A DNA stretch of 39,058 bases, taken from IMG/VR virus record IMGVR_UViG_3300012208_000002; one strand, 5' to 3'. Made by a program: the position numbers and the translations under genes. Each line of letters begins with the position of its first letter. Position 1 is the first letter of the stretch. Positions 1 to 39,058 of the stretch are shown here, one piece after another. This DNA comes from a virus. Lineage: Duplodnaviria > Heunggongvirae > Uroviricota > Caudoviricetes. The notes below the pieces were generated by a model, which saw only the letters and a program-made list of their open reading frames with translations, was not told the DNA's origin and did no database searches.

Positions 1-144
1 CGGTCGTGCTAGGATAAAATCGTCTCCCCGTCGAACAATAACCTTACCCCTTCGTAGGATATCGACTTCGGGACCGTCGTCTGTGGGGTCCACAAAAACT
101 AACGGCTGTTGGTGTCCTGCTCGTACATTTATCTCTGGCTTCAT
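1..144 (-). CDS. hypothetical protein, runs off window edge (MKPEINVRAGHQQPLVF...)
   Basis: ATG at 144 with AGGAGA RBS, open to the edge. Confidence 0.55.
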   Translation of the reverse strand, partial: MKPEINVRAGHQQPLVFVDPTDDGPEVDILRRGKVIVRRGDDFILARP

Positions 145-151
145 AAGTCTC

Positions 152-406
152 CTAAGATTTTAGTTCCGTTTCGATGACATAATAATCTGTACCTGTGTAA
201 TCCATGTTCATTTCCAAATCGAATTCGTTAATTCCACGGTCCTCCGTAGACTGATATCGCCAGTTTTCACCTTGCAATTCTTTAGCTCGGAGCGTTGCTT
301 TGCTGGCTAGTTCTTCGGCCTTCTCTTTCGAGCGGAACGCACAAACTACCCATTCACTTCTGTCGCTGTATTCTCCTGTACTTCCTTCAACGATATAGAT
401 TTTCAT
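152..406 (-). CDS. small phage hypothetical protein (MKIYIVEGSTGEYSD..., 84 aa)
   Basis: ORF track, start trimmed to ATG 406 which overlaps the upstream stop (ATGA). Confidence 0.7.
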   Translation of the reverse strand: MKIYIVEGSTGEYSDRSEWVVCAFRSKEKAEELASKATLRAKELQGENWRYQSTEDRGINEFDLEMNMDYTGTDYYVIETELKS

Positions 407-588
407 TTGCTTTCCTTTAGCGACCCCGTCCAATCGCAGGGGTAGCCAGAATGCGCTCGCTGAGACTCTCGGGACACGTTCCAATCCATGCACATTAACG
501 GAGCGCCGTCCTCCCTCTCTGCATGCCCGTAGTATCCTGCGGGGTCGGGCATTAAATTAGTGCTTCCACAAACTCTGCACGTATTCAT
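403..588 (-). CDS. small Cys-containing hypothetical protein (MNTCRVCGS...)
   Basis: ORF with ATGA overlaps at both ends. Confidence 0.6.
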   Translation of the reverse strand: MNTCRVCGSTNLMPDPAGYYGHAEREDGAPLMCMDWNVSRESQRAHSGYPCDWTGSLKESK

Positions 589-815
589 TTCTTCTCCAGT
601 AAGTACGGGTAGCAGAGCGAGCAAAATGGCGCTCGGTCTGGGTGTGATGCGGTCACAGGGATATAGTTCCCGTGCTCACACTTGCCGCCTGACGGAGTTA
701 ATCCGTCACCTGATAGCATTACGATATCAGTACGCGGGCGTACATCGGCAGTAGTCCTCCCGACTTCCTTGACATCATCGAACGTAAACACGGTGAAATT
801 CTTTTCGGTCTTCAT
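585..815 (-). CDS. hypothetical protein with C-x-H...C-x2-C motif
   Basis: ORF track, AAGGA RBS, 4-nt overlaps. Confidence 0.65.
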   Translation of the reverse strand: MKTEKNFTVFTFDDVKEVGRTTADVRPRTDIVMLSGDGLTPSGGKCEHGNYIPVTASHPDRAPFCSLCYPYLLEKK

Positions 816-1378
816 TCTATTTGTCCTTTCGGTTTGTCGTCCTTTTCAATTGTCTTCTTGAACAACTGCTTTGCGGCTTGATGATAAATCACTATGCCCT
901 CGGGCTTCATGAATCCTGGTGCCGCTATGCTTCCAGAATCTCGAAGTGACAGTAATGCGTTCACTATATAGACATTCTCAAACATGCCCTCGTACAGAAC
1001 TGGTACAACGTGGCAGCATGCGGGACGTACGCCTAACGCATCGCTCCATCGGAACGTATTAAACAATGAGAAGCGCTTCTCATTCAACCCGTATTTGCGT
1101 TGAATGCCGTTGCCCCACCACTCTCCGTAGTGATGACCAGGACCTAGCTGCATTAGTTCATCTTTGTGCAGATGCGCCCACTTTGCGAATCCATAGTTAT
1201 CATCTGTCGGAGTAATCCAGCGTGTCCGGCTTCCAACGAGAAATTCGCCGCCATCGCCGATATAGATGCTGGCATTCGTGCCGTCAATTTTCTCAGTCAC
1301 GGTACAGTCTCGACTGAGCCGGGCTATCTTCGGCATAGCTGCGAATACTGGAAAAGATAGAAATGAATTATCGCTCAT
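812..1378 (-). CDS. RNA ligase-like nucleotidyltransferase (Rnl2-type adenylation domain)
   Basis: motifs TEKIDGTN (KxDG), YGEWWG, EGIVI, FKK; start at MSDNS after GGGGGG RBS. Confidence 0.8.
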   Translation of the reverse strand: MSDNSFLSFPVFAAMPKIARLSRDCTVTEKIDGTNASIYIGDGGEFLVGSRTRWITPTDDNYGFAKWAHLHKDELMQLGPGHHYGEWWGNGIQRKYGLNEKRFSLFNTFRWSDALGVRPACCHVVPVLYEGMFENVYIVNALLSLRDSGSIAAPGFMKPEGIVIYHQAAKQLFKKTIEKDDKPKGQIE

Positions 1379-1432
1379 TATTTTCCCCCCTTTGGAAAAT
1401 ATCCACAATTGCATATCGTTTCATAATTCCTC

Positions 1433-1777
1433 CTAGTGTGAAAATAAAATCCCGTCGATACTGTAAATCGCTGACCCGCACTTTAACAGATGCTTAGTCG
1501 TGTCTGCTTGCTTACGCTCTACTACCGTGCATTGAAAGATTGATGTTGTCGGATTCTCGCCTTCCAGCCTAGTCACCTGCATTTGAGCAGGCAATACGGG
1601 CTGAAGCACTACAGTGCCACCGTTGCCTGAGACTAGCTTGAAGACAAATTCAGTACCGCTTGCCCTGGCGGACGAGCAAGCACGCATGCCGATGATTAAA
1701 AGCAAGACTGAAACTGCAAGAATAATCCGTCTCTCTAATTTTGTAGACGGTGTGTTAGGGTCGGAAAATGGCGACAT
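1433..1777 (-). CDS. hypothetical membrane-anchored/lipoprotein-like protein
   Basis: hydrophobic segment IILAVSVLLLIIGMRAC. Confidence 0.6.
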   Translation of the reverse strand: MSPFSDPNTPSTKLERRIILAVSVLLLIIGMRACSSARASGTEFVFKLVSGNGGTVVLQPVLPAQMQVTRLEGENPTTSIFQCTVVERKQADTTKHLLKCGSAIYSIDGILFSH

Positions 1778-2156
1778 CGGTCTCTCCGTATGTTCTAAGT
1801 GCTAGTTGTCTGACTCGCCTGACCTTGAACATTTCTTCCGCCATGTCCCAAGCTTCCCTCTCGGAATTTATTATCGCTTCTGGGAACGGTGGATTAAACG
1901 GCACAACGGTCTCACTTGAGCCCATTCGAGGGTCGGCGATATTGCATGGTAGCTCGCACAGAGCCCCTAAAACGTGTCCTAGCTCATGCGCTGTGTACGC
2001 GGCTATTAAGTGAGAGTCCACGGGTAAACCGATGCGCCCTATGTCATTTCTAATTTCTATTCTGCACTTCGACATATTGATATTTCCTATATACGCCGCC
2101 GTAATTCCAGCGTATTCTGTATCGATGTCGATTTCGATTGTGAGTTTCTTTTTCAT
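1755..2156 (-). CDS. HExxH zinc metallopeptidase-like protein
   Basis: AYTAHELGHVLG and downstream EREAW. Confidence 0.6.
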   Translation of the reverse strand: MKKKLTIEIDIDTEYAGITAAYIGNINMSKCRIEIRNDIGRIGLPVDSHLIAAYTAHELGHVLGALCELPCNIADPRMGSSETVVPFNPPFPEAIINSEREAWDMAEEMFKVRRVRQLALRTYGETDVAIFRP

Positions 2157-2323
2157 TGCTCAGCCTCAATCAGTTTGATTTGCGCTTCTAGCTTGTCAAT
2201 CGCTTCGTATACTACCAGTTCCTGAGCCCACTGTCCGAAGCGCTGCGCCTTCTTGCGGTCGAGCATCAAATCGAGAATCTTCAAGTTAATCTTTTCGATG
2301 CGCTCTTTTTGTTCGGCAATCAT
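2153..2323 (-). CDS. small coiled-coil hypothetical protein (MIAEQKERIEK..., 56 aa)
   Basis: read manually; GAGGA RBS, ATGA overlaps with both neighbours. Confidence 0.6.
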   Translation of the reverse strand: MIAEQKERIEKINLKILDLMLDRKKAQRFGQWAQELVVYEAIDKLEAQIKLIEAEQ

Positions 2324-2490
2324 ACATCCTCTTGAAAGAAAATCGTCCCGAGATAGTAGTATTTATCAGTCGTAATCGTCACAGAAATAATAGTGTTGCC
2401 CTGCTTAAGCAGCAACTCCAGAATACCCTCAATCCGGTCCACAAGAGAACCGTAGCTCTCATCCCGAAAGATTTCTGACTTGACTTTCAT
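2320..2490 (-). CDS. hypothetical protein (MKVKSEIFRDE...)
   Basis: 3' part of ORF 2320-2697; AGGAGG RBS before ATG 2490. Confidence 0.6.
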   Translation of the reverse strand: MKVKSEIFRDESYGSLVDRIEGILELLLKQGNTIISVTITTDKYYYLGTIFFQEDV

Positions 2491-2498
2491 TTTGCCTC

Positions 2499-2612
2499 CT
2501 AATTTGCCATTCCCATCGCCATGTGATATAACTGACATACCATTATGCCTAGAACAAAACAAGCAAAAAGTAATACCGCGATTCGAAATTCTAATTGGTT
2601 GTCGCCCATCAT
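2499..2612 (-). CDS. 37-aa membrane peptide (MMGDNQLEFRIAVLLFACFVLGIMV...)
   Basis: read manually; AGGAGG RBS; hydrophobic core. Confidence 0.55.
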   Translation of the reverse strand: MMGDNQLEFRIAVLLFACFVLGIMVCQLYHMAMGMAN

Positions 2613-2863
2613 ATCCTCCTAAGATTTGCCCGCCGCTTATCTTCGACCGATGCGCCGGACACGGTACAGACTTCGGCCCTTCGCAGAGCGTATCCATTGC
2701 ACTCTTAGACGCTAGACACGGGTCTTTAACCCTTTCGGTATCGAGTGTTCCCGTCCGCTCAGGGTTTCAAGCCTCCTACGTCGCCGGGGTTTCAGCCCTG
2801 GCACCGCTAGCCTACTAGTCGGTGACTTCGGCGTTCTTAATCGTAGTCAAAGCGGCTCGATTC

Positions 2864-2892
2864 ATAGTCTCAAATTCCCAATCCGTTGTCAA
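2864..2892 (-). promoter_or_regulatory. sigma70-type promoter TTGACA-N17-GACTAT
   Basis: exact -35, 17-nt spacer ending TGA; same class as 8358, 10234, 10421. Confidence 0.6.
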
Positions 2893-2899
2893 TCAAATT

Positions 2900-3115
2900 C
2901 TAATATGATTTGTCGCGGCCTCGGTCATTCAAGTCTTTGTCGAGAGCAATCTGATTGAGCAGCGCGTCGTATGCCGCAAGCAAATGGTCAACGTACTCCA
3001 TATTGCAGACGAACAGCTTTCCAGCGCGGAGATTACGAATCTCTTTGATGGCCTGCTCTTGTGTCAAGATAACCTGCTCTTTCGGTGCCTGCTGCCCTGC
3101 TTGTGTTTGTCTCAT
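2900..3115 (-). CDS. hypothetical protein
   Basis: ORF track, GAGGAGG RBS. Confidence 0.6.
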   Translation of the reverse strand: MRQTQAGQQAPKEQVILTQEQAIKEIRNLRAGKLFVCNMEYVDHLLAAYDALLNQIALDKDLNDRGRDKSY

Positions 3116-3582
3116 AGTTCCTCCTCATCCGTGTAAAATCCCAGGTCGATTGCGACTAGGGTTCCGTCCGCGTCCTGCCTAAAGTTAGCGTAAAACAAAT
3201 CTTGTACTCCGATTGACTGCAAAGAATCCATCAAATTTTGAAACTTTCCTTCGTCACTCGCCTTGACCTCGCCAGGGTAATATTTGGTTACGATGATACC
3301 TGTCTCAGCATTTCCGTAGAACAATGGAAGAACGTGCTTGTGATACTTTTCTAGCCTGGGACTCTGATGTATCTTTTGTATGGCCCTGATTTCATTTACC
3401 GTTTGCAGGTACTTGCCCTCATACTCTCTGCCTATCTTCACTACGAGCGACTGACCGAGTCGATAAACTTGTCGATTCCCACCGTGCGCGATGTATACGG
3501 GATTGAGACCTAGCGCCTGCATCTGCTCAAGGGACGACGGGTGATTCTGTTCGAACAGATTGACTATCTCACGGTCTGTCAT
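3112..3582 (-). CDS. minimal protein kinase-like protein
   Basis: HGGNRQVY Gly loop, VVKIG, NEI, DLFYANF catalytic-loop-like, AIDLG (DFG-like). Confidence 0.7.
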   Translation of the reverse strand: MTDREIVNLFEQNHPSSLEQMQALGLNPVYIAHGGNRQVYRLGQSLVVKIGREYEGKYLQTVNEIRAIQKIHQSPRLEKYHKHVLPLFYGNAETGIIVTKYYPGEVKASDEGKFQNLMDSLQSIGVQDLFYANFRQDADGTLVAIDLGFYTDEEEL

Positions 3583-3839
3583 GAGCGACCCCTCAAGGAA
3601 TCGACGTAATTTTTAGCAGCCAAGAGACTAGACCCGGTCCTTTCCCTGTGAAGCTTGATCGCATCGATAATACGGCCTGCCGATATTAACGTGCTAAGAG
3701 AAAAGTCCAGTGTTCTTATACCGTCCTCGGCGATGAACTTCTGAAACATGTCCATCAATTTATCCAGGTCAAGCCTTGATTCGACGGACACCAACAGTTG
3801 ATTTGCTTCGTAATCATACGTTACTAGTTTGATTTTCAT
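3579..3839 (-). CDS. protein with ribosomal bL12 (L7/L12) C-terminal-like motif
   Basis: IIDAIKLHRERTGSSLLAAKNYVD resembles the bL12 KIxxIKxxRxxTGLxLxEAKxxV helix pair. Confidence 0.5.
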   Translation of the reverse strand: MKIKLVTYDYEANQLLVSVESRLDLDKLMDMFQKFIAEDGIRTLDFSLSTLISAGRIIDAIKLHRERTGSSLLAAKNYVDSLRGRS

Positions 3840-3858
3840 AGTCTCTCCTAAGCAAGTT

Positions 3859-3901
3859 GCTCAAGGATAGGGTCAGATTGAGCCTGACCCCTACCTTGAG
3901 C
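3859..3901 (-). other. long imperfect intergenic hairpin (about 17 bp)
   Basis: GCTCAAGG-A-TAGGGTCAG / CTGACCCCTACCTTGAGC; no U-tract on the coding strand. Confidence 0.6.
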
Positions 3902-3904
3902 AGC

Positions 3905-4732
3905 TTACGACTTCAGGTCAGCCATCTTTTGCGCGAGTGCCCACAGTTCGCGGTTCAATCGCGTGTTCTGGTCGATACCCTTGACTTCACGGGTACGATT
4001 ACGGCGTGAAGCAATGTAGTTGCCTTCGCCGTCAGTGCTAGCAGGAGCGATATACCGGAGTCCACCGCGTACGGCGTTCTCTTGCACACGGTTGAATACG
4101 GACCAAAGGTCACTGGAGGCATCCGCAGTACGGTGCGTAATCAGAAGCTTGTCCGCAGTGATAGGCGCAACGTCTTCGAATCGCAGAGCCAGAGCGCTCT
4201 CGGCGAGGACGTTCTGCTCTGCTGGAGATAGCAGAATCTGCTTCCAGGTCTTGATTGCATCCACTACGACGGGTGCCATCTGAATCAGCTTGGTGGTGGA
4301 CTCCACGATGCGCTGAATGATGTTCCCTGAGTGACGGACCTTGATGCTTTCTGCGAGCCCCTCGGAAACCATCATGCCGTTTAAGCACGCCAGACGGAAC
4401 GCCCCAAGCGAAATTTCGTAGCAGGATGTGCCGTCGTGTGAATTAACCAGGACAGCTTCCACGGCGGTATCGCCCACCTGAGTCAGTTGCTGGTCCTGTG
4501 AACGGAAGCGAAGACTGTGCTTGGTGAACAGTTCCTTTCCTGCAATACGCGAGAGGGACTGTGAAACTGATACAGGAAAGAAGCCAGCGTCACGCATGCC
4601 ATCGATAACTTCCACGGTGGGGACGAATGCGTAGCGGTCAGAACGCGAAAGGTGCGGTTGACCTGCGAAGACTGACGGTGCAATCTTTTGAATCTGCTCA
4701 TTACTCAGTGGTTCGTTTGTTCGGTTTCGCAT
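3905..4732 (-). CDS. DUF932 family protein
   Basis: APSVFA...SRSDRYAFVPT, LVNSHDGTS, GAFRLACLNGM, LWSVFNRVQEN, NRELWALA are typical of this family. Confidence 0.85.
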   Translation of the reverse strand: MRNRTNEPLSNEQIQKIAPSVFAGQPHLSRSDRYAFVPTVEVIDGMRDAGFFPVSVSQSLSRIAGKELFTKHSLRFRSQDQQLTQVGDTAVEAVLVNSHDGTSCYEISLGAFRLACLNGMMVSEGLAESIKVRHSGNIIQRIVESTTKLIQMAPVVVDAIKTWKQILLSPAEQNVLAESALALRFEDVAPITADKLLITHRTADASSDLWSVFNRVQENAVRGGLRYIAPASTDGEGNYIASRRNRTREVKGIDQNTRLNRELWALAQKMADLKS

Positions 4733-4770
4733 GTTATCTCCTATGCCCGTAGGCTAGATTTGATGTATAC

Positions 4771-4813
4771 ATCTTCTCATGGAATCGAATTAACGTCAAT
4801 GGTACTTTAGTAC
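4771..4813 (-). promoter_or_regulatory. promoter TTGACG-N17-GAAGAT with upstream GTACTAAAGTAC box
   Basis: box 4802-4813, -35 at 4794-4799; weak -10. Confidence 0.45.
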
Positions 4814-5094
4814 TAGTCCTTCGGGATGTCAAAATACGTGTCGTCGTCCATATGTTCGAAGCTATCCTCATTGATAAGGTAAGCAATCTTCTTATGGATG
4901 CGAATCTCTGCCAGTCCTGACAGGTACGCTCGGGGCTGTGGACCGTCCTTCTTGAAGATGGTTTCCAGTGGAACGTAGCACTTGACTTGTTCGACTTGGA
5001 AACATGTATTCGATGTGTGCACGGTCCATACTGTGGACTCTCCACGTTGCATATTGATGCGGTTGAAATGCATCTTGAACTTTCGCAGTTTCAT
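4813..5094 (-). CDS. hypothetical protein
   Basis: ORF track, GAGGA RBS. Confidence 0.65.
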   Translation of the reverse strand: MKLRKFKMHFNRINMQRGESTVWTVHTSNTCFQVEQVKCYVPLETIFKKDGPQPRAYLSGLAEIRIHKKIAYLINEDSFEHMDDDTYFDIPKD

Positions 5095-5095
5095 G

Positions 5096-5413
5096 TTAGT
5101 CCTCGTACTGCTTCGAAATTACGTTCGCCGGACCCATCAGGTACTCCAGGTTGACGCTGTAGTCACTAATAACGTCCCAACCATCATTCCCGTATATGAA
5201 TTGAACCCAACCTGCGGTTGCGCCCTGTGTGTGCAAAGTCAAGTGGTCTTCGTCACCCTGGAACATTGCGGCGAGCACGGCCTTAGTGCTGCCCAAGTAA
5301 TTAGACGGACCGTCACCATAGTCCACTGTGATTGCGTATTCGTCCTTGATTGCTGCCTTGACGAATGCTTTGGCAATCTTGCATTCGACTTCCTGTCTCA
5401 TTTTAACGCTCAT
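5096..5413 (-). CDS. hypothetical protein
   Basis: ORF track, GGGAGGA RBS. Confidence 0.7.
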   Translation of the reverse strand: MSVKMRQEVECKIAKAFVKAAIKDEYAITVDYGDGPSNYLGSTKAVLAAMFQGDEDHLTLHTQGATAGWVQFIYGNDGWDVISDYSVNLEYLMGPANVISKQYED

Positions 5414-5482
5414 AAAATCCTCCCATGCCGTCGAGTAAACTGATTGCTGCTATCCATGCAATGAAGATGATTAGTACAAACA

Positions 5483-5677
5483 TTAGGACACCCGCGCTAG
5501 TTGGTCGCGTGTCTCCGCCGTATCAAAGGAAACCTGGAGCCCGGACTCTACGGCTTGATCGTACAAATCCTTCCGGGAGAAACTCGTTCCGGGGAACGGG
5601 GCATCCCCGATAAAATCGTAACCGTTAGATGTAATCGCAATGACACCGTTTGCCGTGAAATGCAAATCATAATTCAT
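5483..5677 (-). CDS. hypothetical protein
   Basis: ORF track, co-oriented. Confidence 0.55.
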   Translation of the reverse strand: MNYDLHFTANGVIAITSNGYDFIGDAPFPGTSFSRKDLYDQAVESGLQVSFDTAETRDQLARVS

Positions 5678-5704
5678 TGTACACCGCCTTAGTTGGATTT
5701 GATT

Positions 5705-5926
5705 CTAAACTTCCTCGCCTGCTGGATTAAACACCCGCAAGGGGCGTGGAAATGTTCCCTGGTGGCGTGTGGAGAAACGTCCTACTTCACACGTAAAGCC
5801 GTCCGAGAATGTGTAGCGTGTGCCGTACCATCCTCCGAATCCCCACGCATTATTGGTATTGACCTTTGTGCTCATGACAGGTTCACCGTGAACCAGCTTG
5901 ACTGCCTTGAATGACGGACGCTTCAT
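5705..5926 (-). CDS. hypothetical protein (MKRPSFKAVK...)
   Basis: start trimmed to ATG overlapping the upstream TAA. Confidence 0.55.
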   Translation of the reverse strand: MKRPSFKAVKLVHGEPVMSTKVNTNNAWGFGGWYGTRYTFSDGFTCEVGRFSTRHQGTFPRPLRVFNPAGEEV

Positions 5927-6123
5927 TAGGACACCTTCGCAATCTTGCCCGCTACCATCACAACTGTAGCGAACCACTTGCGCTCCGTTGGGCTCGGTCC
6001 CACAACATTGAACTTGCCGTCTGCCTTGTACTCAGGACCAAAGAAGCTGGTTTCCTCGTAACGCAGTTCCTGACCGACTGCCGCTTTCAGGTCCTTCTTT
6101 GATTTGTAATAGGCTCCCATCAT
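5926..6123 (-). CDS. hypothetical protein (MMGAYYKSKKDLK...)
   Basis: GTGAGGA RBS, promoter immediately upstream. Confidence 0.7.
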   Translation of the reverse strand: MMGAYYKSKKDLKAAVGQELRYEETSFFGPEYKADGKFNVVGPSPTERKWFATVVMVAGKIAKVS

Positions 6124-6148
6124 TGTCGTATCCTCACTTTCTGGTATC

Positions 6149-6191
6149 AGTTTACCGGATACTCGAAAGAAACGCAATAGTACTTTAGTAC
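6149..6191 (-). promoter_or_regulatory. promoter TTGCGT-N17-TAAACT with upstream GTACTAAAGTAC box
   Basis: box 6180-6191, -35 6172-6177, -10 6149-6154. Confidence 0.7.
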
Positions 6192-6385
6192 TACTCTGTG
6201 TCGAGATACTCCACGGTTGACCCGTCATAAAATTCCTGGATAGCTTCTTGCCAGAATGATATTGTGTCTTCATCGATTGGTTGACCGTGCTTGAATTCAA
6301 TCGTGATCTCTTCATAGCCTGGGAAGATGCCTGCGTTGGGCTCGCCGGGCCAGGATGCGACAAATACAAGTTTGGTTGTGTTCAC
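6191..6385 (-). CDS. hypothetical acidic protein
   Basis: ORF track, ATGA overlap. Confidence 0.6.
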   Translation of the reverse strand: MNTTKLVFVASWPGEPNAGIFPGYEEITIEFKHGQPIDEDTISFWQEAIQEFYDGSTVEYLDTE

Positions 6386-6663
6386 GGTTTCACACTCTCG
6401 TATGACTTCCTAGTGAGATATCCCAGGTTCGCGGGCTCGGGATTCAACGCCTGCCATGCCTCAGCATCAGTCAGGATGATATCGGTGTCAAGGTTCAGAT
6501 AGGCGTGATTGCCAGTCGAGGGCTGATAGCAATACAGCAGACGTATGCCTGACCGAGTTTTAAATTCTGTCTCGGTGCCGTCGCATGCAGGGAACCAGTT
6601 GCCTTGCTCGGCCTTCTTGCGTGCCTGGATTAATCGACCTTGAACACTGAATTGGTTATTCAT
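6382..6663 (-). CDS. hypothetical protein
   Basis: ORF track, AGGAGA RBS. Confidence 0.7.
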   Translation of the reverse strand: MNNQFSVQGRLIQARKKAEQGNWFPACDGTETEFKTRSGIRLLYCYQPSTGNHAYLNLDTDIILTDAEAWQALNPEPANLGYLTRKSYESVKP

Positions 6664-6763
6664 CGTGGTCTCCTATTAGCAACTCCCATCAGACACATAA
6701 ATATTGTGAAAACTACCCAAACAACAAAGACGCCGATATTCTCATGCATAAATGGATTATGCA

Positions 6764-6994
6764 TTATCGCACCTCTCCAATCACGGGCTCACCTGCGTGC
6801 GTTCGACCAAAACAGTTCCCACCAGGACACGGCTTGTTGTGATCGTGTCCGCAGTCAACATACAGACCATTGATGACCCAGGCTTGATTATCGTAATCGA
6901 AACCATTCTTGACTTGAGGTTGAGGGAATGTAGCGCGAACCTCTTCGCCCATCGCTGCATTGCGCTGATATCGGAACGTCTCATTGGGGTTCAT
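6764..6994 (-). CDS. hypothetical protein with C-x-H...C-x4-C...H motif
   Basis: ORF track, GTGAGGA RBS. Confidence 0.7.
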   Translation of the reverse strand: MNPNETFRYQRNAAMGEEVRATFPQPQVKNGFDYDNQAWVINGLYVDCGHDHNKPCPGGNCFGRTHAGEPVIGEVR

Positions 6995-7015
6995 ATGTCC
7001 TCACTTTCTATTGCA

Positions 7016-7058
7016 AGTATACTTGACAGCCTTAACTGCGTCAATAGTACTTTAGTAC
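7016..7058 (-). promoter_or_regulatory. strong promoter TTGACG-N17-TATACT with upstream GTACTAAAGTAC box
   Basis: box 7047-7058, -35 7039-7044, -10 7016-7021. Confidence 0.8.
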
Positions 7059-7063
7059 CTATT

Positions 7064-7252
7064 TTAGACTTCCACGCTGCTGAGCCGACGGGATTCTACC
7101 CAGTTGTTTCCGTTGCCGTCGCAGGGTGTGACTTGGAAGTCTACACGACCGAATACCTGACGTGCGTCGATAATCTCGATATGCACCTGCATATTATCGA
7201 TATTGAGGAAGCCCTTCTTTCCGATGTTGGCTGCTAGTTCTTTGACTGTCAT
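7064..7252 (-). CDS. hypothetical protein (MTVKELAANIGK...)
   Basis: GGAGG RBS, ATGA overlap. Confidence 0.65.
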   Translation of the reverse strand: MTVKELAANIGKKGFLNIDNMQVHIEIIDARQVFGRVDFQVTPCDGNGNNWVESRRLSSVEV

Positions 7253-7776
7253 TTGCCCTCCAGTTTGTCTAGTCTTGCCCATAGTTCATTGACCTGTGAT
7301 TGGGTAATTATTACCTGCTCAGGCTCGGCCAGTGTAATCTTGAATATGTTTCGGACCCTTGACCTGGGTCCGCTGATCTGTCCCTTGTCATGCACGACGC
7401 CGTCTATCAGCGCTAGCGCGTGTCCCGTGGCGATAATGAGATAGCGTCCGACGTTGTACTTCCTGATGGTGTCTTGCAGGGTCGGATACTTCTGGCTTAT
7501 GGTGTAACCGTATAGCGCGTGAATAATTGGGGTAGATGTGACTATCTCTTGATAGTTTGCGATGCTGGAGTCATTACAGAGATTAACCAGCGCTCGCTTG
7601 ACCTGTGGAAGCTTGGTGCCTTTCCTGTCTCGCCTGCCCTCGACTGCTAAGAAGGTGTGTGCCTTCCGATAAGTTATGCCAGTCGAGAGTGCCAGGGCTC
7701 GGACGGCACAGTCATTGTACTCGTTCAAGAAGCCTTCCTGGGCCATGCCGCCATCGGTGATTTGAGTCTTAATCAT
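7249..7776 (-). CDS. conserved phage hypothetical protein (NDCAVRALA ... GHALAL motifs)
   Basis: 3' part of ORF 7249-8001; start trimmed to ATG overlapping upstream TAA. Confidence 0.7.
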   Translation of the reverse strand: MIKTQITDGGMAQEGFLNEYNDCAVRALALSTGITYRKAHTFLAVEGRRDRKGTKLPQVKRALVNLCNDSSIANYQEIVTSTPIIHALYGYTISQKYPTLQDTIRKYNVGRYLIIATGHALALIDGVVHDKGQISGPRSRVRNIFKITLAEPEQVIITQSQVNELWARLDKLEGK

Positions 7777-7991
7777 TACAGCCTCCCTGACGTGACAGCG
7801 AGGTACAGCGCTTGGTTCTTCCGGTGGCACTTGACTGCGTAGTTCGCCATCCTCTCGATAAGCGACTCTGTGACGTTGGGATTCCTGCGAGCCCTGCGCC
7901 GAATGTCCTTCTTTACGTCTTCGTCGCTGACCGATACATGCAATCGGTTGACTAACCATTCGATGCTCGCCTTCGGTATGGCTGCGCTCAT
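7776..7991 (-). CDS. hypothetical basic protein
   Basis: GTGAGGA RBS after promoter. Confidence 0.7.
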   Translation of the reverse strand: MSAAIPKASIEWLVNRLHVSVSDEDVKKDIRRRARRNPNVTESLIERMANYAVKCHRKNQALYLAVTSGRL

Positions 7992-8012
7992 ATGTCCTCA
8001 CTTTCTGGTATC

Positions 8013-8055
8013 AGTGTAACTGAAGAGCGTATGAGTGTCTATAGTACGTTAGTAC
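8013..8055 (-). promoter_or_regulatory. promoter TAGACA-N17-TACACT with upstream GTACTAACGTAC box
   Basis: box 8044-8055, -35 8036-8041, -10 8013-8018. Confidence 0.7.
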
Positions 8056-8342
8056 TGATTTGTGGGTAGAATTGTTACATCTTCTGGCATGTCTTGAAGA
8101 CAGAATGGGCACCGTCGAGCAGGGAAATTAGGACCTGGTGACACCTTCTCAGGGTCGCCGCGTCTGCCTAATCCTGTCAAGATAAAGACACCATCGGATA
8201 TCAATAGACCTATTTGATAATCGACCTGTACCCGTGCCGAACTATCAAATAACCTAATGAGAGACCGTCGAGTTATCTCTAATTTAGGCTGTGACCGCAC
8301 AAGGCGGATAAGCCTTTCTCGTACATAATCGTTTGTTGGCAT
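8049..8342 (-). CDS. hypothetical protein, winged-helix-like N-terminus and C-terminal CPFC
   Basis: ORF track, GGAGG RBS; fold is a guess from pattern. Confidence 0.6.
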   Translation of the reverse strand: MPTNDYVRERLIRLVRSQPKLEITRRSLIRLFDSSARVQVDYQIGLLISDGVFILTGLGRRGDPEKVSPGPNFPARRCPFCLQDMPEDVTILPTNQY

Positions 8343-8357
8343 ACTACCTCCGATGTG

Positions 8358-8386
8358 ATTGTCTCAGATATCTTTATAATTGTCAA
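8358..8386 (-). promoter_or_regulatory. promoter TTGACA-N17-GACAAT
   Basis: exact -35, spacer ending TGA, upstream of the leftward arm. Confidence 0.65.
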
Positions 8387-9127
8387 GTGTTATTTAGTAA
8401 AATCTAGTGACACATTCCACGAGTTTTATTATCCGCATGAATAACTCTATTGTTTGCAATACGGTGTTTTGGTGACGGCATTTGTAAGTCCTTTAGTTTC
8501 TGTAAATGCTGTATATGACCTGAGAGGGAGTGAACGTCGAAAACAGGCAGATAACAGGTCTCAAAAGGTTATATATTGTTTACTATCGAATAGCGCCGAA
8601 CTACGTGTCACTAATATTTCCTCTTATTATTATTATTATAATTGCACCGATGTTATAGATAGAGAAGGAGTTAAATTATCTTTAATATCTTTTGGTCATG
8701 TTCTGTCTCTCTCACGGTGCCATCATTCTGGTGCCAGAATCTTTAAATTCATTGTAATGATACAGTTACAAGAGAGAATTCTGAGGTGTTCGCGTTTCTG
8801 AGGGGTAATTGCCATAATCGCCTGTGTTTATGCGGGTCTAAGGCACTTGGTGACGGCATTTTATGCTGTCATGGGCCTGCTAGGGACCTGTCAAGCTTGC
8901 GCGTGGCGACAACATTCTAGGCAATTGCCGTGGGGATACAGGGTACTTATGAGGAGACTCAGACAGGTCATCAGGCGAGGACAGCCATCTAGACCGCAAG
9001 AGTTAGCCTGTAATAGCGTTGCATCCGAAAGGGTCATCAGCGAGCCGTCGAGTACACTAAGCATAATTTTAAAATAAATTTCTCGAAAAATTTCGCGGAA
9101 AATGACAAAAACTCGGTAAAATACGCA

Positions 9128-9505
9128 TAAATTGTTGAAAACAAAGGATTTCGGGCGTTTCTCCTGCCAAAAGTGGAGATAATGTGGATAATGTCTTATT
9201 ATCCATGCGGCGAACAAGCCGTTTACTTGCAATAACATAGCAATCGTGCAACGAATCCGCAACGTATCTCGTAGACTCTGAAGGTGTTGAGAGACTAGAG
9301 TTAAGTTGTTTAGCTTGATAGAGTTAGCGCTCTGCTGATTCTGTTGAAGTTGTTCTGCTCTTCTCTGTAAGTCGTTGATTTTAAAAGGGATGGGCGGTGG
9401 GAGTGCCAAGTCGGGGTCGCCCCAGGCGGCTTCATCTGCCGTGTTCGGACACGAAGGCAGCAACTATACACGGTATACCTATACTGTTGATTCTAAAGGA
9501 CTTAC
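9128..9505. repeat. three dispersed copies of a GTTGAWWNNAAAGG-like motif
   Basis: TTGTTGAAAACAAAGGA (about 9132), TCGTTGATTTTAAAAGGGA (about 9372), CTGTTGATTCTAAAGGA (about 9484). Confidence 0.5.
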
Positions 9506-9563
9506 ACCAATAGCTGGTCTGAATCAGACTGATTCTCAGATTTAGCAAATTGAAAGGACTACA

Positions 9564-9998
9564 ATGTCGGAAGAAAATATAGTCAACCGGGTACAGCAAA
9601 CCAGTCACTTTGCTGCTGAAGGCGAGAAGCTATCCGCAATTGAAGTAGTGGATGTGTCGTCCACTGAGTTTCAGAACCACCCTGAGCCACGGTTAGCAAA
9701 CACGGTAGCGGATAACGGTAAGGTCATTCAAGTACCTAACAAGGCTTACGTCGCAGAGACGATGAAACGGCTAGGAGTACCGCAGACAGCGGAAGCATCT
9801 AGAGTAGGTCAAGTCGGTTCGATAGAAGAGCCAGACGACAACATTGGAAATTCGATGGTAGACGTGGAATCGTTGAGACGTGTATTGTCTCTTACTATCG
9901 GTGGCGAACAGCCAGAAAGTTTTACGCAGTTCAGGGTTAAGGTAATCTCAGCCTTTCGGCATATGGGATTGGATACGAGAAGGTTCTTTCAGGAGTAA
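9564..9998 (+). CDS. hypothetical protein
   Basis: ORF track, AAAGGA RBS. Confidence 0.75.
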   Translation: MSEENIVNRVQQTSHFAAEGEKLSAIEVVDVSSTEFQNHPEPRLANTVADNGKVIQVPNKAYVAETMKRLGVPQTAEASRVGQVGSIEEPDDNIGNSMVDVESLRRVLSLTIGGEQPESFTQFRVKVISAFRHMGLDTRRFFQE

Positions 9999-9999
9999 C

Positions 10000-10215
10000 A
10001 TGGCAAAGCACGATAAAGCGTACGACCAGGTGGCGGTGCCATCAATGGGCGGAAGCAACCCCGCAGGTAAGGATTCTGCGAATTGTGATGACGCTCTGGG
10101 CAACCCGAGCCGCTTCCAGAGAAACGCTACGACCGTAGCGACAGCAGACCCTGACTCAGAGTTGAAGGCAACCCGCGAAAAGCAGTTAGGCGAGAACGGG
10201 TATCAAGGAAACTAA
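10000..10215 (+). CDS. hypothetical hydrophilic protein
   Basis: ORF track, AGGAG RBS. Confidence 0.65.
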   Translation: MAKHDKAYDQVAVPSMGGSNPAGKDSANCDDALGNPSRFQRNATTVATADPDSELKATREKQLGENGYQGN

Positions 10216-10277
10216 GAAAGTTTAAAATAAGACTTGACAAACTTTCGAGTTTGTGAGACACTAGACAGGTCAAAAGT
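10213..10277 (+). promoter_or_regulatory. tRNA-array promoter copy 1 (TTGACA 10234-10239, GACACT 10257-10262)
   Basis: near-identical repeat at 10401-10463; spacer hairpin ACAAACT-TTCG-AGTTTGT. Confidence 0.75.
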
Positions 10278-10282
10278 TCAAT

Positions 10283-10357
10283 GGTGAGCGTCGTATAACG
10301 GTAGTACTTCCGGCTGTGAACCGGATAGCACGGGTTCGACACCCGTCGCCCACCCCA
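10283..10357 (+). tRNA. trnH: tRNA-His (GTG)
   Basis: cloverleaf, G-1/C73, CCA. Confidence 0.9.
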
Positions 10358-10400
10358 AGTTCTTTCTGGCAGTCAGGTCCTATCCCTAGATTGCCGGATG

Positions 10401-10463
10401 AAGAAAGTTTAAAATAGTGCTTGACAGAATTTCGATTCTGTGAGACACTAGACAAGTCAAAGT
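10401..10463 (+). promoter_or_regulatory. tRNA-array promoter copy 2 (TTGACA 10421-10426, GACACT 10444-10449)
   Basis: repeat of 10213-10277; spacer hairpin ACAGAAT-TTCG-ATTCTGT. Confidence 0.75.
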
Positions 10464-10487
10464 AAACTTTAATTCGAAAGGACTACT

Positions 10488-10634
10488 GTGGAATACAAAG
10501 TTACGTTAACTCAGAAAGTCAAAATCGAAGTAGAAGCAGAGACACCGCAGTCAGCGCTAGAACAGGCTAAGGCTCAAGCCACAGCCGATAACAGAATTTT
10601 TGAACCTGACACATTTTCAGTAAAAGAACAGTAA
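10488..10634 (+). CDS. 48-aa protein MEYKVTLTQKVKIEVEAETPQSALEQA... (DpnD/PcfM-like pattern)
   Basis: read manually; AAAGGA RBS, GTG start. Confidence 0.65.
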   Translation: MEYKVTLTQKVKIEVEAETPQSALEQAKAQATADNRIFEPDTFSVKEQ

Positions 10635-10642
10635 GAAGTTTA

Positions 10643-10716
10643 CCTGCTTTGATGTATCGGTCGCATCCTCGCCTGAAGAGCGAGTCGAGCTAGTTCGATT
10701 CTAGCAGGCAGGACCA
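10643..10716 (+). tRNA. trnF: tRNA-Phe (GAA)
   Basis: cloverleaf, loop CTGAAGA, CCA. Confidence 0.88.
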
Positions 10717-10722
10717 AGTTTT

Positions 10723-10810
10723 GCGTCTGTGGATGGAATTGGCAGACACGTCGCTCTCAAAAAGCGATGCCCTAAACGGCGTGGGAGTTCGAGTCTCCCC
10801 GGACGCACCA
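10723..10810 (+). tRNA. trnL: tRNA-Leu (CAA)
   Basis: cloverleaf with variable arm, CCA. Confidence 0.93.
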
Positions 10811-10817
10811 AGATTGA

Positions 10818-10914
10818 AATCGTGAGCACAGCGGAAGCGTCAACTTCTCGGGTGCTTGTTCATTTACAGCGTTGACGCGCTCATGTGAATAAGGGTTCGA
10901 TTCCCTCACGGATA
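10818..10914 (+). ncRNA. tRNA-like RNA with T-arm and oversized central stem-loop, no CCA
   Basis: AGGG-TTCGATT-CCCT; AATCGTG/CACGGAT; GCGTCAAC/GTTGACGC. Confidence 0.45.
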
Positions 10915-10922
10915 TTAGATTT

Positions 10923-11014
10923 AGTCTCATAGCACAACGGCAGTGCAGCGGCCTTATACACCGTAAGCTCCGGATTGGAGCGTGATGTAGGTTCGAATCC
11001 TACTGAGACTACCA
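10923..11014 (+). tRNA. tRNA with TAT anticodon (nominal Ile) and long variable arm
   Basis: 7/5 cloverleaf, loop CTTATAC, V-arm GCTCC/GGAGC, A73, CCA. Confidence 0.8.
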
Positions 11015-11019
11015 GTTTT

Positions 11020-11106
11020 GTGGCTGTGATGGAATAGGCAGACAGCAATCACTTAAAACGATTGGCTCGAAAGAGCGTAGGGGTTCAAGTCCCTTCAGCC
11101 ACACCA
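11020..11106 (+). tRNA. trnL: tRNA-Leu (TAA)
   Basis: cloverleaf with variable arm, CCA. Confidence 0.9.
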
Positions 11107-11112
11107 AGTTTC

Positions 11113-11187
11113 GCGCTTCAAGTGTTACGATAGCACAGCGGGCTCTTAACCCGTCGAGACTCAGTTTAATTCTGAGGAGGCGCACCA
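11113..11187 (+). tRNA. trnK: tRNA-Lys (CTT), non-canonical D/T loops
   Basis: cloverleaf, T-loop TTTAATT, CCA. Confidence 0.85.
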
Positions 11188-11192
11188 AGTTT

Positions 11193-11256
11193 CGGGTTCT
11201 CACTTCGTTGTTCGGGTGAGGTAATTGGCGAACGGATACGTAGCCGATTCCTGAGA
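11193..11256 (+). ncRNA. putative three-way-junction structured RNA
   Basis: CTCACTT/GGGTGAG and ATTGGC/GCCGAT hairpins closed by TCGGG/CCTGA. Confidence 0.35.
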
Positions 11257-11263
11257 AAGTTTT

Positions 11264-11339
11264 GGACTGCTACGTCAAAGGCAAGACTACGCGCCTTTTA
11301 AGCGCTGGAATCTCCGTTCGAGTCGGAGGCGGTCCACCA
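11264..11339 (+). tRNA. trnK: tRNA-Lys (TTT)
   Basis: cloverleaf, CCA. Confidence 0.9.
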
Positions 11340-11343
11340 AATT

Positions 11344-11434
11344 TCCCATCGGTGTGAGAACGCACCGTTCGCTTTCAAGGCAGAAGCGGCGTCATTCCGT
11401 TCGACTCGGATTCGCGGCGAAGTTCACGATGGGA
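11344..11434 (+). ncRNA. tRNA-like RNA with TCA in an anticodon-like loop and an extra hairpin, no CCA
   Basis: TCCCATCG/CGATGGGA, D-like GTGT/GCAC, loop TTTCAAG, TCCG-TTCGACT-CGGA. Confidence 0.5.
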
Positions 11435-11442
11435 TTAAGTTT

Positions 11443-11539
11443 CATGGGAATACAGTTCGGAATTACATCGAACAGTCGTCGGGAAGACTAGTCAGTACCG
11501 CCGAAAGGACGGGGCGAGAAACCCCGGGTTCCCAGACCA
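11443..11539 (+). ncRNA. cryptic cloverleaf RNA ending in ACCA with 8-nt anticodon-like loop
   Basis: TGGGAAT/GTTCCCA, GTTCG/CGAAC, AGTC-GTCGGGAA-GACT, CGGGG-CGAGAAA-CCCCG. Confidence 0.5.
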
Positions 11540-11541
11540 TT

Positions 11542-11679
11542 ATGTATATTGATTACGAAAGTTTTTCTGCTGAATCTCTCGCCGAGGATCGGGAAAAGAT
11601 GTGGCAAGATATTGTAGATGAACTTTATGAAAAGTTAAACGGAGAGGTTGGGGCAACAGGTCGCCCTACTCGGCTGTAA
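11542..11679 (+). CDS. 45-aa acidic micro-ORF ending inside tRNA-Tyr
   Basis: read manually; no clear RBS. Confidence 0.4.
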   Translation: MYIDYESFSAESLAEDREKMWQDIVDELYEKLNGEVGATGRPTRL

Positions 11680-11729
11680 CCCGAGAGTCCCTTGGGACGT
11701 TATAGGTTCGAATCCTATTCTCTCCACCA
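11641..11729 (+). tRNA. trnY: tRNA-Tyr (GTA)
   Basis: cloverleaf with variable arm, CCA. Confidence 0.92.
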
Positions 11730-11730
11730 T

Positions 11731-11804
11731 ATTCGACTCGTTCAACGGTAGGACCCGCGTCCGATTAACGCGGTATCAAGGTTCGAATCCTTGGTCGAAT
11801 ACCA
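11731..11804 (+). tRNA. trnI: tRNA-Ile (GAT), atypical anticodon loop CCGATTA
   Basis: cloverleaf, CCA; C33 and U37. Confidence 0.8.
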
Positions 11805-11807
11805 ATT

Positions 11808-11936
11808 ATGACGTACGAAGAAAAAGCAGAAGCATTGAATAAACATGCTGACTCGTGTCCGCAATGTAACCTATCACGGAAGTGTAGTGATACTCGCGGA
11901 TGCTGTGAAGAAGGTAAAAAGATTTTGGGCTGTTAG
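11808..11936 (+). CDS. 42-aa Cys-rich micro-ORF (CPQC...C...CC) ending inside tRNA-Ala
   Basis: read manually; no clear RBS. Confidence 0.45.
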   Translation: MTYEEKAEALNKHADSCPQCNLSRKCSDTRGCCEEGKKILGC

Positions 11937-12000
11937 TTAAGTGGGATAACGGTTGCCTTGCACGCATCAGTCGGGAGTTCGACTCTCCCACGGTCCACCA
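11927..12000 (+). tRNA. trnA: tRNA-Ala (TGC)
   Basis: cloverleaf, G3-U70, CCA. Confidence 0.92.
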
Positions 12001-12008
12001 ATTTCAAT

Positions 12009-12083
12009 ATGCTGCTGGCAGATCGGCAGATGCACTCGGTTTACACCCGAGACAGCGGGGTTCAACTCCTCGGCGGCATACCA
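12009..12083 (+). tRNA. trnV: tRNA-Val (TAC)
   Basis: cloverleaf, CCA. Confidence 0.9.
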
Positions 12084-12159
12084 GTTTAATGATCGTCTTG
12101 CTGTAGACCGGAAATAAGCAGCCTCCGTTTAGGGAGTAGCGCAAACTCCTCCATATTTT

Positions 12160-12235
12160 GGGCTTGTCATCTAACAGGACAAGGTTCAGGTCTACGAAAC
12201 CTGCAATTACGGTTCGAGTCCGTACAGGCCCACCA
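12160..12235 (+). tRNA. trnR: tRNA-Arg (ACG)
   Basis: cloverleaf, A20, CCA. Confidence 0.92.
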
Positions 12236-12240
12236 AGTTC

Positions 12241-12315
12241 GGACTGTTCGTTCAATGGATAGGACACCGCGCTTCGAACGCGGCTATAGGGGTTCGAATC
12301 CTCTACGGTCTACCA
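12241..12315 (+). tRNA. trnR: tRNA-Arg (TCG)
   Basis: cloverleaf, A20, CCA. Confidence 0.92.
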
Positions 12316-12345
12316 AGTTTATGTAGTGCGATGCGTTGGCCCTAA

Positions 12346-12465
12346 GTGCGGTTGACAGGGGCATCTGGCCCAGATTATTACGCCTGACGAAGCGAAAGCA
12401 GAAACTCGAAAGAGTCGCGTGGAGTCCTCCCATCTGGGAAATAAATGAGGACCTAAAGACCGCAC
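12346..12465 (+). ncRNA. type I hammerhead ribozyme core (12378-12422) inside a closed structured RNA
   Basis: CTGACGA, GAAA, GTC triplet, stems I and III paired; outer GTGCGGT/ACCGCAC. Confidence 0.65.
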
Positions 12466-12474
12466 AAATTTTAT

Positions 12475-12549
12475 TGGTGGTTCGTCTAATGGTAAGACGC
12501 TCGGCTGTTAACCGTGAAGATGAAGGTTCGAATCCTTTGCCACCAGCCA
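12475..12549 (+). tRNA. trnN: tRNA-Asn (GTT)
   Basis: cloverleaf, G73, CCA. Confidence 0.92.
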
Positions 12550-12554
12550 TTTAA

Positions 12555-12628
12555 GCCGAATTAGTATAGTGGTAGTACGTCGAGCTTGTACCTCGAAAGT
12601 GAGCGTCCGATTCGTTCATTCGGCTCCA
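12555..12628 (+). tRNA. trnT: tRNA-Thr (TGT)
   Basis: cloverleaf, T-loop TCCGATT, CCA. Confidence 0.9.
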
Positions 12629-12636
12629 GTCTCTCA

Positions 12637-12772
12637 GTTGTGCGGATAGTATCGTGCGATAGTTGGCCGAAGTGATGTGAGAGCATCCTCGGATACATCC
12701 CTCACGCTGGCTACCATCCAATGACGGTAGGCACCGTTGCTTTCGAGTAACGAGTAACGCCAGTCGCACAAC
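12637..12772 (+). ncRNA. putative multibranched structured RNA (136 nt)
   Basis: GTTGTGCG/CGCACAAC closing stem, GATGT/ACATC, CTGGC/GCCAG, CTACC/GGTAG, GTTGC/GTAAC. Confidence 0.5.
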
Positions 12773-12782
12773 AAAGATTTTT

Positions 12783-12856
12783 GCACTTATGATCTAATGG
12801 TATGATGCCGCTTTCGTAAAGCGGACGTGGTGGTCCGATTCCATCTAGGTGCTCCA
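12783..12856 (+). tRNA. trnT: tRNA-Thr (CGT)
   Basis: cloverleaf, T-loop TCCGATT, CCA. Confidence 0.9.
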
Positions 12857-12869
12857 GTTTAGGAGTAAG

Positions 12870-13031
12870 ATGATTGACAAGATTATTTTTGGATTACAAG
12901 CAGGAAGCTTCTCTTTGATGCTGGTCCTGTTAATCTTTTTCAAAGCGTCTTACGGTTTGATGATTTCGACTTTTGGTTTGCATGCTCTTGCTGATACATT
13001 GTTCGTACTACGCAGTAAAGGAGTACTATGA
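12870..13031 (+). CDS. small two-helix membrane protein (MIDKIIFGLQ...)
   Basis: AGGAG RBS before ATG 12870; hydrophobic. Confidence 0.65.
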   Translation: MIDKIIFGLQAGSFSLMLVLLIFFKASYGLMISTFGLHALADTLFVLRSKGVL

Positions 13032-13216
13032 ACCTATCAACGATTCTGAGTTCTGTAGACAAGTACATTAAGATCAAGTCCTGGCTTCAGTTTGTTGGTT
13101 ACATGTTAGCGTTCGGCGGATTGGTATTCATCGAACACCCGCTCGCAAAGATAGTAGCGTACGTCGGTTTAGGCGTCAGCATGGCAGGATTTTTGTACGA
13201 CATGATTTATCCTTAA
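13028..13216 (+). CDS. small two-helix membrane protein
   Basis: AGGAG RBS, ATGA overlap, hydrophobic. Confidence 0.7.
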   Translation: MNLSTILSSVDKYIKIKSWLQFVGYMLAFGGLVFIEHPLAKIVAYVGLGVSMAGFLYDMIYP

Positions 13217-13223
13217 GAGTTTC

Positions 13224-13284
13224 GCGGTCGCAGTGGCTATTCCGGCGCTGTGCTAAGTGGGAAGTCCGATGCCTTCTAACCGCC
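13224..13284 (+). ncRNA. short tRNA-like remnant or structured RNA ending in CCA
   Basis: GCGGT/ACCGC, GCAGTG/CGCTGT, GAAG-TCCGATGC-CTTC. Confidence 0.3.
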
Positions 13285-13291
13285 AGTATTC

Positions 13292-13365
13292 GCTTCGATG
13301 GTTCAATGGTAGAACGGGTCCTTGGTAAGGATCAGACTACAGTCCGATTCTGTATCGAAGCTCCA
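13292..13365 (+). tRNA. trnT: tRNA-Thr (GGT)
   Basis: cloverleaf, T-loop TCCGATT, CCA. Confidence 0.92.
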
Positions 13366-13387
13366 GTAACTTGTCCGAAAGGGCATA

Positions 13388-13463
13388 GGAAGTTTTAAAC
13401 AGTTAGACGCGCAAGCGGACCTTACAGTCGAAAGACGGGACGGACCCTTAGTAAGGAACTTCC
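13388..13463 (+). ncRNA. putative GNRA-rich multibranched RNA
   Basis: GGAAGTT/AACTTCC, CGC-GCAA-GCG, CCTTAC/GTAAGG, GTC-GAAA-GAC, GGG/CCC. Confidence 0.5.
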
Positions 13464-13477
13464 GAGCATTTAGTTTT

Positions 13478-13552
13478 GGTGCTAGGGTCAGTTGGTAACG
13501 ACGAGCCCCTGTCACGGGTTAAGTCCGGGTCCGATTCCCGGTAGCACCGCCA
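13478..13552 (+). tRNA. trnD: tRNA-Asp (GTC)
   Basis: cloverleaf, G73, T-loop TCCGATT, CCA. Confidence 0.92.
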
Positions 13553-13565
13553 GTTTAGGAGACTT

Positions 13566-13646
13566 ATGATTATAGGAATTCTCATAGGTGTCATAGCATT
13601 AGTTGTGTTCTTGTACATGATAAAAGGTATGGGATACAAAGAGTAA
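13566..13646 (+). CDS. 26-aa single-pass membrane peptide MIIGILIGVIALVVFLYMIKGMGYKE
   Basis: read manually; AGGAGA RBS. Confidence 0.6.
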   Translation: MIIGILIGVIALVVFLYMIKGMGYKE

Positions 13647-13650
13647 TTAC

Positions 13651-13724
13651 GGCCCTGTCGTCTAAAGGCAGGACATTTGCTTCTCAAGCAAGCGACGGCG
13701 GGTCAGTACCGCCCAGGGCCTCCA
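13651..13724 (+). tRNA. trnE: tRNA-Glu (CTC), atypical T-loop GTCAGTA
   Basis: cloverleaf, CCA. Confidence 0.85.
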
Positions 13725-13763
13725 ATTTAAATTTCATATCAATTGACCGGAGGGTCTAAGTAT

Positions 13764-14186
13764 ATGAGTAGTTCAGATAACGATAGGAACAGACGCAGGA
13801 GTGACTTCTTAGGTGTGTCGTTTAGTACGGCCACATTTAAATTAAGAAAGAAAATTTTATTCCATCTTCTTAAAAAGCACCAAGAAGATGTTTGCTCTCA
13901 GTGCGGTAAAAAGATTGAGACGATAGAAGAATTGAGTATTGAGCATTTAAAGCCGTGGGAAGGAATTTCTGTTGACCTGTTTTGGGATATCGAAAACATA
14001 GCGTTTTCTCATATTCGTTGTAATGTACCGCATAAATACAATAACGGTCAATTAAAGCCCAGGCCCGACGGAGCAGACTGGTGCGGCCCAGGGCAGCATT
14101 TCGCTCCCGTTGAAGATTTTTACAAGAGCAAATGGTATCATACAGGAAGGCAGAAGTGGTGTAAAATTCACCGTCCTGCTAGATAA
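13764..14186 (+). CDS. HNH endonuclease-like protein
   Basis: CSQCG...SIEHLKPW...NIAFSHIRCN; GGAGG RBS before MSSS. Confidence 0.8.
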   Translation: MSSSDNDRNRRRSDFLGVSFSTATFKLRKKILFHLLKKHQEDVCSQCGKKIETIEELSIEHLKPWEGISVDLFWDIENIAFSHIRCNVPHKYNNGQLKPRPDGADWCGPGQHFAPVEDFYKSKWYHTGRQKWCKIHRPAR

Positions 14187-14194
14187 TTTTGAGT

Positions 14195-14280
14195 TTGCAC
14201 GTTACTGTTTTGGCTTCAGCATGCGTTGAGAGTCAAGGCGTCAACTGAGACCGTCTACCGCATGTAGAACGGGAGTGCAA
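14195..14280 (+). ncRNA. putative pseudoknotted RNA
   Basis: TTGCAC/GTGCAA, GTTGA/TCAAC, CCGT-CTAC-CGCAT-GTAG-A-ACGG; loop CGCAT complementary to upstream ATGCG. Confidence 0.45.
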
Positions 14281-14287
14281 TTAATAT

Positions 14288-14362
14288 GGCGATATCGTCC
14301 AGTGGCTAGGACGGGTGACTTTCAATCACCAAACCAGGGTCCGATTCCCTGTATCGCTACCA
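14288..14362 (+). tRNA. trnE: tRNA-Glu (TTC)
   Basis: cloverleaf, T-loop TCCGATT, CCA. Confidence 0.92.
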
Positions 14363-14411
14363 ATATGTTTCACTATACGGACACATGTGTCTTTATAGCG
14401 AGATAAGTAAT

Positions 14412-14496
14412 GCGCTAGTGGTGGAACGGCAGACACGCCAGTCTTAGAAACTGGTTCTGAAAACGAGTGGGGGTTCAAATCCCTCCTGGCGCACCA
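14412..14496 (+). tRNA. trnL: tRNA-Leu (TAG)
   Basis: cloverleaf with variable arm, CCA. Confidence 0.93.
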
Positions 14497-14505
14497 AATT
14501 TCTGT

Positions 14506-14580
14506 TGCGGTGTATAGTTCTGGTGAACTTCGAGGTCTCATAAGCCTTGCAGGAAAGTTCGATTCTTTTCGCCGCTACCA
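14506..14580 (+). tRNA. trnM: tRNA-Met (CAT), initiator-like
   Basis: 1:72 mismatch (T/T), loop CTCATAA, CCA. Confidence 0.8.
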
Positions 14581-14585
14581 ATTTA

Positions 14586-14663
14586 CGCTGAGAGGTCCAC
14601 CGGAAAGTGGACGGCGGTCTCATAAACCGTAACAGGTTGGTTCGACTCCAACTTCAGCGACCA
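14586..14663 (+). tRNA. tRNA with CAT anticodon (elongator Met or Ile2)
   Basis: cloverleaf, D-stem extendable to 6 bp GTCCAC/GTGGAC, CCA. Confidence 0.85.
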
Positions 14664-14669
14664 ATTCGA

Positions 14670-14743
14670 GCGGCTGTGGTTCAGTGGTAGAATTCGTCCT
14701 TGCCAAGGATGAGATACGGGTCCGATTCCCGTCAGCCGCTCCA
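14670..14743 (+). tRNA. trnG: tRNA-Gly (GCC)
   Basis: cloverleaf, U73, T-loop TCCGATT, CCA. Confidence 0.92.
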
Positions 14744-14752
14744 AGTTCACGC

Positions 14753-14820
14753 GCCTGTCAAGGCATTGGGGTCGCCCCAGAATACTGACCTTCCGACTAG
14801 TAAGCCCGCGAGGGGACTAG
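14753..14820 (+). ncRNA. three-hairpin structured spacer
   Basis: GCCT/AGGC, TGGGG/CCCCA, CTAGT..CCC-GCGA-GGG..ACTAG. Confidence 0.3.
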
Positions 14821-14830
14821 CAAAAATTTT

Positions 14831-14929
14831 ATGAGCAAAGAAAAAGAATGTTTAGATTGTAAAGTTCCAGTACGTGAGTCCTCAGAAGGACTTCGAAACG
14901 AAGACGGAACTTTTCATATCTGTAAATAA
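14831..14929 (+). CDS. 32-aa micro-ORF with CxxC...HxC (MSKEKECLDCK...)
   Basis: read manually; fills spacer exactly. Confidence 0.45.
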   Translation: MSKEKECLDCKVPVRESSEGLRNEDGTFHICK

Positions 14930-14934
14930 GTTTT

Positions 14935-15008
14935 GCGGGTGTGGTATATAGGTTGTGCCCTGGCCTTCCAAGTCAGAGAAACGAGTCCGAGTCTCGTCAC
15001 CCGCTCCA
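14935..15008 (+). tRNA. trnG: tRNA-Gly (TCC)
   Basis: cloverleaf, U73, T-loop TCCGAGT, CCA. Confidence 0.9.
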
Positions 15009-15013
15009 AGTTT

Positions 15014-15087
15014 AGGCTGTTAGGACAATGGTAGTCTACTCGCCTCCAAATCGAGTGATGGGAGTTCAATTCTCTCACGGCCTGCCA
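15014..15087 (+). tRNA. trnW: tRNA-Trp (CCA)
   Basis: cloverleaf, G73, CCA. Confidence 0.9.
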
Positions 15088-15096
15088 AATTTGCAA

Positions 15097-15197
15097 ACGC
15101 TGCTGGTCAGCGGTGTTAGCGGGGTTAGCGCCCCGATGACCTATTTCGGTAACTTCCGAGCGCCTTATGCCGGGCGAGATGGCTTGAAACCCAAGGC
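15097..15197 (+). ncRNA. putative multi-hairpin RNA
   Basis: CGCTG/CAGCG, CGGGG/CCCCG, TCGG/CCGA, CGCC/GGCG hairpins in series. Confidence 0.35.
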
Positions 15198-15208
15198 TAT
15201 AATTTTAT

Positions 15209-15284
15209 GGTCCCGTGGTCTAACGGAAAAGGCAACAGCCTTCTAAGCTGAAAGATGAGTGTTCGATTCACTCCGGGACTACCA
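15209..15284 (+). tRNA. trnR: tRNA-Arg (TCT)
   Basis: cloverleaf, CCA. Confidence 0.92.
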
Positions 15285-15289
15285 GTTTT

Positions 15290-15365
15290 GGTTCTGTAGC
15301 TCAAACGGAAAGAGCATCTGCCTCCTAAGCGGGAGATGACGATTCGAGTTCGTCCAGGACCACCA
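15290..15365 (+). tRNA. trnR: tRNA-Arg (CCT)
   Basis: cloverleaf, CCA. Confidence 0.92.
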
Positions 15366-15372
15366 GTTTTAT

Positions 15373-15677
15373 TTTGGTAAGCCAGACTGTCGCGGGAAAC
15401 CGAGGAACTTCTGGACATCACTAGACAGAGAGCCGTGGAAGTTGCGGGCCGAGTAATCGGACGGGTAAGGCTTCGTATGTAAGCGAGCGCTGACATTGCA
15501 AAATGTCATCGAGCGCTGACATCATTCAAGCGAAGGCACTCCACTCTCGATGCAATCTCAAATAGGGCTGGAGCGCGTCTAGCGTTATGATAGCCGGGTT
15601 GAGAGCAAAGACGGATGACAGTCAGGTTGACACCTAACAGTGGCGACCGACAGAATCCAGGGTATCGGCTAACCAAA
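15373..15677 (+). ncRNA. rnpB: RNase P RNA (compact, bacterial A-type-like)
   Basis: P1, P2 GACTGTC/GACAGTC, P4 GAGGAACTTCTGGA with TCCAGGGT, CTCCAC...GCAA...CAAATAGGG, ACAGAA 3' motif. Confidence 0.85.
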
Positions 15678-15684
15678 GCATTAC

Positions 15685-15771
15685 GGAGAAGTGGCGAAAT
15701 GGTAGACGCAACGGTTTGCTAAACCGTCGTACCGAAAGGACGTGGGAGTTCAAGTCTCTCCTTCTCCGCCA
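15685..15771 (+). tRNA. trnS: tRNA-Ser (GCT)
   Basis: cloverleaf with variable arm, G73, CCA. Confidence 0.93.
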
Positions 15772-15778
15772 ATTTAAT

Positions 15779-15869
15779 GGAGCGCAGTCGGCAATGGTGC
15801 CCCACTGTCTTGAAAACAGTACTATCCCTTATAAAGGATAACGGAGTTCGATTCTCTGGCGCTCCTCCA
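15779..15869 (+). tRNA. trnS: tRNA-Ser (TGA)
   Basis: cloverleaf with variable arm, U73, CCA. Confidence 0.88.
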
Positions 15870-15875
15870 TTTAAT

Positions 15876-15952
15876 GTCTCAGATGCTGAAGCGGTCGAAG
15901 CGGAAGTCTGCAAAACTTCTCTTAGTCAGTTCGAGTCTGACCTGGGACTCCA
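15876..15952 (+). tRNA. trnC: tRNA-Cys (GCA)
   Basis: cloverleaf, U73, CCA. Confidence 0.9.
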
Positions 15953-15959
15953 ATTTTAT

Positions 15960-16034
15960 TGGCTTGTCGTCTAATCGGTAGGACGAAGGACTTTGAATCC
16001 TTCTATCCAGGTTCGAGTCCTGGTGAGCCAACCA
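15960..16034 (+). tRNA. trnQ: tRNA-Gln (TTG)
   Basis: cloverleaf, U1-A72, CCA. Confidence 0.9.
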
Positions 16035-16041
16035 TTTCAAT

Positions 16042-16116
16042 TGCCCGATCATCTAATTGGTAGGATAGCGGACTCTGAATCCGCGCATCTAGGTTCGAGT
16101 CCTAGTTGGGCAGCCA
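16042..16116 (+). tRNA. trnQ: tRNA-Gln (CTG)
   Basis: cloverleaf, U1-A72, G73, CCA. Confidence 0.92.
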
Positions 16117-16208
16117 ATTTAGCAACACACTGAACAGAGGCTTCGCTAATCCCGAAACAGTGTACATCCTTGTAAGTGCTCTGCCAAGTATCAAGGATGA
16201 GGTGCAAG

Positions 16209-16964
16209 ATGAGAAAATTTCTTGCGTTGTTCACATTAGCTACTTTACTTGTCCTGGGCGGTCTTCTTGTAAAGCCCTGGAATTCATACGAGCCCGAAGC
16301 ACGACTCGCATCTGGTGCGATGTTTTCAGGCAGCGACCGTAGTTTTCACTGTTCTGGCACTGAGATCGGCGCTACAGCAGACGGCGGTGGGATATTCCTG
16401 ACCGCACGTCACTGTGTAGCCGACCCACAGACAAATAAGCTTAACGAGCACTTCGCCGTCTCATTCACAGATAACCAGGGTGGTCCGTTTTATGACGCCA
16501 CGCCTATTGCGCTATCTTTGAGCGACGACCTGGCTCTGCTCTACGTAAAGAATGGCGCTGGTATTCCACAGGTCCGAATTAAGGACGAGCGCAGTCTCCG
16601 TAGTGGCGACCCGATATTCAACGTCTCGTTCCCATTGGGCACGGGCAAGGAACTGTTCCACGGCGAGTACATGCGTGCGAGCTTCCCGACGTTCCCTAGT
16701 ATCATAGCAAGTTATCCGCAGTGGCTGTACGCTATGCCGATGAACATGACTATCGCGCACGGTTCAAGCGGAAGCGGCGTGTTCAGTAATAAGCAGCGTG
16801 CTCTTATTGGAGTTGCCGTAGGAACCTTCGAAGAGGGAACTTACAATATCGCAATTCCAGCAGACCGTGTCCTGGACTTTCTAAACGATTTGAAAGACAA
16901 CACGGTGGAGAAGTTTAAGTATGCTTTTCCAGAAAAAGAACCTAACGAATTCATGATGTTTTAA
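16209..16964 (+). CDS. trypsin-like serine protease with N-terminal membrane anchor/signal
   Basis: LTARHC, DDLALL, HGSSGSG triad motifs; MRKFLALFTLATLLVLGGLLV. Confidence 0.85.
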   Translation: MRKFLALFTLATLLVLGGLLVKPWNSYEPEARLASGAMFSGSDRSFHCSGTEIGATADGGGIFLTARHCVADPQTNKLNEHFAVSFTDNQGGPFYDATPIALSLSDDLALLYVKNGAGIPQVRIKDERSLRSGDPIFNVSFPLGTGKELFHGEYMRASFPTFPSIIASYPQWLYAMPMNMTIAHGSSGSGVFSNKQRALIGVAVGTFEEGTYNIAIPADRVLDFLNDLKDNTVEKFKYAFPEKEPNEFMMF

Positions 16965-16970
16965 TTTTAT

Positions 16971-17059
16971 CGGGGTGTAGTTCCGTAATCTGGCAGCGGT
17001 CTCGCTTTGGAAGCGAGTGGTTAATACCCTTGGAGGTTCAATTCCTCTCACCCCGACCA
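16971..17059 (+). tRNA. trnP: tRNA-Pro (TGG) with extra nucleotides before the D-stem and enlarged variable region
   Basis: CGGGGTG/CACCCCG, loop TTTGGAA, CCA. Confidence 0.8.
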
Positions 17060-17106
17060 TTTTGTTCGAAGAAGTATAGTACTTGGAGTGTAGTATAGGA
17101 GCGCAA

Positions 17107-17391
17107 ATGAACGTTATATCTATGGTAGCTAATCTTGTCAAAGAACGAGATTACTACAAAGAATCATTCATAGAGTGTCAAGCTATCATTAAACAGTTAG
17201 CTGAAGGTCCTGGCGATATCGAATACATTCATCCATTTGATATGTATGATATTCTTAACTCAACGGACGCTAGTGAATTCATCGATGTTTACACGGGTCC
17301 GAAGGATGAAAGAACTTTTACGTTAGGTAAATCTGGAAAGAAATACAAGCAATCTCAGTTCATTCCAGCAAAGTCGAAAAATTTTAAGTAA
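17107..17391 (+). CDS. hypothetical protein
   Basis: AGGAG RBS before MNVISM. Confidence 0.7.
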   Translation: MNVISMVANLVKERDYYKESFIECQAIIKQLAEGPGDIEYIHPFDMYDILNSTDASEFIDVYTGPKDERTFTLGKSGKKYKQSQFIPAKSKNFK

Positions 17392-17392
17392 T

Positions 17393-17471
17393 CGAGAAAT
17401 AGAGGAGCCTGGCTTATCTCGCCCCGTTCGGAACGGGGAGCACGCTGGTCCGAATCCAGCTTTCTCGACCA
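17393..17471 (+). tRNA. trnP: tRNA-Pro (CGG)
   Basis: cloverleaf, T-loop TCCGAAT, CCA. Confidence 0.9.
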
Positions 17472-17477
17472 TATTAT

Positions 17478-17503
17478 AGCCGCCTGATACTTGGGCGGCT
17501 TTT
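17478..17503 (+). terminator. rho-independent terminator closing the tRNA array
   Basis: GCCGCCT/GGGCGGC then TTTT. Confidence 0.7.
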
Positions 17504-17518
17504 GCATTTCAGGGGCAT

Positions 17519-17980
17519 ATGAAGGTATTCCCAATCCTACTATCGCTGCTACTGGGCTGTTCGCCTGTGCATCGTAAAATTTATGGCGGACCCCCGACCT
17601 ACCCTAAGCATGCAAGTCCAGCCGCACAAGGTTTGATAATCGAAGTTTACGGCTCTGAGCGGTACCAGCAAGAGCGGGTCCGTCGCTTAGCAACACACCT
17701 GAACTTTACAGGACAGCCGATGCCTGGTTGGTGGCGCATCGTAATCCTCAGTCGAGCAGACTGGGACGATGCCCTGATTAGATATCACCTCGAAGGCAGA
17801 ACAGCAAGTGCCTTCACGGTAATGAATCAGGACGAAACGTTCGTTAGCGAAGAGTATCTGTTCTTTGCAACGGATGACCGAGTCCAGTTCACTCTAGGAC
17901 ACGAAGCAGGACATTTAATTTGTAGTTGTAGTTCAGAAGACCGAGCAAATCAAATTGCTAGGATTCTGACCAGGCGGTAA
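17519..17980 (+). CDS. lipoprotein-like HExxH metallopeptidase-like protein
   Basis: signal-like LLSLLLGC, TLGHEAGH. Confidence 0.65.
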   Translation: MKVFPILLSLLLGCSPVHRKIYGGPPTYPKHASPAAQGLIIEVYGSERYQQERVRRLATHLNFTGQPMPGWWRIVILSRADWDDALIRYHLEGRTASAFTVMNQDETFVSEEYLFFATDDRVQFTLGHEAGHLICSCSSEDRANQIARILTRR

Positions 17981-18034
17981 AGCACGATTGGTTTGATTGA
18001 GCGGGGCCGACGTGTTCTTTAGTACAGGAGATTT

Positions 18035-18472
18035 ATGACAATCGGAGTACCAACACTATCAGCAAGAACGCAGTATCTCGACTTAGGCGAAAACCTTGAT
18101 GTTTATCAAGTAGTCGGAGTCGGTGGCGCAGTTCTTAGCGCAGAAAACATAACAGGTGTATCTTACGGAACCTTGATGGCTAAGGACGCGCAGACAGCAC
18201 ACGCTGGCGGTGGTCAGGCTAACGGAGTAGTTATCGTAGCGCCTATCACACGATTTTCTGTCGTAGCTTCGGCTGGAGATTCAGCAACACTTCCTCATGC
18301 TCTACCGGGCATGACTATCACTATAATCAATACCACAGCTACATCTATGAATGTTTTCCCTGCACTAGGAGAAACCATTCAAGGTGGAGCGGCTAACGCG
18401 CAGCAAGCTGTTCCAGCAACCACAGCAACTATTTTCTATGCAGTAGCAGCTAACGCATGGTGGATTAAGTAA
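18035..18472 (+). CDS. putative virion structural protein (beta-rich, A/T/G-rich)
   Basis: AGGAGA RBS, composition, context. Confidence 0.65.
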   Translation: MTIGVPTLSARTQYLDLGENLDVYQVVGVGGAVLSAENITGVSYGTLMAKDAQTAHAGGGQANGVVIVAPITRFSVVASAGDSATLPHALPGMTITIINTTATSMNVFPALGETIQGGAANAQQAVPATTATIFYAVAANAWWIK

Positions 18473-18476
18473 TTCT

Positions 18477-18511
18477 GCGGGGCATTCTTAATTGAGTGCC
18501 CCGCTTTTCTT
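18477..18511 (+). terminator. rho-independent terminator
   Basis: GCGGGGCAT/GTGCCCCGC then TTTTCTT. Confidence 0.8.
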
Positions 18512-18630
18512 GTTTCTGGTGGTTTGAGGTACGCATACGTGGACTCGCTTCTGTGCTCGATGCGGTTGTTGGTTGCAGAAAAATACAGGTGAAGTGAAGG
18601 TCTGCTCGTGCGGTTGGATTTGGAGATAAT

Positions 18631-18978
18631 ATGTCAATAGGATTGAGACCACAAGTAAAAACATTACCGATAGCCATTACGGGCGCAGGTGATAATGTTG
18701 TCATCGCTGCGGTAGCTGGAAAACTTATTACTGTAGTCGGAATGATACTAGTCAACGGCGCGGCAACAGCAAATAGCGTTACAGTCAAGGATGGTACAGT
18801 TAATTTATTGAGCGGTCCTATGCCGTTGGGTATAGCGCCGTCTCCTCCATTCATTTTCTCGGATAACGGATCAGAAAATTTTGATTGGTATCAGACAACA
18901 AGTGGAGCAAATAGTTTTATTTTGAATCTTTCCGCAGCCACCCCAGTCGGCGGAACAGTTTGGTATATACAGAATTAA
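18631..18978 (+). CDS. putative small beta-sandwich virion protein
   Basis: ORF track, GGAGA RBS. Confidence 0.7.
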   Translation: MSIGLRPQVKTLPIAITGAGDNVVIAAVAGKLITVVGMILVNGAATANSVTVKDGTVNLLSGPMPLGIAPSPPFIFSDNGSENFDWYQTTSGANSFILNLSAATPVGGTVWYIQN

Positions 18979-19000
18979 ATCGTTAGAATAGGAGACAGCT

Positions 19001-21688
19001 ATGGCGATTCTTCAATATCAGAACCCATCGTCTGTTGATGCTGTTCTCGATTCAGTAAATTTAGGCGGCTCACCCGAAGTTCGTAGAGAAATTCTTGTCC
19101 TGGGTGATAGCACGGGCGCGAATGTTACACTAGTCTCAGGGCGAGTCCCGGTAGACGGAAGTGGAGTAACGCAGCCAGTCTCTATTTCAGGGTCGGTACC
19201 AGTAACAGGAACTGTTGCTGTTACGCAGTCAACCTCCCCGTGGATCGTATCGCTCGCTTCAACTACTATTACAGGAACGGTCGCTGAGAACCTTACGCAG
19301 GTCGGCGGGTCCGCAGTTACACTCGGGGCGAAGACAAGTGCGAATTCTATTCCAGTGGTGCTGGCGTCTGATGAAGCGACTCTGCCTGTTAGCATTGCTG
19401 GCACTGTTAATGTTAGCGTTCAGAATGCGGCTCTCGCGGTCACACAGAGCACGTCACCGTGGGTAGTACAAGATACAGCAGCAGAAGCGTCCTTGGTTAC
19501 GGCGGTTAGCGAATTAGGAATTCTTCCGCAGGCATTGACATTTATTCAAGCTGTGGCATCCAGTGCCGGAACAGGCATCTCTACATTGGACAAGGTATTT
19601 GCCACTCCTGTCACAAAGGGTAACGTTCTTTTGTTGATGGCGATGGAATCAGGCGCAGCCGTTCCAACCTGGGCTAAGAGTGCCGGAACAGCAACTGTTC
19701 AGTCACTAGGAGTTATAAAGAGTTCTGCCACAGCCCCTGCATTCTCTTTACAAGCATGGTTCGTCTTAGCAACTGGAACCTTAACTATGACCGCCACGTC
19801 TGGTGGTGGTGCATCAGTTGACATGGCTGCGTATGCTACGGAAATTCAGGGAGCGTTTCCTACTGGCGTAGGAACTACAAGCATACCGTGGTGGGACGCC
19901 ATTCAGGTTTCACAAGGAACCGCAGCTAGTTTTGCTTTTACTCCGTTCTACACAGAAACTATCGGTGAGTTGCCTTTCTTGTTCGTAGGCATCGGCAGTG
20001 CGGCCACGCTAACGGCTGAAAGTCTTGGCGACTTGGCAATAGTTAATAACGCATCAAACGCAACAACGGGCGGCGCAGGCAACCTTCAATTGTTTTCGGC
20101 GGATCGCCCAGTCAACGCAGCACCTTATCTAAAGATGGGAAATTTATCTCCCACGGTTACATTCTCTGGGTCTACTCTCTACACTGCGGTTTATATTTCT
20201 CTTAGACCATACATGCTTCCGATAGCGGGAAGCGTGACATCTAACCTGAACCGAGTCGGCGGAAATTTAGTTACTACAGCCGCATCAGGAACCCAATTAG
20301 TGGGGAATGCGGATGGAGTTGGGAATCCGCTCACTTCAAATAGCATAACGCCAACTGCTAAGTTTGCATTAGATTCAAACATTACAAGCATTCTCGGAAC
20401 AGCACCAACGACCGTTGGTAAGCTAGACGTAAAGGGTGCGGACGGCGATGTGTTCGTCCGACAAACCACCGCAGCGAATCTAAACGCGACGGTTGTCGGT
20501 ACAGGAACCTTTGCGGTTCAAGACTCCGCAGCAGAAGCATCCCTTGTTCAAATTCAACAAGAGTTAAGACAGCAAAGTGCGTTTCCAAACCTTGTTCAGG
20601 TCGCCCCGTTTCAATCCAGCGCGTCTGCTACGTCGTTAACGTTGACCTTTGCAAGCGCTACAATTACGAACCACCTTTTAGTTATGGCAATGTCCAGCAC
20701 GACGACCGTGCCTACGTTTGCGATAACAGGCGGTACAGGAACAGGAGTAATACAACAGATTTACAAGACATCAACAACATCTCCTGCTTTTGAATTGGCC
20801 GGGTTCCGAGTTGTAACTTCGGGAACCTTCATAATCACGGTGACTTTTGCATCCGGTGCTTGCGCAGCAATCGGCTATGAATTAAGCGGTTTGCCTCTGT
20901 CCGGAAGTTTGCCCAACAGTCAGCCTAATTTTGACACCTTGCAAGTTAGCCAAGGAACAGCAACAAGCGCAACTTTGAGTTCGTTCTTTACTCTTCTACC
21001 TGGCGAACTTCCTTTTATGTTCGTTGGTTTAGGCGCAAATACTAATGTCAGTTCAAGCAGTCCCGGCACAACGAGACTCGCCAACTTTACAGTAGACGGA
21101 ACGAACGTAGCGCAGAACGTAACGACTTCTGGAAACTTGCAGACATTCTTTGCTGGTAGAATTTCCGGTGGTCCGTTAGAAGACATGACGAGCATGACCC
21201 CATCTGCTACTTTCTCTGGGTCGTCTTTATTCACTTGCGTATACATTAGCTTCAAACCTGTGTCTATGCCTATGGGTGGAACAGTCGCAAGCATATTGAC
21301 GCAAATATCTGGAAATGTGGTCGTATCGGCAGCCCCAGGCGTTCAACAAGTAGGTATCGTCGGCGGAACGGGTCTTTCACTTGAGACTACCGCAGGCGTA
21401 CTTGATTTGAATTTGAAAAACATCGGCAACAGTCCAGTTGTTACAGGACTGGGGATTAGCGGATTAGGTATTCCTCGCGTGACGGTTAGTTCGGATTCAT
21501 TCTCAGGACTGTCAACCGACGCAAACTTGATTTCAGGGAACGATACCCGTTCACAGATGATGTTAATTTTAGAGTCTACCAGACGAGCGATTGTTGCACT
21601 TGCTTGCGAAGGCGGACGTAACAGTCCAGTAGATTTCGATCCGAATACGATTGCTAAAGAAGAAGGCGCTGACGACTACGCTGACTAA
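19001..21688 (+). CDS. 895-aa fibre/adhesin-like protein with internal duplication at 350-aa spacing
   Basis: T/S/A/G-rich; QDTAAEASL vs QDSAAEASL, QVSQGT..GELPF twice. Confidence 0.75.
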   Translation: MAILQYQNPSSVDAVLDSVNLGGSPEVRREILVLGDSTGANVTLVSGRVPVDGSGVTQPVSISGSVPVTGTVAVTQSTSPWIVSLASTTITGTVAENLTQVGGSAVTLGAKTSANSIPVVLASDEATLPVSIAGTVNVSVQNAALAVTQSTSPWVVQDTAAEASLVTAVSELGILPQALTFIQAVASSAGTGISTLDKVFATPVTKGNVLLLMAMESGAAVPTWAKSAGTATVQSLGVIKSSATAPAFSLQAWFVLATGTLTMTATSGGGASVDMAAYATEIQGAFPTGVGTTSIPWWDAIQVSQGTAASFAFTPFYTETIGELPFLFVGIGSAATLTAESLGDLAIVNNASNATTGGAGNLQLFSADRPVNAAPYLKMGNLSPTVTFSGSTLYTAVYISLRPYMLPIAGSVTSNLNRVGGNLVTTAASGTQLVGNADGVGNPLTSNSITPTAKFALDSNITSILGTAPTTVGKLDVKGADGDVFVRQTTAANLNATVVGTGTFAVQDSAAEASLVQIQQELRQQSAFPNLVQVAPFQSSASATSLTLTFASATITNHLLVMAMSSTTTVPTFAITGGTGTGVIQQIYKTSTTSPAFELAGFRVVTSGTFIITVTFASGACAAIGYELSGLPLSGSLPNSQPNFDTLQVSQGTATSATLSSFFTLLPGELPFMFVGLGANTNVSSSSPGTTRLANFTVDGTNVAQNVTTSGNLQTFFAGRISGGPLEDMTSMTPSATFSGSSLFTCVYISFKPVSMPMGGTVASILTQISGNVVVSAAPGVQQVGIVGGTGLSLETTAGVLDLNLKNIGNSPVVTGLGISGLGIPRVTVSSDSFSGLSTDANLISGNDTRSQMMLILESTRRAIVALACEGGRNSPVDFDPNTIAKEEGADDYAD

Positions 21689-21696
21689 GGAATGAT

Positions 21697-22374
21697 ATGA
21701 TTTTACAAGGAAACCAGGGCCAGACGGGTAAACAGGTAGGGCAAAACATTACTGCGGGATTCGGAGAGTTTAGCGACGTTATAGTTAGCGAACTTCAGTC
21801 TCGCTTTTATGAGGCTAATTATCGCGGTACCTTGTATTCTACTGGTTCCAGCATTACTGCTTTGTCTGCTAACACCATCACATTGACGGCTACCACGACT
21901 CCTATTTTAGGTGTCTGGAATCCGTTGAATTCTTCAGTCAACTTGGTTATTTTGCAAGCATCTTTACAAGCTGTGATTAATACGTTCACCACTCCTGCTG
22001 GCGCTGGCGTCTTTGTGTGGGCGTCATCCACGAGCAACAACGCCATTTCAACAGGTTCGGCTCCTTTCAATCGTAAAACATTAGTTTCAGCAGGTTCGCT
22101 GACTAAGACGTTCCCTGGCGGAGTAGCACTTACGGGATTAACAAATAACCTTGTAATTTTCGAAGGCGCAGATTTTACGTCTCCAACAGGGCAGACTTAC
22201 GGAACTATCGTAGCTCCCACATCTGGAACTACCTTGACAGGCTTCGGCGGGGTGCAGACCTTTGACGGTAGTTTGATTGTTCCTCCTGGCGGGGTTTTGG
22301 CGTTGTTGAACACAACGTCTACAACTACTATGTCTGCCGCAGGCCGTTTGCTGTGGGCGGAAGTAGCTATCTAA
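21697..22374 (+). CDS. putative virion structural protein
   Basis: ORF track, composition. Confidence 0.7.
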   Translation: MILQGNQGQTGKQVGQNITAGFGEFSDVIVSELQSRFYEANYRGTLYSTGSSITALSANTITLTATTTPILGVWNPLNSSVNLVILQASLQAVINTFTTPAGAGVFVWASSTSNNAISTGSAPFNRKTLVSAGSLTKTFPGGVALTGLTNNLVIFEGADFTSPTGQTYGTIVAPTSGTTLTGFGGVQTFDGSLIVPPGGVLALLNTTSTTTMSAAGRLLWAEVAI

Positions 22375-22386
22375 TAGGAGATTAAA

Positions 22387-22686
22387 TTGTCTATTCAATT
22401 GTTTACGTCTGCGGTAATATATTTGGCAGGAGACGGAACATCCGTTTCGGTAGAAGTGAATCTTAGAAAATTGGGGGCCTCTCCTACGCAGTCTTTGCCG
22501 TTAACTAAGATAATTTCTGTAACTCCGACTAGTGTTTCTCCAGCTAGAAATCTCCCTACAGCGTCGCTAAAGGGAGATGTAGTTACTTTTACTTTTGATT
22601 CACCTTTAGAAGCCCTTAGTAATCCCGCAGTTTCTTCCATAGGCGAGTACTCTTTAGGCATGTTTTTGACTTTTGATAGTGAATAA
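22387..22686 (+). CDS. hypothetical protein
   Basis: AGGAGA RBS, TTG start. Confidence 0.6.
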   Translation: MSIQLFTSAVIYLAGDGTSVSVEVNLRKLGASPTQSLPLTKIISVTPTSVSPARNLPTASLKGDVVTFTFDSPLEALSNPAVSSIGEYSLGMFLTFDSE

Positions 22687-22707
22687 TTTTGAATTAAAAG
22701 GAATACA

Positions 22708-22854
22708 ATGGATATCAATAAAATTTTTGCTGAACTAGGGCGAATGCATCTTGAAGTTATGCAATTACGTGAACAGTTGACGCAGGCTCAGGCACAGCTA
22801 GATCAGTACAGCGCAACAAACAACGCGAAGGTACCAGGCTCGCCTACGGAGTAA
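22708..22854 (+). CDS. 48-aa coiled-coil protein (MDINKIFAELGRMHLE...)
   Basis: read manually; AAGGA RBS. Confidence 0.6.
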   Translation: MDINKIFAELGRMHLEVMQLREQLTQAQAQLDQYSATNNAKVPGSPTE

Positions 22855-22855
22855 C

Positions 22856-23548
22856 ATGCCGACAGTAGGGGTTCTTCAGCAGACAAGACGCTGGTTTATA
22901 TACCCTAGCCCGACGCAGACTCCGCTAGTTATGGGCATAACCATGTTTGAGAATTATTTTTCTCAATCAGGTTCGTCTATAGCGATTCAGAGCGACCCAG
23001 TGTCCACGGCATCCGTTTCGGTTCTTCAAGGTTCGTCAGCAGGAAACTTTCAGCCGATTACAATAGGCAGGCAAGTAACCAATTTCGGTGTATCTATTTC
23101 TAATCCAGCAGAGATAGACGGATTCTTTACGGGCACGCAGTTATTCTCCAGGTCGATTCCGCCTCCTAGAAGGAATGCATTCGGTACACCTGACGGTTGG
23201 GGCGATTTAGGACAGCTAGTAATGGCTGGAGAACTTCTAATAGCACCTGGAAGCGGCTCTACGGACTTCGCGCACACGTATTACATCGTAGCTGGCGGGG
23301 ATATAGTTATTCCTCCTTCTACAAAAGCGCTATGGTCAGTCATCTGTAAGCTGGCGCAGGGCGGTCAAAGCCACAATTCATTTCTTAGAGCGGATACATT
23401 GGTTAACGGGAAATCTGTTAGCACCTTGTACTCTGCCCCGGACCCATCGGTGCCGTCAAAGCTACAACTCAGTTTAGGAATTAACTTTTCAGGCACTCAG
23501 TTCGGTACTCCTATAGTGACGCTTCAGCAGTTTGAGATTCAAGAGTAA
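22856..23548 (+). CDS. putative virion protein (shares C-terminal pattern with 25484 and 26311)
   Basis: ORF track; GINFSGT...LQQFEIQE end. Confidence 0.7.
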   Translation: MPTVGVLQQTRRWFIYPSPTQTPLVMGITMFENYFSQSGSSIAIQSDPVSTASVSVLQGSSAGNFQPITIGRQVTNFGVSISNPAEIDGFFTGTQLFSRSIPPPRRNAFGTPDGWGDLGQLVMAGELLIAPGSGSTDFAHTYYIVAGGDIVIPPSTKALWSVICKLAQGGQSHNSFLRADTLVNGKSVSTLYSAPDPSVPSKLQLSLGINFSGTQFGTPIVTLQQFEIQE

Positions 23549-23550
23549 AC

Positions 23551-23934
23551 ATGTCAATAAACATTTCTCTTTTAGGGACGATTACCGTAGCGGATAGTAC
23601 GACTGGTTTGACCAGTCTAACTAAGTCAGTATCTGGTGCGATGGTTATCGGGTCCGCGTTTACTCAGGTACAGAACCTTAACATCGGGACAGCAAGCACA
23701 ACGCTTGCATTGCCCGTTAACCCCGTTCAGTTTGCCTACATCAAGAATTTGCACGCTAACCAGACGGTTGCGGTTACGTGGACGACACCAGTAGGCGGTT
23801 CAGTCCTGGCTATAACGTTGGAACCAGGCGCAGTCATAATCTTCCAAGAAGCGCTTCCAGGCGCTGGCATCACAGCGATATCTTTGCAAGCAAGCGGAGC
23901 ATCGACTCCGGTAGAATTTTTATTAGGCGGATAG
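23551..23934 (+). CDS. putative small beta-sandwich virion protein
   Basis: ORF track, composition. Confidence 0.7.
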   Translation: MSINISLLGTITVADSTTGLTSLTKSVSGAMVIGSAFTQVQNLNIGTASTTLALPVNPVQFAYIKNLHANQTVAVTWTTPVGGSVLAITLEPGAVIIFQEALPGAGITAISLQASGASTPVEFLLGG

Positions 23935-23941
23935 GAGATTT

Positions 23942-24325
23942 ATGGCAATTTCAACAGTAAATATTAGCAGCCCGGCAATTGAGATTTTGTTCACGGATAC
24001 CGCGCTAGGAAACGTAGCGGATGGTATCAAGTCATCATCTACTAAGCTTTATAGCGTGACCGTTGATAATTCTGCCAACGGCGGAGCGGCAACTTACGTG
24101 AAGCTTTACAATCTTGCTAGCGGCTCGGTCACTGTCGGAACGACTGTGCCCGATGATGTCATCCTCGCTCCAGCAGGCGCAATAGTCAACCGCACTTATT
24201 GGACAAGCGCTGCACCTGGTGTTACGTTCGGGACTGCTTTGAGTATGGCTGCGGTAACTACTGGCGGAACAGCCGGGGTAACGTCTCCCGCTTCTGCGGT
24301 GGTTTGCACAGTTAACTACGTTTAA
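23942..24325 (+). CDS. putative small beta-sandwich virion protein
   Basis: AGGAGA RBS, composition. Confidence 0.7.
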   Translation: MAISTVNISSPAIEILFTDTALGNVADGIKSSSTKLYSVTVDNSANGGAATYVKLYNLASGSVTVGTTVPDDVILAPAGAIVNRTYWTSAAPGVTFGTALSMAAVTTGGTAGVTSPASAVVCTVNYV

Positions 24326-24350
24326 TTTTTGAGATTCATAGGAGATTCAA

Positions 24351-24593
24351 ATGGCGATGTCAACATCGAACAAGAAGGAAACACTCGGCGGTGTATCTAA
24401 GAAGAAGGCTGCAATGGGCAACTCTCAACCAGGTAGCACGTCTCACCCGGAAGAGTCTCTAGGCGGCAAGGCAAAGAAGAGAGTTCCTTCCCCGCACACC
24501 GGATTCCGCTCTACTTCGCACCCCGAGGAAACGCTCGGTGGAATGCAGAAGAAGAGAGTCATGGCTGGCGGCGGTACGAACGACCATATCTAA
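24351..24593 (+). CDS. small basic protein with E(T/S)LGG..KK repeats
   Basis: AGGAGA RBS; three repeats. Confidence 0.7.
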   Translation: MAMSTSNKKETLGGVSKKKAAMGNSQPGSTSHPEESLGGKAKKRVPSPHTGFRSTSHPEETLGGMQKKRVMAGGGTNDHI

Positions 24594-24674
24594 ATTCTCT
24601 GTCCGCTCTGCGGATGGGAAAATCAACGGACTTTAAAACTGAGCGCCTAGTCCGTGCGCTGTTAAAGAGGAAAT

Positions 24675-25487
24675 ATGACACATAAGAAGAACTTCGTAGT
24701 TGCGGTAAAAGTGAACGGTAAAGTGCTCCGCGAATCTAGTGACCGCGTAGAACTGCCATTCGGCTCCGAGTACAGTATTCTCTTGAAGAACCTGGACTCC
24801 GTTCGCATGCAGGCACGCATCTCAGTTGACGGTGAAGACGCAACTGGCTGGCTTGTTATAAGCCCTAATTCGTCAATAGACGTACAGCGATTCGTAAAGG
24901 ACTGGGACAGCGGCAATCGTTTCAAGTTTATTGAAATGACGGATAAGATTGAAGAGCATCGCGGAGTTAAGGCTGACGATGGTTTGATTCGTGTAGAGTT
25001 TAAGCGCGAGAAGGTTTTCAAGTTTCCGGAAACAGTAGTACACTATCACACTTATCCTTACCAGCACCCGTGGTATACGTATTACCCTGGTGGATGTACT
25101 CCGAACTATAGCATCAATACGACGAGCAGTCAAACCGCAGGTGGCTTGATTACTAGAAGTTCGCACGTTAGCTTTAATAACTCTGCTAGCGCCTCGGCTG
25201 GACCCATCATGGCAATGAACATGATGTCTGCCCAGGCTAAAGTGAACGATGCAGGCATAACAGTTCCAGGTTCGATAAGCGATCAAAAGTTTGTATCAGT
25301 ATCCGGTTTCGAGACAGAGCAATCCGAAGTGATTGTTCTGCATCTTGTCGGCAAGAAAGCTGGAGCGCCAGTGCAGGTTGCAAAGACCGTGCACATGATG
25401 CTTCAATGCGAAACTTGCGGCAAGACAAGCAAGTCATCGGCGAAGTTCTGCAAGGAATGCGGAACAAGCCTAGAGAGGGCGATATGA
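24675..25487 (+). CDS. hypothetical protein with C-terminal zinc ribbon (CETCG...FCKECG)
   Basis: ORF track, GAGGA RBS. Confidence 0.8.
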   Translation: MTHKKNFVVAVKVNGKVLRESSDRVELPFGSEYSILLKNLDSVRMQARISVDGEDATGWLVISPNSSIDVQRFVKDWDSGNRFKFIEMTDKIEEHRGVKADDGLIRVEFKREKVFKFPETVVHYHTYPYQHPWYTYYPGGCTPNYSINTTSSQTAGGLITRSSHVSFNNSASASAGPIMAMNMMSAQAKVNDAGITVPGSISDQKFVSVSGFETEQSEVIVLHLVGKKAGAPVQVAKTVHMMLQCETCGKTSKSSAKFCKECGTSLERAI

Positions 25488-26200
25488 GCGATGGATGGCA
25501 ACCAGCAGTAGATAATTTGCAATCTCAAATCAATTCTATTAACTCTCAAATTAGTGTGCTGTCAGGAAAAGAAAATTCTGATGCAACGCAAATCACGCTT
25601 CTTTCAAGTCAACTGTCGGCGCTTCAAACGGAAGTATCTGCTATTCAACAGCAAGTGGCTCAGGGAAATACTCTGGTTGATTTATCAGGAGCATCCGTAG
25701 TTCTTAGTAATCCTAGTACTGTTAGTCCAAACGGTGGAGCGTATACCGTGGCTTCTCTAAACGGAAGTCCAGCGGTGTTGTCAGTTCCTTCGTCACCAAG
25801 CATAGACGGAAAATTATTTAGGCTAACTGTGGCGGCAAGAGTTTTAGACGACGGTGCCGCAGTGGAAACAGATTTTGGCGGGGCATTCGCACTCGGTGAC
25901 GCATCTATTTTTCAATCCCCAACGCTAGGGCAGCATGAATTCGTCGGCATGAATGGAACAGGCATAGGAGAAGGAACCTGCTTCTTTGAGGTAGATTGTC
26001 TTTGGGACGCTTTATCGAAGTCATTGATATTTTCATCTTTGATTCAAGGCAGTCGAAGAATCGGAATAGGCGGTCCGTCTCAAACGTTATCCGGTATTGT
26101 GTCGCAAACGGACATTAAAATTGTGTTCGGAGCGTTCTGGAATAACACATCAAATCCAGCGTCAGTAGTTTTGACTCAGTTTAAGTTAAGTTTGATTTAA
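25484..26200 (+). CDS. putative virion protein, N-terminal coiled coil plus beta domain
   Basis: start trimmed to MSDGWQ (ATGA overlap). Confidence 0.7.
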   Translation: MSDGWQPAVDNLQSQINSINSQISVLSGKENSDATQITLLSSQLSALQTEVSAIQQQVAQGNTLVDLSGASVVLSNPSTVSPNGGAYTVASLNGSPAVLSVPSSPSIDGKLFRLTVAARVLDDGAAVETDFGGAFALGDASIFQSPTLGQHEFVGMNGTGIGEGTCFFEVDCLWDALSKSLIFSSLIQGSRRIGIGGPSQTLSGIVSQTDIKIVFGAFWNNTSNPASVVLTQFKLSLI

Positions 26201-26310
26201 TAAAAGTTTAGGGTTACGATTAACGTGACTCTATTAAAGCATCGTCAAGGGGTACGGGGCAAGGTAAATCTTGCAGCCTCTCCTCGGTGTACATAAAGGA
26301 GACATACAAC

Positions 26311-26973
26311 ATGTCAGTAATCGCACAGTATGAAGTAAGCGTAGCGGCTCCATCAACAGTCGGTGGAACCGGAATCGGCGCAATTAAGTATTTTTCTAGC
26401 AACCCTCCGCAAGCATTGTGGAACACCGGGTTTGCCGGAGTAAATACACCGCAGTCTAGCGCACAACTAGGAAATACCCCATCAGCAACTAGCGGTCTAG
26501 GCCAGATGATGATTTATACCGCATCAGTAGGTGGGCAAGGTAAGCTTCTAGGAAATCGTTTTCGCGTGTACGCATCAGGAGTGGCATCTTCTGCTGTAAC
26601 ACCAACGTTTACTCCTATCGTTCAAGTAAACAAGGGAACTGTATCATCTGTTTCTTATGTAACTTTGATGACCCCGGCAGCAGCTAACACACTGGTAGCA
26701 AATCAGCCAGTAGGTTGGTCATTAGCTGGCGATTTTCTTCTAGATCCGACTTCAGCTAGCATACACGGGTTTATGAAGACTCAATATCAGTCTACCGCTA
26801 CTGGAAACTCTAACGCGGTTGCCGAAGTATCCATCACGTTAATCAACGGGCTAACCTTGACCGGAGCAGCAGGCGCAGCAGGATTCGGATTGGTTGCAGG
26901 TGTTACTTTTGCGGGCACATCTGACGCATCTAACTCAGCAAGCTTGTACGAATTCAAGATCGTCCAGGACTAA
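26311..26973 (+). CDS. putative virion protein
   Basis: AAGGAGA RBS before MSVIAQ. Confidence 0.75.
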   Translation: MSVIAQYEVSVAAPSTVGGTGIGAIKYFSSNPPQALWNTGFAGVNTPQSSAQLGNTPSATSGLGQMMIYTASVGGQGKLLGNRFRVYASGVASSAVTPTFTPIVQVNKGTVSSVSYVTLMTPAAANTLVANQPVGWSLAGDFLLDPTSASIHGFMKTQYQSTATGNSNAVAEVSITLINGLTLTGAAGAAGFGLVAGVTFAGTSDASNSASLYEFKIVQD

Positions 26974-27001
26974 GCTAATTAACCAATTCTAGGACAGTAA
27001 C

Positions 27002-27030
27002 GGGGCGCAACTATTGAAGCGCCCCTTCTT
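27002..27030 (+). terminator. rho-independent terminator
   Basis: GGGGCGC/GCGCCCC then TTCTT. Confidence 0.65.
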
Positions 27031-27096
27031 CCAGAACATCTGTGTAAATCAGGGCCTGTCCGGGTGTTAAAGTCACTGACAAATTTTAGGAATCCC

Positions 27097-27339
27097 ATGA
27101 ACGGCGACACGTTAGAAGTAATGAAAGCTATCAGCGACTTCCGCCAAGAGTCATCGGAAGCCATAGCTCAGTTGCATTCGGAATTCTCTTCTTTTAAAGG
27201 CGGCATGGATGTTCGTGTTGCTGCTATCGAAAAGGACCAGGAAAAAGCCGACAAGAAACAGTGGGTTCACTCCTGCATAGTTTTTGCGGGCAGCATCCTG
27301 CACCACGACCTCGGAACTTGGTTGCATTTTAAGTTTTAA
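27097..27339 (+). CDS. coiled-coil protein with hydrophobic C-terminus (holin/lysis accessory-like)
   Basis: AGGA RBS before MNGDT; function is inference. Confidence 0.55.
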   Translation: MNGDTLEVMKAISDFRQESSEAIAQLHSEFSSFKGGMDVRVAAIEKDQEKADKKQWVHSCIVFAGSILHHDLGTWLHFKF

Positions 27340-27356
27340 TAATTTGCAGTAAGGTT

Positions 27357-27383
27357 GGGGCGGTGCCTTTATCACCGCCTCTT
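27357..27383 (+). terminator. possible terminator hairpin
   Basis: GGGGCGGTG/CACCGCCTC then TT. Confidence 0.5.
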
Positions 27384-27404
27384 ACTCTATAAAGGAGAGT
27401 AAAC

Positions 27405-27887
27405 ATGTCGTATAAAACTGGAATAGAACTGCACGAGTATCATCAGAGAAAGTTTAAGAAGTGCCCATTTTGCATTAAAGAGTGTAAACGTAATATAGCA
27501 AACGGAAGAAATAAGGGGCATTACAGGACCTGTGGTTCTATAGATTGTATAAGAGCAGCGAAAAACAGACCGGAAGTCGTTGCTAAGAAAACTCATCGAG
27601 GAAGTTCTAACCCTAATTGGATACACGATAGAACTAAAGTTAAATTTCAAAGAAGCAGAATAGAATTGAAGTGGTGGAGAGAAGAAATTTTTAGACGCGA
27701 TAATTATGTTTGTCAAGAATGCGGTAAACGCGGAGGCCGTCTTCAGGCTCACCATAAGAAATCATATGCCTTGTTTCCTAATTTACGATTCGATATTTCG
27801 AACGGCGAAGCATTGTGTGAAGACTGTCATAAGAAAACTTCCTCATATTGTAGGTCTCTAGAGGTGCAATTTGCCCGCAGTTTCTAA
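27405..27887 (+). CDS. HNH endonuclease
   Basis: RDNYVCQECG...LQAHHKK...NGEALCEDCH. Confidence 0.9.
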   Translation: MSYKTGIELHEYHQRKFKKCPFCIKECKRNIANGRNKGHYRTCGSIDCIRAAKNRPEVVAKKTHRGSSNPNWIHDRTKVKFQRSRIELKWWREEIFRRDNYVCQECGKRGGRLQAHHKKSYALFPNLRFDISNGEALCEDCHKKTSSYCRSLEVQFARSF

Positions 27888-28059
27888 GAAGCAACAAATC
27901 GCTATGGCGATAGCCGAGCACGCACCTGAGAAGCTGCACGCCGAGAATAAGGGCCTCTTGGACATGTCTCACAAACAGCTTCATGAGTTTGCGTCTACCC
28001 CGCGTAAGCATCTCCCAACGTACGCGCACGCCAGGAAAGCACGTAAGGAATCGGAGTAA
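27871..28059 (+). CDS. DUF3008-like small basic protein
   Basis: MPAVSKKQQ...LHEFAST pattern. Confidence 0.6.
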   Translation: MPAVSKKQQIAMAIAEHAPEKLHAENKGLLDMSHKQLHEFASTPRKHLPTYAHARKARKESE

Positions 28060-28061
28060 TC

Positions 28062-28289
28062 ATGCCAACTGAAGAACAGCGAGCAGCAGTAACTACAGAA
28101 CGTGGTCGTCAGGCAGCACAGATGACAGACCAGGCAGAAAAGAAAGCGTACATTGCTGGTTCAGCAGGCGTGGATAAAGATTACGATGCAACCGCGCAGG
28201 CTACATCGGCTAAGGGAAATGAGCTTCAACGTAGAAGTATTTTAGGAAGTCAATACTCGGTGGCTAGAGATGCCAGAAAAAGCGCCTGA
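28062..28289 (+). CDS. hypothetical protein
   Basis: GGAG RBS, ORF track. Confidence 0.65.
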   Translation: MPTEEQRAAVTTERGRQAAQMTDQAEKKAYIAGSAGVDKDYDATAQATSAKGNELQRRSILGSQYSVARDARKSA

Positions 28290-28632
28290 AAAGAGTTGGC
28301 TTAAGAAGATAGCCGCGCTAAAGAGACTGCTTCGGGAAGTAGGTCCGTTGTGGCCTAAGAGCACGAAGCTATCCGGGTATAGTGAGCAGGGACCGTATCA
28401 TTGCGGAGATTGCGTCTACCTTAAAAAGAAAGATGGTGATGCCTTTAAAGACGCTGACGGAAAAGGTCGCTGTCTGCACTCCGTAGTCATGGCGGACGCT
28501 CAAGTTAAGAAAGATGAAAAGATGCTCCCTATTATCAATATCGAGCATGGTTGTTGCGAGTTTGTGGAATATGAAGAGGGACATGTAGAAGAGTCCCACG
28601 AGGAAAAAGAAAATGGCGAAAAAGCATCATAA
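28270..28632 (+). CDS. Cys-motif protein (CxxC...C...CC)
   Basis: YHCGDCVY, GRC, HGCCEF. Confidence 0.65.
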   Translation: MPEKAPEKSWLKKIAALKRLLREVGPLWPKSTKLSGYSEQGPYHCGDCVYLKKKDGDAFKDADGKGRCLHSVVMADAQVKKDEKMLPIINIEHGCCEFVEYEEGHVEESHEEKENGEKAS

Positions 28633-28861
28633 ATATACACACAGCACGATTGAGCACCACGATGACGGAAGTCACACATCGACCCACCATCACGAAGACG
28701 GTAAGAGCCACAAGAAGTACGCCTCTGCCGATCATGACGCTATGTTGGATGGTATGATGGACCACACGTCTGCTCCGAACCCTGGTGAAGAGATGCCAGG
28801 CGCTCCCGCAGCACCAGTTGCTGGCGCAGGCGCACCTCCGCTTCCTCCACAGGGGGCATAA
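28613..28861 (+). CDS. His-rich protein with Pro/Ala tail
   Basis: ORF track. Confidence 0.7.
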   Translation: MAKKHHKYTHSTIEHHDDGSHTSTHHHEDGKSHKKYASADHDAMLDGMMDHTSAPNPGEEMPGAPAAPVAGAGAPPLPPQGA

Positions 28862-28862
28862 A

Positions 28863-29057
28863 ATGGCAAAAGCAAAGAACCCTTCACTTTATAGAGCGAT
28901 GCATAATCTCCGCAAGGGCGGACTTCACCGCGCTCTAGGTGTTCCCGCAGGCGAGAAGATTCCCGCTGATAAGCTAGAATCGGCTCGTAACTCGGATAAC
29001 GCGCACGTAAAGCACATGGCTAACTTCGCGCACACAATGTCAGGTTTCAAAAAGTAA
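28863..29057 (+). CDS. small basic phage protein (KGGLHRALGVPAGEKIP motif)
   Basis: start trimmed to MAKAKN. Confidence 0.7.
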   Translation: MAKAKNPSLYRAMHNLRKGGLHRALGVPAGEKIPADKLESARNSDNAHVKHMANFAHTMSGFKK

Positions 29058-29263
29058 TGAAAGCGGACCAGATTTTAGATACCCTGATAAATAAGTTTCA
29101 CATCATTTTAGGTAGCGCAGCCCAAGCAGCCATATTCGTTTACCACTTTAAAACTGGACACGATCTAGGCGCTGGAGTGCAGAATACCGTTTACGGATAC
29201 TACGCATTCCTTGCAGGCCATGCCCTTACTTACCAGAAGTACCCAGACAAAGACGCACAATAG
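29057..29263 (+). CDS. small membrane protein (holin-like)
   Basis: two short hydrophobic segments, TAATG overlap. Confidence 0.55.
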   Translation: MKADQILDTLINKFHIILGSAAQAAIFVYHFKTGHDLGAGVQNTVYGYYAFLAGHALTYQKYPDKDAQ

Positions 29264-29269
29264 GTTCCC

Positions 29270-29446
29270 ATGCTTGAAAAGGATTTGCTGAAGGTTATAG
29301 GTAAGCTCATGGTTCAGGTTGAAGAAGAGAGACGCCGACGCATAGAAGCTATACAGGCGTTGACTAGTCTTCCTTTACTGAAACCATTTTCTATTCATAT
29401 TCCTACGGATGAGGAGATAGAGAGAAGAATTCAAGAATTATCATAG
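29270..29446 (+). CDS. 58-aa hypothetical protein (MLEKDLLKVIGK...)
   Basis: read manually. Confidence 0.55.
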   Translation: MLEKDLLKVIGKLMVQVEEERRRRIEAIQALTSLPLLKPFSIHIPTDEEIERRIQELS

Positions 29447-29453
29447 GTGTAAT

Positions 29454-30104
29454 ATGGCTGGCGAAAACCCAAACGAACAAGTAATCTGTTACGTTTCACG
29501 TCACGGTACTACTGACTGGAATGCGAATTCCGGGAACGGTGGCGGAAGATACAGAGGTCAAAAAGATATCCCGCTAGACGCTCAGGGAAGAGAAGATGCG
29601 AAAGAGGCTGCTAGGTTTCTTGCTAATATAAAATTCGGTCAAGCCTGGTCTAGTGATTTAAGCCGTTCAAAAGATACAGCTAAAGAGATATTAAAAGGGA
29701 AAGGCATCAAGGTCATCCCGCTAGCATCCCTAAAACCATTGGATTCGGGTAAGTTTACAGGCATGCAGAAAGACGACGCCAAAGAGGACATGAAGTACTA
29801 TCAGGAACATACAGATGTTCGAATTCCTGGCGGAGAGTCTATCGACGGAATGCATAAGCGAGTTCGTCCTCCTGTATTCAAAGCATTCAGGGCAGGGCTA
29901 AGAACAGGAAAGCCTAGCCTTCTTGCTGTACACTCAAGCGTAATTCACAGTATAGGTCACTTGCTTCATGACGACCACACTGCCGCTCTAGTCGAGCCTG
30001 GTGGAGTCATCGAAGTTATATTTGACGGAAAGAAGTTTCACGCAAAGCCGATTTTCAAGGCTAAGAATGATAAGGGTACGGGGGAAGCGCACTACGCTTC
30101 TTAG
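29454..30104 (+). CDS. histidine phosphatase superfamily protein (phosphoglycerate mutase-like)
   Basis: SRHGTTDWN, DIPL, SSDLSRSKDTA, PGGES, AVHS. Confidence 0.9.
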   Translation: MAGENPNEQVICYVSRHGTTDWNANSGNGGGRYRGQKDIPLDAQGREDAKEAARFLANIKFGQAWSSDLSRSKDTAKEILKGKGIKVIPLASLKPLDSGKFTGMQKDDAKEDMKYYQEHTDVRIPGGESIDGMHKRVRPPVFKAFRAGLRTGKPSLLAVHSSVIHSIGHLLHDDHTAALVEPGGVIEVIFDGKKFHAKPIFKAKNDKGTGEAHYAS

Positions 30105-30127
30105 TTTTACAATAATAGAGGGACAAT

Positions 30128-32479
30128 ATGCTAGCGGGACAGGAAAAGAGGGATTGGGAGTTTGTAAGCTATCGAGCAAAGAAGCAGATGGCACTCTGGC
30201 CCAGGTTGGTCAGGGGAGAAGCCGAAGGACTCGATCTTTCTGGGGTAGACCCTGAAATTCTTGCTTGCTGCGTTGAGGGAAAAAACTTCCGAAGCGAAGG
30301 TCACGTTAGTCCTGTAGACGGAACGGGCCGTATAAAGTCTCCGATGGAAGAGATGTGGCTACTGTACATCGGCGTACAGAGCATATCTGAAGAAGACGAA
30401 GCACGCGGCAAGGATAAGCCTGAGTCCAAGACTAAGGCCAAATCTAAGCCTAAGAAGTCGAAGGATCGGGATGACGAAGCGATAGAGCCTATCAAGGCCC
30501 GTCGAGTAGTAGGTCATCAGATTATCGATAAGGATTCAAATCCTACGGATCAGTGGTCTTACGATTCCGTTCAGTGGATTAATGACAAAACAGGAAAGCC
30601 AACTGGGGGAATTAACGCCTACGGCGGAATTCATTTCCACGATGACGGCTATCTTGATTTTTCAGCGTGGCTGTATGCTAGGGACCAGGCTCGAAAAGAC
30701 CTTCTCTGGTTTAACGTCGCCGTACTGGGGAACACTAAAGTAAACAGAGCAACTCATCAAATTGTATGTAATCAATTCGTTCAGAAGAATTTTGATGGGG
30801 TGTATAGGCGTGGATATTCTTTGGACGTGGTCCAGGCATCTATCGGACGCCAAAATCGAATTCCTGTTCAGTGGAATCCGGTTATTAAGAATTACGAACC
30901 CATTCTAGAAGAAGCATCGATTCCAGAGAATTTAGAGTCGATGATGATTTTGCTGTACCCTCGTGGATTTTTCAAGTCCACTATCGGTCGTGCAGACGCG
31001 GTCCAATGGCTGTTGAATTGCCCTGACATATCTATGATGATTATGACTGCGGCCCGCGACCTAGCGGCCCAGTTCGTTTTGGATATAAAAAGGCAATTTT
31101 ATTTAGCGAAAGGCGCAGACCCGAAAGCACTTCATTTACTATTCCCTGAGTATGTTCTTCGCGGAGTAGACGGAACTTCGGCTGAAGACTTAATTTGCCC
31201 TGCTCGCCGCCGTGAACGCATTTACCCAACTTTATGGGCTGATAGTATTGATTCTACACTTTCTGGGTGGCACTGCGATTTATTGAAGTTTGATGACGCG
31301 GTCTCAAACACTAACTGTCTTACAGACACGACCAGAGAAAAACTTCGTGGCAGTATCGATAACACCCTGAACTTATGCGATCCTTGGGGCAAAGTCGATA
31401 TGCTAGGAACCAGATACTTCCCTGACGATTATTACGGAACCCGTTTTGATAAGTATATCGAAGAACCAGAGACGGCGGGATTGAAGTTTTTTGTTGGCGC
31501 AGCATGGTACGTTAAATCAGAGTTCATTCATATCGAGAGAAAAAGTCTCAGAGATTTGATGGAACATATGGTTATTCTGACGTTCCCAGAGCACGCCTCT
31601 TTTAAGTCTCTTCGCGGAAAACTGGTTAACAATGAGCAAGAATTTCGTTGCCAGCAGTTAAATCAACCTGTGTGGGGAGCAGGCAAGGTTGATCTTCCTC
31701 TTGCACTTCTACAAGCCCACATGATGTTGCCTACAGAGGCTAAGGCTCTGAAAGGCGATGTCCTCATTATGGGCGACATGGCTAAAGAGGCCAAGAAAAA
31801 CTCAGATTACTCCGCCTTCGTTGCCGTAAAGATTTTTCAGAGAATAGACCAAGCAACAAATACACCGATAGGTCCTGTCTCTGTTGTGGTTCTTGAAGTC
31901 GTTTACGGAAAGTGGAGTCAGTCAGAAACAGCAAACAGTCTTGCAGAACTAAATAAAAGATGGCTGCCGTGGCGTATTCAGATTGAGAATACAGGTGGTC
32001 TAGAGTCTTTTATGACTTACGCCATACCGGATGCATTTAAGAAAACCAACTTGCCTTGGCATCATATTTATTGGGCTGCTGTTGAGCAAGGTTTCGATGC
32101 AAAGCGTAATCGTATTAAGGGTCTAGAAATTCTTCTCAAGGCAGAACGATTGTGGTTCTCTATGGGTCCTTGGAATGACGAAACTTTCTCCCAACTGAGT
32201 CAATACACGGGCGCAAAGAGTACTCGAAGCAGAAAAGATGATATACCAGATGCTATGGCATTCATTTCTAAATACCTGCCTAGCAGCACTCCGAAGACAC
32301 CCGAAGAACAGGAACAGGAAGCAAATCAAGCCGAAAAAGAGATGATGGCAAAATTTCTGGCGGCGCAGCACGAAGCATATTTTGGCAATAGTAATCCCAA
32401 CTTCGCACCACAACAAATAGAGGAATCCCCGATATCTTCTCCGTATGACGACATTAAGAAGAAGTTTTTGGGAAGATAG
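30128..32479 (+). CDS. terL: terminase large subunit with N-terminal extension
   Basis: PRGFFKST Walker A, FDDA Walker B, MGDMA..SDYSA and KDDIPDA nuclease motifs. Confidence 0.9.
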   Translation: MLAGQEKRDWEFVSYRAKKQMALWPRLVRGEAEGLDLSGVDPEILACCVEGKNFRSEGHVSPVDGTGRIKSPMEEMWLLYIGVQSISEEDEARGKDKPESKTKAKSKPKKSKDRDDEAIEPIKARRVVGHQIIDKDSNPTDQWSYDSVQWINDKTGKPTGGINAYGGIHFHDDGYLDFSAWLYARDQARKDLLWFNVAVLGNTKVNRATHQIVCNQFVQKNFDGVYRRGYSLDVVQASIGRQNRIPVQWNPVIKNYEPILEEASIPENLESMMILLYPRGFFKSTIGRADAVQWLLNCPDISMMIMTAARDLAAQFVLDIKRQFYLAKGADPKALHLLFPEYVLRGVDGTSAEDLICPARRRERIYPTLWADSIDSTLSGWHCDLLKFDDAVSNTNCLTDTTREKLRGSIDNTLNLCDPWGKVDMLGTRYFPDDYYGTRFDKYIEEPETAGLKFFVGAAWYVKSEFIHIERKSLRDLMEHMVILTFPEHASFKSLRGKLVNNEQEFRCQQLNQPVWGAGKVDLPLALLQAHMMLPTEAKALKGDVLIMGDMAKEAKKNSDYSAFVAVKIFQRIDQATNTPIGPVSVVVLEVVYGKWSQSETANSLAELNKRWLPWRIQIENTGGLESFMTYAIPDAFKKTNLPWHHIYWAAVEQGFDAKRNRIKGLEILLKAERLWFSMGPWNDETFSQLSQYTGAKSTRSRKDDIPDAMAFISKYLPSSTPKTPEEQEQEANQAEKEMMAKFLAAQHEAYFGNSNPNFAPQQIEESPISSPYDDIKKKFLGR

Positions 32480-32488
32480 GAAACCTAA

Positions 32489-34609
32489 ATGACGGAATCG
32501 TTAAACCAGCACGCGGCTGAAACTCTAGAGAGTAGGGCAGTCGATCCTGTAGGCGATATAACGTCAGAGAACATGAAGAAGGACCAGGATACTGGGACTT
32601 ACATGTACGATGACGGAGCAGCATTAAAACTAGTTATCGATGACGCTGCACGCGCCGATCAGTACGCAAACATAAACCAGTGGTCGAGCGCATGGACGGA
32701 ATCCGATATTATTTTGCAGAGCCCGCGTCAAGCTTCGGCTTTCGACGGTGGTAACGTAGCTCAGGCAAACGTTCCGAAGTTTACGCTTTCAAATCACATT
32801 AGTTCGATTGTTCCTAAAGTCATAGAGGGTTTGTTTTATGAAGACCCCCCGTTCATACTTCGTCCGCGCCCTGGCACAAAGCAAGAAGTAACACGGGCAA
32901 AGACCGCTCTGTTCTCCGCGCAACTTTGGGATATGAAGTTTCAAACCCAGTTGAGACGCGGCACAGAGCAGATGGCTCTTCTGGGCACCACGATATTCAA
33001 GTGGGGCTATCTTGAGCACGACGATCAAATCAAGAGGGCTCGTCGTAAAGCATCCCAGGTAACTCTTAATACAACGATTCCGGTTCCAGCAATCGATACC
33101 CCGGACTCTGACGATTTCGAAACCTACGTTGAAGCAGTAAAGATTTCTCGTCCGTGGATTAGGTTCTGCGATATCCGTACAGTCCTTGTGGACCCTGGCT
33201 GTCGTGTTGGTGATATCCGTGAAGCAAAGTGGGTCATCTATAGAGATTATGTAACGTACGATGATCTGAACAATCTGCGAGCAATTCCAGGCTACAACAT
33301 CCTGAGCGAAGAAGACCTGAAAGCATTCTTCTTGTCTGGTCCAACAGTGGGCGCGGACAACATCAGCATGACTATCCCGGAAGGTATGCGCGGATACTTG
33401 CAGCATGCCCTTCCTAGAAGCTTCAAGACCAGTGCCGATCCTTTGCAGGCACCGATGGAACTTCTTGAACGTTGGGACAGAGATAAAGTTATCGTTATAC
33501 TGTCTTTCAACGGTCAAAACATTTTACTTAGAAATGAACCTAACCCATACGGCAAGTTGCCGTTCCTTAGCGCAAACTGGAGAGACCTTCCAGATAGCTT
33601 TTACGGACAGGGCTTAGGACAACTTATCGGGGCAGAACAAATCGTTGAGCAAGGGATAACGAACCTAGCATTAGACCTACTTGCCTATGGTTTGCAGCCC
33701 ACAGCAGTTCGAAAGAAGGGCTTCAACGTTCCTACTCAGATGACGCGCTGGAAGCAGGGCGGCATAATTGATGTGGACGATGACGTGGAGAAGGCATTCA
33801 AGTTTTTGACGATGCCCCCGGTCCCAGGCGAAGCTTGGCAATTCTTACAACAGGCAAGAGCCGCCGCGCAAGAGACTTCAGGCGCAAACGAACAAGTTAT
33901 GATGGGCGCTGGTTCTGCTGGCGTCAAGACAACAGGAATGCGTTCTGGTACGGGCGCAGCAGCCGTGGTACAGGCTAATGCATCTAGATTGGACGGCCCT
34001 AGCAGCCGCTTGGTAGAACAGGTTTTCGAACCCTGGATTTACCAGATGGACGAACTGAATAATCTGTTGCTTCCGACAAAAGTTCTACGCCGCATATTGG
34101 GCGAAGAATTGGGTATGGTTTACGAAGGGGATCATATCGAGTTTCGTAATGCGAAATTCGAATATGAGGTTCTGGCAGGAGCGCACTTGGGCGCAAAGAA
34201 GGAAATGGCCCAGGCTCTTCCAATCATAATTCAACTTTTGAATAATCCTACATTTACGAAACTTGTTAATGAGGCTCAATTCACATTTGATGCGGTCGCT
34301 ATTTTCAAGGCATTTACTGACGCAGCGGGCTGGAAGTTCAGTCAAGATTTCTTGCGCCAGATGACGCCAGATGAATCGCAACGCTATCAAGCCAACTCTC
34401 CCGCAGCCATGCAAGCGCAGCAATTGCAGGGGCAGAAGGATATGCAGGAACGAAAGTTCCAGCAAGATCGAATTCTTGAAGATGAGAAGTCGCTCGGAAA
34501 GGCTGGAGCAGAGGCACTTCGATCAGCAACTGAACATAGTTTGAGTATGGAGCAAACAGGGGAACCAAGTAGCAATCCTCAGTCCTTCGGATCAACAACA
34601 ACGTTATAG
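32489..34609 (+). CDS. portal protein (P22-like)
   Basis: 706 aa after terL; NPYGKLPF, FYGQGLGQLI, Q-rich C-terminal barrel. Confidence 0.85.
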   Translation: MTESLNQHAAETLESRAVDPVGDITSENMKKDQDTGTYMYDDGAALKLVIDDAARADQYANINQWSSAWTESDIILQSPRQASAFDGGNVAQANVPKFTLSNHISSIVPKVIEGLFYEDPPFILRPRPGTKQEVTRAKTALFSAQLWDMKFQTQLRRGTEQMALLGTTIFKWGYLEHDDQIKRARRKASQVTLNTTIPVPAIDTPDSDDFETYVEAVKISRPWIRFCDIRTVLVDPGCRVGDIREAKWVIYRDYVTYDDLNNLRAIPGYNILSEEDLKAFFLSGPTVGADNISMTIPEGMRGYLQHALPRSFKTSADPLQAPMELLERWDRDKVIVILSFNGQNILLRNEPNPYGKLPFLSANWRDLPDSFYGQGLGQLIGAEQIVEQGITNLALDLLAYGLQPTAVRKKGFNVPTQMTRWKQGGIIDVDDDVEKAFKFLTMPPVPGEAWQFLQQARAAAQETSGANEQVMMGAGSAGVKTTGMRSGTGAAAVVQANASRLDGPSSRLVEQVFEPWIYQMDELNNLLLPTKVLRRILGEELGMVYEGDHIEFRNAKFEYEVLAGAHLGAKKEMAQALPIIIQLLNNPTFTKLVNEAQFTFDAVAIFKAFTDAAGWKFSQDFLRQMTPDESQRYQANSPAAMQAQQLQGQKDMQERKFQQDRILEDEKSLGKAGAEALRSATEHSLSMEQTGEPSSNPQSFGSTTTL

Positions 34610-34636
34610 TAGTTCAATAGAACAATAAGGAATACA

Positions 34637-34963
34637 ATGGCAAATACCCCACTTTTGGCGAATGAACTTACAGATACTCAGCGGGTTTCTTTAGCATCGC
34701 TAAGGCAACATCCCGGGTTTTCTGTGTTAGAAGAATTACTGATGGCCGCATGTAGGAGAGCCACAGAAGAAGTTATCAAACTCGACCCAGTTGAAGAGGG
34801 TTATGAGCGTAAGCTCAAGGCTCTTCAGTCCCGGGCTCGGGAACGCAATGAATTTTCTTCTTTAGTCCTTAAGTCTATAGACTGGCAAGCCCAGGCTGTA
34901 GCGCCCAAGGAAGAAACGAAGAGTGAACCAGAATTCAATAGAATTGTAAAAGGATTGAAATAA
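34637..34963 (+). CDS. hypothetical protein between portal and scaffold
   Basis: AAGGA RBS, ORF track. Confidence 0.75.
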   Translation: MANTPLLANELTDTQRVSLASLRQHPGFSVLEELLMAACRRATEEVIKLDPVEEGYERKLKALQSRARERNEFSSLVLKSIDWQAQAVAPKEETKSEPEFNRIVKGLK

Positions 34964-36147
34964 TGAACACACAAATAACTCCTGAGACTCTCACGTTCGA
35001 CCATATCAAATCGTGGACCCCGCAGGAAATGAAAGACCAGATGCGCCGTAGCCCCGAGATGCGAGAGGCTGTTTATAACATCGTAAAGGTTAAATCACAG
35101 GCGGATATTGAAGCGGCTCAAGCAGAGATGGAAGCTAACAGTGCGCCTGTTGTAGAAGAGCCCCCTGTACAGACTCCTGAAGAGTTAGCCGCAGTGGAAG
35201 CACAGCGGGTAGCTGCCGAACAAGCAGAGACTCAGCGTATCGCAGCGGAACAAGAAGCGGCTCGCGTAGCAGCGCTACCTAAGAAATTTGTAGCCGACTA
35301 TCAGATTAAGGATGAAGATGGCAACCCCATCGGTCGCCCTACTCACCTTGAAGCAGCATCAGAAGAAGAATTGCGCGGAAAGGTTATAGAAGCGCACGTT
35401 CAGGCGACCAGAGCATTTCATCGCTTGAAGAAACAGAAAGTCTCATTCAAGGAACAGCCACAACCCGTAGTTCCAACGCAGTCATCGGACGCGGAGTTGT
35501 TGGCATTCATGAAGGATTTGAAGTCAGATGACCCTCAGAAACAGCTTGACGCTGTTCGAAAGGTTCAAAAGCTTGATACGGATAGGTCAAAGGCCGAATC
35601 AGATCAGAAGCTCGCCGAAATTAACGAACTCAGACGCCAGGAACAGGTAAGCTATAAGTTCTTGACGCAGCATCAAAAAGACTTTAACAATTGTGAAGCG
35701 AACATCGCATTAGTCAAGGGATACTTCCAGGATAATGAACTTGCCTGGACATCCGATAATCTTGAAATCGCTTTCCATGCTTTGGAATCAGAACTGGCCC
35801 CAGTGGAGTCAGTCGCGGCTATCGTTCCGGCTAATCCGGTAGTAGTCGCACCCGTAACAGTAGTACCAGCAACGCCAGTGGTAGTTCAGCCAGTGGTGAT
35901 TGCTCCAGTCGTGCCAGCGCTTCCGGCTAATCCGGTAGTGGCTGCTCCTCGACCGGGAGTCAACGGAAGTATAGTTCCAGGACAGAACTCAGGTTCTCGC
36001 CCTGTCGCTACGCCTACGAAAACTATAACAGCGGAAGAAATTAGATCATGGGACGGACCTACGATGCGTGCGAAGATGCGTAATCCCGTACTTCGAGCGC
36101 AAATTGAAGCTGTAGCAGCTTCTCGAAAACTTGGTCCCAGGGCATAA
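34963..36147 (+). CDS. putative scaffolding protein
   Basis: E/A/Q-rich helical region, Pro/Val linker, directly upstream of the capsid gene. Confidence 0.65.
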   Translation: MNTQITPETLTFDHIKSWTPQEMKDQMRRSPEMREAVYNIVKVKSQADIEAAQAEMEANSAPVVEEPPVQTPEELAAVEAQRVAAEQAETQRIAAEQEAARVAALPKKFVADYQIKDEDGNPIGRPTHLEAASEEELRGKVIEAHVQATRAFHRLKKQKVSFKEQPQPVVPTQSSDAELLAFMKDLKSDDPQKQLDAVRKVQKLDTDRSKAESDQKLAEINELRRQEQVSYKFLTQHQKDFNNCEANIALVKGYFQDNELAWTSDNLEIAFHALESELAPVESVAAIVPANPVVVAPVTVVPATPVVVQPVVIAPVVPALPANPVVAAPRPGVNGSIVPGQNSGSRPVATPTKTITAEEIRSWDGPTMRAKMRNPVLRAQIEAVAASRKLGPRA

Positions 36148-36185
36148 CAATCCGCGCTAGACATTGAACATAGGAGGGTACTGCT

Positions 36186-36277
36186 ATGGCAGGCTCACCC
36201 AACCCGGCAGCAGCAAACGTCGGGAATATACTTACCGCACAGAGCATTCTGTTCGATAAGGAACTAATTCCGAACCT
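36186..36277 (+). CDS. major capsid protein, exon 1 (MAGSPNPAAAN...LIPN)
   Basis: AGGAGG RBS; in-frame TAA 4 nt into the intron; joins exon 2 in frame. Confidence 0.8.
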
Positions 36278-36446
36278 CAATTAAGGGGTCACTCAGAAGT
36301 TGAGTGAGAATTTTCTCTAATGGACTTGAACCCTGAGACGGGAACAAGGCGGAAGCGAAAGCACCGTGAGAGACTAAACGAGAAAACGTCGAAAGACGAT
36401 GCGATAGTCCGCTCTAACAGTAAATGAACTGTTAGTTAACATATGG
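36278..36446 (+). mobile_element. ORF-less group I intron, 169 nt
   Basis: P3 TTTTCTC/GAGAAAA, P7 GAGACTA..GATAGTCC, P5, P6, P8, P9 hairpins; U before 5' site, G at 3' end. Confidence 0.85.
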
Positions 36447-37389
36447 CAAGGGCGAAACGGACGCCTTTCTAGCAGCGGCAGAACGCCGTGTGCAACCACT
36501 GAACGCTGGCATCAACCGCCAGTTCTTTCAGTATAACACATTGACCGGGGATACAACCCAGGTCGGTGATGGTGTTATCGGCTCACCCGAGTTTATCGGA
36601 CAGATCAGTTCTCCGGCTCAGGTTGGCGAATGGAACAACTACAGCAACTTCTCAAGCTTCGTCATTGCATCAGCATTGGATGACGTTGTTGGGAACAGCG
36701 CAGTTGAACTAGGATACCAATCTGGTCAGAGCATCTCCGAACTGTACAGCGCAGTTGCTGACGCAGCAGGAGCAGCATCTGTCGATTCTCAGGTTAACCA
36801 GAGCAGCTTGCTAACTTCACCTTTCGTTCTCGACTTGGGAACATTGCGTGAACTGAAGCAGCAGCTTGTTTCAAAGAACGTTCTGCCTTGCAAGGCAGGA
36901 AAGTTCATGGGCGCAGTAAGCCCGAACGTTCTAGGTGACATCTTTAACGCTACGACAGTGAACAACTCAATCGTAGACTTGTGGAAGCTTGGTAACATCG
37001 ACAAGTTCGACAAGATCGCTGGTTCCGACCAGAAGATGGACATCGAACTCCCAGGCACAAACATAGTGCTTCGCCAGACCCCGTTCGTGACCACAACCGC
37101 AAACTACCAGTCATCTGGAAAGATTGCATACCGCACATACGTGTTCGGTAACTACGCTATCATCGGCGTATGGTTGGAAGTCCCGGGCGACACCGACCTT
37201 CACGAAGGCGACTGGCGCACGATTGACTGTAAGGTTGTTGACAATGCTCCCGCATCGTCATTCGATCCTACGGGAACAATCGGTGGATGGTGCTCTTACA
37301 AGTTCCACCAGACGGTTTCATTGCCGCCTGCCCGTGGAGCAAACACGCAGAGAATGCGCTGGATTGACAGTGTCCCTGCAATTCAGTAA
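36447..37389 (+). CDS. major capsid protein, exon 2 (spliced product 344 aa, N4-gp56-like pattern)
   Basis: spliced junction reads FDKELIPNLKGETDAFLAAAERRVQP. Confidence 0.85.
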
Positions 37390-37398
37390 AGAAATCGC

Positions 37399-37427
37399 TT
37401 GACACGGGTTACAACTTGTGCTAGGCT
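37399..37427 (+). promoter_or_regulatory. promoter TTGACA-N17-TAGGCT with TG extension
   Basis: exact -35, 17-nt spacer. Confidence 0.6.
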
Positions 37428-37435
37428 TTAGATTA

Positions 37436-37463
37436 GGGGAGTGTGCTATGAACATACTCCCTT
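37436..37463 (+). terminator. hairpin after the capsid gene (possible terminator)
   Basis: GGGGAGTGTG/CATACTCCC, weak U-tract. Confidence 0.5.
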
Positions 37464-37489
37464 AATCACTCTTTTCATAGGAGAGAACA

Positions 37490-38065
37490 ATGAGTCAATT
37501 GATTGATTTAAAGGGACGTGTTTTTGGCCGTCTCGCGGTTCAAAAAAGAATTGAAGACCACACTACAAGTGGCGGTAACGCTATTGTAATGTGGGAGTGT
37601 ATCTGTTCTTGCGGAAAGTATGCCGATGTTTCGTCTAACTCTCTTTCTAGGGGTAAGACTAAATCTTGCGGGTGCCTGTTATCGGAACTAGCCGCTGTAA
37701 AAGGACGTTTAAATAAAATTCATGGGGGGTATTCTCAGTCTTCCGACCCTAATGAACGAATTAAGTTCCAGGCATTAGTTAATATACGAGAAAGGTCAAA
37801 ACATCGGGGATACGAATCTGATTTAGAGGTGGCCGACCTCCCAACACTGACTGATTCATGCCCTGTTTTAGGTGTTAAATATTCTAAAGGTTCTTTGAAA
37901 AACAAAGATTTTGTCCCGTCAGTAGACCGTAAAAATTCGAATTTACCGTACTTGAAAAAGTACAAAAGTAATCTTATGTTCATATCTCATCGAGCTAATA
38001 GGATTAAATCCAACGCGACAATAGATGAGTTGCAAAAGATTTTGCTATACCTTCAAACTAAATAA
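37490..38065 (+). CDS. free-standing HNH-type homing endonuclease
   Basis: LKGRVFGRLAV...WECICSCG...KTKSCGC N-terminus; CPVLG...PSVDR...ISHRANRIK. Confidence 0.85.
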   Translation: MSQLIDLKGRVFGRLAVQKRIEDHTTSGGNAIVMWECICSCGKYADVSSNSLSRGKTKSCGCLLSELAAVKGRLNKIHGGYSQSSDPNERIKFQALVNIRERSKHRGYESDLEVADLPTLTDSCPVLGVKYSKGSLKNKDFVPSVDRKNSNLPYLKKYKSNLMFISHRANRIKSNATIDELQKILLYLQTK

Positions 38066-38128
38066 TTTCCTACAAAATTTCTAGTACAGAATTCGAGGGC
38101 TTCATAGCCTGTCGAGTAAAGGACTGTC

Positions 38129-38785
38129 ATGGCTCAATACATAAAGCCGCCACTGCAAAATCTCGATAAGCCCTGGGGGGTTAATCGTGATTTGAAGACC
38201 ACGCGAGATACAATCAAAAAGATGCTCGCTGGTGGAACCCCTAATTGGTTCAAGTGGCCGAAGGACTACAAAGCGTTTGCCCAGGAATCGATACTCGCTG
38301 ACAAAGAAGTGTCAGACAAGATGGCGTATCGGTACAAGATGGACGATCAAGAGTTGCTAATAAATGAATTAGCAAGAAAGGTCAATCCAATCCGTACCCG
38401 AGATTTCATCGAGAAGCTTCGAAATCATGGGATTAAATGCTACACCATTGATAACGGTTACCCGCCGTCAACAGTGGCATTGTGGGCCTTCAAACCAGGA
38501 ACAGATCACGTCGTACCCGTGTGCTACCTCCAAGTGCCCGCGATGTATGAATGGTCTGTCTTGCGACTCGACAAGCGTGGATTGCCTAATGGAGAGGCAT
38601 ATCGCGGTTGGCGTACAGTCGAAGTCCAGTTGATCGAAAAAGGAATCGTCTCAGAGGCAAGAGCCCACGAGATATTCGGTCACCCCGTTGACGGCCCCGT
38701 CAGCAGGAGATTCCGAAAGAACCTGTTCTGGTACCGCAATCGGCGGGAATTAGCAGGAACTTCAACCTGGGTAGACCAGGACTAA
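38129..38785 (+). CDS. hypothetical protein
   Basis: AAAGGA RBS, ORF track. Confidence 0.8.
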   Translation: MAQYIKPPLQNLDKPWGVNRDLKTTRDTIKKMLAGGTPNWFKWPKDYKAFAQESILADKEVSDKMAYRYKMDDQELLINELARKVNPIRTRDFIEKLRNHGIKCYTIDNGYPPSTVALWAFKPGTDHVVPVCYLQVPAMYEWSVLRLDKRGLPNGEAYRGWRTVEVQLIEKGIVSEARAHEIFGHPVDGPVSRRFRKNLFWYRNRRELAGTSTWVDQD

Positions 38786-38839
38786 GAGGCAGTTTTAGCC
38801 TACACAAACCCACCGAGGTTAATCGGTAAGCGAGAGAAC

Positions 38840-39058
38840 ATGACAGACCAAGTAAACCCCGGACAGGCGAAGCCTGCCCCGGAAGTGGCCTCTGATGCCA
38901 CAACATTGCAGTTGCTAGTTCAGCTTCTATTGGCCGAGCGCCAGGAATCTTTGCTAGAGAGACAGGAAAAAGCACGAGCATTGGGAGCACGTAACGACCA
39001 AAGACGCAAGAATGCTGACTACGTCGTAGCCGAGAAAAATAAAATTCAGGCTATGTGT
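38840..39058 (+). CDS. hypothetical protein, truncated by window edge (MTDQVNPGQ...)
   Basis: read manually; GAGAG RBS. Confidence 0.65.
   Translation, partial: MTDQVNPGQAKPAPEVASDATTLQLLVQLLLAERQESLLERQEKARALGARNDQRRKNADYVVAEKNKIQAMC

Follow-up and report, generated by a model that had tools for sequence, protein, structure and literature searches.

An array of tRNA genes spanning about 7 kb in an uncultured soil phage contains, embedded between two of its tRNA genes, a 307-nt gene for a reduced bacterial type A RNase P RNA. We analysed this block within the 39,058-nucleotide stretch that contains it (the window) and think it likely that it is a phage tRNA operon whose RNase P RNA adds to, or replaces, 5' processing by the host; the virus seems to bring along part of the tRNA-processing machinery. 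We found no description of a virus-encoded RNase P RNA in the literature, and none of the descriptions searched reports an RNase P RNA within a large phage tRNA array.

Architecture of the tRNA array

The array comprises 35 tRNA genes, all on the plus strand between 10284 and 17471, of which 33 were called by ARAGORN and two more by Rfam (11113-11187, Lys CUU, with the loop read by eye, and 13651-13724, Glu CUC). A genomic CCA end is present in all 35 and all 20 amino acids are served, as an earlier note on this DNA had claimed. The many same-strand tRNAs, with an HNH endonuclease and small open reading frames (ORFs) interspersed, are those of a phage tRNA gene array, and the phage identity is based on the large terminase and SU10-type portal encoded in the same window. 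Because 96-100% of its words recur in independent soil DNA runs (two of the runs being a possible source), the array is not a one-off assembly artefact.

10217..10265 (+), promoter-like copy 1: A/T-rich upstream, TTGACA at 10234-10239, 17-nt spacer, TG-n-GACACT at 10254-10262 (sequence reading)
10284..10357 (+), tRNA-His(GUG), encoded G-1, discriminator C73 (ARAGORN)
10403..10451 (+), promoter-like copy 2: -35 TTGACA at 10421-10426, -10-like GACACT at 10444-10449 (sequence reading)
10643-10716 (+), tRNA-Phe(GAA) (ARAGORN)
10723-10810 (+), tRNA-Leu(CAA) (ARAGORN)
10923..11014 (+), 92-nt tRNA, anticodon UAU, long variable arm, class II body (ARAGORN, Rfam)
11020-11106 (+), tRNA-Leu(UAA) (ARAGORN)
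11113-11187 (+), tRNA-Lys(CUU) (Rfam only)
11264-11339 (+), tRNA-Lys(UUU) (ARAGORN)
11641..12315 (+), tRNA-Tyr, Ile(GAU), Ala(UGC), Val(UAC), Arg(ACG), Arg(UCG) (ARAGORN)
12475..12628 (+), tRNA-Asn(GUU), tRNA-Thr(UGU) (ARAGORN)
12783..12856 (+), tRNA-Thr(CGU) (ARAGORN)
13292..13552 (+), tRNA-Thr(GGU), tRNA-Asp(GUC) (ARAGORN)
13651..13724 (+), tRNA-Glu(CUC), atypical T-loop (Rfam only)
14288..14362 (+), tRNA-Glu(UUC) (ARAGORN)
14412..15365 (+), tRNA-Leu(UAG), Met twice (CAU), Gly(GCC), Gly(UCC), Trp, Arg(UCU), Arg(CCU) (ARAGORN)
15685..16116 (+), tRNA-Ser(GCU), Ser(UGA), Cys, Gln(UUG), Gln(CUG) (ARAGORN)
16971..17059 (+), tRNA-Pro(UGG) (ARAGORN, Rfam)
17393..17471 (+), tRNA-Pro(CGG), last of the array (ARAGORN)
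17478..17510 (+), intrinsic terminator, 10-bp stem with six G-C pairs followed by a T-rich tail (terminator search)

The tandem promoters and single terminator described in the earlier note have counterparts here. The tRNA-His gene is flanked by two near-identical elements of about 60 nt, both with TTGACA, a 17-nt spacer and then TG-n-GACACT. Alignment revealed the same element in related phages, in two copies in contig G003 and also in G002, and the elements probably act as promoters of the sigma-70 type with an extended -10. At the other end, the GC-rich hairpin and T run at 17478-17510 directly follow the last tRNA and constitute the only strong terminator-like site outside the tRNA bodies.

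Gaps between tRNAs are often just 5-9 nt, and the leaders are U-rich, with U at position -1 in 24 of 35 cases against 26% T across the array. The sole G at -1 belongs to tRNA-His, where it occurs together with C73, a requirement of bacterial RNase P processing. Nine of the tRNAs have an unusual UCCGA T-loop. The class II tRNA with anticodon UAU is kept in five relatives, with covarying pairs in its variable arm, and the tRNA-Lys(CUU) is 84% identical to its G003 counterpart.

Seven ORFs with good Shine-Dalgarno sites are embedded in the array. The earlier note had placed micro-ORFs in the spacers; the ORFs found include both small and ordinary protein genes.

10488..10634 (+), 48-aa ORF, AAAGGA ribosome-binding site (sequence reading); no conservation in the relatives compared
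12870-13031 (+), small membrane-protein ORF, AGGAG site (sequence reading)
13028-13216 (+), small membrane-protein ORF, AGGAG site (sequence reading); an ORF of metagenome contig L316 is 69% identical
13566..13646 (+), 26-aa hydrophobic ORF, TAGGAG site (sequence reading)
13764..14186 (+), HNH homing-type endonuclease (Pfam PF01844, PHROG 23251); homologues within the arrays of L299, L325 and L316
16176..16964 (+), trypsin-like serine protease, hydrophobic segment at the N-terminus (Pfam PF13365); 73% identical homologue in G001
17107..17391 (+), 94-aa ORF, TAGGAG site (Shine-Dalgarno); the G003 array contains a 42% identical ORF

A reduced type A RNase P RNA

15374..15680 (+), 307-nt gene for the reduced type A RNase P RNA (RF00010)

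The RNase P RNA that the earlier note had proposed was recovered by RF00010 over the full span of the model (positions 1-367) with 104 bits, above the gathering cut-off of 100 (E 1e-31). The gene begins 8 nt past the CCA of tRNA-Arg(CCU) and ends 4 nt ahead of the first base of tRNA-Ser(GCU). Helices P1-P5, P7-P12 and P15-P17 are retained, whereas the full set of type A peripheral helices (long P3, P13/P14, P18) is lacking: P18 is absent (0 nt versus 24 in the model), the P13/P14 region measures 17 nt versus 48, and P3 has shrunk to 3 bp and a GAAA. These losses mark a reduced variant and do not exclude the RNA from type A, as natural variants also lose some of these helices. Positions 67/68 of P4 are C-U, with compensation, in place of the near-universal A67-G68. 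Since the lost or reduced P18, P3 and P13/P14 stabilise the fold, the activity could be weak or protein-dependent.

We identified eight further distinct homologues in viral and metagenome contigs, with 80-158 bits for those scored. Seven of the eight lie within tRNA arrays, on contigs from uncultured phages or from soil, and these arrays hold 29-32 tRNAs, or are fragments of such, with CCA encoded throughout. Identity among the nine sequences is 48-70%, which excludes that the relatives are recent copies of one sequence. All eight pairs of P4, the long-range helix at the catalytic centre, are formed in every sequence (72/72 cells), with compensatory double changes at four of them, and the bulged U of P4 is invariant in 9/9; P2 is likewise fully paired (63/63 cells, nine sequences), four of its seven pairs being compensatory. 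The RNAalifold consensus of the nine sequences has compensatory changes at 34 of 50 pairs. The motifs GAGGAA, AGAnGAAUG and ACAGAA are retained in all nine, the J5/15 region GCAA...AAUAGG is present in the window RNA and its relatives, and the CCA-binding GGU of L15 is retained in 9/9, as CGGGU but as CAGGU in G005. Judged by these comparisons, 15374-15680 encodes a genuine type A RNase P RNA whose structure is under selection.

Close flanking by tRNAs is common among the phage RNase P RNAs, but not universal. The distance from the ribozyme 3' end to the tRNA 5' end is 2-6 nt in the window, G001, G003, L316 and L299, and 14 nt in L325; that from the ribozyme 5' end to the tRNA 3' end is 2-8 nt in the window, G001, G003 and G006. 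In G002/G004 and G005, between 89 and more than 1000 nt separate the gene from the closest tRNA.

Proposed role in tRNA maturation

The tandem promoter-like elements would give rise to one long plus-strand transcript ending at 17478-17510. Every array tRNA in such a transcript would need its own RNase P cut, because the tRNAs have 5' leaders and many are so closely spaced. As the RNase P RNA gene is wedged between tRNAs, tRNA processing itself would release the ribozyme: 3' processing of tRNA-Arg(CCU) would free its 5' end, and the RNase P cut that matures tRNA-Ser(GCU) would also define its 3' end. The freed RNA would most likely join the host RnpA protein, since no phage rnpA was found. RnpA (PF00825) had no matches in the 40 ORFs of the window, itself an incomplete record, or in six-frame scans of the five related contigs G001-G005; the records scanned are all incomplete (22-77%). 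The resulting predicted enzyme would add to, or substitute for, host 5' processing of the phage pre-tRNA burst, and the phage would presumably benefit.

This scheme is narrower than that of the earlier note, in which the transcript carried its own 5'-maturation enzyme. The RNA subunit stands, by its RF00010 match and covariation, but a protein subunit does not, as no RnpA gene was found. The description of the module as largely self-processing was overstated for the same reason, and also because 3' trimming would still need host nucleases.

We entertained the possibility that the phage RNA is mainly a regulator or competitor, which ties up the limited host RnpA, or pre-tRNAs, or shifts substrate choice, such that processing is diverted from host to phage substrates or altered via the reduced specificity domain. 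With no phage rnpA found, the host protein would need to be shared; the specificity domain is trimmed and differs in size among the relatives while the catalytic domain is constant; and the unusual UCCGA T-loop of nine phage tRNAs falls in a part read by the specificity domain. Although none of the results discriminates between this reading and the one above, we consider it unlikely: a pure decoy could do without the catalytic-core motifs, the P4 bulged U and the GGU that binds CCA, yet all of them are kept.

Fully autonomous 5' maturation, by an enzyme independent of host RnpA whose RNA acts either on its own or together with a phage protein that went unrecognised, is distinctly improbable. 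Bacterial type A RNase P RNAs are catalytic without protein in vitro, several members carry, between P2 and the P4 3' strand, an extra hairpin, frequently capped by a GNRA loop, that could add stabilising contacts, and many neighbouring ORFs are without a known family. However, losing P18 and P13/P14 usually makes an RNase P RNA more protein-dependent, and no candidate protein was identified. We give very little credence to a functionless, decaying passenger acquired from a host along with tRNA genes: the RNA is shorter than cellular type A RNAs and barely above the Rfam cut-off, with two relatives scoring below it, but all P4/P2 pairs are held by compensatory changes, and all core motifs are kept, across the nine divergent sequences, which disfavours a pseudogene. 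An RNase P RNA working with host RnpA on the phage tRNAs is the reading that we retain.

Other RNAs in the spacers

The earlier note had assigned a foldable RNA or a micro-ORF to almost every spacer above 50 nt. A functional RNA in almost all of them is not supported: most spacers lack conservation, have background-like folds or carry protein genes. With most values between 0 and -2.5, the MFE z-scores of the spacers overlap those of coding controls (mean -0.78, sd 1.39), and among the unclassified structures, about six of which had been claimed, comparative support was obtained for 12629-12782 only. Apart from the RNase P RNA, the spacers thus include ordinary phage genes, probable tRNA remnants, this one candidate RNA and unconserved filler.

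12629..12782 (+), candidate for a new structured RNA, flanked by two tRNA-Thr genes, with its conserved core at 12629-12773 (comparison with G003)
10816..10916 (+), tRNA-like element lacking CCA, terminal stem of 7 bp, perfect T-arm (fold)
14366..14405 (+), long, almost perfectly paired hairpin in the gap from tRNA-Glu to tRNA-Leu (z = -3.6 to -4.2)

The candidate RNA is 95% identical over 145 nt to its counterpart in G003 (L142:11449-11593), a comparison between the only two known copies, whereas identity drops to about 75% in the adjoining tRNA. One hairpin has two compensatory pairs, a G.U pair favours the plus strand, the fold z-score is -2.0 to -2.5, and the changes are non-synonymous in an antisense ORF at this position. 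The three tRNA-like RNAs of the earlier note do have cloverleaf-like junction folds, one with a perfect T-arm, but they yielded no Rfam tRNA call (E<=1) and no relatives; they could be decayed tRNA genes. The one at 10816..10916, possibly such a gene, was called by ARAGORN only when introns were allowed and the threshold was lowered, and matched no Rfam tRNA model.

A hammerhead core had been proposed at 12384..12426 (+) as a self-cleavage site in the transcript. It failed every test run. The Rfam hammerhead and other self-cleaving ribozyme models gave no match at E<=1 across 7.7 kb, or at E<=10 in a 501-nt search for the claimed core; the bare core motif occurs three times in the window against 1.18 expected, close to chance; stem II, as read at 12384-12410, would have only 2 bp, a G-C and a C-G closing a GAAA loop, and an A.A where the conserved 10.1/11.1 pair is expected; and the spacer (12316-12474) has no similarity in six related arrays and a fold z-score of -0.5. 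The full model of the earlier note, in which a hammerhead cleaves the transcript and most spacers are functional structured RNAs, can draw on the CUGANGA...GAAA...GUC string, for which stems I and III are possible, on multi-branch folds in some spacers and on the theta ribozymes known beside phage tRNAs (PMC10879173), but is most improbable given these results and the overlap of spacer z-scores with coding controls.

Comparison with known systems

The closest cellular relative is E. coli M1 RNA (rnpB; RF00010), with which the phage RNA shares its family, the P4 pseudoknot and bulged U, the core motifs and the L15 GGU. Unlike M1 RNA (about 377 nt), the 307-nt phage RNA is encoded in a tRNA array, is missing P18, has a 3-bp P3 and a small P13/P14, and is changed, with compensation, at P4 positions 67/68; unlike bacterial type A systems, it is a phage gene without an adjacent or detectable rnpA. 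Naturally minimised RNase P RNAs include the type A RNA of Mycoplasma fermentans, about 276 nt, and the type T RNA of Pyrobaculum, which has no specificity domain. These too have lost peripheral stabilising helices while keeping the catalytic core, in a different lineage and setting; the phage RNA keeps a small specificity domain (P7-P12).

An organellar rnpB flanked by tRNAs is found in yeast mitochondria, where RPM1 lies between tRNA-fMet and tRNA-Pro. The likeness extends to a reduced RNA, a protein encoded elsewhere and, as we propose here, co-transcription with tRNAs and release by cuts that the RNA itself assists. Organellar rnpB genes, however, are remnants of an endosymbiont gene, whereas here the gene is that of a virus whose host presumably has its own.

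In its dense same-strand tRNAs, with an HNH homing endonuclease and small ORFs between them, the array resembles the tRNA regions of T4 and T5. The T4 cluster also carries small stable RNAs of unknown function. Phage tRNA clusters with HNH endonucleases have been described (PMC6582537), and large arrays are discussed as counter-measures to host defences that target tRNAs (PMC10264068, PMC11464382, PMC11555353). Theta (HDV-like) ribozymes, which adjoin phage tRNAs (PMC10879173), likewise tie a catalytic RNA physically to phage tRNA genes. Unlike these small ribozymes, which cleave themselves in cis, the RNA of this array belongs to a family that acts in trans with multiple turnover, the activity that we predict for it here.

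Genomic context and the tRNA array

We treated the window as an uncultured soil phage because it encodes a large terminase and an SU10-type portal, lacks close relatives in the GenBank phage set, and its array is carried by soil metagenome runs, in which 96–100% of the array's sampled words are present.

30128-32479, large terminase
32489-34609, SU10-type portal

The cultured phage nearest by terminase is Tunturiibacter phage Tunturi_3 (24% identity), which has no match to RF00010, the Rfam family of type A RNase P RNA, and neither the array nor three RNase P RNA queries found a DNA match in GenBank phage records. The window also encodes HNH endonucleases and many ORFs outside any family; two HNH genes lie at 13764-14186, in the array, and at 27405-27887, among structural and packaging genes. 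At 812-1414 (- strand) a 200-aa ORF has a match to PF09414, a family of RNA ligases, with E 6e-13, which alongside a tRNA array hints at a tRNA-repair or counter-defence theme.

The earlier note's count of 35 tRNA genes was reproduced, 33 by ARAGORN and two more by Rfam (11113-11187 and 13651-13724, with the anticodons Lys-CUU and Glu-CUC read from their loops). As claimed, they cover all 20 amino acids, and each of the 35 ends in a genomic CCA; all lie on the + strand at 10284-17471, with 15 gaps between tRNAs of 9 nt or less. Leaders are U-rich, the -1 position being U in 24 of 35 (T overall, 26%), and trailers start with R-K-U-U. The sole G at -1 belongs to the leader of tRNA-His, which also has C73; G-1 with C73 is the arrangement by which bacterial RNase P leaves G-1 on tRNA-His. 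Flanking this tRNA are two ~60-nt repeats in which an A/T-rich stretch is followed by a consensus TTGACA and, after a 17-nt spacer, by TG-n-GACACT; both are missed by a consensus promoter scan because the -10 hexamer matches at only 3 of 6 positions. Of the relatives, the IMG/VR contig G003 has two copies of the promoter-like element, and G002/G004 have one, with TAGACT as its -10. Together with a strong terminator 3' of the last tRNA, these conserved repeats fit the tandem promoters and single terminator noted earlier and, at the level of sequence, make a single transcription unit plausible. For the most part it resembles other large tRNA clusters of phages.

Some of its tRNAs are atypical. 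Nine (window 12555-17471: three Thr, Asp, Glu-UUC, two Gly, Pro-CGG and one more) have a UCCGA rather than a UUCGA T-loop, so that C stands where pseudouridine 55 would normally be formed, and the T-loops of tRNA-Lys(CUU) and tRNA-Glu(CUC) are also atypical. A tRNA of 90-93 nt with the loop CUUAUAA (anticodon UAU) and a long variable arm, whose stem shows covariation, is kept in six of these phages; G002/G004/G006 have a normal 75-nt tRNA(UAU) in its place.

Long-variable-arm tRNA(UAU)
10923-11014, window
2020-2112, locus L004
10853-10942, locus L142 in G003
471-561, metagenome contig L316
900-990, metagenome contig L325
765-856, metagenome contig L299

A conserved, reduced RNase P RNA

What sets the array apart is its RNase P ribozyme gene, which is conserved and reduced and lies where processing of the tRNAs would release it. 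Rfam confirms the RNase P RNA reported earlier: the RF00010 match spans the full model and scores 104 bits (E 1e-31), against a cut-off of 100.

15374-15680 (+), RNase P RNA, type A

Through the protease gene inside the array we reached a related IMG/VR contig, G001, which has a 284-nt homologue within a 30-tRNA array. Searches that began with a 16-mer taken from the specificity domain and went on to an nhmmer profile added G002/G004, G003, G006 and G005 from IMG/VR and the metagenome contigs L316, L325 and L299. Except in G005, the homologues lie within arrays of 29-32 tRNAs or fragments of arrays, and all those tRNAs carry CCA. The phage RNAs are 266-364 nt long, and the nine distinct sequences share 48-70% identity.

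RNAalifold on the nine sequences recovers P2 (or P4), P3, P5/7, P8, P9, P10/11 and P15-17, with compensatory double changes at 34 of 50 pairs; covariation was seen with six sequences as well. P4 is paired in 72 of 72 cells, with an invariant bulged U and four pair positions showing 3-4 Watson-Crick types, and P2 is paired in 63 of 63. All nine keep the core motifs and the CCA-binding L15 GGU, which fits the uniformly encoded CCA of the array tRNAs. Such retention of pairing, compensatory change and core motifs led us to reject the reading of these genes as pseudogenes. Judged by their sequences, the phage RNAs form a lineage within type A RNase P RNA that is reduced, diverse and under structural constraint. 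Relative to the RF00010 model, the window RNA has no P18, 17 nt at P13/P14 (normally 48) and a P3 of 3 bp; G005 and G006 do have P18.

In several of the phage RNAs an additional hairpin separates P2 from the 3' strand of P4 (window 15608-15640, with equivalents in G003, G006 and L316), at the position of P19 in some bacterial RNase P RNAs. Its loop is of the GNRA type in G003 and G006; in L316 the hairpin is long.

In bacterial genomes the specificity-domain 16-mer gave only chance matches among the 120 listed, none of which matched the phage RNase P profile, and a second 14-base P4 pattern gave mostly chance matches in IMG/VR. Full-span RF00010 matches of 238-257 nt (52-62 bits, E 1e-16 to 1e-20) also occur on three further large contigs of IMG/VR (94-533 kb), of which one is classified as a provirus. 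These lie outside tRNA arrays, with the nearest tRNAs ~8 kb away or none within 10 kb; they could be viral RNase P RNAs of even smaller size, or something else.

G008:55292-55535, smaller RF00010 match (L386)
G009:77412-77668, smaller RF00010 match (L387)
G007:464339-464576, smaller RF00010 match (L388)

Placement and proposed release of the ribozyme

The window RNase P RNA begins 8 nt past the CCA of tRNA-Arg(CCU), and only 4 nt separate its 3' end from tRNA-Ser(GCU). A tRNA likewise lies 2-6 nt from its 3' end in G001, G003, L316 and L299 (14 nt in L325) and 2-8 nt from its 5' end in G001, G003 and G006; the gene lies further from tRNAs in G002/G004 and in G005. Given these tight flanks, the simplest reading is that the ribozyme would be freed by tRNA processing, its 3' end being set by an RNase P cut. 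PF00825, the family of the bacterial protein partner RnpA, was found neither in 40 window ORFs nor in six-frame scans of five related contigs, all partial records, from which we infer that host RnpA is probably used.

On balance we favour, with caution, the view that this soil-phage lineage encodes an active mini RNase P ribozyme that catalyses its own excision from the phage's tRNA precursor and makes the 5' maturation of phage tRNAs independent of host RNase P RNA. The self-processing module envisaged in the earlier note is supported in part: the conserved, reduced gene and its placement speak for it, and hammerhead self-cleavage and a general complement of spacer RNAs are not supported.

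No RNA run was listed for the whole array. Metatranscriptome contigs of three studies matched the RNase P gene only in pieces of 40-79 nt; one contig agreed fully over 79 nt and diverged beyond that, and one flank carried a G002-like P4 strand. These are probably fragments of relatives' sequences in RNA libraries, rather than of this locus.

Other spacers

As a whole, the earlier description is confirmed for the tRNA array and the RNase P RNA but not for the hammerhead or most structured spacer RNAs. A hammerhead core string is present at 12384-12426, yet the window holds three such strings against 1.18 expected; stem II amounts to two pairs, with A.A in place of the conserved closing pair; no Rfam ribozyme model matches the site even at E<=10; and the spacer folds unremarkably and is kept by none of the relatives. 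We reject the hammerhead.

Nor is the claim supported that almost every larger spacer holds a foldable RNA or a micro-ORF. Fold z-scores for 17 spacers, on both strands, overlap those of 30 coding controls, the modest outliers being the RNase P RNA, the promoter-bearing spacer, 12629-12782, 11188-11263 and a hairpin at 14363-14411, and blastn conservation is limited to the promoter element, the RNase P RNA and 12629-12782. Several large spacers are filled by protein genes with good ribosome-binding sites, of which the HNH endonuclease, the protease, a 62-aa membrane protein and a 94-aa ORF have homologues in relatives' arrays; the micro-ORFs at 10488, 11808, 12870, 13566 and 14831 had no relatives by tblastn among the related loci compared.

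The proposed tRNA-like RNAs do fold as four-way junctions but look like tRNA remnants: 10816-10916 has a perfect T-arm and no CCA, and ARAGORN at low threshold with introns allowed made only weak calls in seven spacers, at 10816-10916 and 11350-11418. The 49 nt that separate tRNA-Glu(UUC) from tRNA-Leu(UAG) contain a near-perfect 16-bp hairpin at 14366-14405 (z about -4), which is not a typical terminator because it is without a T-tail; it could be a processing or protein-binding site.

The segment 12629-12782, which lies between two tRNA-Thr genes, shares 95% identity with G003 over 145 nt, against ~75% for the adjoining tRNA. An antisense ORF across it was rejected, since the G003 differences alter amino acids yet keep RNA pairs. 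The likeness may reflect a recently exchanged segment; two of the few differences are compensatory, within one hairpin, and a G.U pair indicates the + strand. It matches no Rfam family, and G003 was the only further copy found (two copies known). We regard 12629-12782 as a fair candidate for a new small RNA, and its 145-nt element (12629-12773) as the exception among spacer-RNA claims (the hammerhead, most 'unknown structured RNAs') that are not worth pursuit.

Comparison with known systems

It is established that phages carry tRNA arrays and that these act against host defences aimed at tRNAs (PMC10264068, PMC11464382, PMC11555353), and self-cleaving ribozymes adjoining phage tRNAs are known (PMC10879173). 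No virus-encoded RNase P RNA was described in the literature found by full-text searches, jumbo-phage reviews included, which is not proof of absence. RNase P RNA is among the few ribozymes common to all cellular domains and is usually taken as a hallmark of cells and organelles. If our reading is true, a core 'cellular' ribozyme works as a viral gene, and independence from host RNase P RNA would matter, for example, under host transcription shut-off or host RNA degradation. A working viral copy in a tRNA operon would extend phage takeover of translation past tRNAs and modification enzymes into tRNA processing, raise the question of why RNase P RNA would be limiting or vulnerable during infection, and offer natural, independently minimised RNase P RNAs for structure-function work. 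Yeast mitochondrial RPM1 is freed by tRNA processing, and the release that we propose for the phage RNase P RNA would follow the same route.

Follow-up and report, generated by a model that had tools for sequence, protein, structure and literature searches.

Hammerhead ribozymes of type I (Rfam RF00163) combine a set of core bases and an NUH cleavage triplet with three stems, of which stem I is open. Among bacterial and phage examples, natural hammerheads with a stem II of only 2 bp and with a U·U mismatch at positions 10.1/11.1 have been reported, and a compensatory U3-A8 change in the core is reported to be compatible with activity (Perreault et al. 2011, PMC3088659). In RAGATH-1 (RF03152; PMC11300833) a hammerhead core is joined to an A-rich strand and to a pseudoknot in which loop II pairs with an additional stem-loop on helix I; the periphery is part of the ribozyme. 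The HRIMA-1 type SGC non-circularly permuted hammerheads (Eckert et al. 2023, PMC10085705) are naturally permuted and carry several pseudoknots around the hammerhead core. A divergent prokaryotic hammerhead cluster, 1,533,398, lies below all six Rfam thresholds, and its description (bioRxiv 10.64898/2026.10.21.760802) gives a three-stem motif only and no host RNA. Theta ribozymes, which are minimal HDV-like ribozymes, lie at phage tRNA 3' ends, from which their 5' edge is at most 1 nt away; these tRNAs represent many isotypes and are mostly CCA-less. They form a double pseudoknot, and the base that precedes the 5' edge is variable (Kienbeck et al. 2024, PMC10879173).

The element described here occupies positions 12333-12466 of the window (the whole stretch of 39,058 nucleotides that was analysed) and consists of a hammerhead inserted into a second RNA, which we call the host RNA. 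The insert shares with type I hammerheads their core bases, the NUH triplet, a layout of three stems with stem I open, and a stem II of 2 bp, with U3-A8 in some relatives. It differs from them in an A·A opposition at 10.1/11.1 and in having no conserved loop II contact and no Rfam match; moreover, it sits inside an independent RNA, a conserved motif of which doubles as stem I. A hammerhead core, a pseudoknot and an A-rich strand are also found together in RAGATH-1, but loop II of our element is free and varies between copies, and its periphery is also found where the core is absent; membership of that class was rejected because the pseudoknots run between host loops only and persist without the hammerhead. 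Unlike HRIMA-1 type SGC, the insert has its core in the ordinary type I order, and it is the host RNA that permutes. Cluster 1,533,398, likewise prokaryotic and below the Rfam thresholds, is set apart from our element by its description alone and may overlap with it.

Taken alone, the hammerhead is only a variant of type I, and the novelty rests on the host RNA, which on comparative grounds appears to be a new structural class with more than 250 members, distributed over numerous unrelated phages. No Rfam 15 family matches the element, its hammerhead-less copies (E<=5) or its hammerhead-bearing copies. A literature search by conserved words and by concept found no description of the host RNA; supplementary motif lists and subscription papers were outside its scope, so a prior listing is possible.

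The hammerhead insert and its setting

A terminase (30128-32479) and a portal (32489-34609) lie in the window, which belongs to a large phage and contains a tRNA array (10284-17471) of at least 33 tRNA genes. The element is flanked upstream by tRNA-Arg(UCG), which encodes its CCA (12241-12315), and downstream by tRNA-Asn(GUU) (12475-12549), both on the plus strand, as are all parts of the element itself. The same array contains a phage-encoded, bacterial-type class A RNase P RNA (15374-15680; 104 bits, threshold 100), an HNH endonuclease gene (13743-14186) and a trypsin-like protease gene (16176-16964). Two similar promoter-like repeats (10230-10265 and 10420-10455; TTGACA, then a common GAGACACTAGAC block) lie on its upstream side, and a single terminator-like hairpin (17478-17500) closes it. 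One tRNA-Ile of 92 nt (10923-11014) has a TAT anticodon, which is rare among bacteria. Other non-tRNA spacers are foldable and have no Rfam match (11190-11263, 11345-11540, 12085-12158, 12630-12782, 13368-13476, 14195-14287 and 15090-15205); the one at 11345-11540 ends in a tRNA-like CCA and the one at 12630-12782 is closed by a long outer stem.

The hammerhead insert spans 12378-12416. Stem I pairs 12378-12383 with 12417-12422 (6 bp including two G-U pairs), the CUGAnGA core lies at 12384-12390, and stem II (12391-12400) begins with A·A followed by two G-C pairs and a GAAA loop. The segment 12401-12415 comprises the core GAAA (12401-12404) and a 4-bp stem III with the A15.1-U16.1 pair (U12415). 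The GUC triplet at 12414-12416 satisfies the NUH rule, so that C17 is C12416 and cleavage is predicted between 12416 and 12417. The letters that the earlier note had described (core, stems, GUC, a GTCCTC/GAGGAC hairpin and two 7-bp pairings) are all present where it placed them, and its proposal of a variant hammerhead is borne out by relatives: covariation is seen in stems I and III, the core is conserved, U3-A8 occurs in three copies and the 2-bp stem II with A·A recurs. Comparison thus confirms 12378-12422 as a putative type I hammerhead in variant form.

A loose hammerhead motif is frequent by chance. The strict type I descriptor matched the window at this site only, against one match per 300 dinucleotide shuffles. 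An exact search with the 22-nt core recovered six viral contigs, four of them with the whole flanking layout and compensatory changes and one with the topology only; the sixth is a hammerhead of type III whose stem II likewise has A·A. Type III hammerheads that stand alone and have an A·A, 2-bp, GAAA-capped stem II were also seen just 5' of genes (L006, L007, L020, L030, L031, L037, L049, L065, L074, L079, L116, L118 and L120); they comprise 12 distinct sequences, mostly with a GUGUG-type loop I, and several stand beside canonical hammerheads.

Conservation of the core in homologs, named in the earlier note as a point on which its reading could fail, was found across 116 copies within the host RNA, with C3-G8 replaced by U3-A8 in three, phage Gaia among them. 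The triplet is GUC in 72 of these, GUA in 30, GUU in seven and AUA in five. The first pair of stem I, between the first base of the host's domain B (N_B) and the hammerhead strand, is Watson-Crick in 96/96, four pair types being represented. Of 75 copies examined for its length, 44 have a stem I of just 3-4 bp. Such conservation and covariation make it very likely that the hammerhead is under selection for catalysis.

In place of the usual R10.1-Y11.1 pair the window has A·A, which the earlier note had entered as a caveat. Among the 116 copies G-C is commonest at this position (52), followed by A·A (28, a count partly inflated by the initial search patterns) and U·U (18). A·A was also found in copies selected solely on their flanks and in the 12 distinct stand-alone type III hammerheads, and stem II, 2 bp in the window, ranges from 2 to 5 bp among A·A copies. 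Given this recurrence and the published U·U exception (PMC3088659), we take A·A as a natural variant and not as grounds for exclusion. Neither its occurrence nor activity data for it were found in searchable papers. Loop II varies freely across copies, with no conserved contact seen; a GAAA tetraloop receptor for it was considered and rejected, both for this variability and because copies that lack the hammerhead keep the candidate bases. The host helix P2, by closing a loop around the hammerhead, may replace the tertiary contact between loop II and stem I. Since a conserved loop II contact and activity data for A10.1·A11.1 were not found, the window hammerhead may be slow. In a nearest-neighbour fold of the window, by a model without pseudoknots, its stem I has a pairing probability of only 0.14-0.36.

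The Rfam hammerhead models, put forward in the earlier note as a check, gave no match at the window site even at E<=10 and no gathering-score match in 20 hammerhead-bearing loci, copies with a canonical stem II included. A search of the hammerhead loop for other ribozyme classes led to their rejection, the long inserts being hammerheads with a long stem III or plain hairpins; in L626, L640, L645 and L652 stem III carries an extended hairpin of about 45 nt.

The host RNA

Comparative analysis indicates that the flanks of the hammerhead, within 12333-12466, are a separate RNA of about 100 nt with two cross-pseudoknotted hairpin domains, A and B. A model built from hammerhead-less copies only matched the window in two pieces, 12329-12380 and 12383-12467, on either side of the hammerhead. 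The earlier note had set the element at 12346-12465; the hammerhead does lie inside that range, but the element starts at 12333 and the independent nature of the flanks had been missed.

Domain A starts with the motif N-C-G-Y-K-G (12333-12338; N_A = G12333), followed by hairpin P1 (12339-12362), in which 12339-12343 pair with 12358-12362 with covariation. The P1 loop contains the 5' strand of a pseudoknot, PK (12346-12352), and UGACA (12353-12357). PK pairs with 12459-12465 over 7 bp, with a mutual information of 1.5-1.9 bits per pair; this is the pairing that had been taken for an outer stem, and it exists, but as a pseudoknot with the loop of the overlooked hairpin P1. The junction AUCUGG (12363-12368) is conserved across copies, an invariance that is partly a product of the search patterns. 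It leads to the 5' strand of P2 (12369-12375), which pairs with 12432-12438 and closes the loop containing the hammerhead.

Domain B opens with N-C-G-Y-G-G-A (12417-12423; N_B = G12417), which is also the 3' strand of hammerhead stem I; in all hammerhead-bearing copies the predicted cut falls immediately 5' of N_B. Hairpin P3 (12424-12452; 12424-12429 with 12447-12452) contains in its loop the 3' strand of P2 and an A-rich segment (12439-12446). The 3' junction, the PK 3' strand and a conserved A complete the element (12453-12466). Covariation across copies defines four helices: the hairpins P1 and P3, and the helices PK and P2, in which the loop of each hairpin pairs with the tail of its counterpart. 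Among 61 hammerhead-less copies, pairing holds for 92.7% of helix cells, whereas shuffles gave 67.4% (0/500) and slid controls 34-49%; P2 is paired in 99.7% of cells and has compensatory changes at all six pairs. A further tertiary pair, K-M, links the fifth base of the domain A motif to the A-rich loop (U12337 to A12445 in the window); it is Watson-Crick in 250/251 copies. The two domains follow one plan: N-C-G-Y opens the domain, a 6-bp stem follows whose loop carries a pseudoknot strand, and beyond a short junction lies another pseudoknot strand, which ends in C followed by A. The predicted fold is one of pseudo-two-fold symmetry.

We collected 251 distinct copies with the domains in the order A-B, 116 with a hammerhead and 135 without, and a further eight in swapped order (B-A), the counts with and without a hammerhead being shaped by the search patterns. 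A sample picked on domain B alone carried a hammerhead in about three quarters of cases or more. In a search on the flanks only, about 29/35 short-insert matches have a linker of 2-6 nt in place of the hammerhead, and more hammerhead-less copies occur in viral and metagenome contigs. Near-identical hosts with and without the hammerhead (86-93% identity) provide a built-in control. Comparison thus shows that the host RNA occurs independently of the hammerhead, which is an optional insert.

Among cultured phages, the hammerhead form is carried by Arthrobacter phage Constance and by Mycobacterium phages Gaia and phiGD24-3, and Microcystis phage Mwe-JY26 carries the host RNA without a hammerhead. 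BLAST of the window element against cultured phages returned short pieces only, whereas a hammerhead-less query returned carriers; a B-A query found no match in them. Stand-alone single domains were rejected, as each domain B had a domain A or was interrupted by the contig end. A divergent subtype (L003:2400-2670, L078, L108 and L085) has the same cross-pseudoknot topology and a hammerhead with other junction sequences, and is usually trailed by a GGAAAGAC-loop hairpin that also follows the main-type copies L173, L196, L206 and L211.

The window copy is intact for all four host helices, for K-M and for N_A = N_B. It has an A at 12439, a position with an otherwise constant G, and a P1 of only 5 bp, shared with its close relative L176, and for these reasons may be impaired. 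L176 also lies in a tRNA array and keeps the element with a canonical stem II.

Candidate readings of the host RNA

Our preferred reading, to which as a whole we give a little less than an even chance, is that the host RNA self-cleaves at its 5' edge in a theta-like manner and that the hammerhead opens the twin site. The hammerhead step is its most secure part and is probable for the family, slightly less so for the window copy. The hammerhead would cut after C12416 during transcription, with P2 holding the short stem I in place, and the B strand would then be released into the host fold. The host would cleave just 5' of the N of domain A (12332/12333), needing a purine at -2 and accepting any base at -1; in the manner of theta ribozymes, this would release the 3' end of a tRNA or mRNA lying upstream. 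The two N-C-G starts would then be equivalent sites of processing, brought together on the symmetry axis, and with a hammerhead present the product would be in two pieces (84 nt and about 50-58 nt in the window), joined by P2 and PK. No known catalytic motif could be mapped on the host RNA.

The position of the host RNA relative to tRNAs is consistent with cleavage at its 5' edge. N_A lies exactly 1 nt past the discriminator in 15/31 cases that follow a CCA-less tRNA, compared with 7/105 tRNA-tRNA spacers (Fisher P 6e-7, relatedness ignored), and this register spans ten tRNA isotypes. The spacer after CCA-less tRNAs is 1 nt in these 15 cases, against 1, 3 and 2 cases at 0, 2 and 3 nt. Gaia and phiGD24-3 have the same 1-nt register, and only one CCA-encoding tRNA has the host directly after its CCA. 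The base at -1 of N_A is free, and -2 is a purine in 196/230 copies that do not adjoin a tRNA (85%). This subset, 15/31 of the CCA-less cases, has its 5' edge within 1 nt of a tRNA 3' end as theta ribozymes do; the window copy, which starts 20 nt downstream of the tRNA-Arg(UCG) discriminator, lies outside the register.

The 1-nt spacer could merely reflect loss of spacer DNA, which is possible because a tRNA-tRNA junction needs room for RNase P and a tRNA-host junction does not. A C at tRNA position 74 was not significantly enriched over CCA-less controls (14/15 vs 77%, p 0.10), and its enrichment was therefore rejected as proof of a host cut site. An intron that completes the CCA was likewise rejected, since the terminal C-A is general to the PK end and no 3' splice signal was seen.

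The likeness to theta ribozymes covers phage carriers, the 5' edge beside mostly CCA-less tRNAs of many isotypes, the double pseudoknot and the variable base before the edge. Unlike theta, the host RNA has two cross-paired hairpins and no P1.1, P3 loop, P4 or J4/2 cytosine; it comes mostly from environmental and not gut phages, can hold a hammerhead and is naturally permuted. Classification as HDV-like or theta was rejected, as the nested P1-P1.1-P2-P3-P4 fold with a catalytic C in J4/2 was not found and the covariation topology differs. The order of A-rich loop, helix, CUAG and pseudoknot strand resembles the junctions of pistol ribozymes, but the strand order differs from that of pistol, in which GCG, P3 and a G-U cut site ahead of P2 come after a P1 loop pseudoknot, the first base of the CG motif is variable and there is no Rfam match, so pistol was rejected too. 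A SAM-II or other H-type riboswitch was rejected for want of an Rfam match and of a consistent downstream gene, and glmS and twister on topology and Rfam.

The strongest rival, less likely than self-cleavage of the host and on balance unlikely, is a non-catalytic structured RNA that binds protein or blocks a 5'-3' exonuclease. Protein RNases would then generate its 5' end as tRNAs are processed, the hammerhead would provide a nick or a free end where there is no tRNA to do so, and N_A = N_B would be a symmetric homo-pair at the two-fold axis. Consistent with such a division of labour, a tRNA lies near 17/43 of the hammerhead-less but near only 20/98 of the hammerhead-bearing viral copies (p 0.02), a weak anti-correlation between hammerhead and tRNA, but 26/43 hammerhead-less viral copies have no tRNA nearby. 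The non-catalytic reading leaves unexplained both the spacer peak at exactly 1 nt and the conserved purine at -2.

The permuted copies bear on the same question. All eight B-A copies (L128:3500-3740, L236, L631, L634, L655, L660, L663 and L685) start with a 5' hammerhead whose predicted cut precedes N_B, which suits a non-catalytic host whose 5' end is supplied by the hammerhead, although they represent few related lineages. In most of them the two domains are connected by a hairpin, from where B ends to where A begins, and the gap from the PK end to N_A is short.

The two N positions carry the same base. N_A equals N_B in 241/251 copies, 112/116 with and 129/135 without a hammerhead; in an earlier set the figure was 225/234, compared with 78 in shuffles. 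No Watson-Crick partner in the alignment accounts for this identity. Where two copies lie in tandem in one genome (L469:230-445 and L413:2560-2880), N differs between them and matches within each, and each has its own K-M pair. Covariation of this kind, by identity and not complementarity, is unusual and leads one to expect a symmetric non-canonical pair or else strand exchange. Since it holds without the hammerhead and without a Watson-Crick partner, it suits the direct N·N contact of the non-catalytic host. The identity and the permuted copies also count in favour of our preferred reading.

Strand exchange is improbable in our judgement. Both sites would be cut and re-joined crosswise, giving an 84-nt circle (C17 to N_A, domain A with the hammerhead) or upstream RNA spliced to domain B, and N would match so as to fit one site. 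Hammerheads can ligate a 5'-OH to a cyclic phosphate, and the circular permutation and short gap of the B-A copies suggest that the ends lie close together. The hammerhead strand of stem I pairs about equally well with the A and B motifs; equal pairing, however, is automatic given N_A = N_B, and the identity is equally strong without the hammerhead. Site B lacks the -2 purine of site A. Most carriers have no RtcB (present in 7/50 carriers vs 1/49 controls, all of them large genomes, so that genome size confounds the comparison), and RtcB was rejected as an obligate partner.

Because the 3' strand of stem I is the conserved start of domain B, the hammerhead and host folds would compete for it, and conditional behaviour is plausible. 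Such competition, together with a stem I of so few base pairs in many copies, would also suit a natural aptazyme, in which the symmetric host binds a small ligand that sets the B strand in the host fold or in stem I. We regard this as very improbable, even though the host has many invariant junction bases and a pseudo-two-fold layout comparable to that of two-site riboswitches: more than half of the copies in our collection lack the hammerhead, many lie between tRNAs, no Rfam riboswitch matches, and the downstream context has no consistent gene, terminator or ribosome site.

Least likely, and largely refuted by comparison, is a stand-alone hammerhead that is gated by a local hairpin and helps to cut the tRNA polycistron, as the earlier note had proposed, or else a decayed, functionless copy: the motif does lie within a 33-tRNA array, the window copy has a change at one otherwise constant base, and the local hairpin (12363-12375), the competing partner described for CCCAGAT, can form in the window, but this hairpin is present in only 4/251 copies, so that gating by it is not supported. 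Nor is a role in cutting the tRNA polycistron: in 78/98 viral copies with a hammerhead the surrounding 300 nt contain no tRNA, and the predicted window cut falls 58 nt before the next tRNA and within a larger RNA. The intact host features of the window copy and the maintained element of L176 speak against decay.

Possible meaning for phage hammerheads and tRNA maturation

Returning to the self-cleaving host, we tentatively propose, at a confidence just below that given to the reading above, a new self-cleaving ribozyme class, two-fold pseudo-symmetric and naturally permuted, that matures phage tRNA 3' ends. With the hammerhead it would become a two-ribozyme device whose matched N-C-G ends allow re-joining to a small circle or a spliced RNA, a step that by itself we hold to be improbable. 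The purpose of hammerheads in bacteria and phages is a long-standing question, and here the hammerhead would have a fixed substrate, since it would open one particular RNA in its linker and at a defined base. The cultured carriers Gaia (Mycobacterium smegmatis) and Constance (Arthrobacter globiformis) make the hammerhead and host readings testable. If the host RNA self-cleaves, it would represent a new class of nucleolytic ribozyme and would add a second, independent RNA-based way of making tRNA 3' ends.

Follow-up and report, generated by a model that had tools for sequence, protein, structure and literature searches.

A family of type A RNase P RNAs encoded within phage tRNA arrays

Introduction

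Can a phage encode, and keep under selection, the RNA of RNase P, and what would such an RNA do among the tRNAs of the phage itself? This question is raised by a locus in a 39,058-nt stretch of DNA from a virus of the class Caudoviricetes (IMGVR_UViG_3300012208_000002), the whole of which is referred to below as the window, and in which a first-pass annotation had placed an RNase P RNA gene. RNase P RNA generally counts as a gene universal to cells. Large phages import parts of the host translation apparatus, among them tRNA arrays and tmRNA (PMC7162821), and a viral RNase P RNA lineage would add to these phage-carried parts the tRNA-processing ribozyme itself.

Results and discussion

An RNase P RNA gene within a phage tRNA array

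The check proposed with the annotation, a search with Rfam covariance models, bore out the proposed identity, giving a match on the + strand to RF00010 (bacterial class A RNase P RNA) that spans model positions 1 to 367, i.e., the entire model, with an E value of 6e-31 and a score of 104.0 bits that exceeds the gathering score of 100 bits only narrowly (Table 1). The gene is shorter than E. coli M1 RNA (307 versus 377 nt). In the cmscan clan competition, RF00010 won both for the window and for every 300-nt relative; the archaeal model RF00373 was best for none of them. Across the whole window (1-39058), RNase P RNA and 27 tRNAs were the only Rfam families found at gathering thresholds, and neither hammerhead nor any other ribozyme family reached the Rfam cut-off.

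That the gene is phage encoded, as had been assumed, is shown by the genes for the terminase large subunit (30128-32479) and the portal protein (32489-34609) downstream of it and by syntenic copies in related viral contigs; the majority of the remaining window open reading frames (ORFs) had no Pfam family match. The 601-nt stretch around the ribozyme gene was found whole in four soil metagenome runs belonging to three studies. Spacers between the tRNA genes of the array are usually 5 to 9 nt long, with several of >100 nt, and the spacing of the ribozyme gene from its two tRNA neighbors is tRNA-like. Promoter-like sites numbered 13 in the window against 7.5 ± 2.4 in shuffled sequences. The two + strand sites near the ribozyme gene, which overlap the start of a tRNA or ACAGAA, look fortuitous, and a dedicated promoter is not claimed.

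TABLE 1 Features of the RNase P RNA gene and its surroundings in the window (position n of the RNA corresponds to window position 15373 + n)
Feature	Position(s)	Strand	Remarks
Array of 33 tRNA genes	10284-17471	+	All on + strand, all CCA-encoded
tRNAs with C55	12555-12628, 12783-12856, 13292-13365, 13478-13552, 14288-14362, 14670-14743, 14935-15008, 17393-17471	+	Within the array
tRNA-Arg(CCU), upstream neighbor	15290-15365	+	CCA-encoded; 8 nt before the ribozyme gene
RNase P RNA gene	15374-15680	+	307 nt; P1 closes at 15676; RF00010 match, 20 distinct homologues
5' strands of P1 and P2	15374-15391	+	P1, 15374-15384 with 15665-15676; P2, 15385-15391 with 15617-15623
Minimal P3	15393-15402	+	CGG-GAAA-CCG (3 bp and GAAA loop)
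CR-I, including P4 5' strand	15402-15416	+	P4, 15407-15415 with 15656-15663; bulged U at 15410 = E. coli U69
P6 pseudoknot, 5' strand	15422-15426	+	UAGAC; partner GUCUA in the L17 loop, 15577-15581
Specificity domain	15428-15548	+	P7, P8, P9 (GUAA loop, bulged A), P10/P11, P12-like hairpin; no P13/P14
P11 and P12-like hairpin	15469-15537	+	Holds the 13-mer repeat and the conserved single-stranded CAUUCAA bulge
CTCCAC motif	15539-15544	+	
J5/15	15552-15555	+	GCAA = E. coli G246-A249, including A248
P15-P16-P17 arm	15556-15604	+	L15 GGGU at 15596-15599
CAAATAGGG motif	15559-15567	+	
J15/2 (CR-IV)	15605-15616	+	AGA-N-G-R-AUG; no P18 between P15 and P2
J2/4 insert	15624-15649	+	Variable length; small hairpin in most relatives
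CR-V	15650-15663	+	ACAGAA (15650-15655) and P4 3' strand (UCCAGGGU)
tRNA-Ser(GCU), downstream neighbor	15685-15771	+	4 nt past the model match, 8 nt past P1
Terminator-like hairpin	17478-17500	+	Directly 3' of the last tRNA; 10-bp stem and T-rich tail; consensus match only

The catalytic domain keeps its pairing with altered bases

The elements that the first-pass annotation had listed, namely, P1, a 7-bp P2, a very short P3, and the CTCCAC, GCAA, and ACAGAA motifs, were each found where it had placed them. P1 consists of 11 pairs and one A·A mismatch, while all seven pairs of P2 are Watson-Crick pairs. The conserved regions CR-I and CR-V read GAGGAACUUCUGGAC and ACAGAAUCCAGGGUA, respectively, and the RNA of the window also has the CAAAUAGGG element, AGA..AUG in the strand preceding P2', a GNRA loop in L9, and the bulged A in P9. 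The L15 loop carries GGGU, the motif by which type A RNAs pair with the 3' CCA of tRNA. P18 is absent, with 0 nt matched to the 24 model positions 280 to 303, and the same was seen in all seven relatives aligned.

In E. coli rnpB numbering, P4 is made up of A66-U360, C67-G359, U68-G358, the bulged U69, C70-G357, U71-A356, G72-C355, G73-C354, and A74-U353. It had been described as fully compensated, and it is so: the departures from E. coli, at 67/359, 68/358, 71/356, and 74/353, all still pair, and U69 is still bulged.

One hairpin and a 7-nt bulge in the specificity domain

The specificity domain (S-domain) had been called reduced, which holds insofar as P13 and P14 are missing (17 nt stand against 48 model positions, and relatives are likewise affected); however, the reduction is only moderate, with 121 nt from P7 to P7' and with P7 to P12 retained. 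The P12-like arm is one long irregular hairpin between the P11 strands, closed by a GCAA loop and followed by single-stranded CAUUCAA, and the predicted fold of P11 with this hairpin has an energy of −27.6 kcal/mol (z = −3.5). The direct repeat reported in this domain is real, but it is actually a 13-mer, CGAGCGCTGACAT, at 15484-15496 and 15510-15522, whose copies are merely the two strands of the P12-like hairpin; its core, AGCGCU, is palindromic, i.e., self-complementary. In one relative (locus L065), the same hairpin carries a GUGA loop replacing GCAA. Among the 20 family members described below, the insert between the P11 strands varies in sequence and from 28 to 110 nt in length, and in 16 of them the predicted fold has a single hairpin arm immediately on top of P11, with a CAUUCAA, CAUUCGA, or CAUUGGA bulge unpaired. 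Thus, one variable P12-like hairpin and a conserved 7-nt bulge stand in for the usual S-domain module (J11/12-J12/13), which in cellular RNAs reads the tRNA T-loop.

A family of phage homologues under selection on the fold

A terminase relative from IMG/VR, a 100.8-kb contig of 95% completeness whose TerL is 60% identical, contains a full-length RF00010 match (72.7 bits) between tRNA-Arg(CCU) and tRNA-Ser(GCU), at distances of 8 and 3 nt, the arrangement seen at locus L011. Two blocks common to both phages were then searched for among viral sequences, metagenomes, and genomes, and the element was located with nhmmer, which left 20 distinct family members from viral and metagenome contigs after the removal of duplicates. 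All 21 copies (these 20 and the copy at locus L013) lie inside tRNA arrays, on the strand of every tRNA of the locus. RF00010 scores ranged from 72.7 to 112.1 bits over nine distinct phage sequences, L013 included, with three of the nine reaching 100 bits. The L013 copy (5694-5990), which is 297 nt long and scores 112 bits, belongs to a separate lineage and lies in a tRNA array of a complete 173-kb viral contig. A 190-nt miniature was observed at L018 (147-336), likewise in a tRNA array, on a 172.6-kb viral contig, and it scored best on RF00373 (40.8 bits). No RNase P-like match was found at L012 and L014 to L017, which are loci of the first search pattern. A 19-mer signature of the family also matched 9 contigs of bacterial genomes and another 20 metagenome loci, at which nhmmer did not find the element, and these were set aside as chance or coding matches.

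The alignment of the 20 members, built from MAFFT and Rfam cmscan output, has a mean column identity of 49% and carries the helices of the window. Standard pairs fill 92.0% of its pair cells, against 75.7% in shuffles; changes on both sides occur in 47 of the 74 pairs, and none of 500 shuffles reached any of the observed measures. As a control, sliding the partners by 1 to 3 columns lowered the pairing to between 28% and 37%. P4 is 100% paired in the 20 sequences, with four of its eight pairs compensated and U69 present in 20/20, and the P6 pseudoknot is also 100% paired, with compensation at 5/5 pairs. P2 (100% paired, five of seven pairs changed on both sides), P15 (100%), P16 (92%), and P11 (82.5%) all covary strongly. 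These compensatory changes over 20 homologues, P4 and P6 included, substantiate the earlier supposition of selection, and the phage RNase P RNA is a gene under selection on its fold, including the catalytic P4/P6 core.

The invariant core of the family comprises the bulged U69, A65/A66, GCAA with A248, CAAAUAGG, the L15 GGG, AGA..AUG, and ACAGAA, and the CAA of J5/15 is the same in every member. The same holds for the GNRA loop in L9 and for the bulged A in P9, although the invariance of P8/P9 is not counted as evidence, since the P8/P9 sequence served as a search pattern. No helix varies more in length than P3, which measures between 10 and about 100 nt in the family members. In two members, at L023 (3059-3393) and L063 (1956-2339), the P3 loop holds a common insertion of ∼70 to 90 nt, the sequence of which is conserved between both.

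Among the cultured phages of INPHARED, neither the element nor the 10-kb array had a similar sequence by blastn or megablast. Judged by its terminase, the closest cultured phage is Tunturiibacter phage Tunturi_3, which comes from tundra soil and is only a distant relative; it is 24% identical over 62% of TerL and has no RF00010 match, and thus there is no cultured system for this phage lineage.

P4 residues rarely altered in cells are exchanged in the phage family

The cellular sample comprised 64 RNAs, to which the phylum of an Acidobacteriota genome contributed 30 and that of a Pseudomonadaceae genome 31, the remaining three coming from elsewhere; one genome (G034) enters a tally only, and none of its sequence was used. 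Full-length cellular copies scored 163 to 347 bits on RF00010. At the P4 pair 67/359, 63 of these RNAs have A-U and one has C-G, while the 20 phage members have G-C (13), A-U (4), or C-G (3). At 68/358, all 64 cellular RNAs have G-C, one of the 5' strands being inferred from its 3' partner, while the phage family has U-G in 14 members, U-A in 3, G-C in 2, and C-G in 1. The window, with C67-G359 and U68-G358, departs from the canonical identities A67-U359 and G68-C358, which are a conserved trait of cellular RNAs rather than a formal class criterion, and its U71-A356 pair is unique within the sample. U69 is a bulged U in the 50 cellular RNAs scored for it, and hand inspection of 14 cellular loci missed by the first pattern showed ordinary bases at 67 and 68, with only the ACAGAA motif deviating. 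Positions 67 and 68 lie within the part of P4 that is linked to the binding of catalytic metal ions. The phage family hence keeps the geometry of the catalytic P4 while swapping bases that are almost never changed in cells.

Two further RF00010-like matches turned up in the cellular sample. One, of 209 nt and 65.5 bits, lies on a separate small contig from the Acidobacteriota-phylum sample (G059:C375:584-792) and possibly represents binned phage DNA. The other is a weak match of 226 nt and 33.6 bits, located 55 nt from a genuine rnpB in the Pseudomonadota-phylum sample (G077:C22:272535-272760).

The tRNAs of the array

CCA is encoded by 33/33 tRNA genes of the window and by nearly all of those in the arrays of relatives (e.g., 29/29 and 25/25). 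In cellular tRNAs, U55 is near-universal and is modified to pseudouridine. In the window, eight of the 33 tRNAs (three Thr, two Gly, and one each of Asp, Glu, and Pro(CGG)) have C55 instead of U55, in a T-loop reading UCCGAUU or a close variant. Of the 15 arrays examined in relatives, 13 also contain tRNAs with C55 or with G55, the latter of the UGCAAAU type. The atypical elbows that had been ascribed to the phage tRNAs thus proved genuine.

Two tRNAs are far above the usual length for their acceptors, tRNA-Ile(UAU) with 92 nt (10923-11014) and tRNA-Pro(UGG) with 89 nt (16971-17059), and each may thus contain an insertion or an extended extra arm; in addition, no D-loop GG was seen in tRNA-Pro(UGG) in the stretch scanned. 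Protein genes also occur within the array: one of two HNH endonuclease genes (PF01844; 13743-14186 and 27405-27887) lies inside it, and a trypsin-like peptidase gene (16176-16964) separates tRNA-Gln from tRNA-Pro. Elsewhere in the window are a gene of the RNA ligase family (815-1414, − strand; PF09414, E = 6e-13) and one for a histidine phosphatase (29454-30104, + strand; PF00300, E = 2e-30), which, together with the tRNA array, may serve RNA repair or tRNA maintenance.

Protein partner and expression

No RnpA (PF00825) was detected among the 40 ORFs of the window by a Pfam scan, in agreement with the annotation, or by a six-frame search of relatives that were 95%, 100%, and 51% complete (the two more complete being G001 and G005 and the third G002); the same six-frame search detected RnpA in 10 bacterial genomes used as a positive control. 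The accompanying proposal that the RNA borrows the host protein fits this absence from the window and from near-complete relatives, and use of host RnpA is the simplest reading that we infer from the sequences, although a phage cofactor that escaped recognition may take its place. Docking of the L14 and L18 loops on P8 is a hallmark of type A RNAs, and with P13, P14, and P18 lost, only one of three tetraloop contacts is left to join the type A domains. Given these lost interdomain contacts, the activity of the phage RNA alone may be poor.

None of the four metatranscriptome runs covers this phage itself. Contigs of other family members were present in three metatranscriptome runs, a kind of library that can contain DNA, and one of them, of 263 nt and with a differing S-domain insert, is about the size of the RNA; these contigs give a weak hint that family members are expressed.

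Proposed role and alternative explanations

We favor, with a probability of roughly 0.7, the reading that the element is a functional phage-encoded RNase P RNA, derived from type A, which is transcribed with the array and uses host RnpA to act on phage pre-tRNAs. The invariant CCA-binding loop, together with the placement in tRNA arrays, points to tRNA as the substrate, and the 33 tRNAs of the array are presumed to be both the substrates and the co-transcripts of the ribozyme. In the sequence of events that we envisage, the ribozyme would be transcribed as part of the tRNA array and would be freed by an RNase P cut at the 5' end of tRNA-Ser and by 3' processing of tRNA-Arg. It would then assemble with host RnpA and cleave the 5' leaders of the CCA-bearing phage pre-tRNAs, by which tRNA-maturation capacity would be raised or secured in infection.

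A further reading, that the remodeled S-domain and the relaxed P4 co-evolved with the phage's own tRNAs, a quarter of which carry C55, into a virus-specific RNase P, is tentative and in our view rather unlikely. Were it true, the phage would possess a private tRNA-maturation channel for tRNAs that the host enzyme handles poorly, or for times at which host RNase P is limiting or attacked.

It is also conceivable, if improbable, that the RNA is a noncatalytic decoy, the RnpA-binding core of which either sequesters host RnpA, thereby throttling the maturation of host tRNAs, or redirects this protein. The failure to find a phage rnpA, the replacement of the near-invariant cellular P4 residues 67 and 68, and the loss of the interdomain struts P14 and P18 would all suit such a decoy. 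However, conservation or covariation extends over the L15 GGG, A248, U69, P6, and the S-domain core from P7 to P11, which goes beyond a platform for protein binding, and a phage that provides 33 CCA-ending tRNAs of its own depends on tRNA processing that works and is not blocked. About as improbable is a catalytically active RNA that, in place of host RnpA, needs no protein or uses a phage protein not recognized as such, maybe in cis on the polycistronic transcript. The ribozyme lies only 4 to 8 nt from the neighboring tRNAs, and the many window ORFs with no family match leave room for a novel cofactor, but no conserved candidate for one was identified, and natural RNase P RNAs without P13, P14, and P18, as in archaeal type A, are generally known to depend more on protein.

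Substrates other than tRNA, such as phage mRNAs or structured RNAs in the array spacers, are a poorer prospect still: cellular RNase P does have such substrates (PMC11143913) and several array spacers are long enough to exceed 100 nt, yet 21 out of 21 copies sit in tRNA arrays on the tRNA strand, with an invariant CCA-binding loop. Finally, the low score on the covariance model and the lack of several helices could be taken for decay of a host rnpB copy captured by chance, and an assembly chimera of phage and host DNA might also be considered, but both are excluded for practical purposes because the diverged homologues uphold their pairing by compensation and share a conserved layout, the synteny recurs in independent assemblies and the stretch is complete in runs of three studies, and the family signature never accompanied the element in the nine bacterial genome hits.

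Novelty and significance

In the full-text literature searched, outside subscription journals, we found no account of an RNase P RNA encoded by a phage or any other virus, and none is given in a review of RNase P history (PMC11143913), the Bcheck genome survey, or a paper on mycobacterial tRNA clusters. The element is a viral lineage of a known RNA, the type A RNase P RNA, with a derived architecture of its own. Its family offers natural experiments, in that ribozyme variants of working size exist without P13, P14, and P18, and the retention of P4 shape while near-invariant residues are exchanged bears on the roles of shape and base identity in catalysis. Moreover, the favored reading, a working ribozyme with host RnpA, provides a testable idea of how phages with large tRNA arrays secure tRNA maturation.

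Comparison with known systems

With the bacterial type A RNA (RF00010; E. coli M1 RNA, rnpB), the phage RNA shares the framework of P1 to P12 and P15 to P17, the P4 and P6 pseudoknots, U69 and A248, as well as the L15 GGU, the GNRA L9 loop, and the CR-I, CR-IV, and CR-V motifs. It differs in having no P18, P13, or P14, a P3 of 3 bp, relaxed P4 identities, and an S-domain module of one hairpin and a 7-nt bulge, and its gene differs in being virus encoded, inside a tRNA array, and with no accompanying rnpA. Judged by this architecture, it is a viral lineage of type A ancestry in which P18, P13, and P14 appear to have been lost and P3 to have been shortened.

The archaeal type A RNAs (RF00373) have an architecture devoid of P13, P14, and P18 that keeps P12, P15 to P17, and P6, and they function with four or five unrelated proteins. 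The phage RNA resembles them in these missing and retained helices; in contrast, the bacterial model fits the window best, and nothing points to an archaeal ancestry or host.

The RNase P RNAs of plastids and cyanelles are type A derivatives that are weak ribozymes by themselves and need a protein encoded elsewhere (PMC4264200). The phage RNA is, like them, a type A derivative retained in a small genome, whereas theirs are organelle genes inherited vertically from cyanobacteria and that of the phage belongs to a viral family with its own derived S-domain. The huge-phage survey cited above names tmRNA, while none of the terms RNase P, ribonuclease P, and rnpB occurs in it (PMC7162821). Theta and HDV-like ribozymes also adjoin phage tRNA genes and are thought to act in tRNA maturation (PMC10879173); these are small and self-cleaving and work in cis on one tRNA, whereas the phage RNase P RNA is of the trans-acting, multiple-turnover enzyme type.
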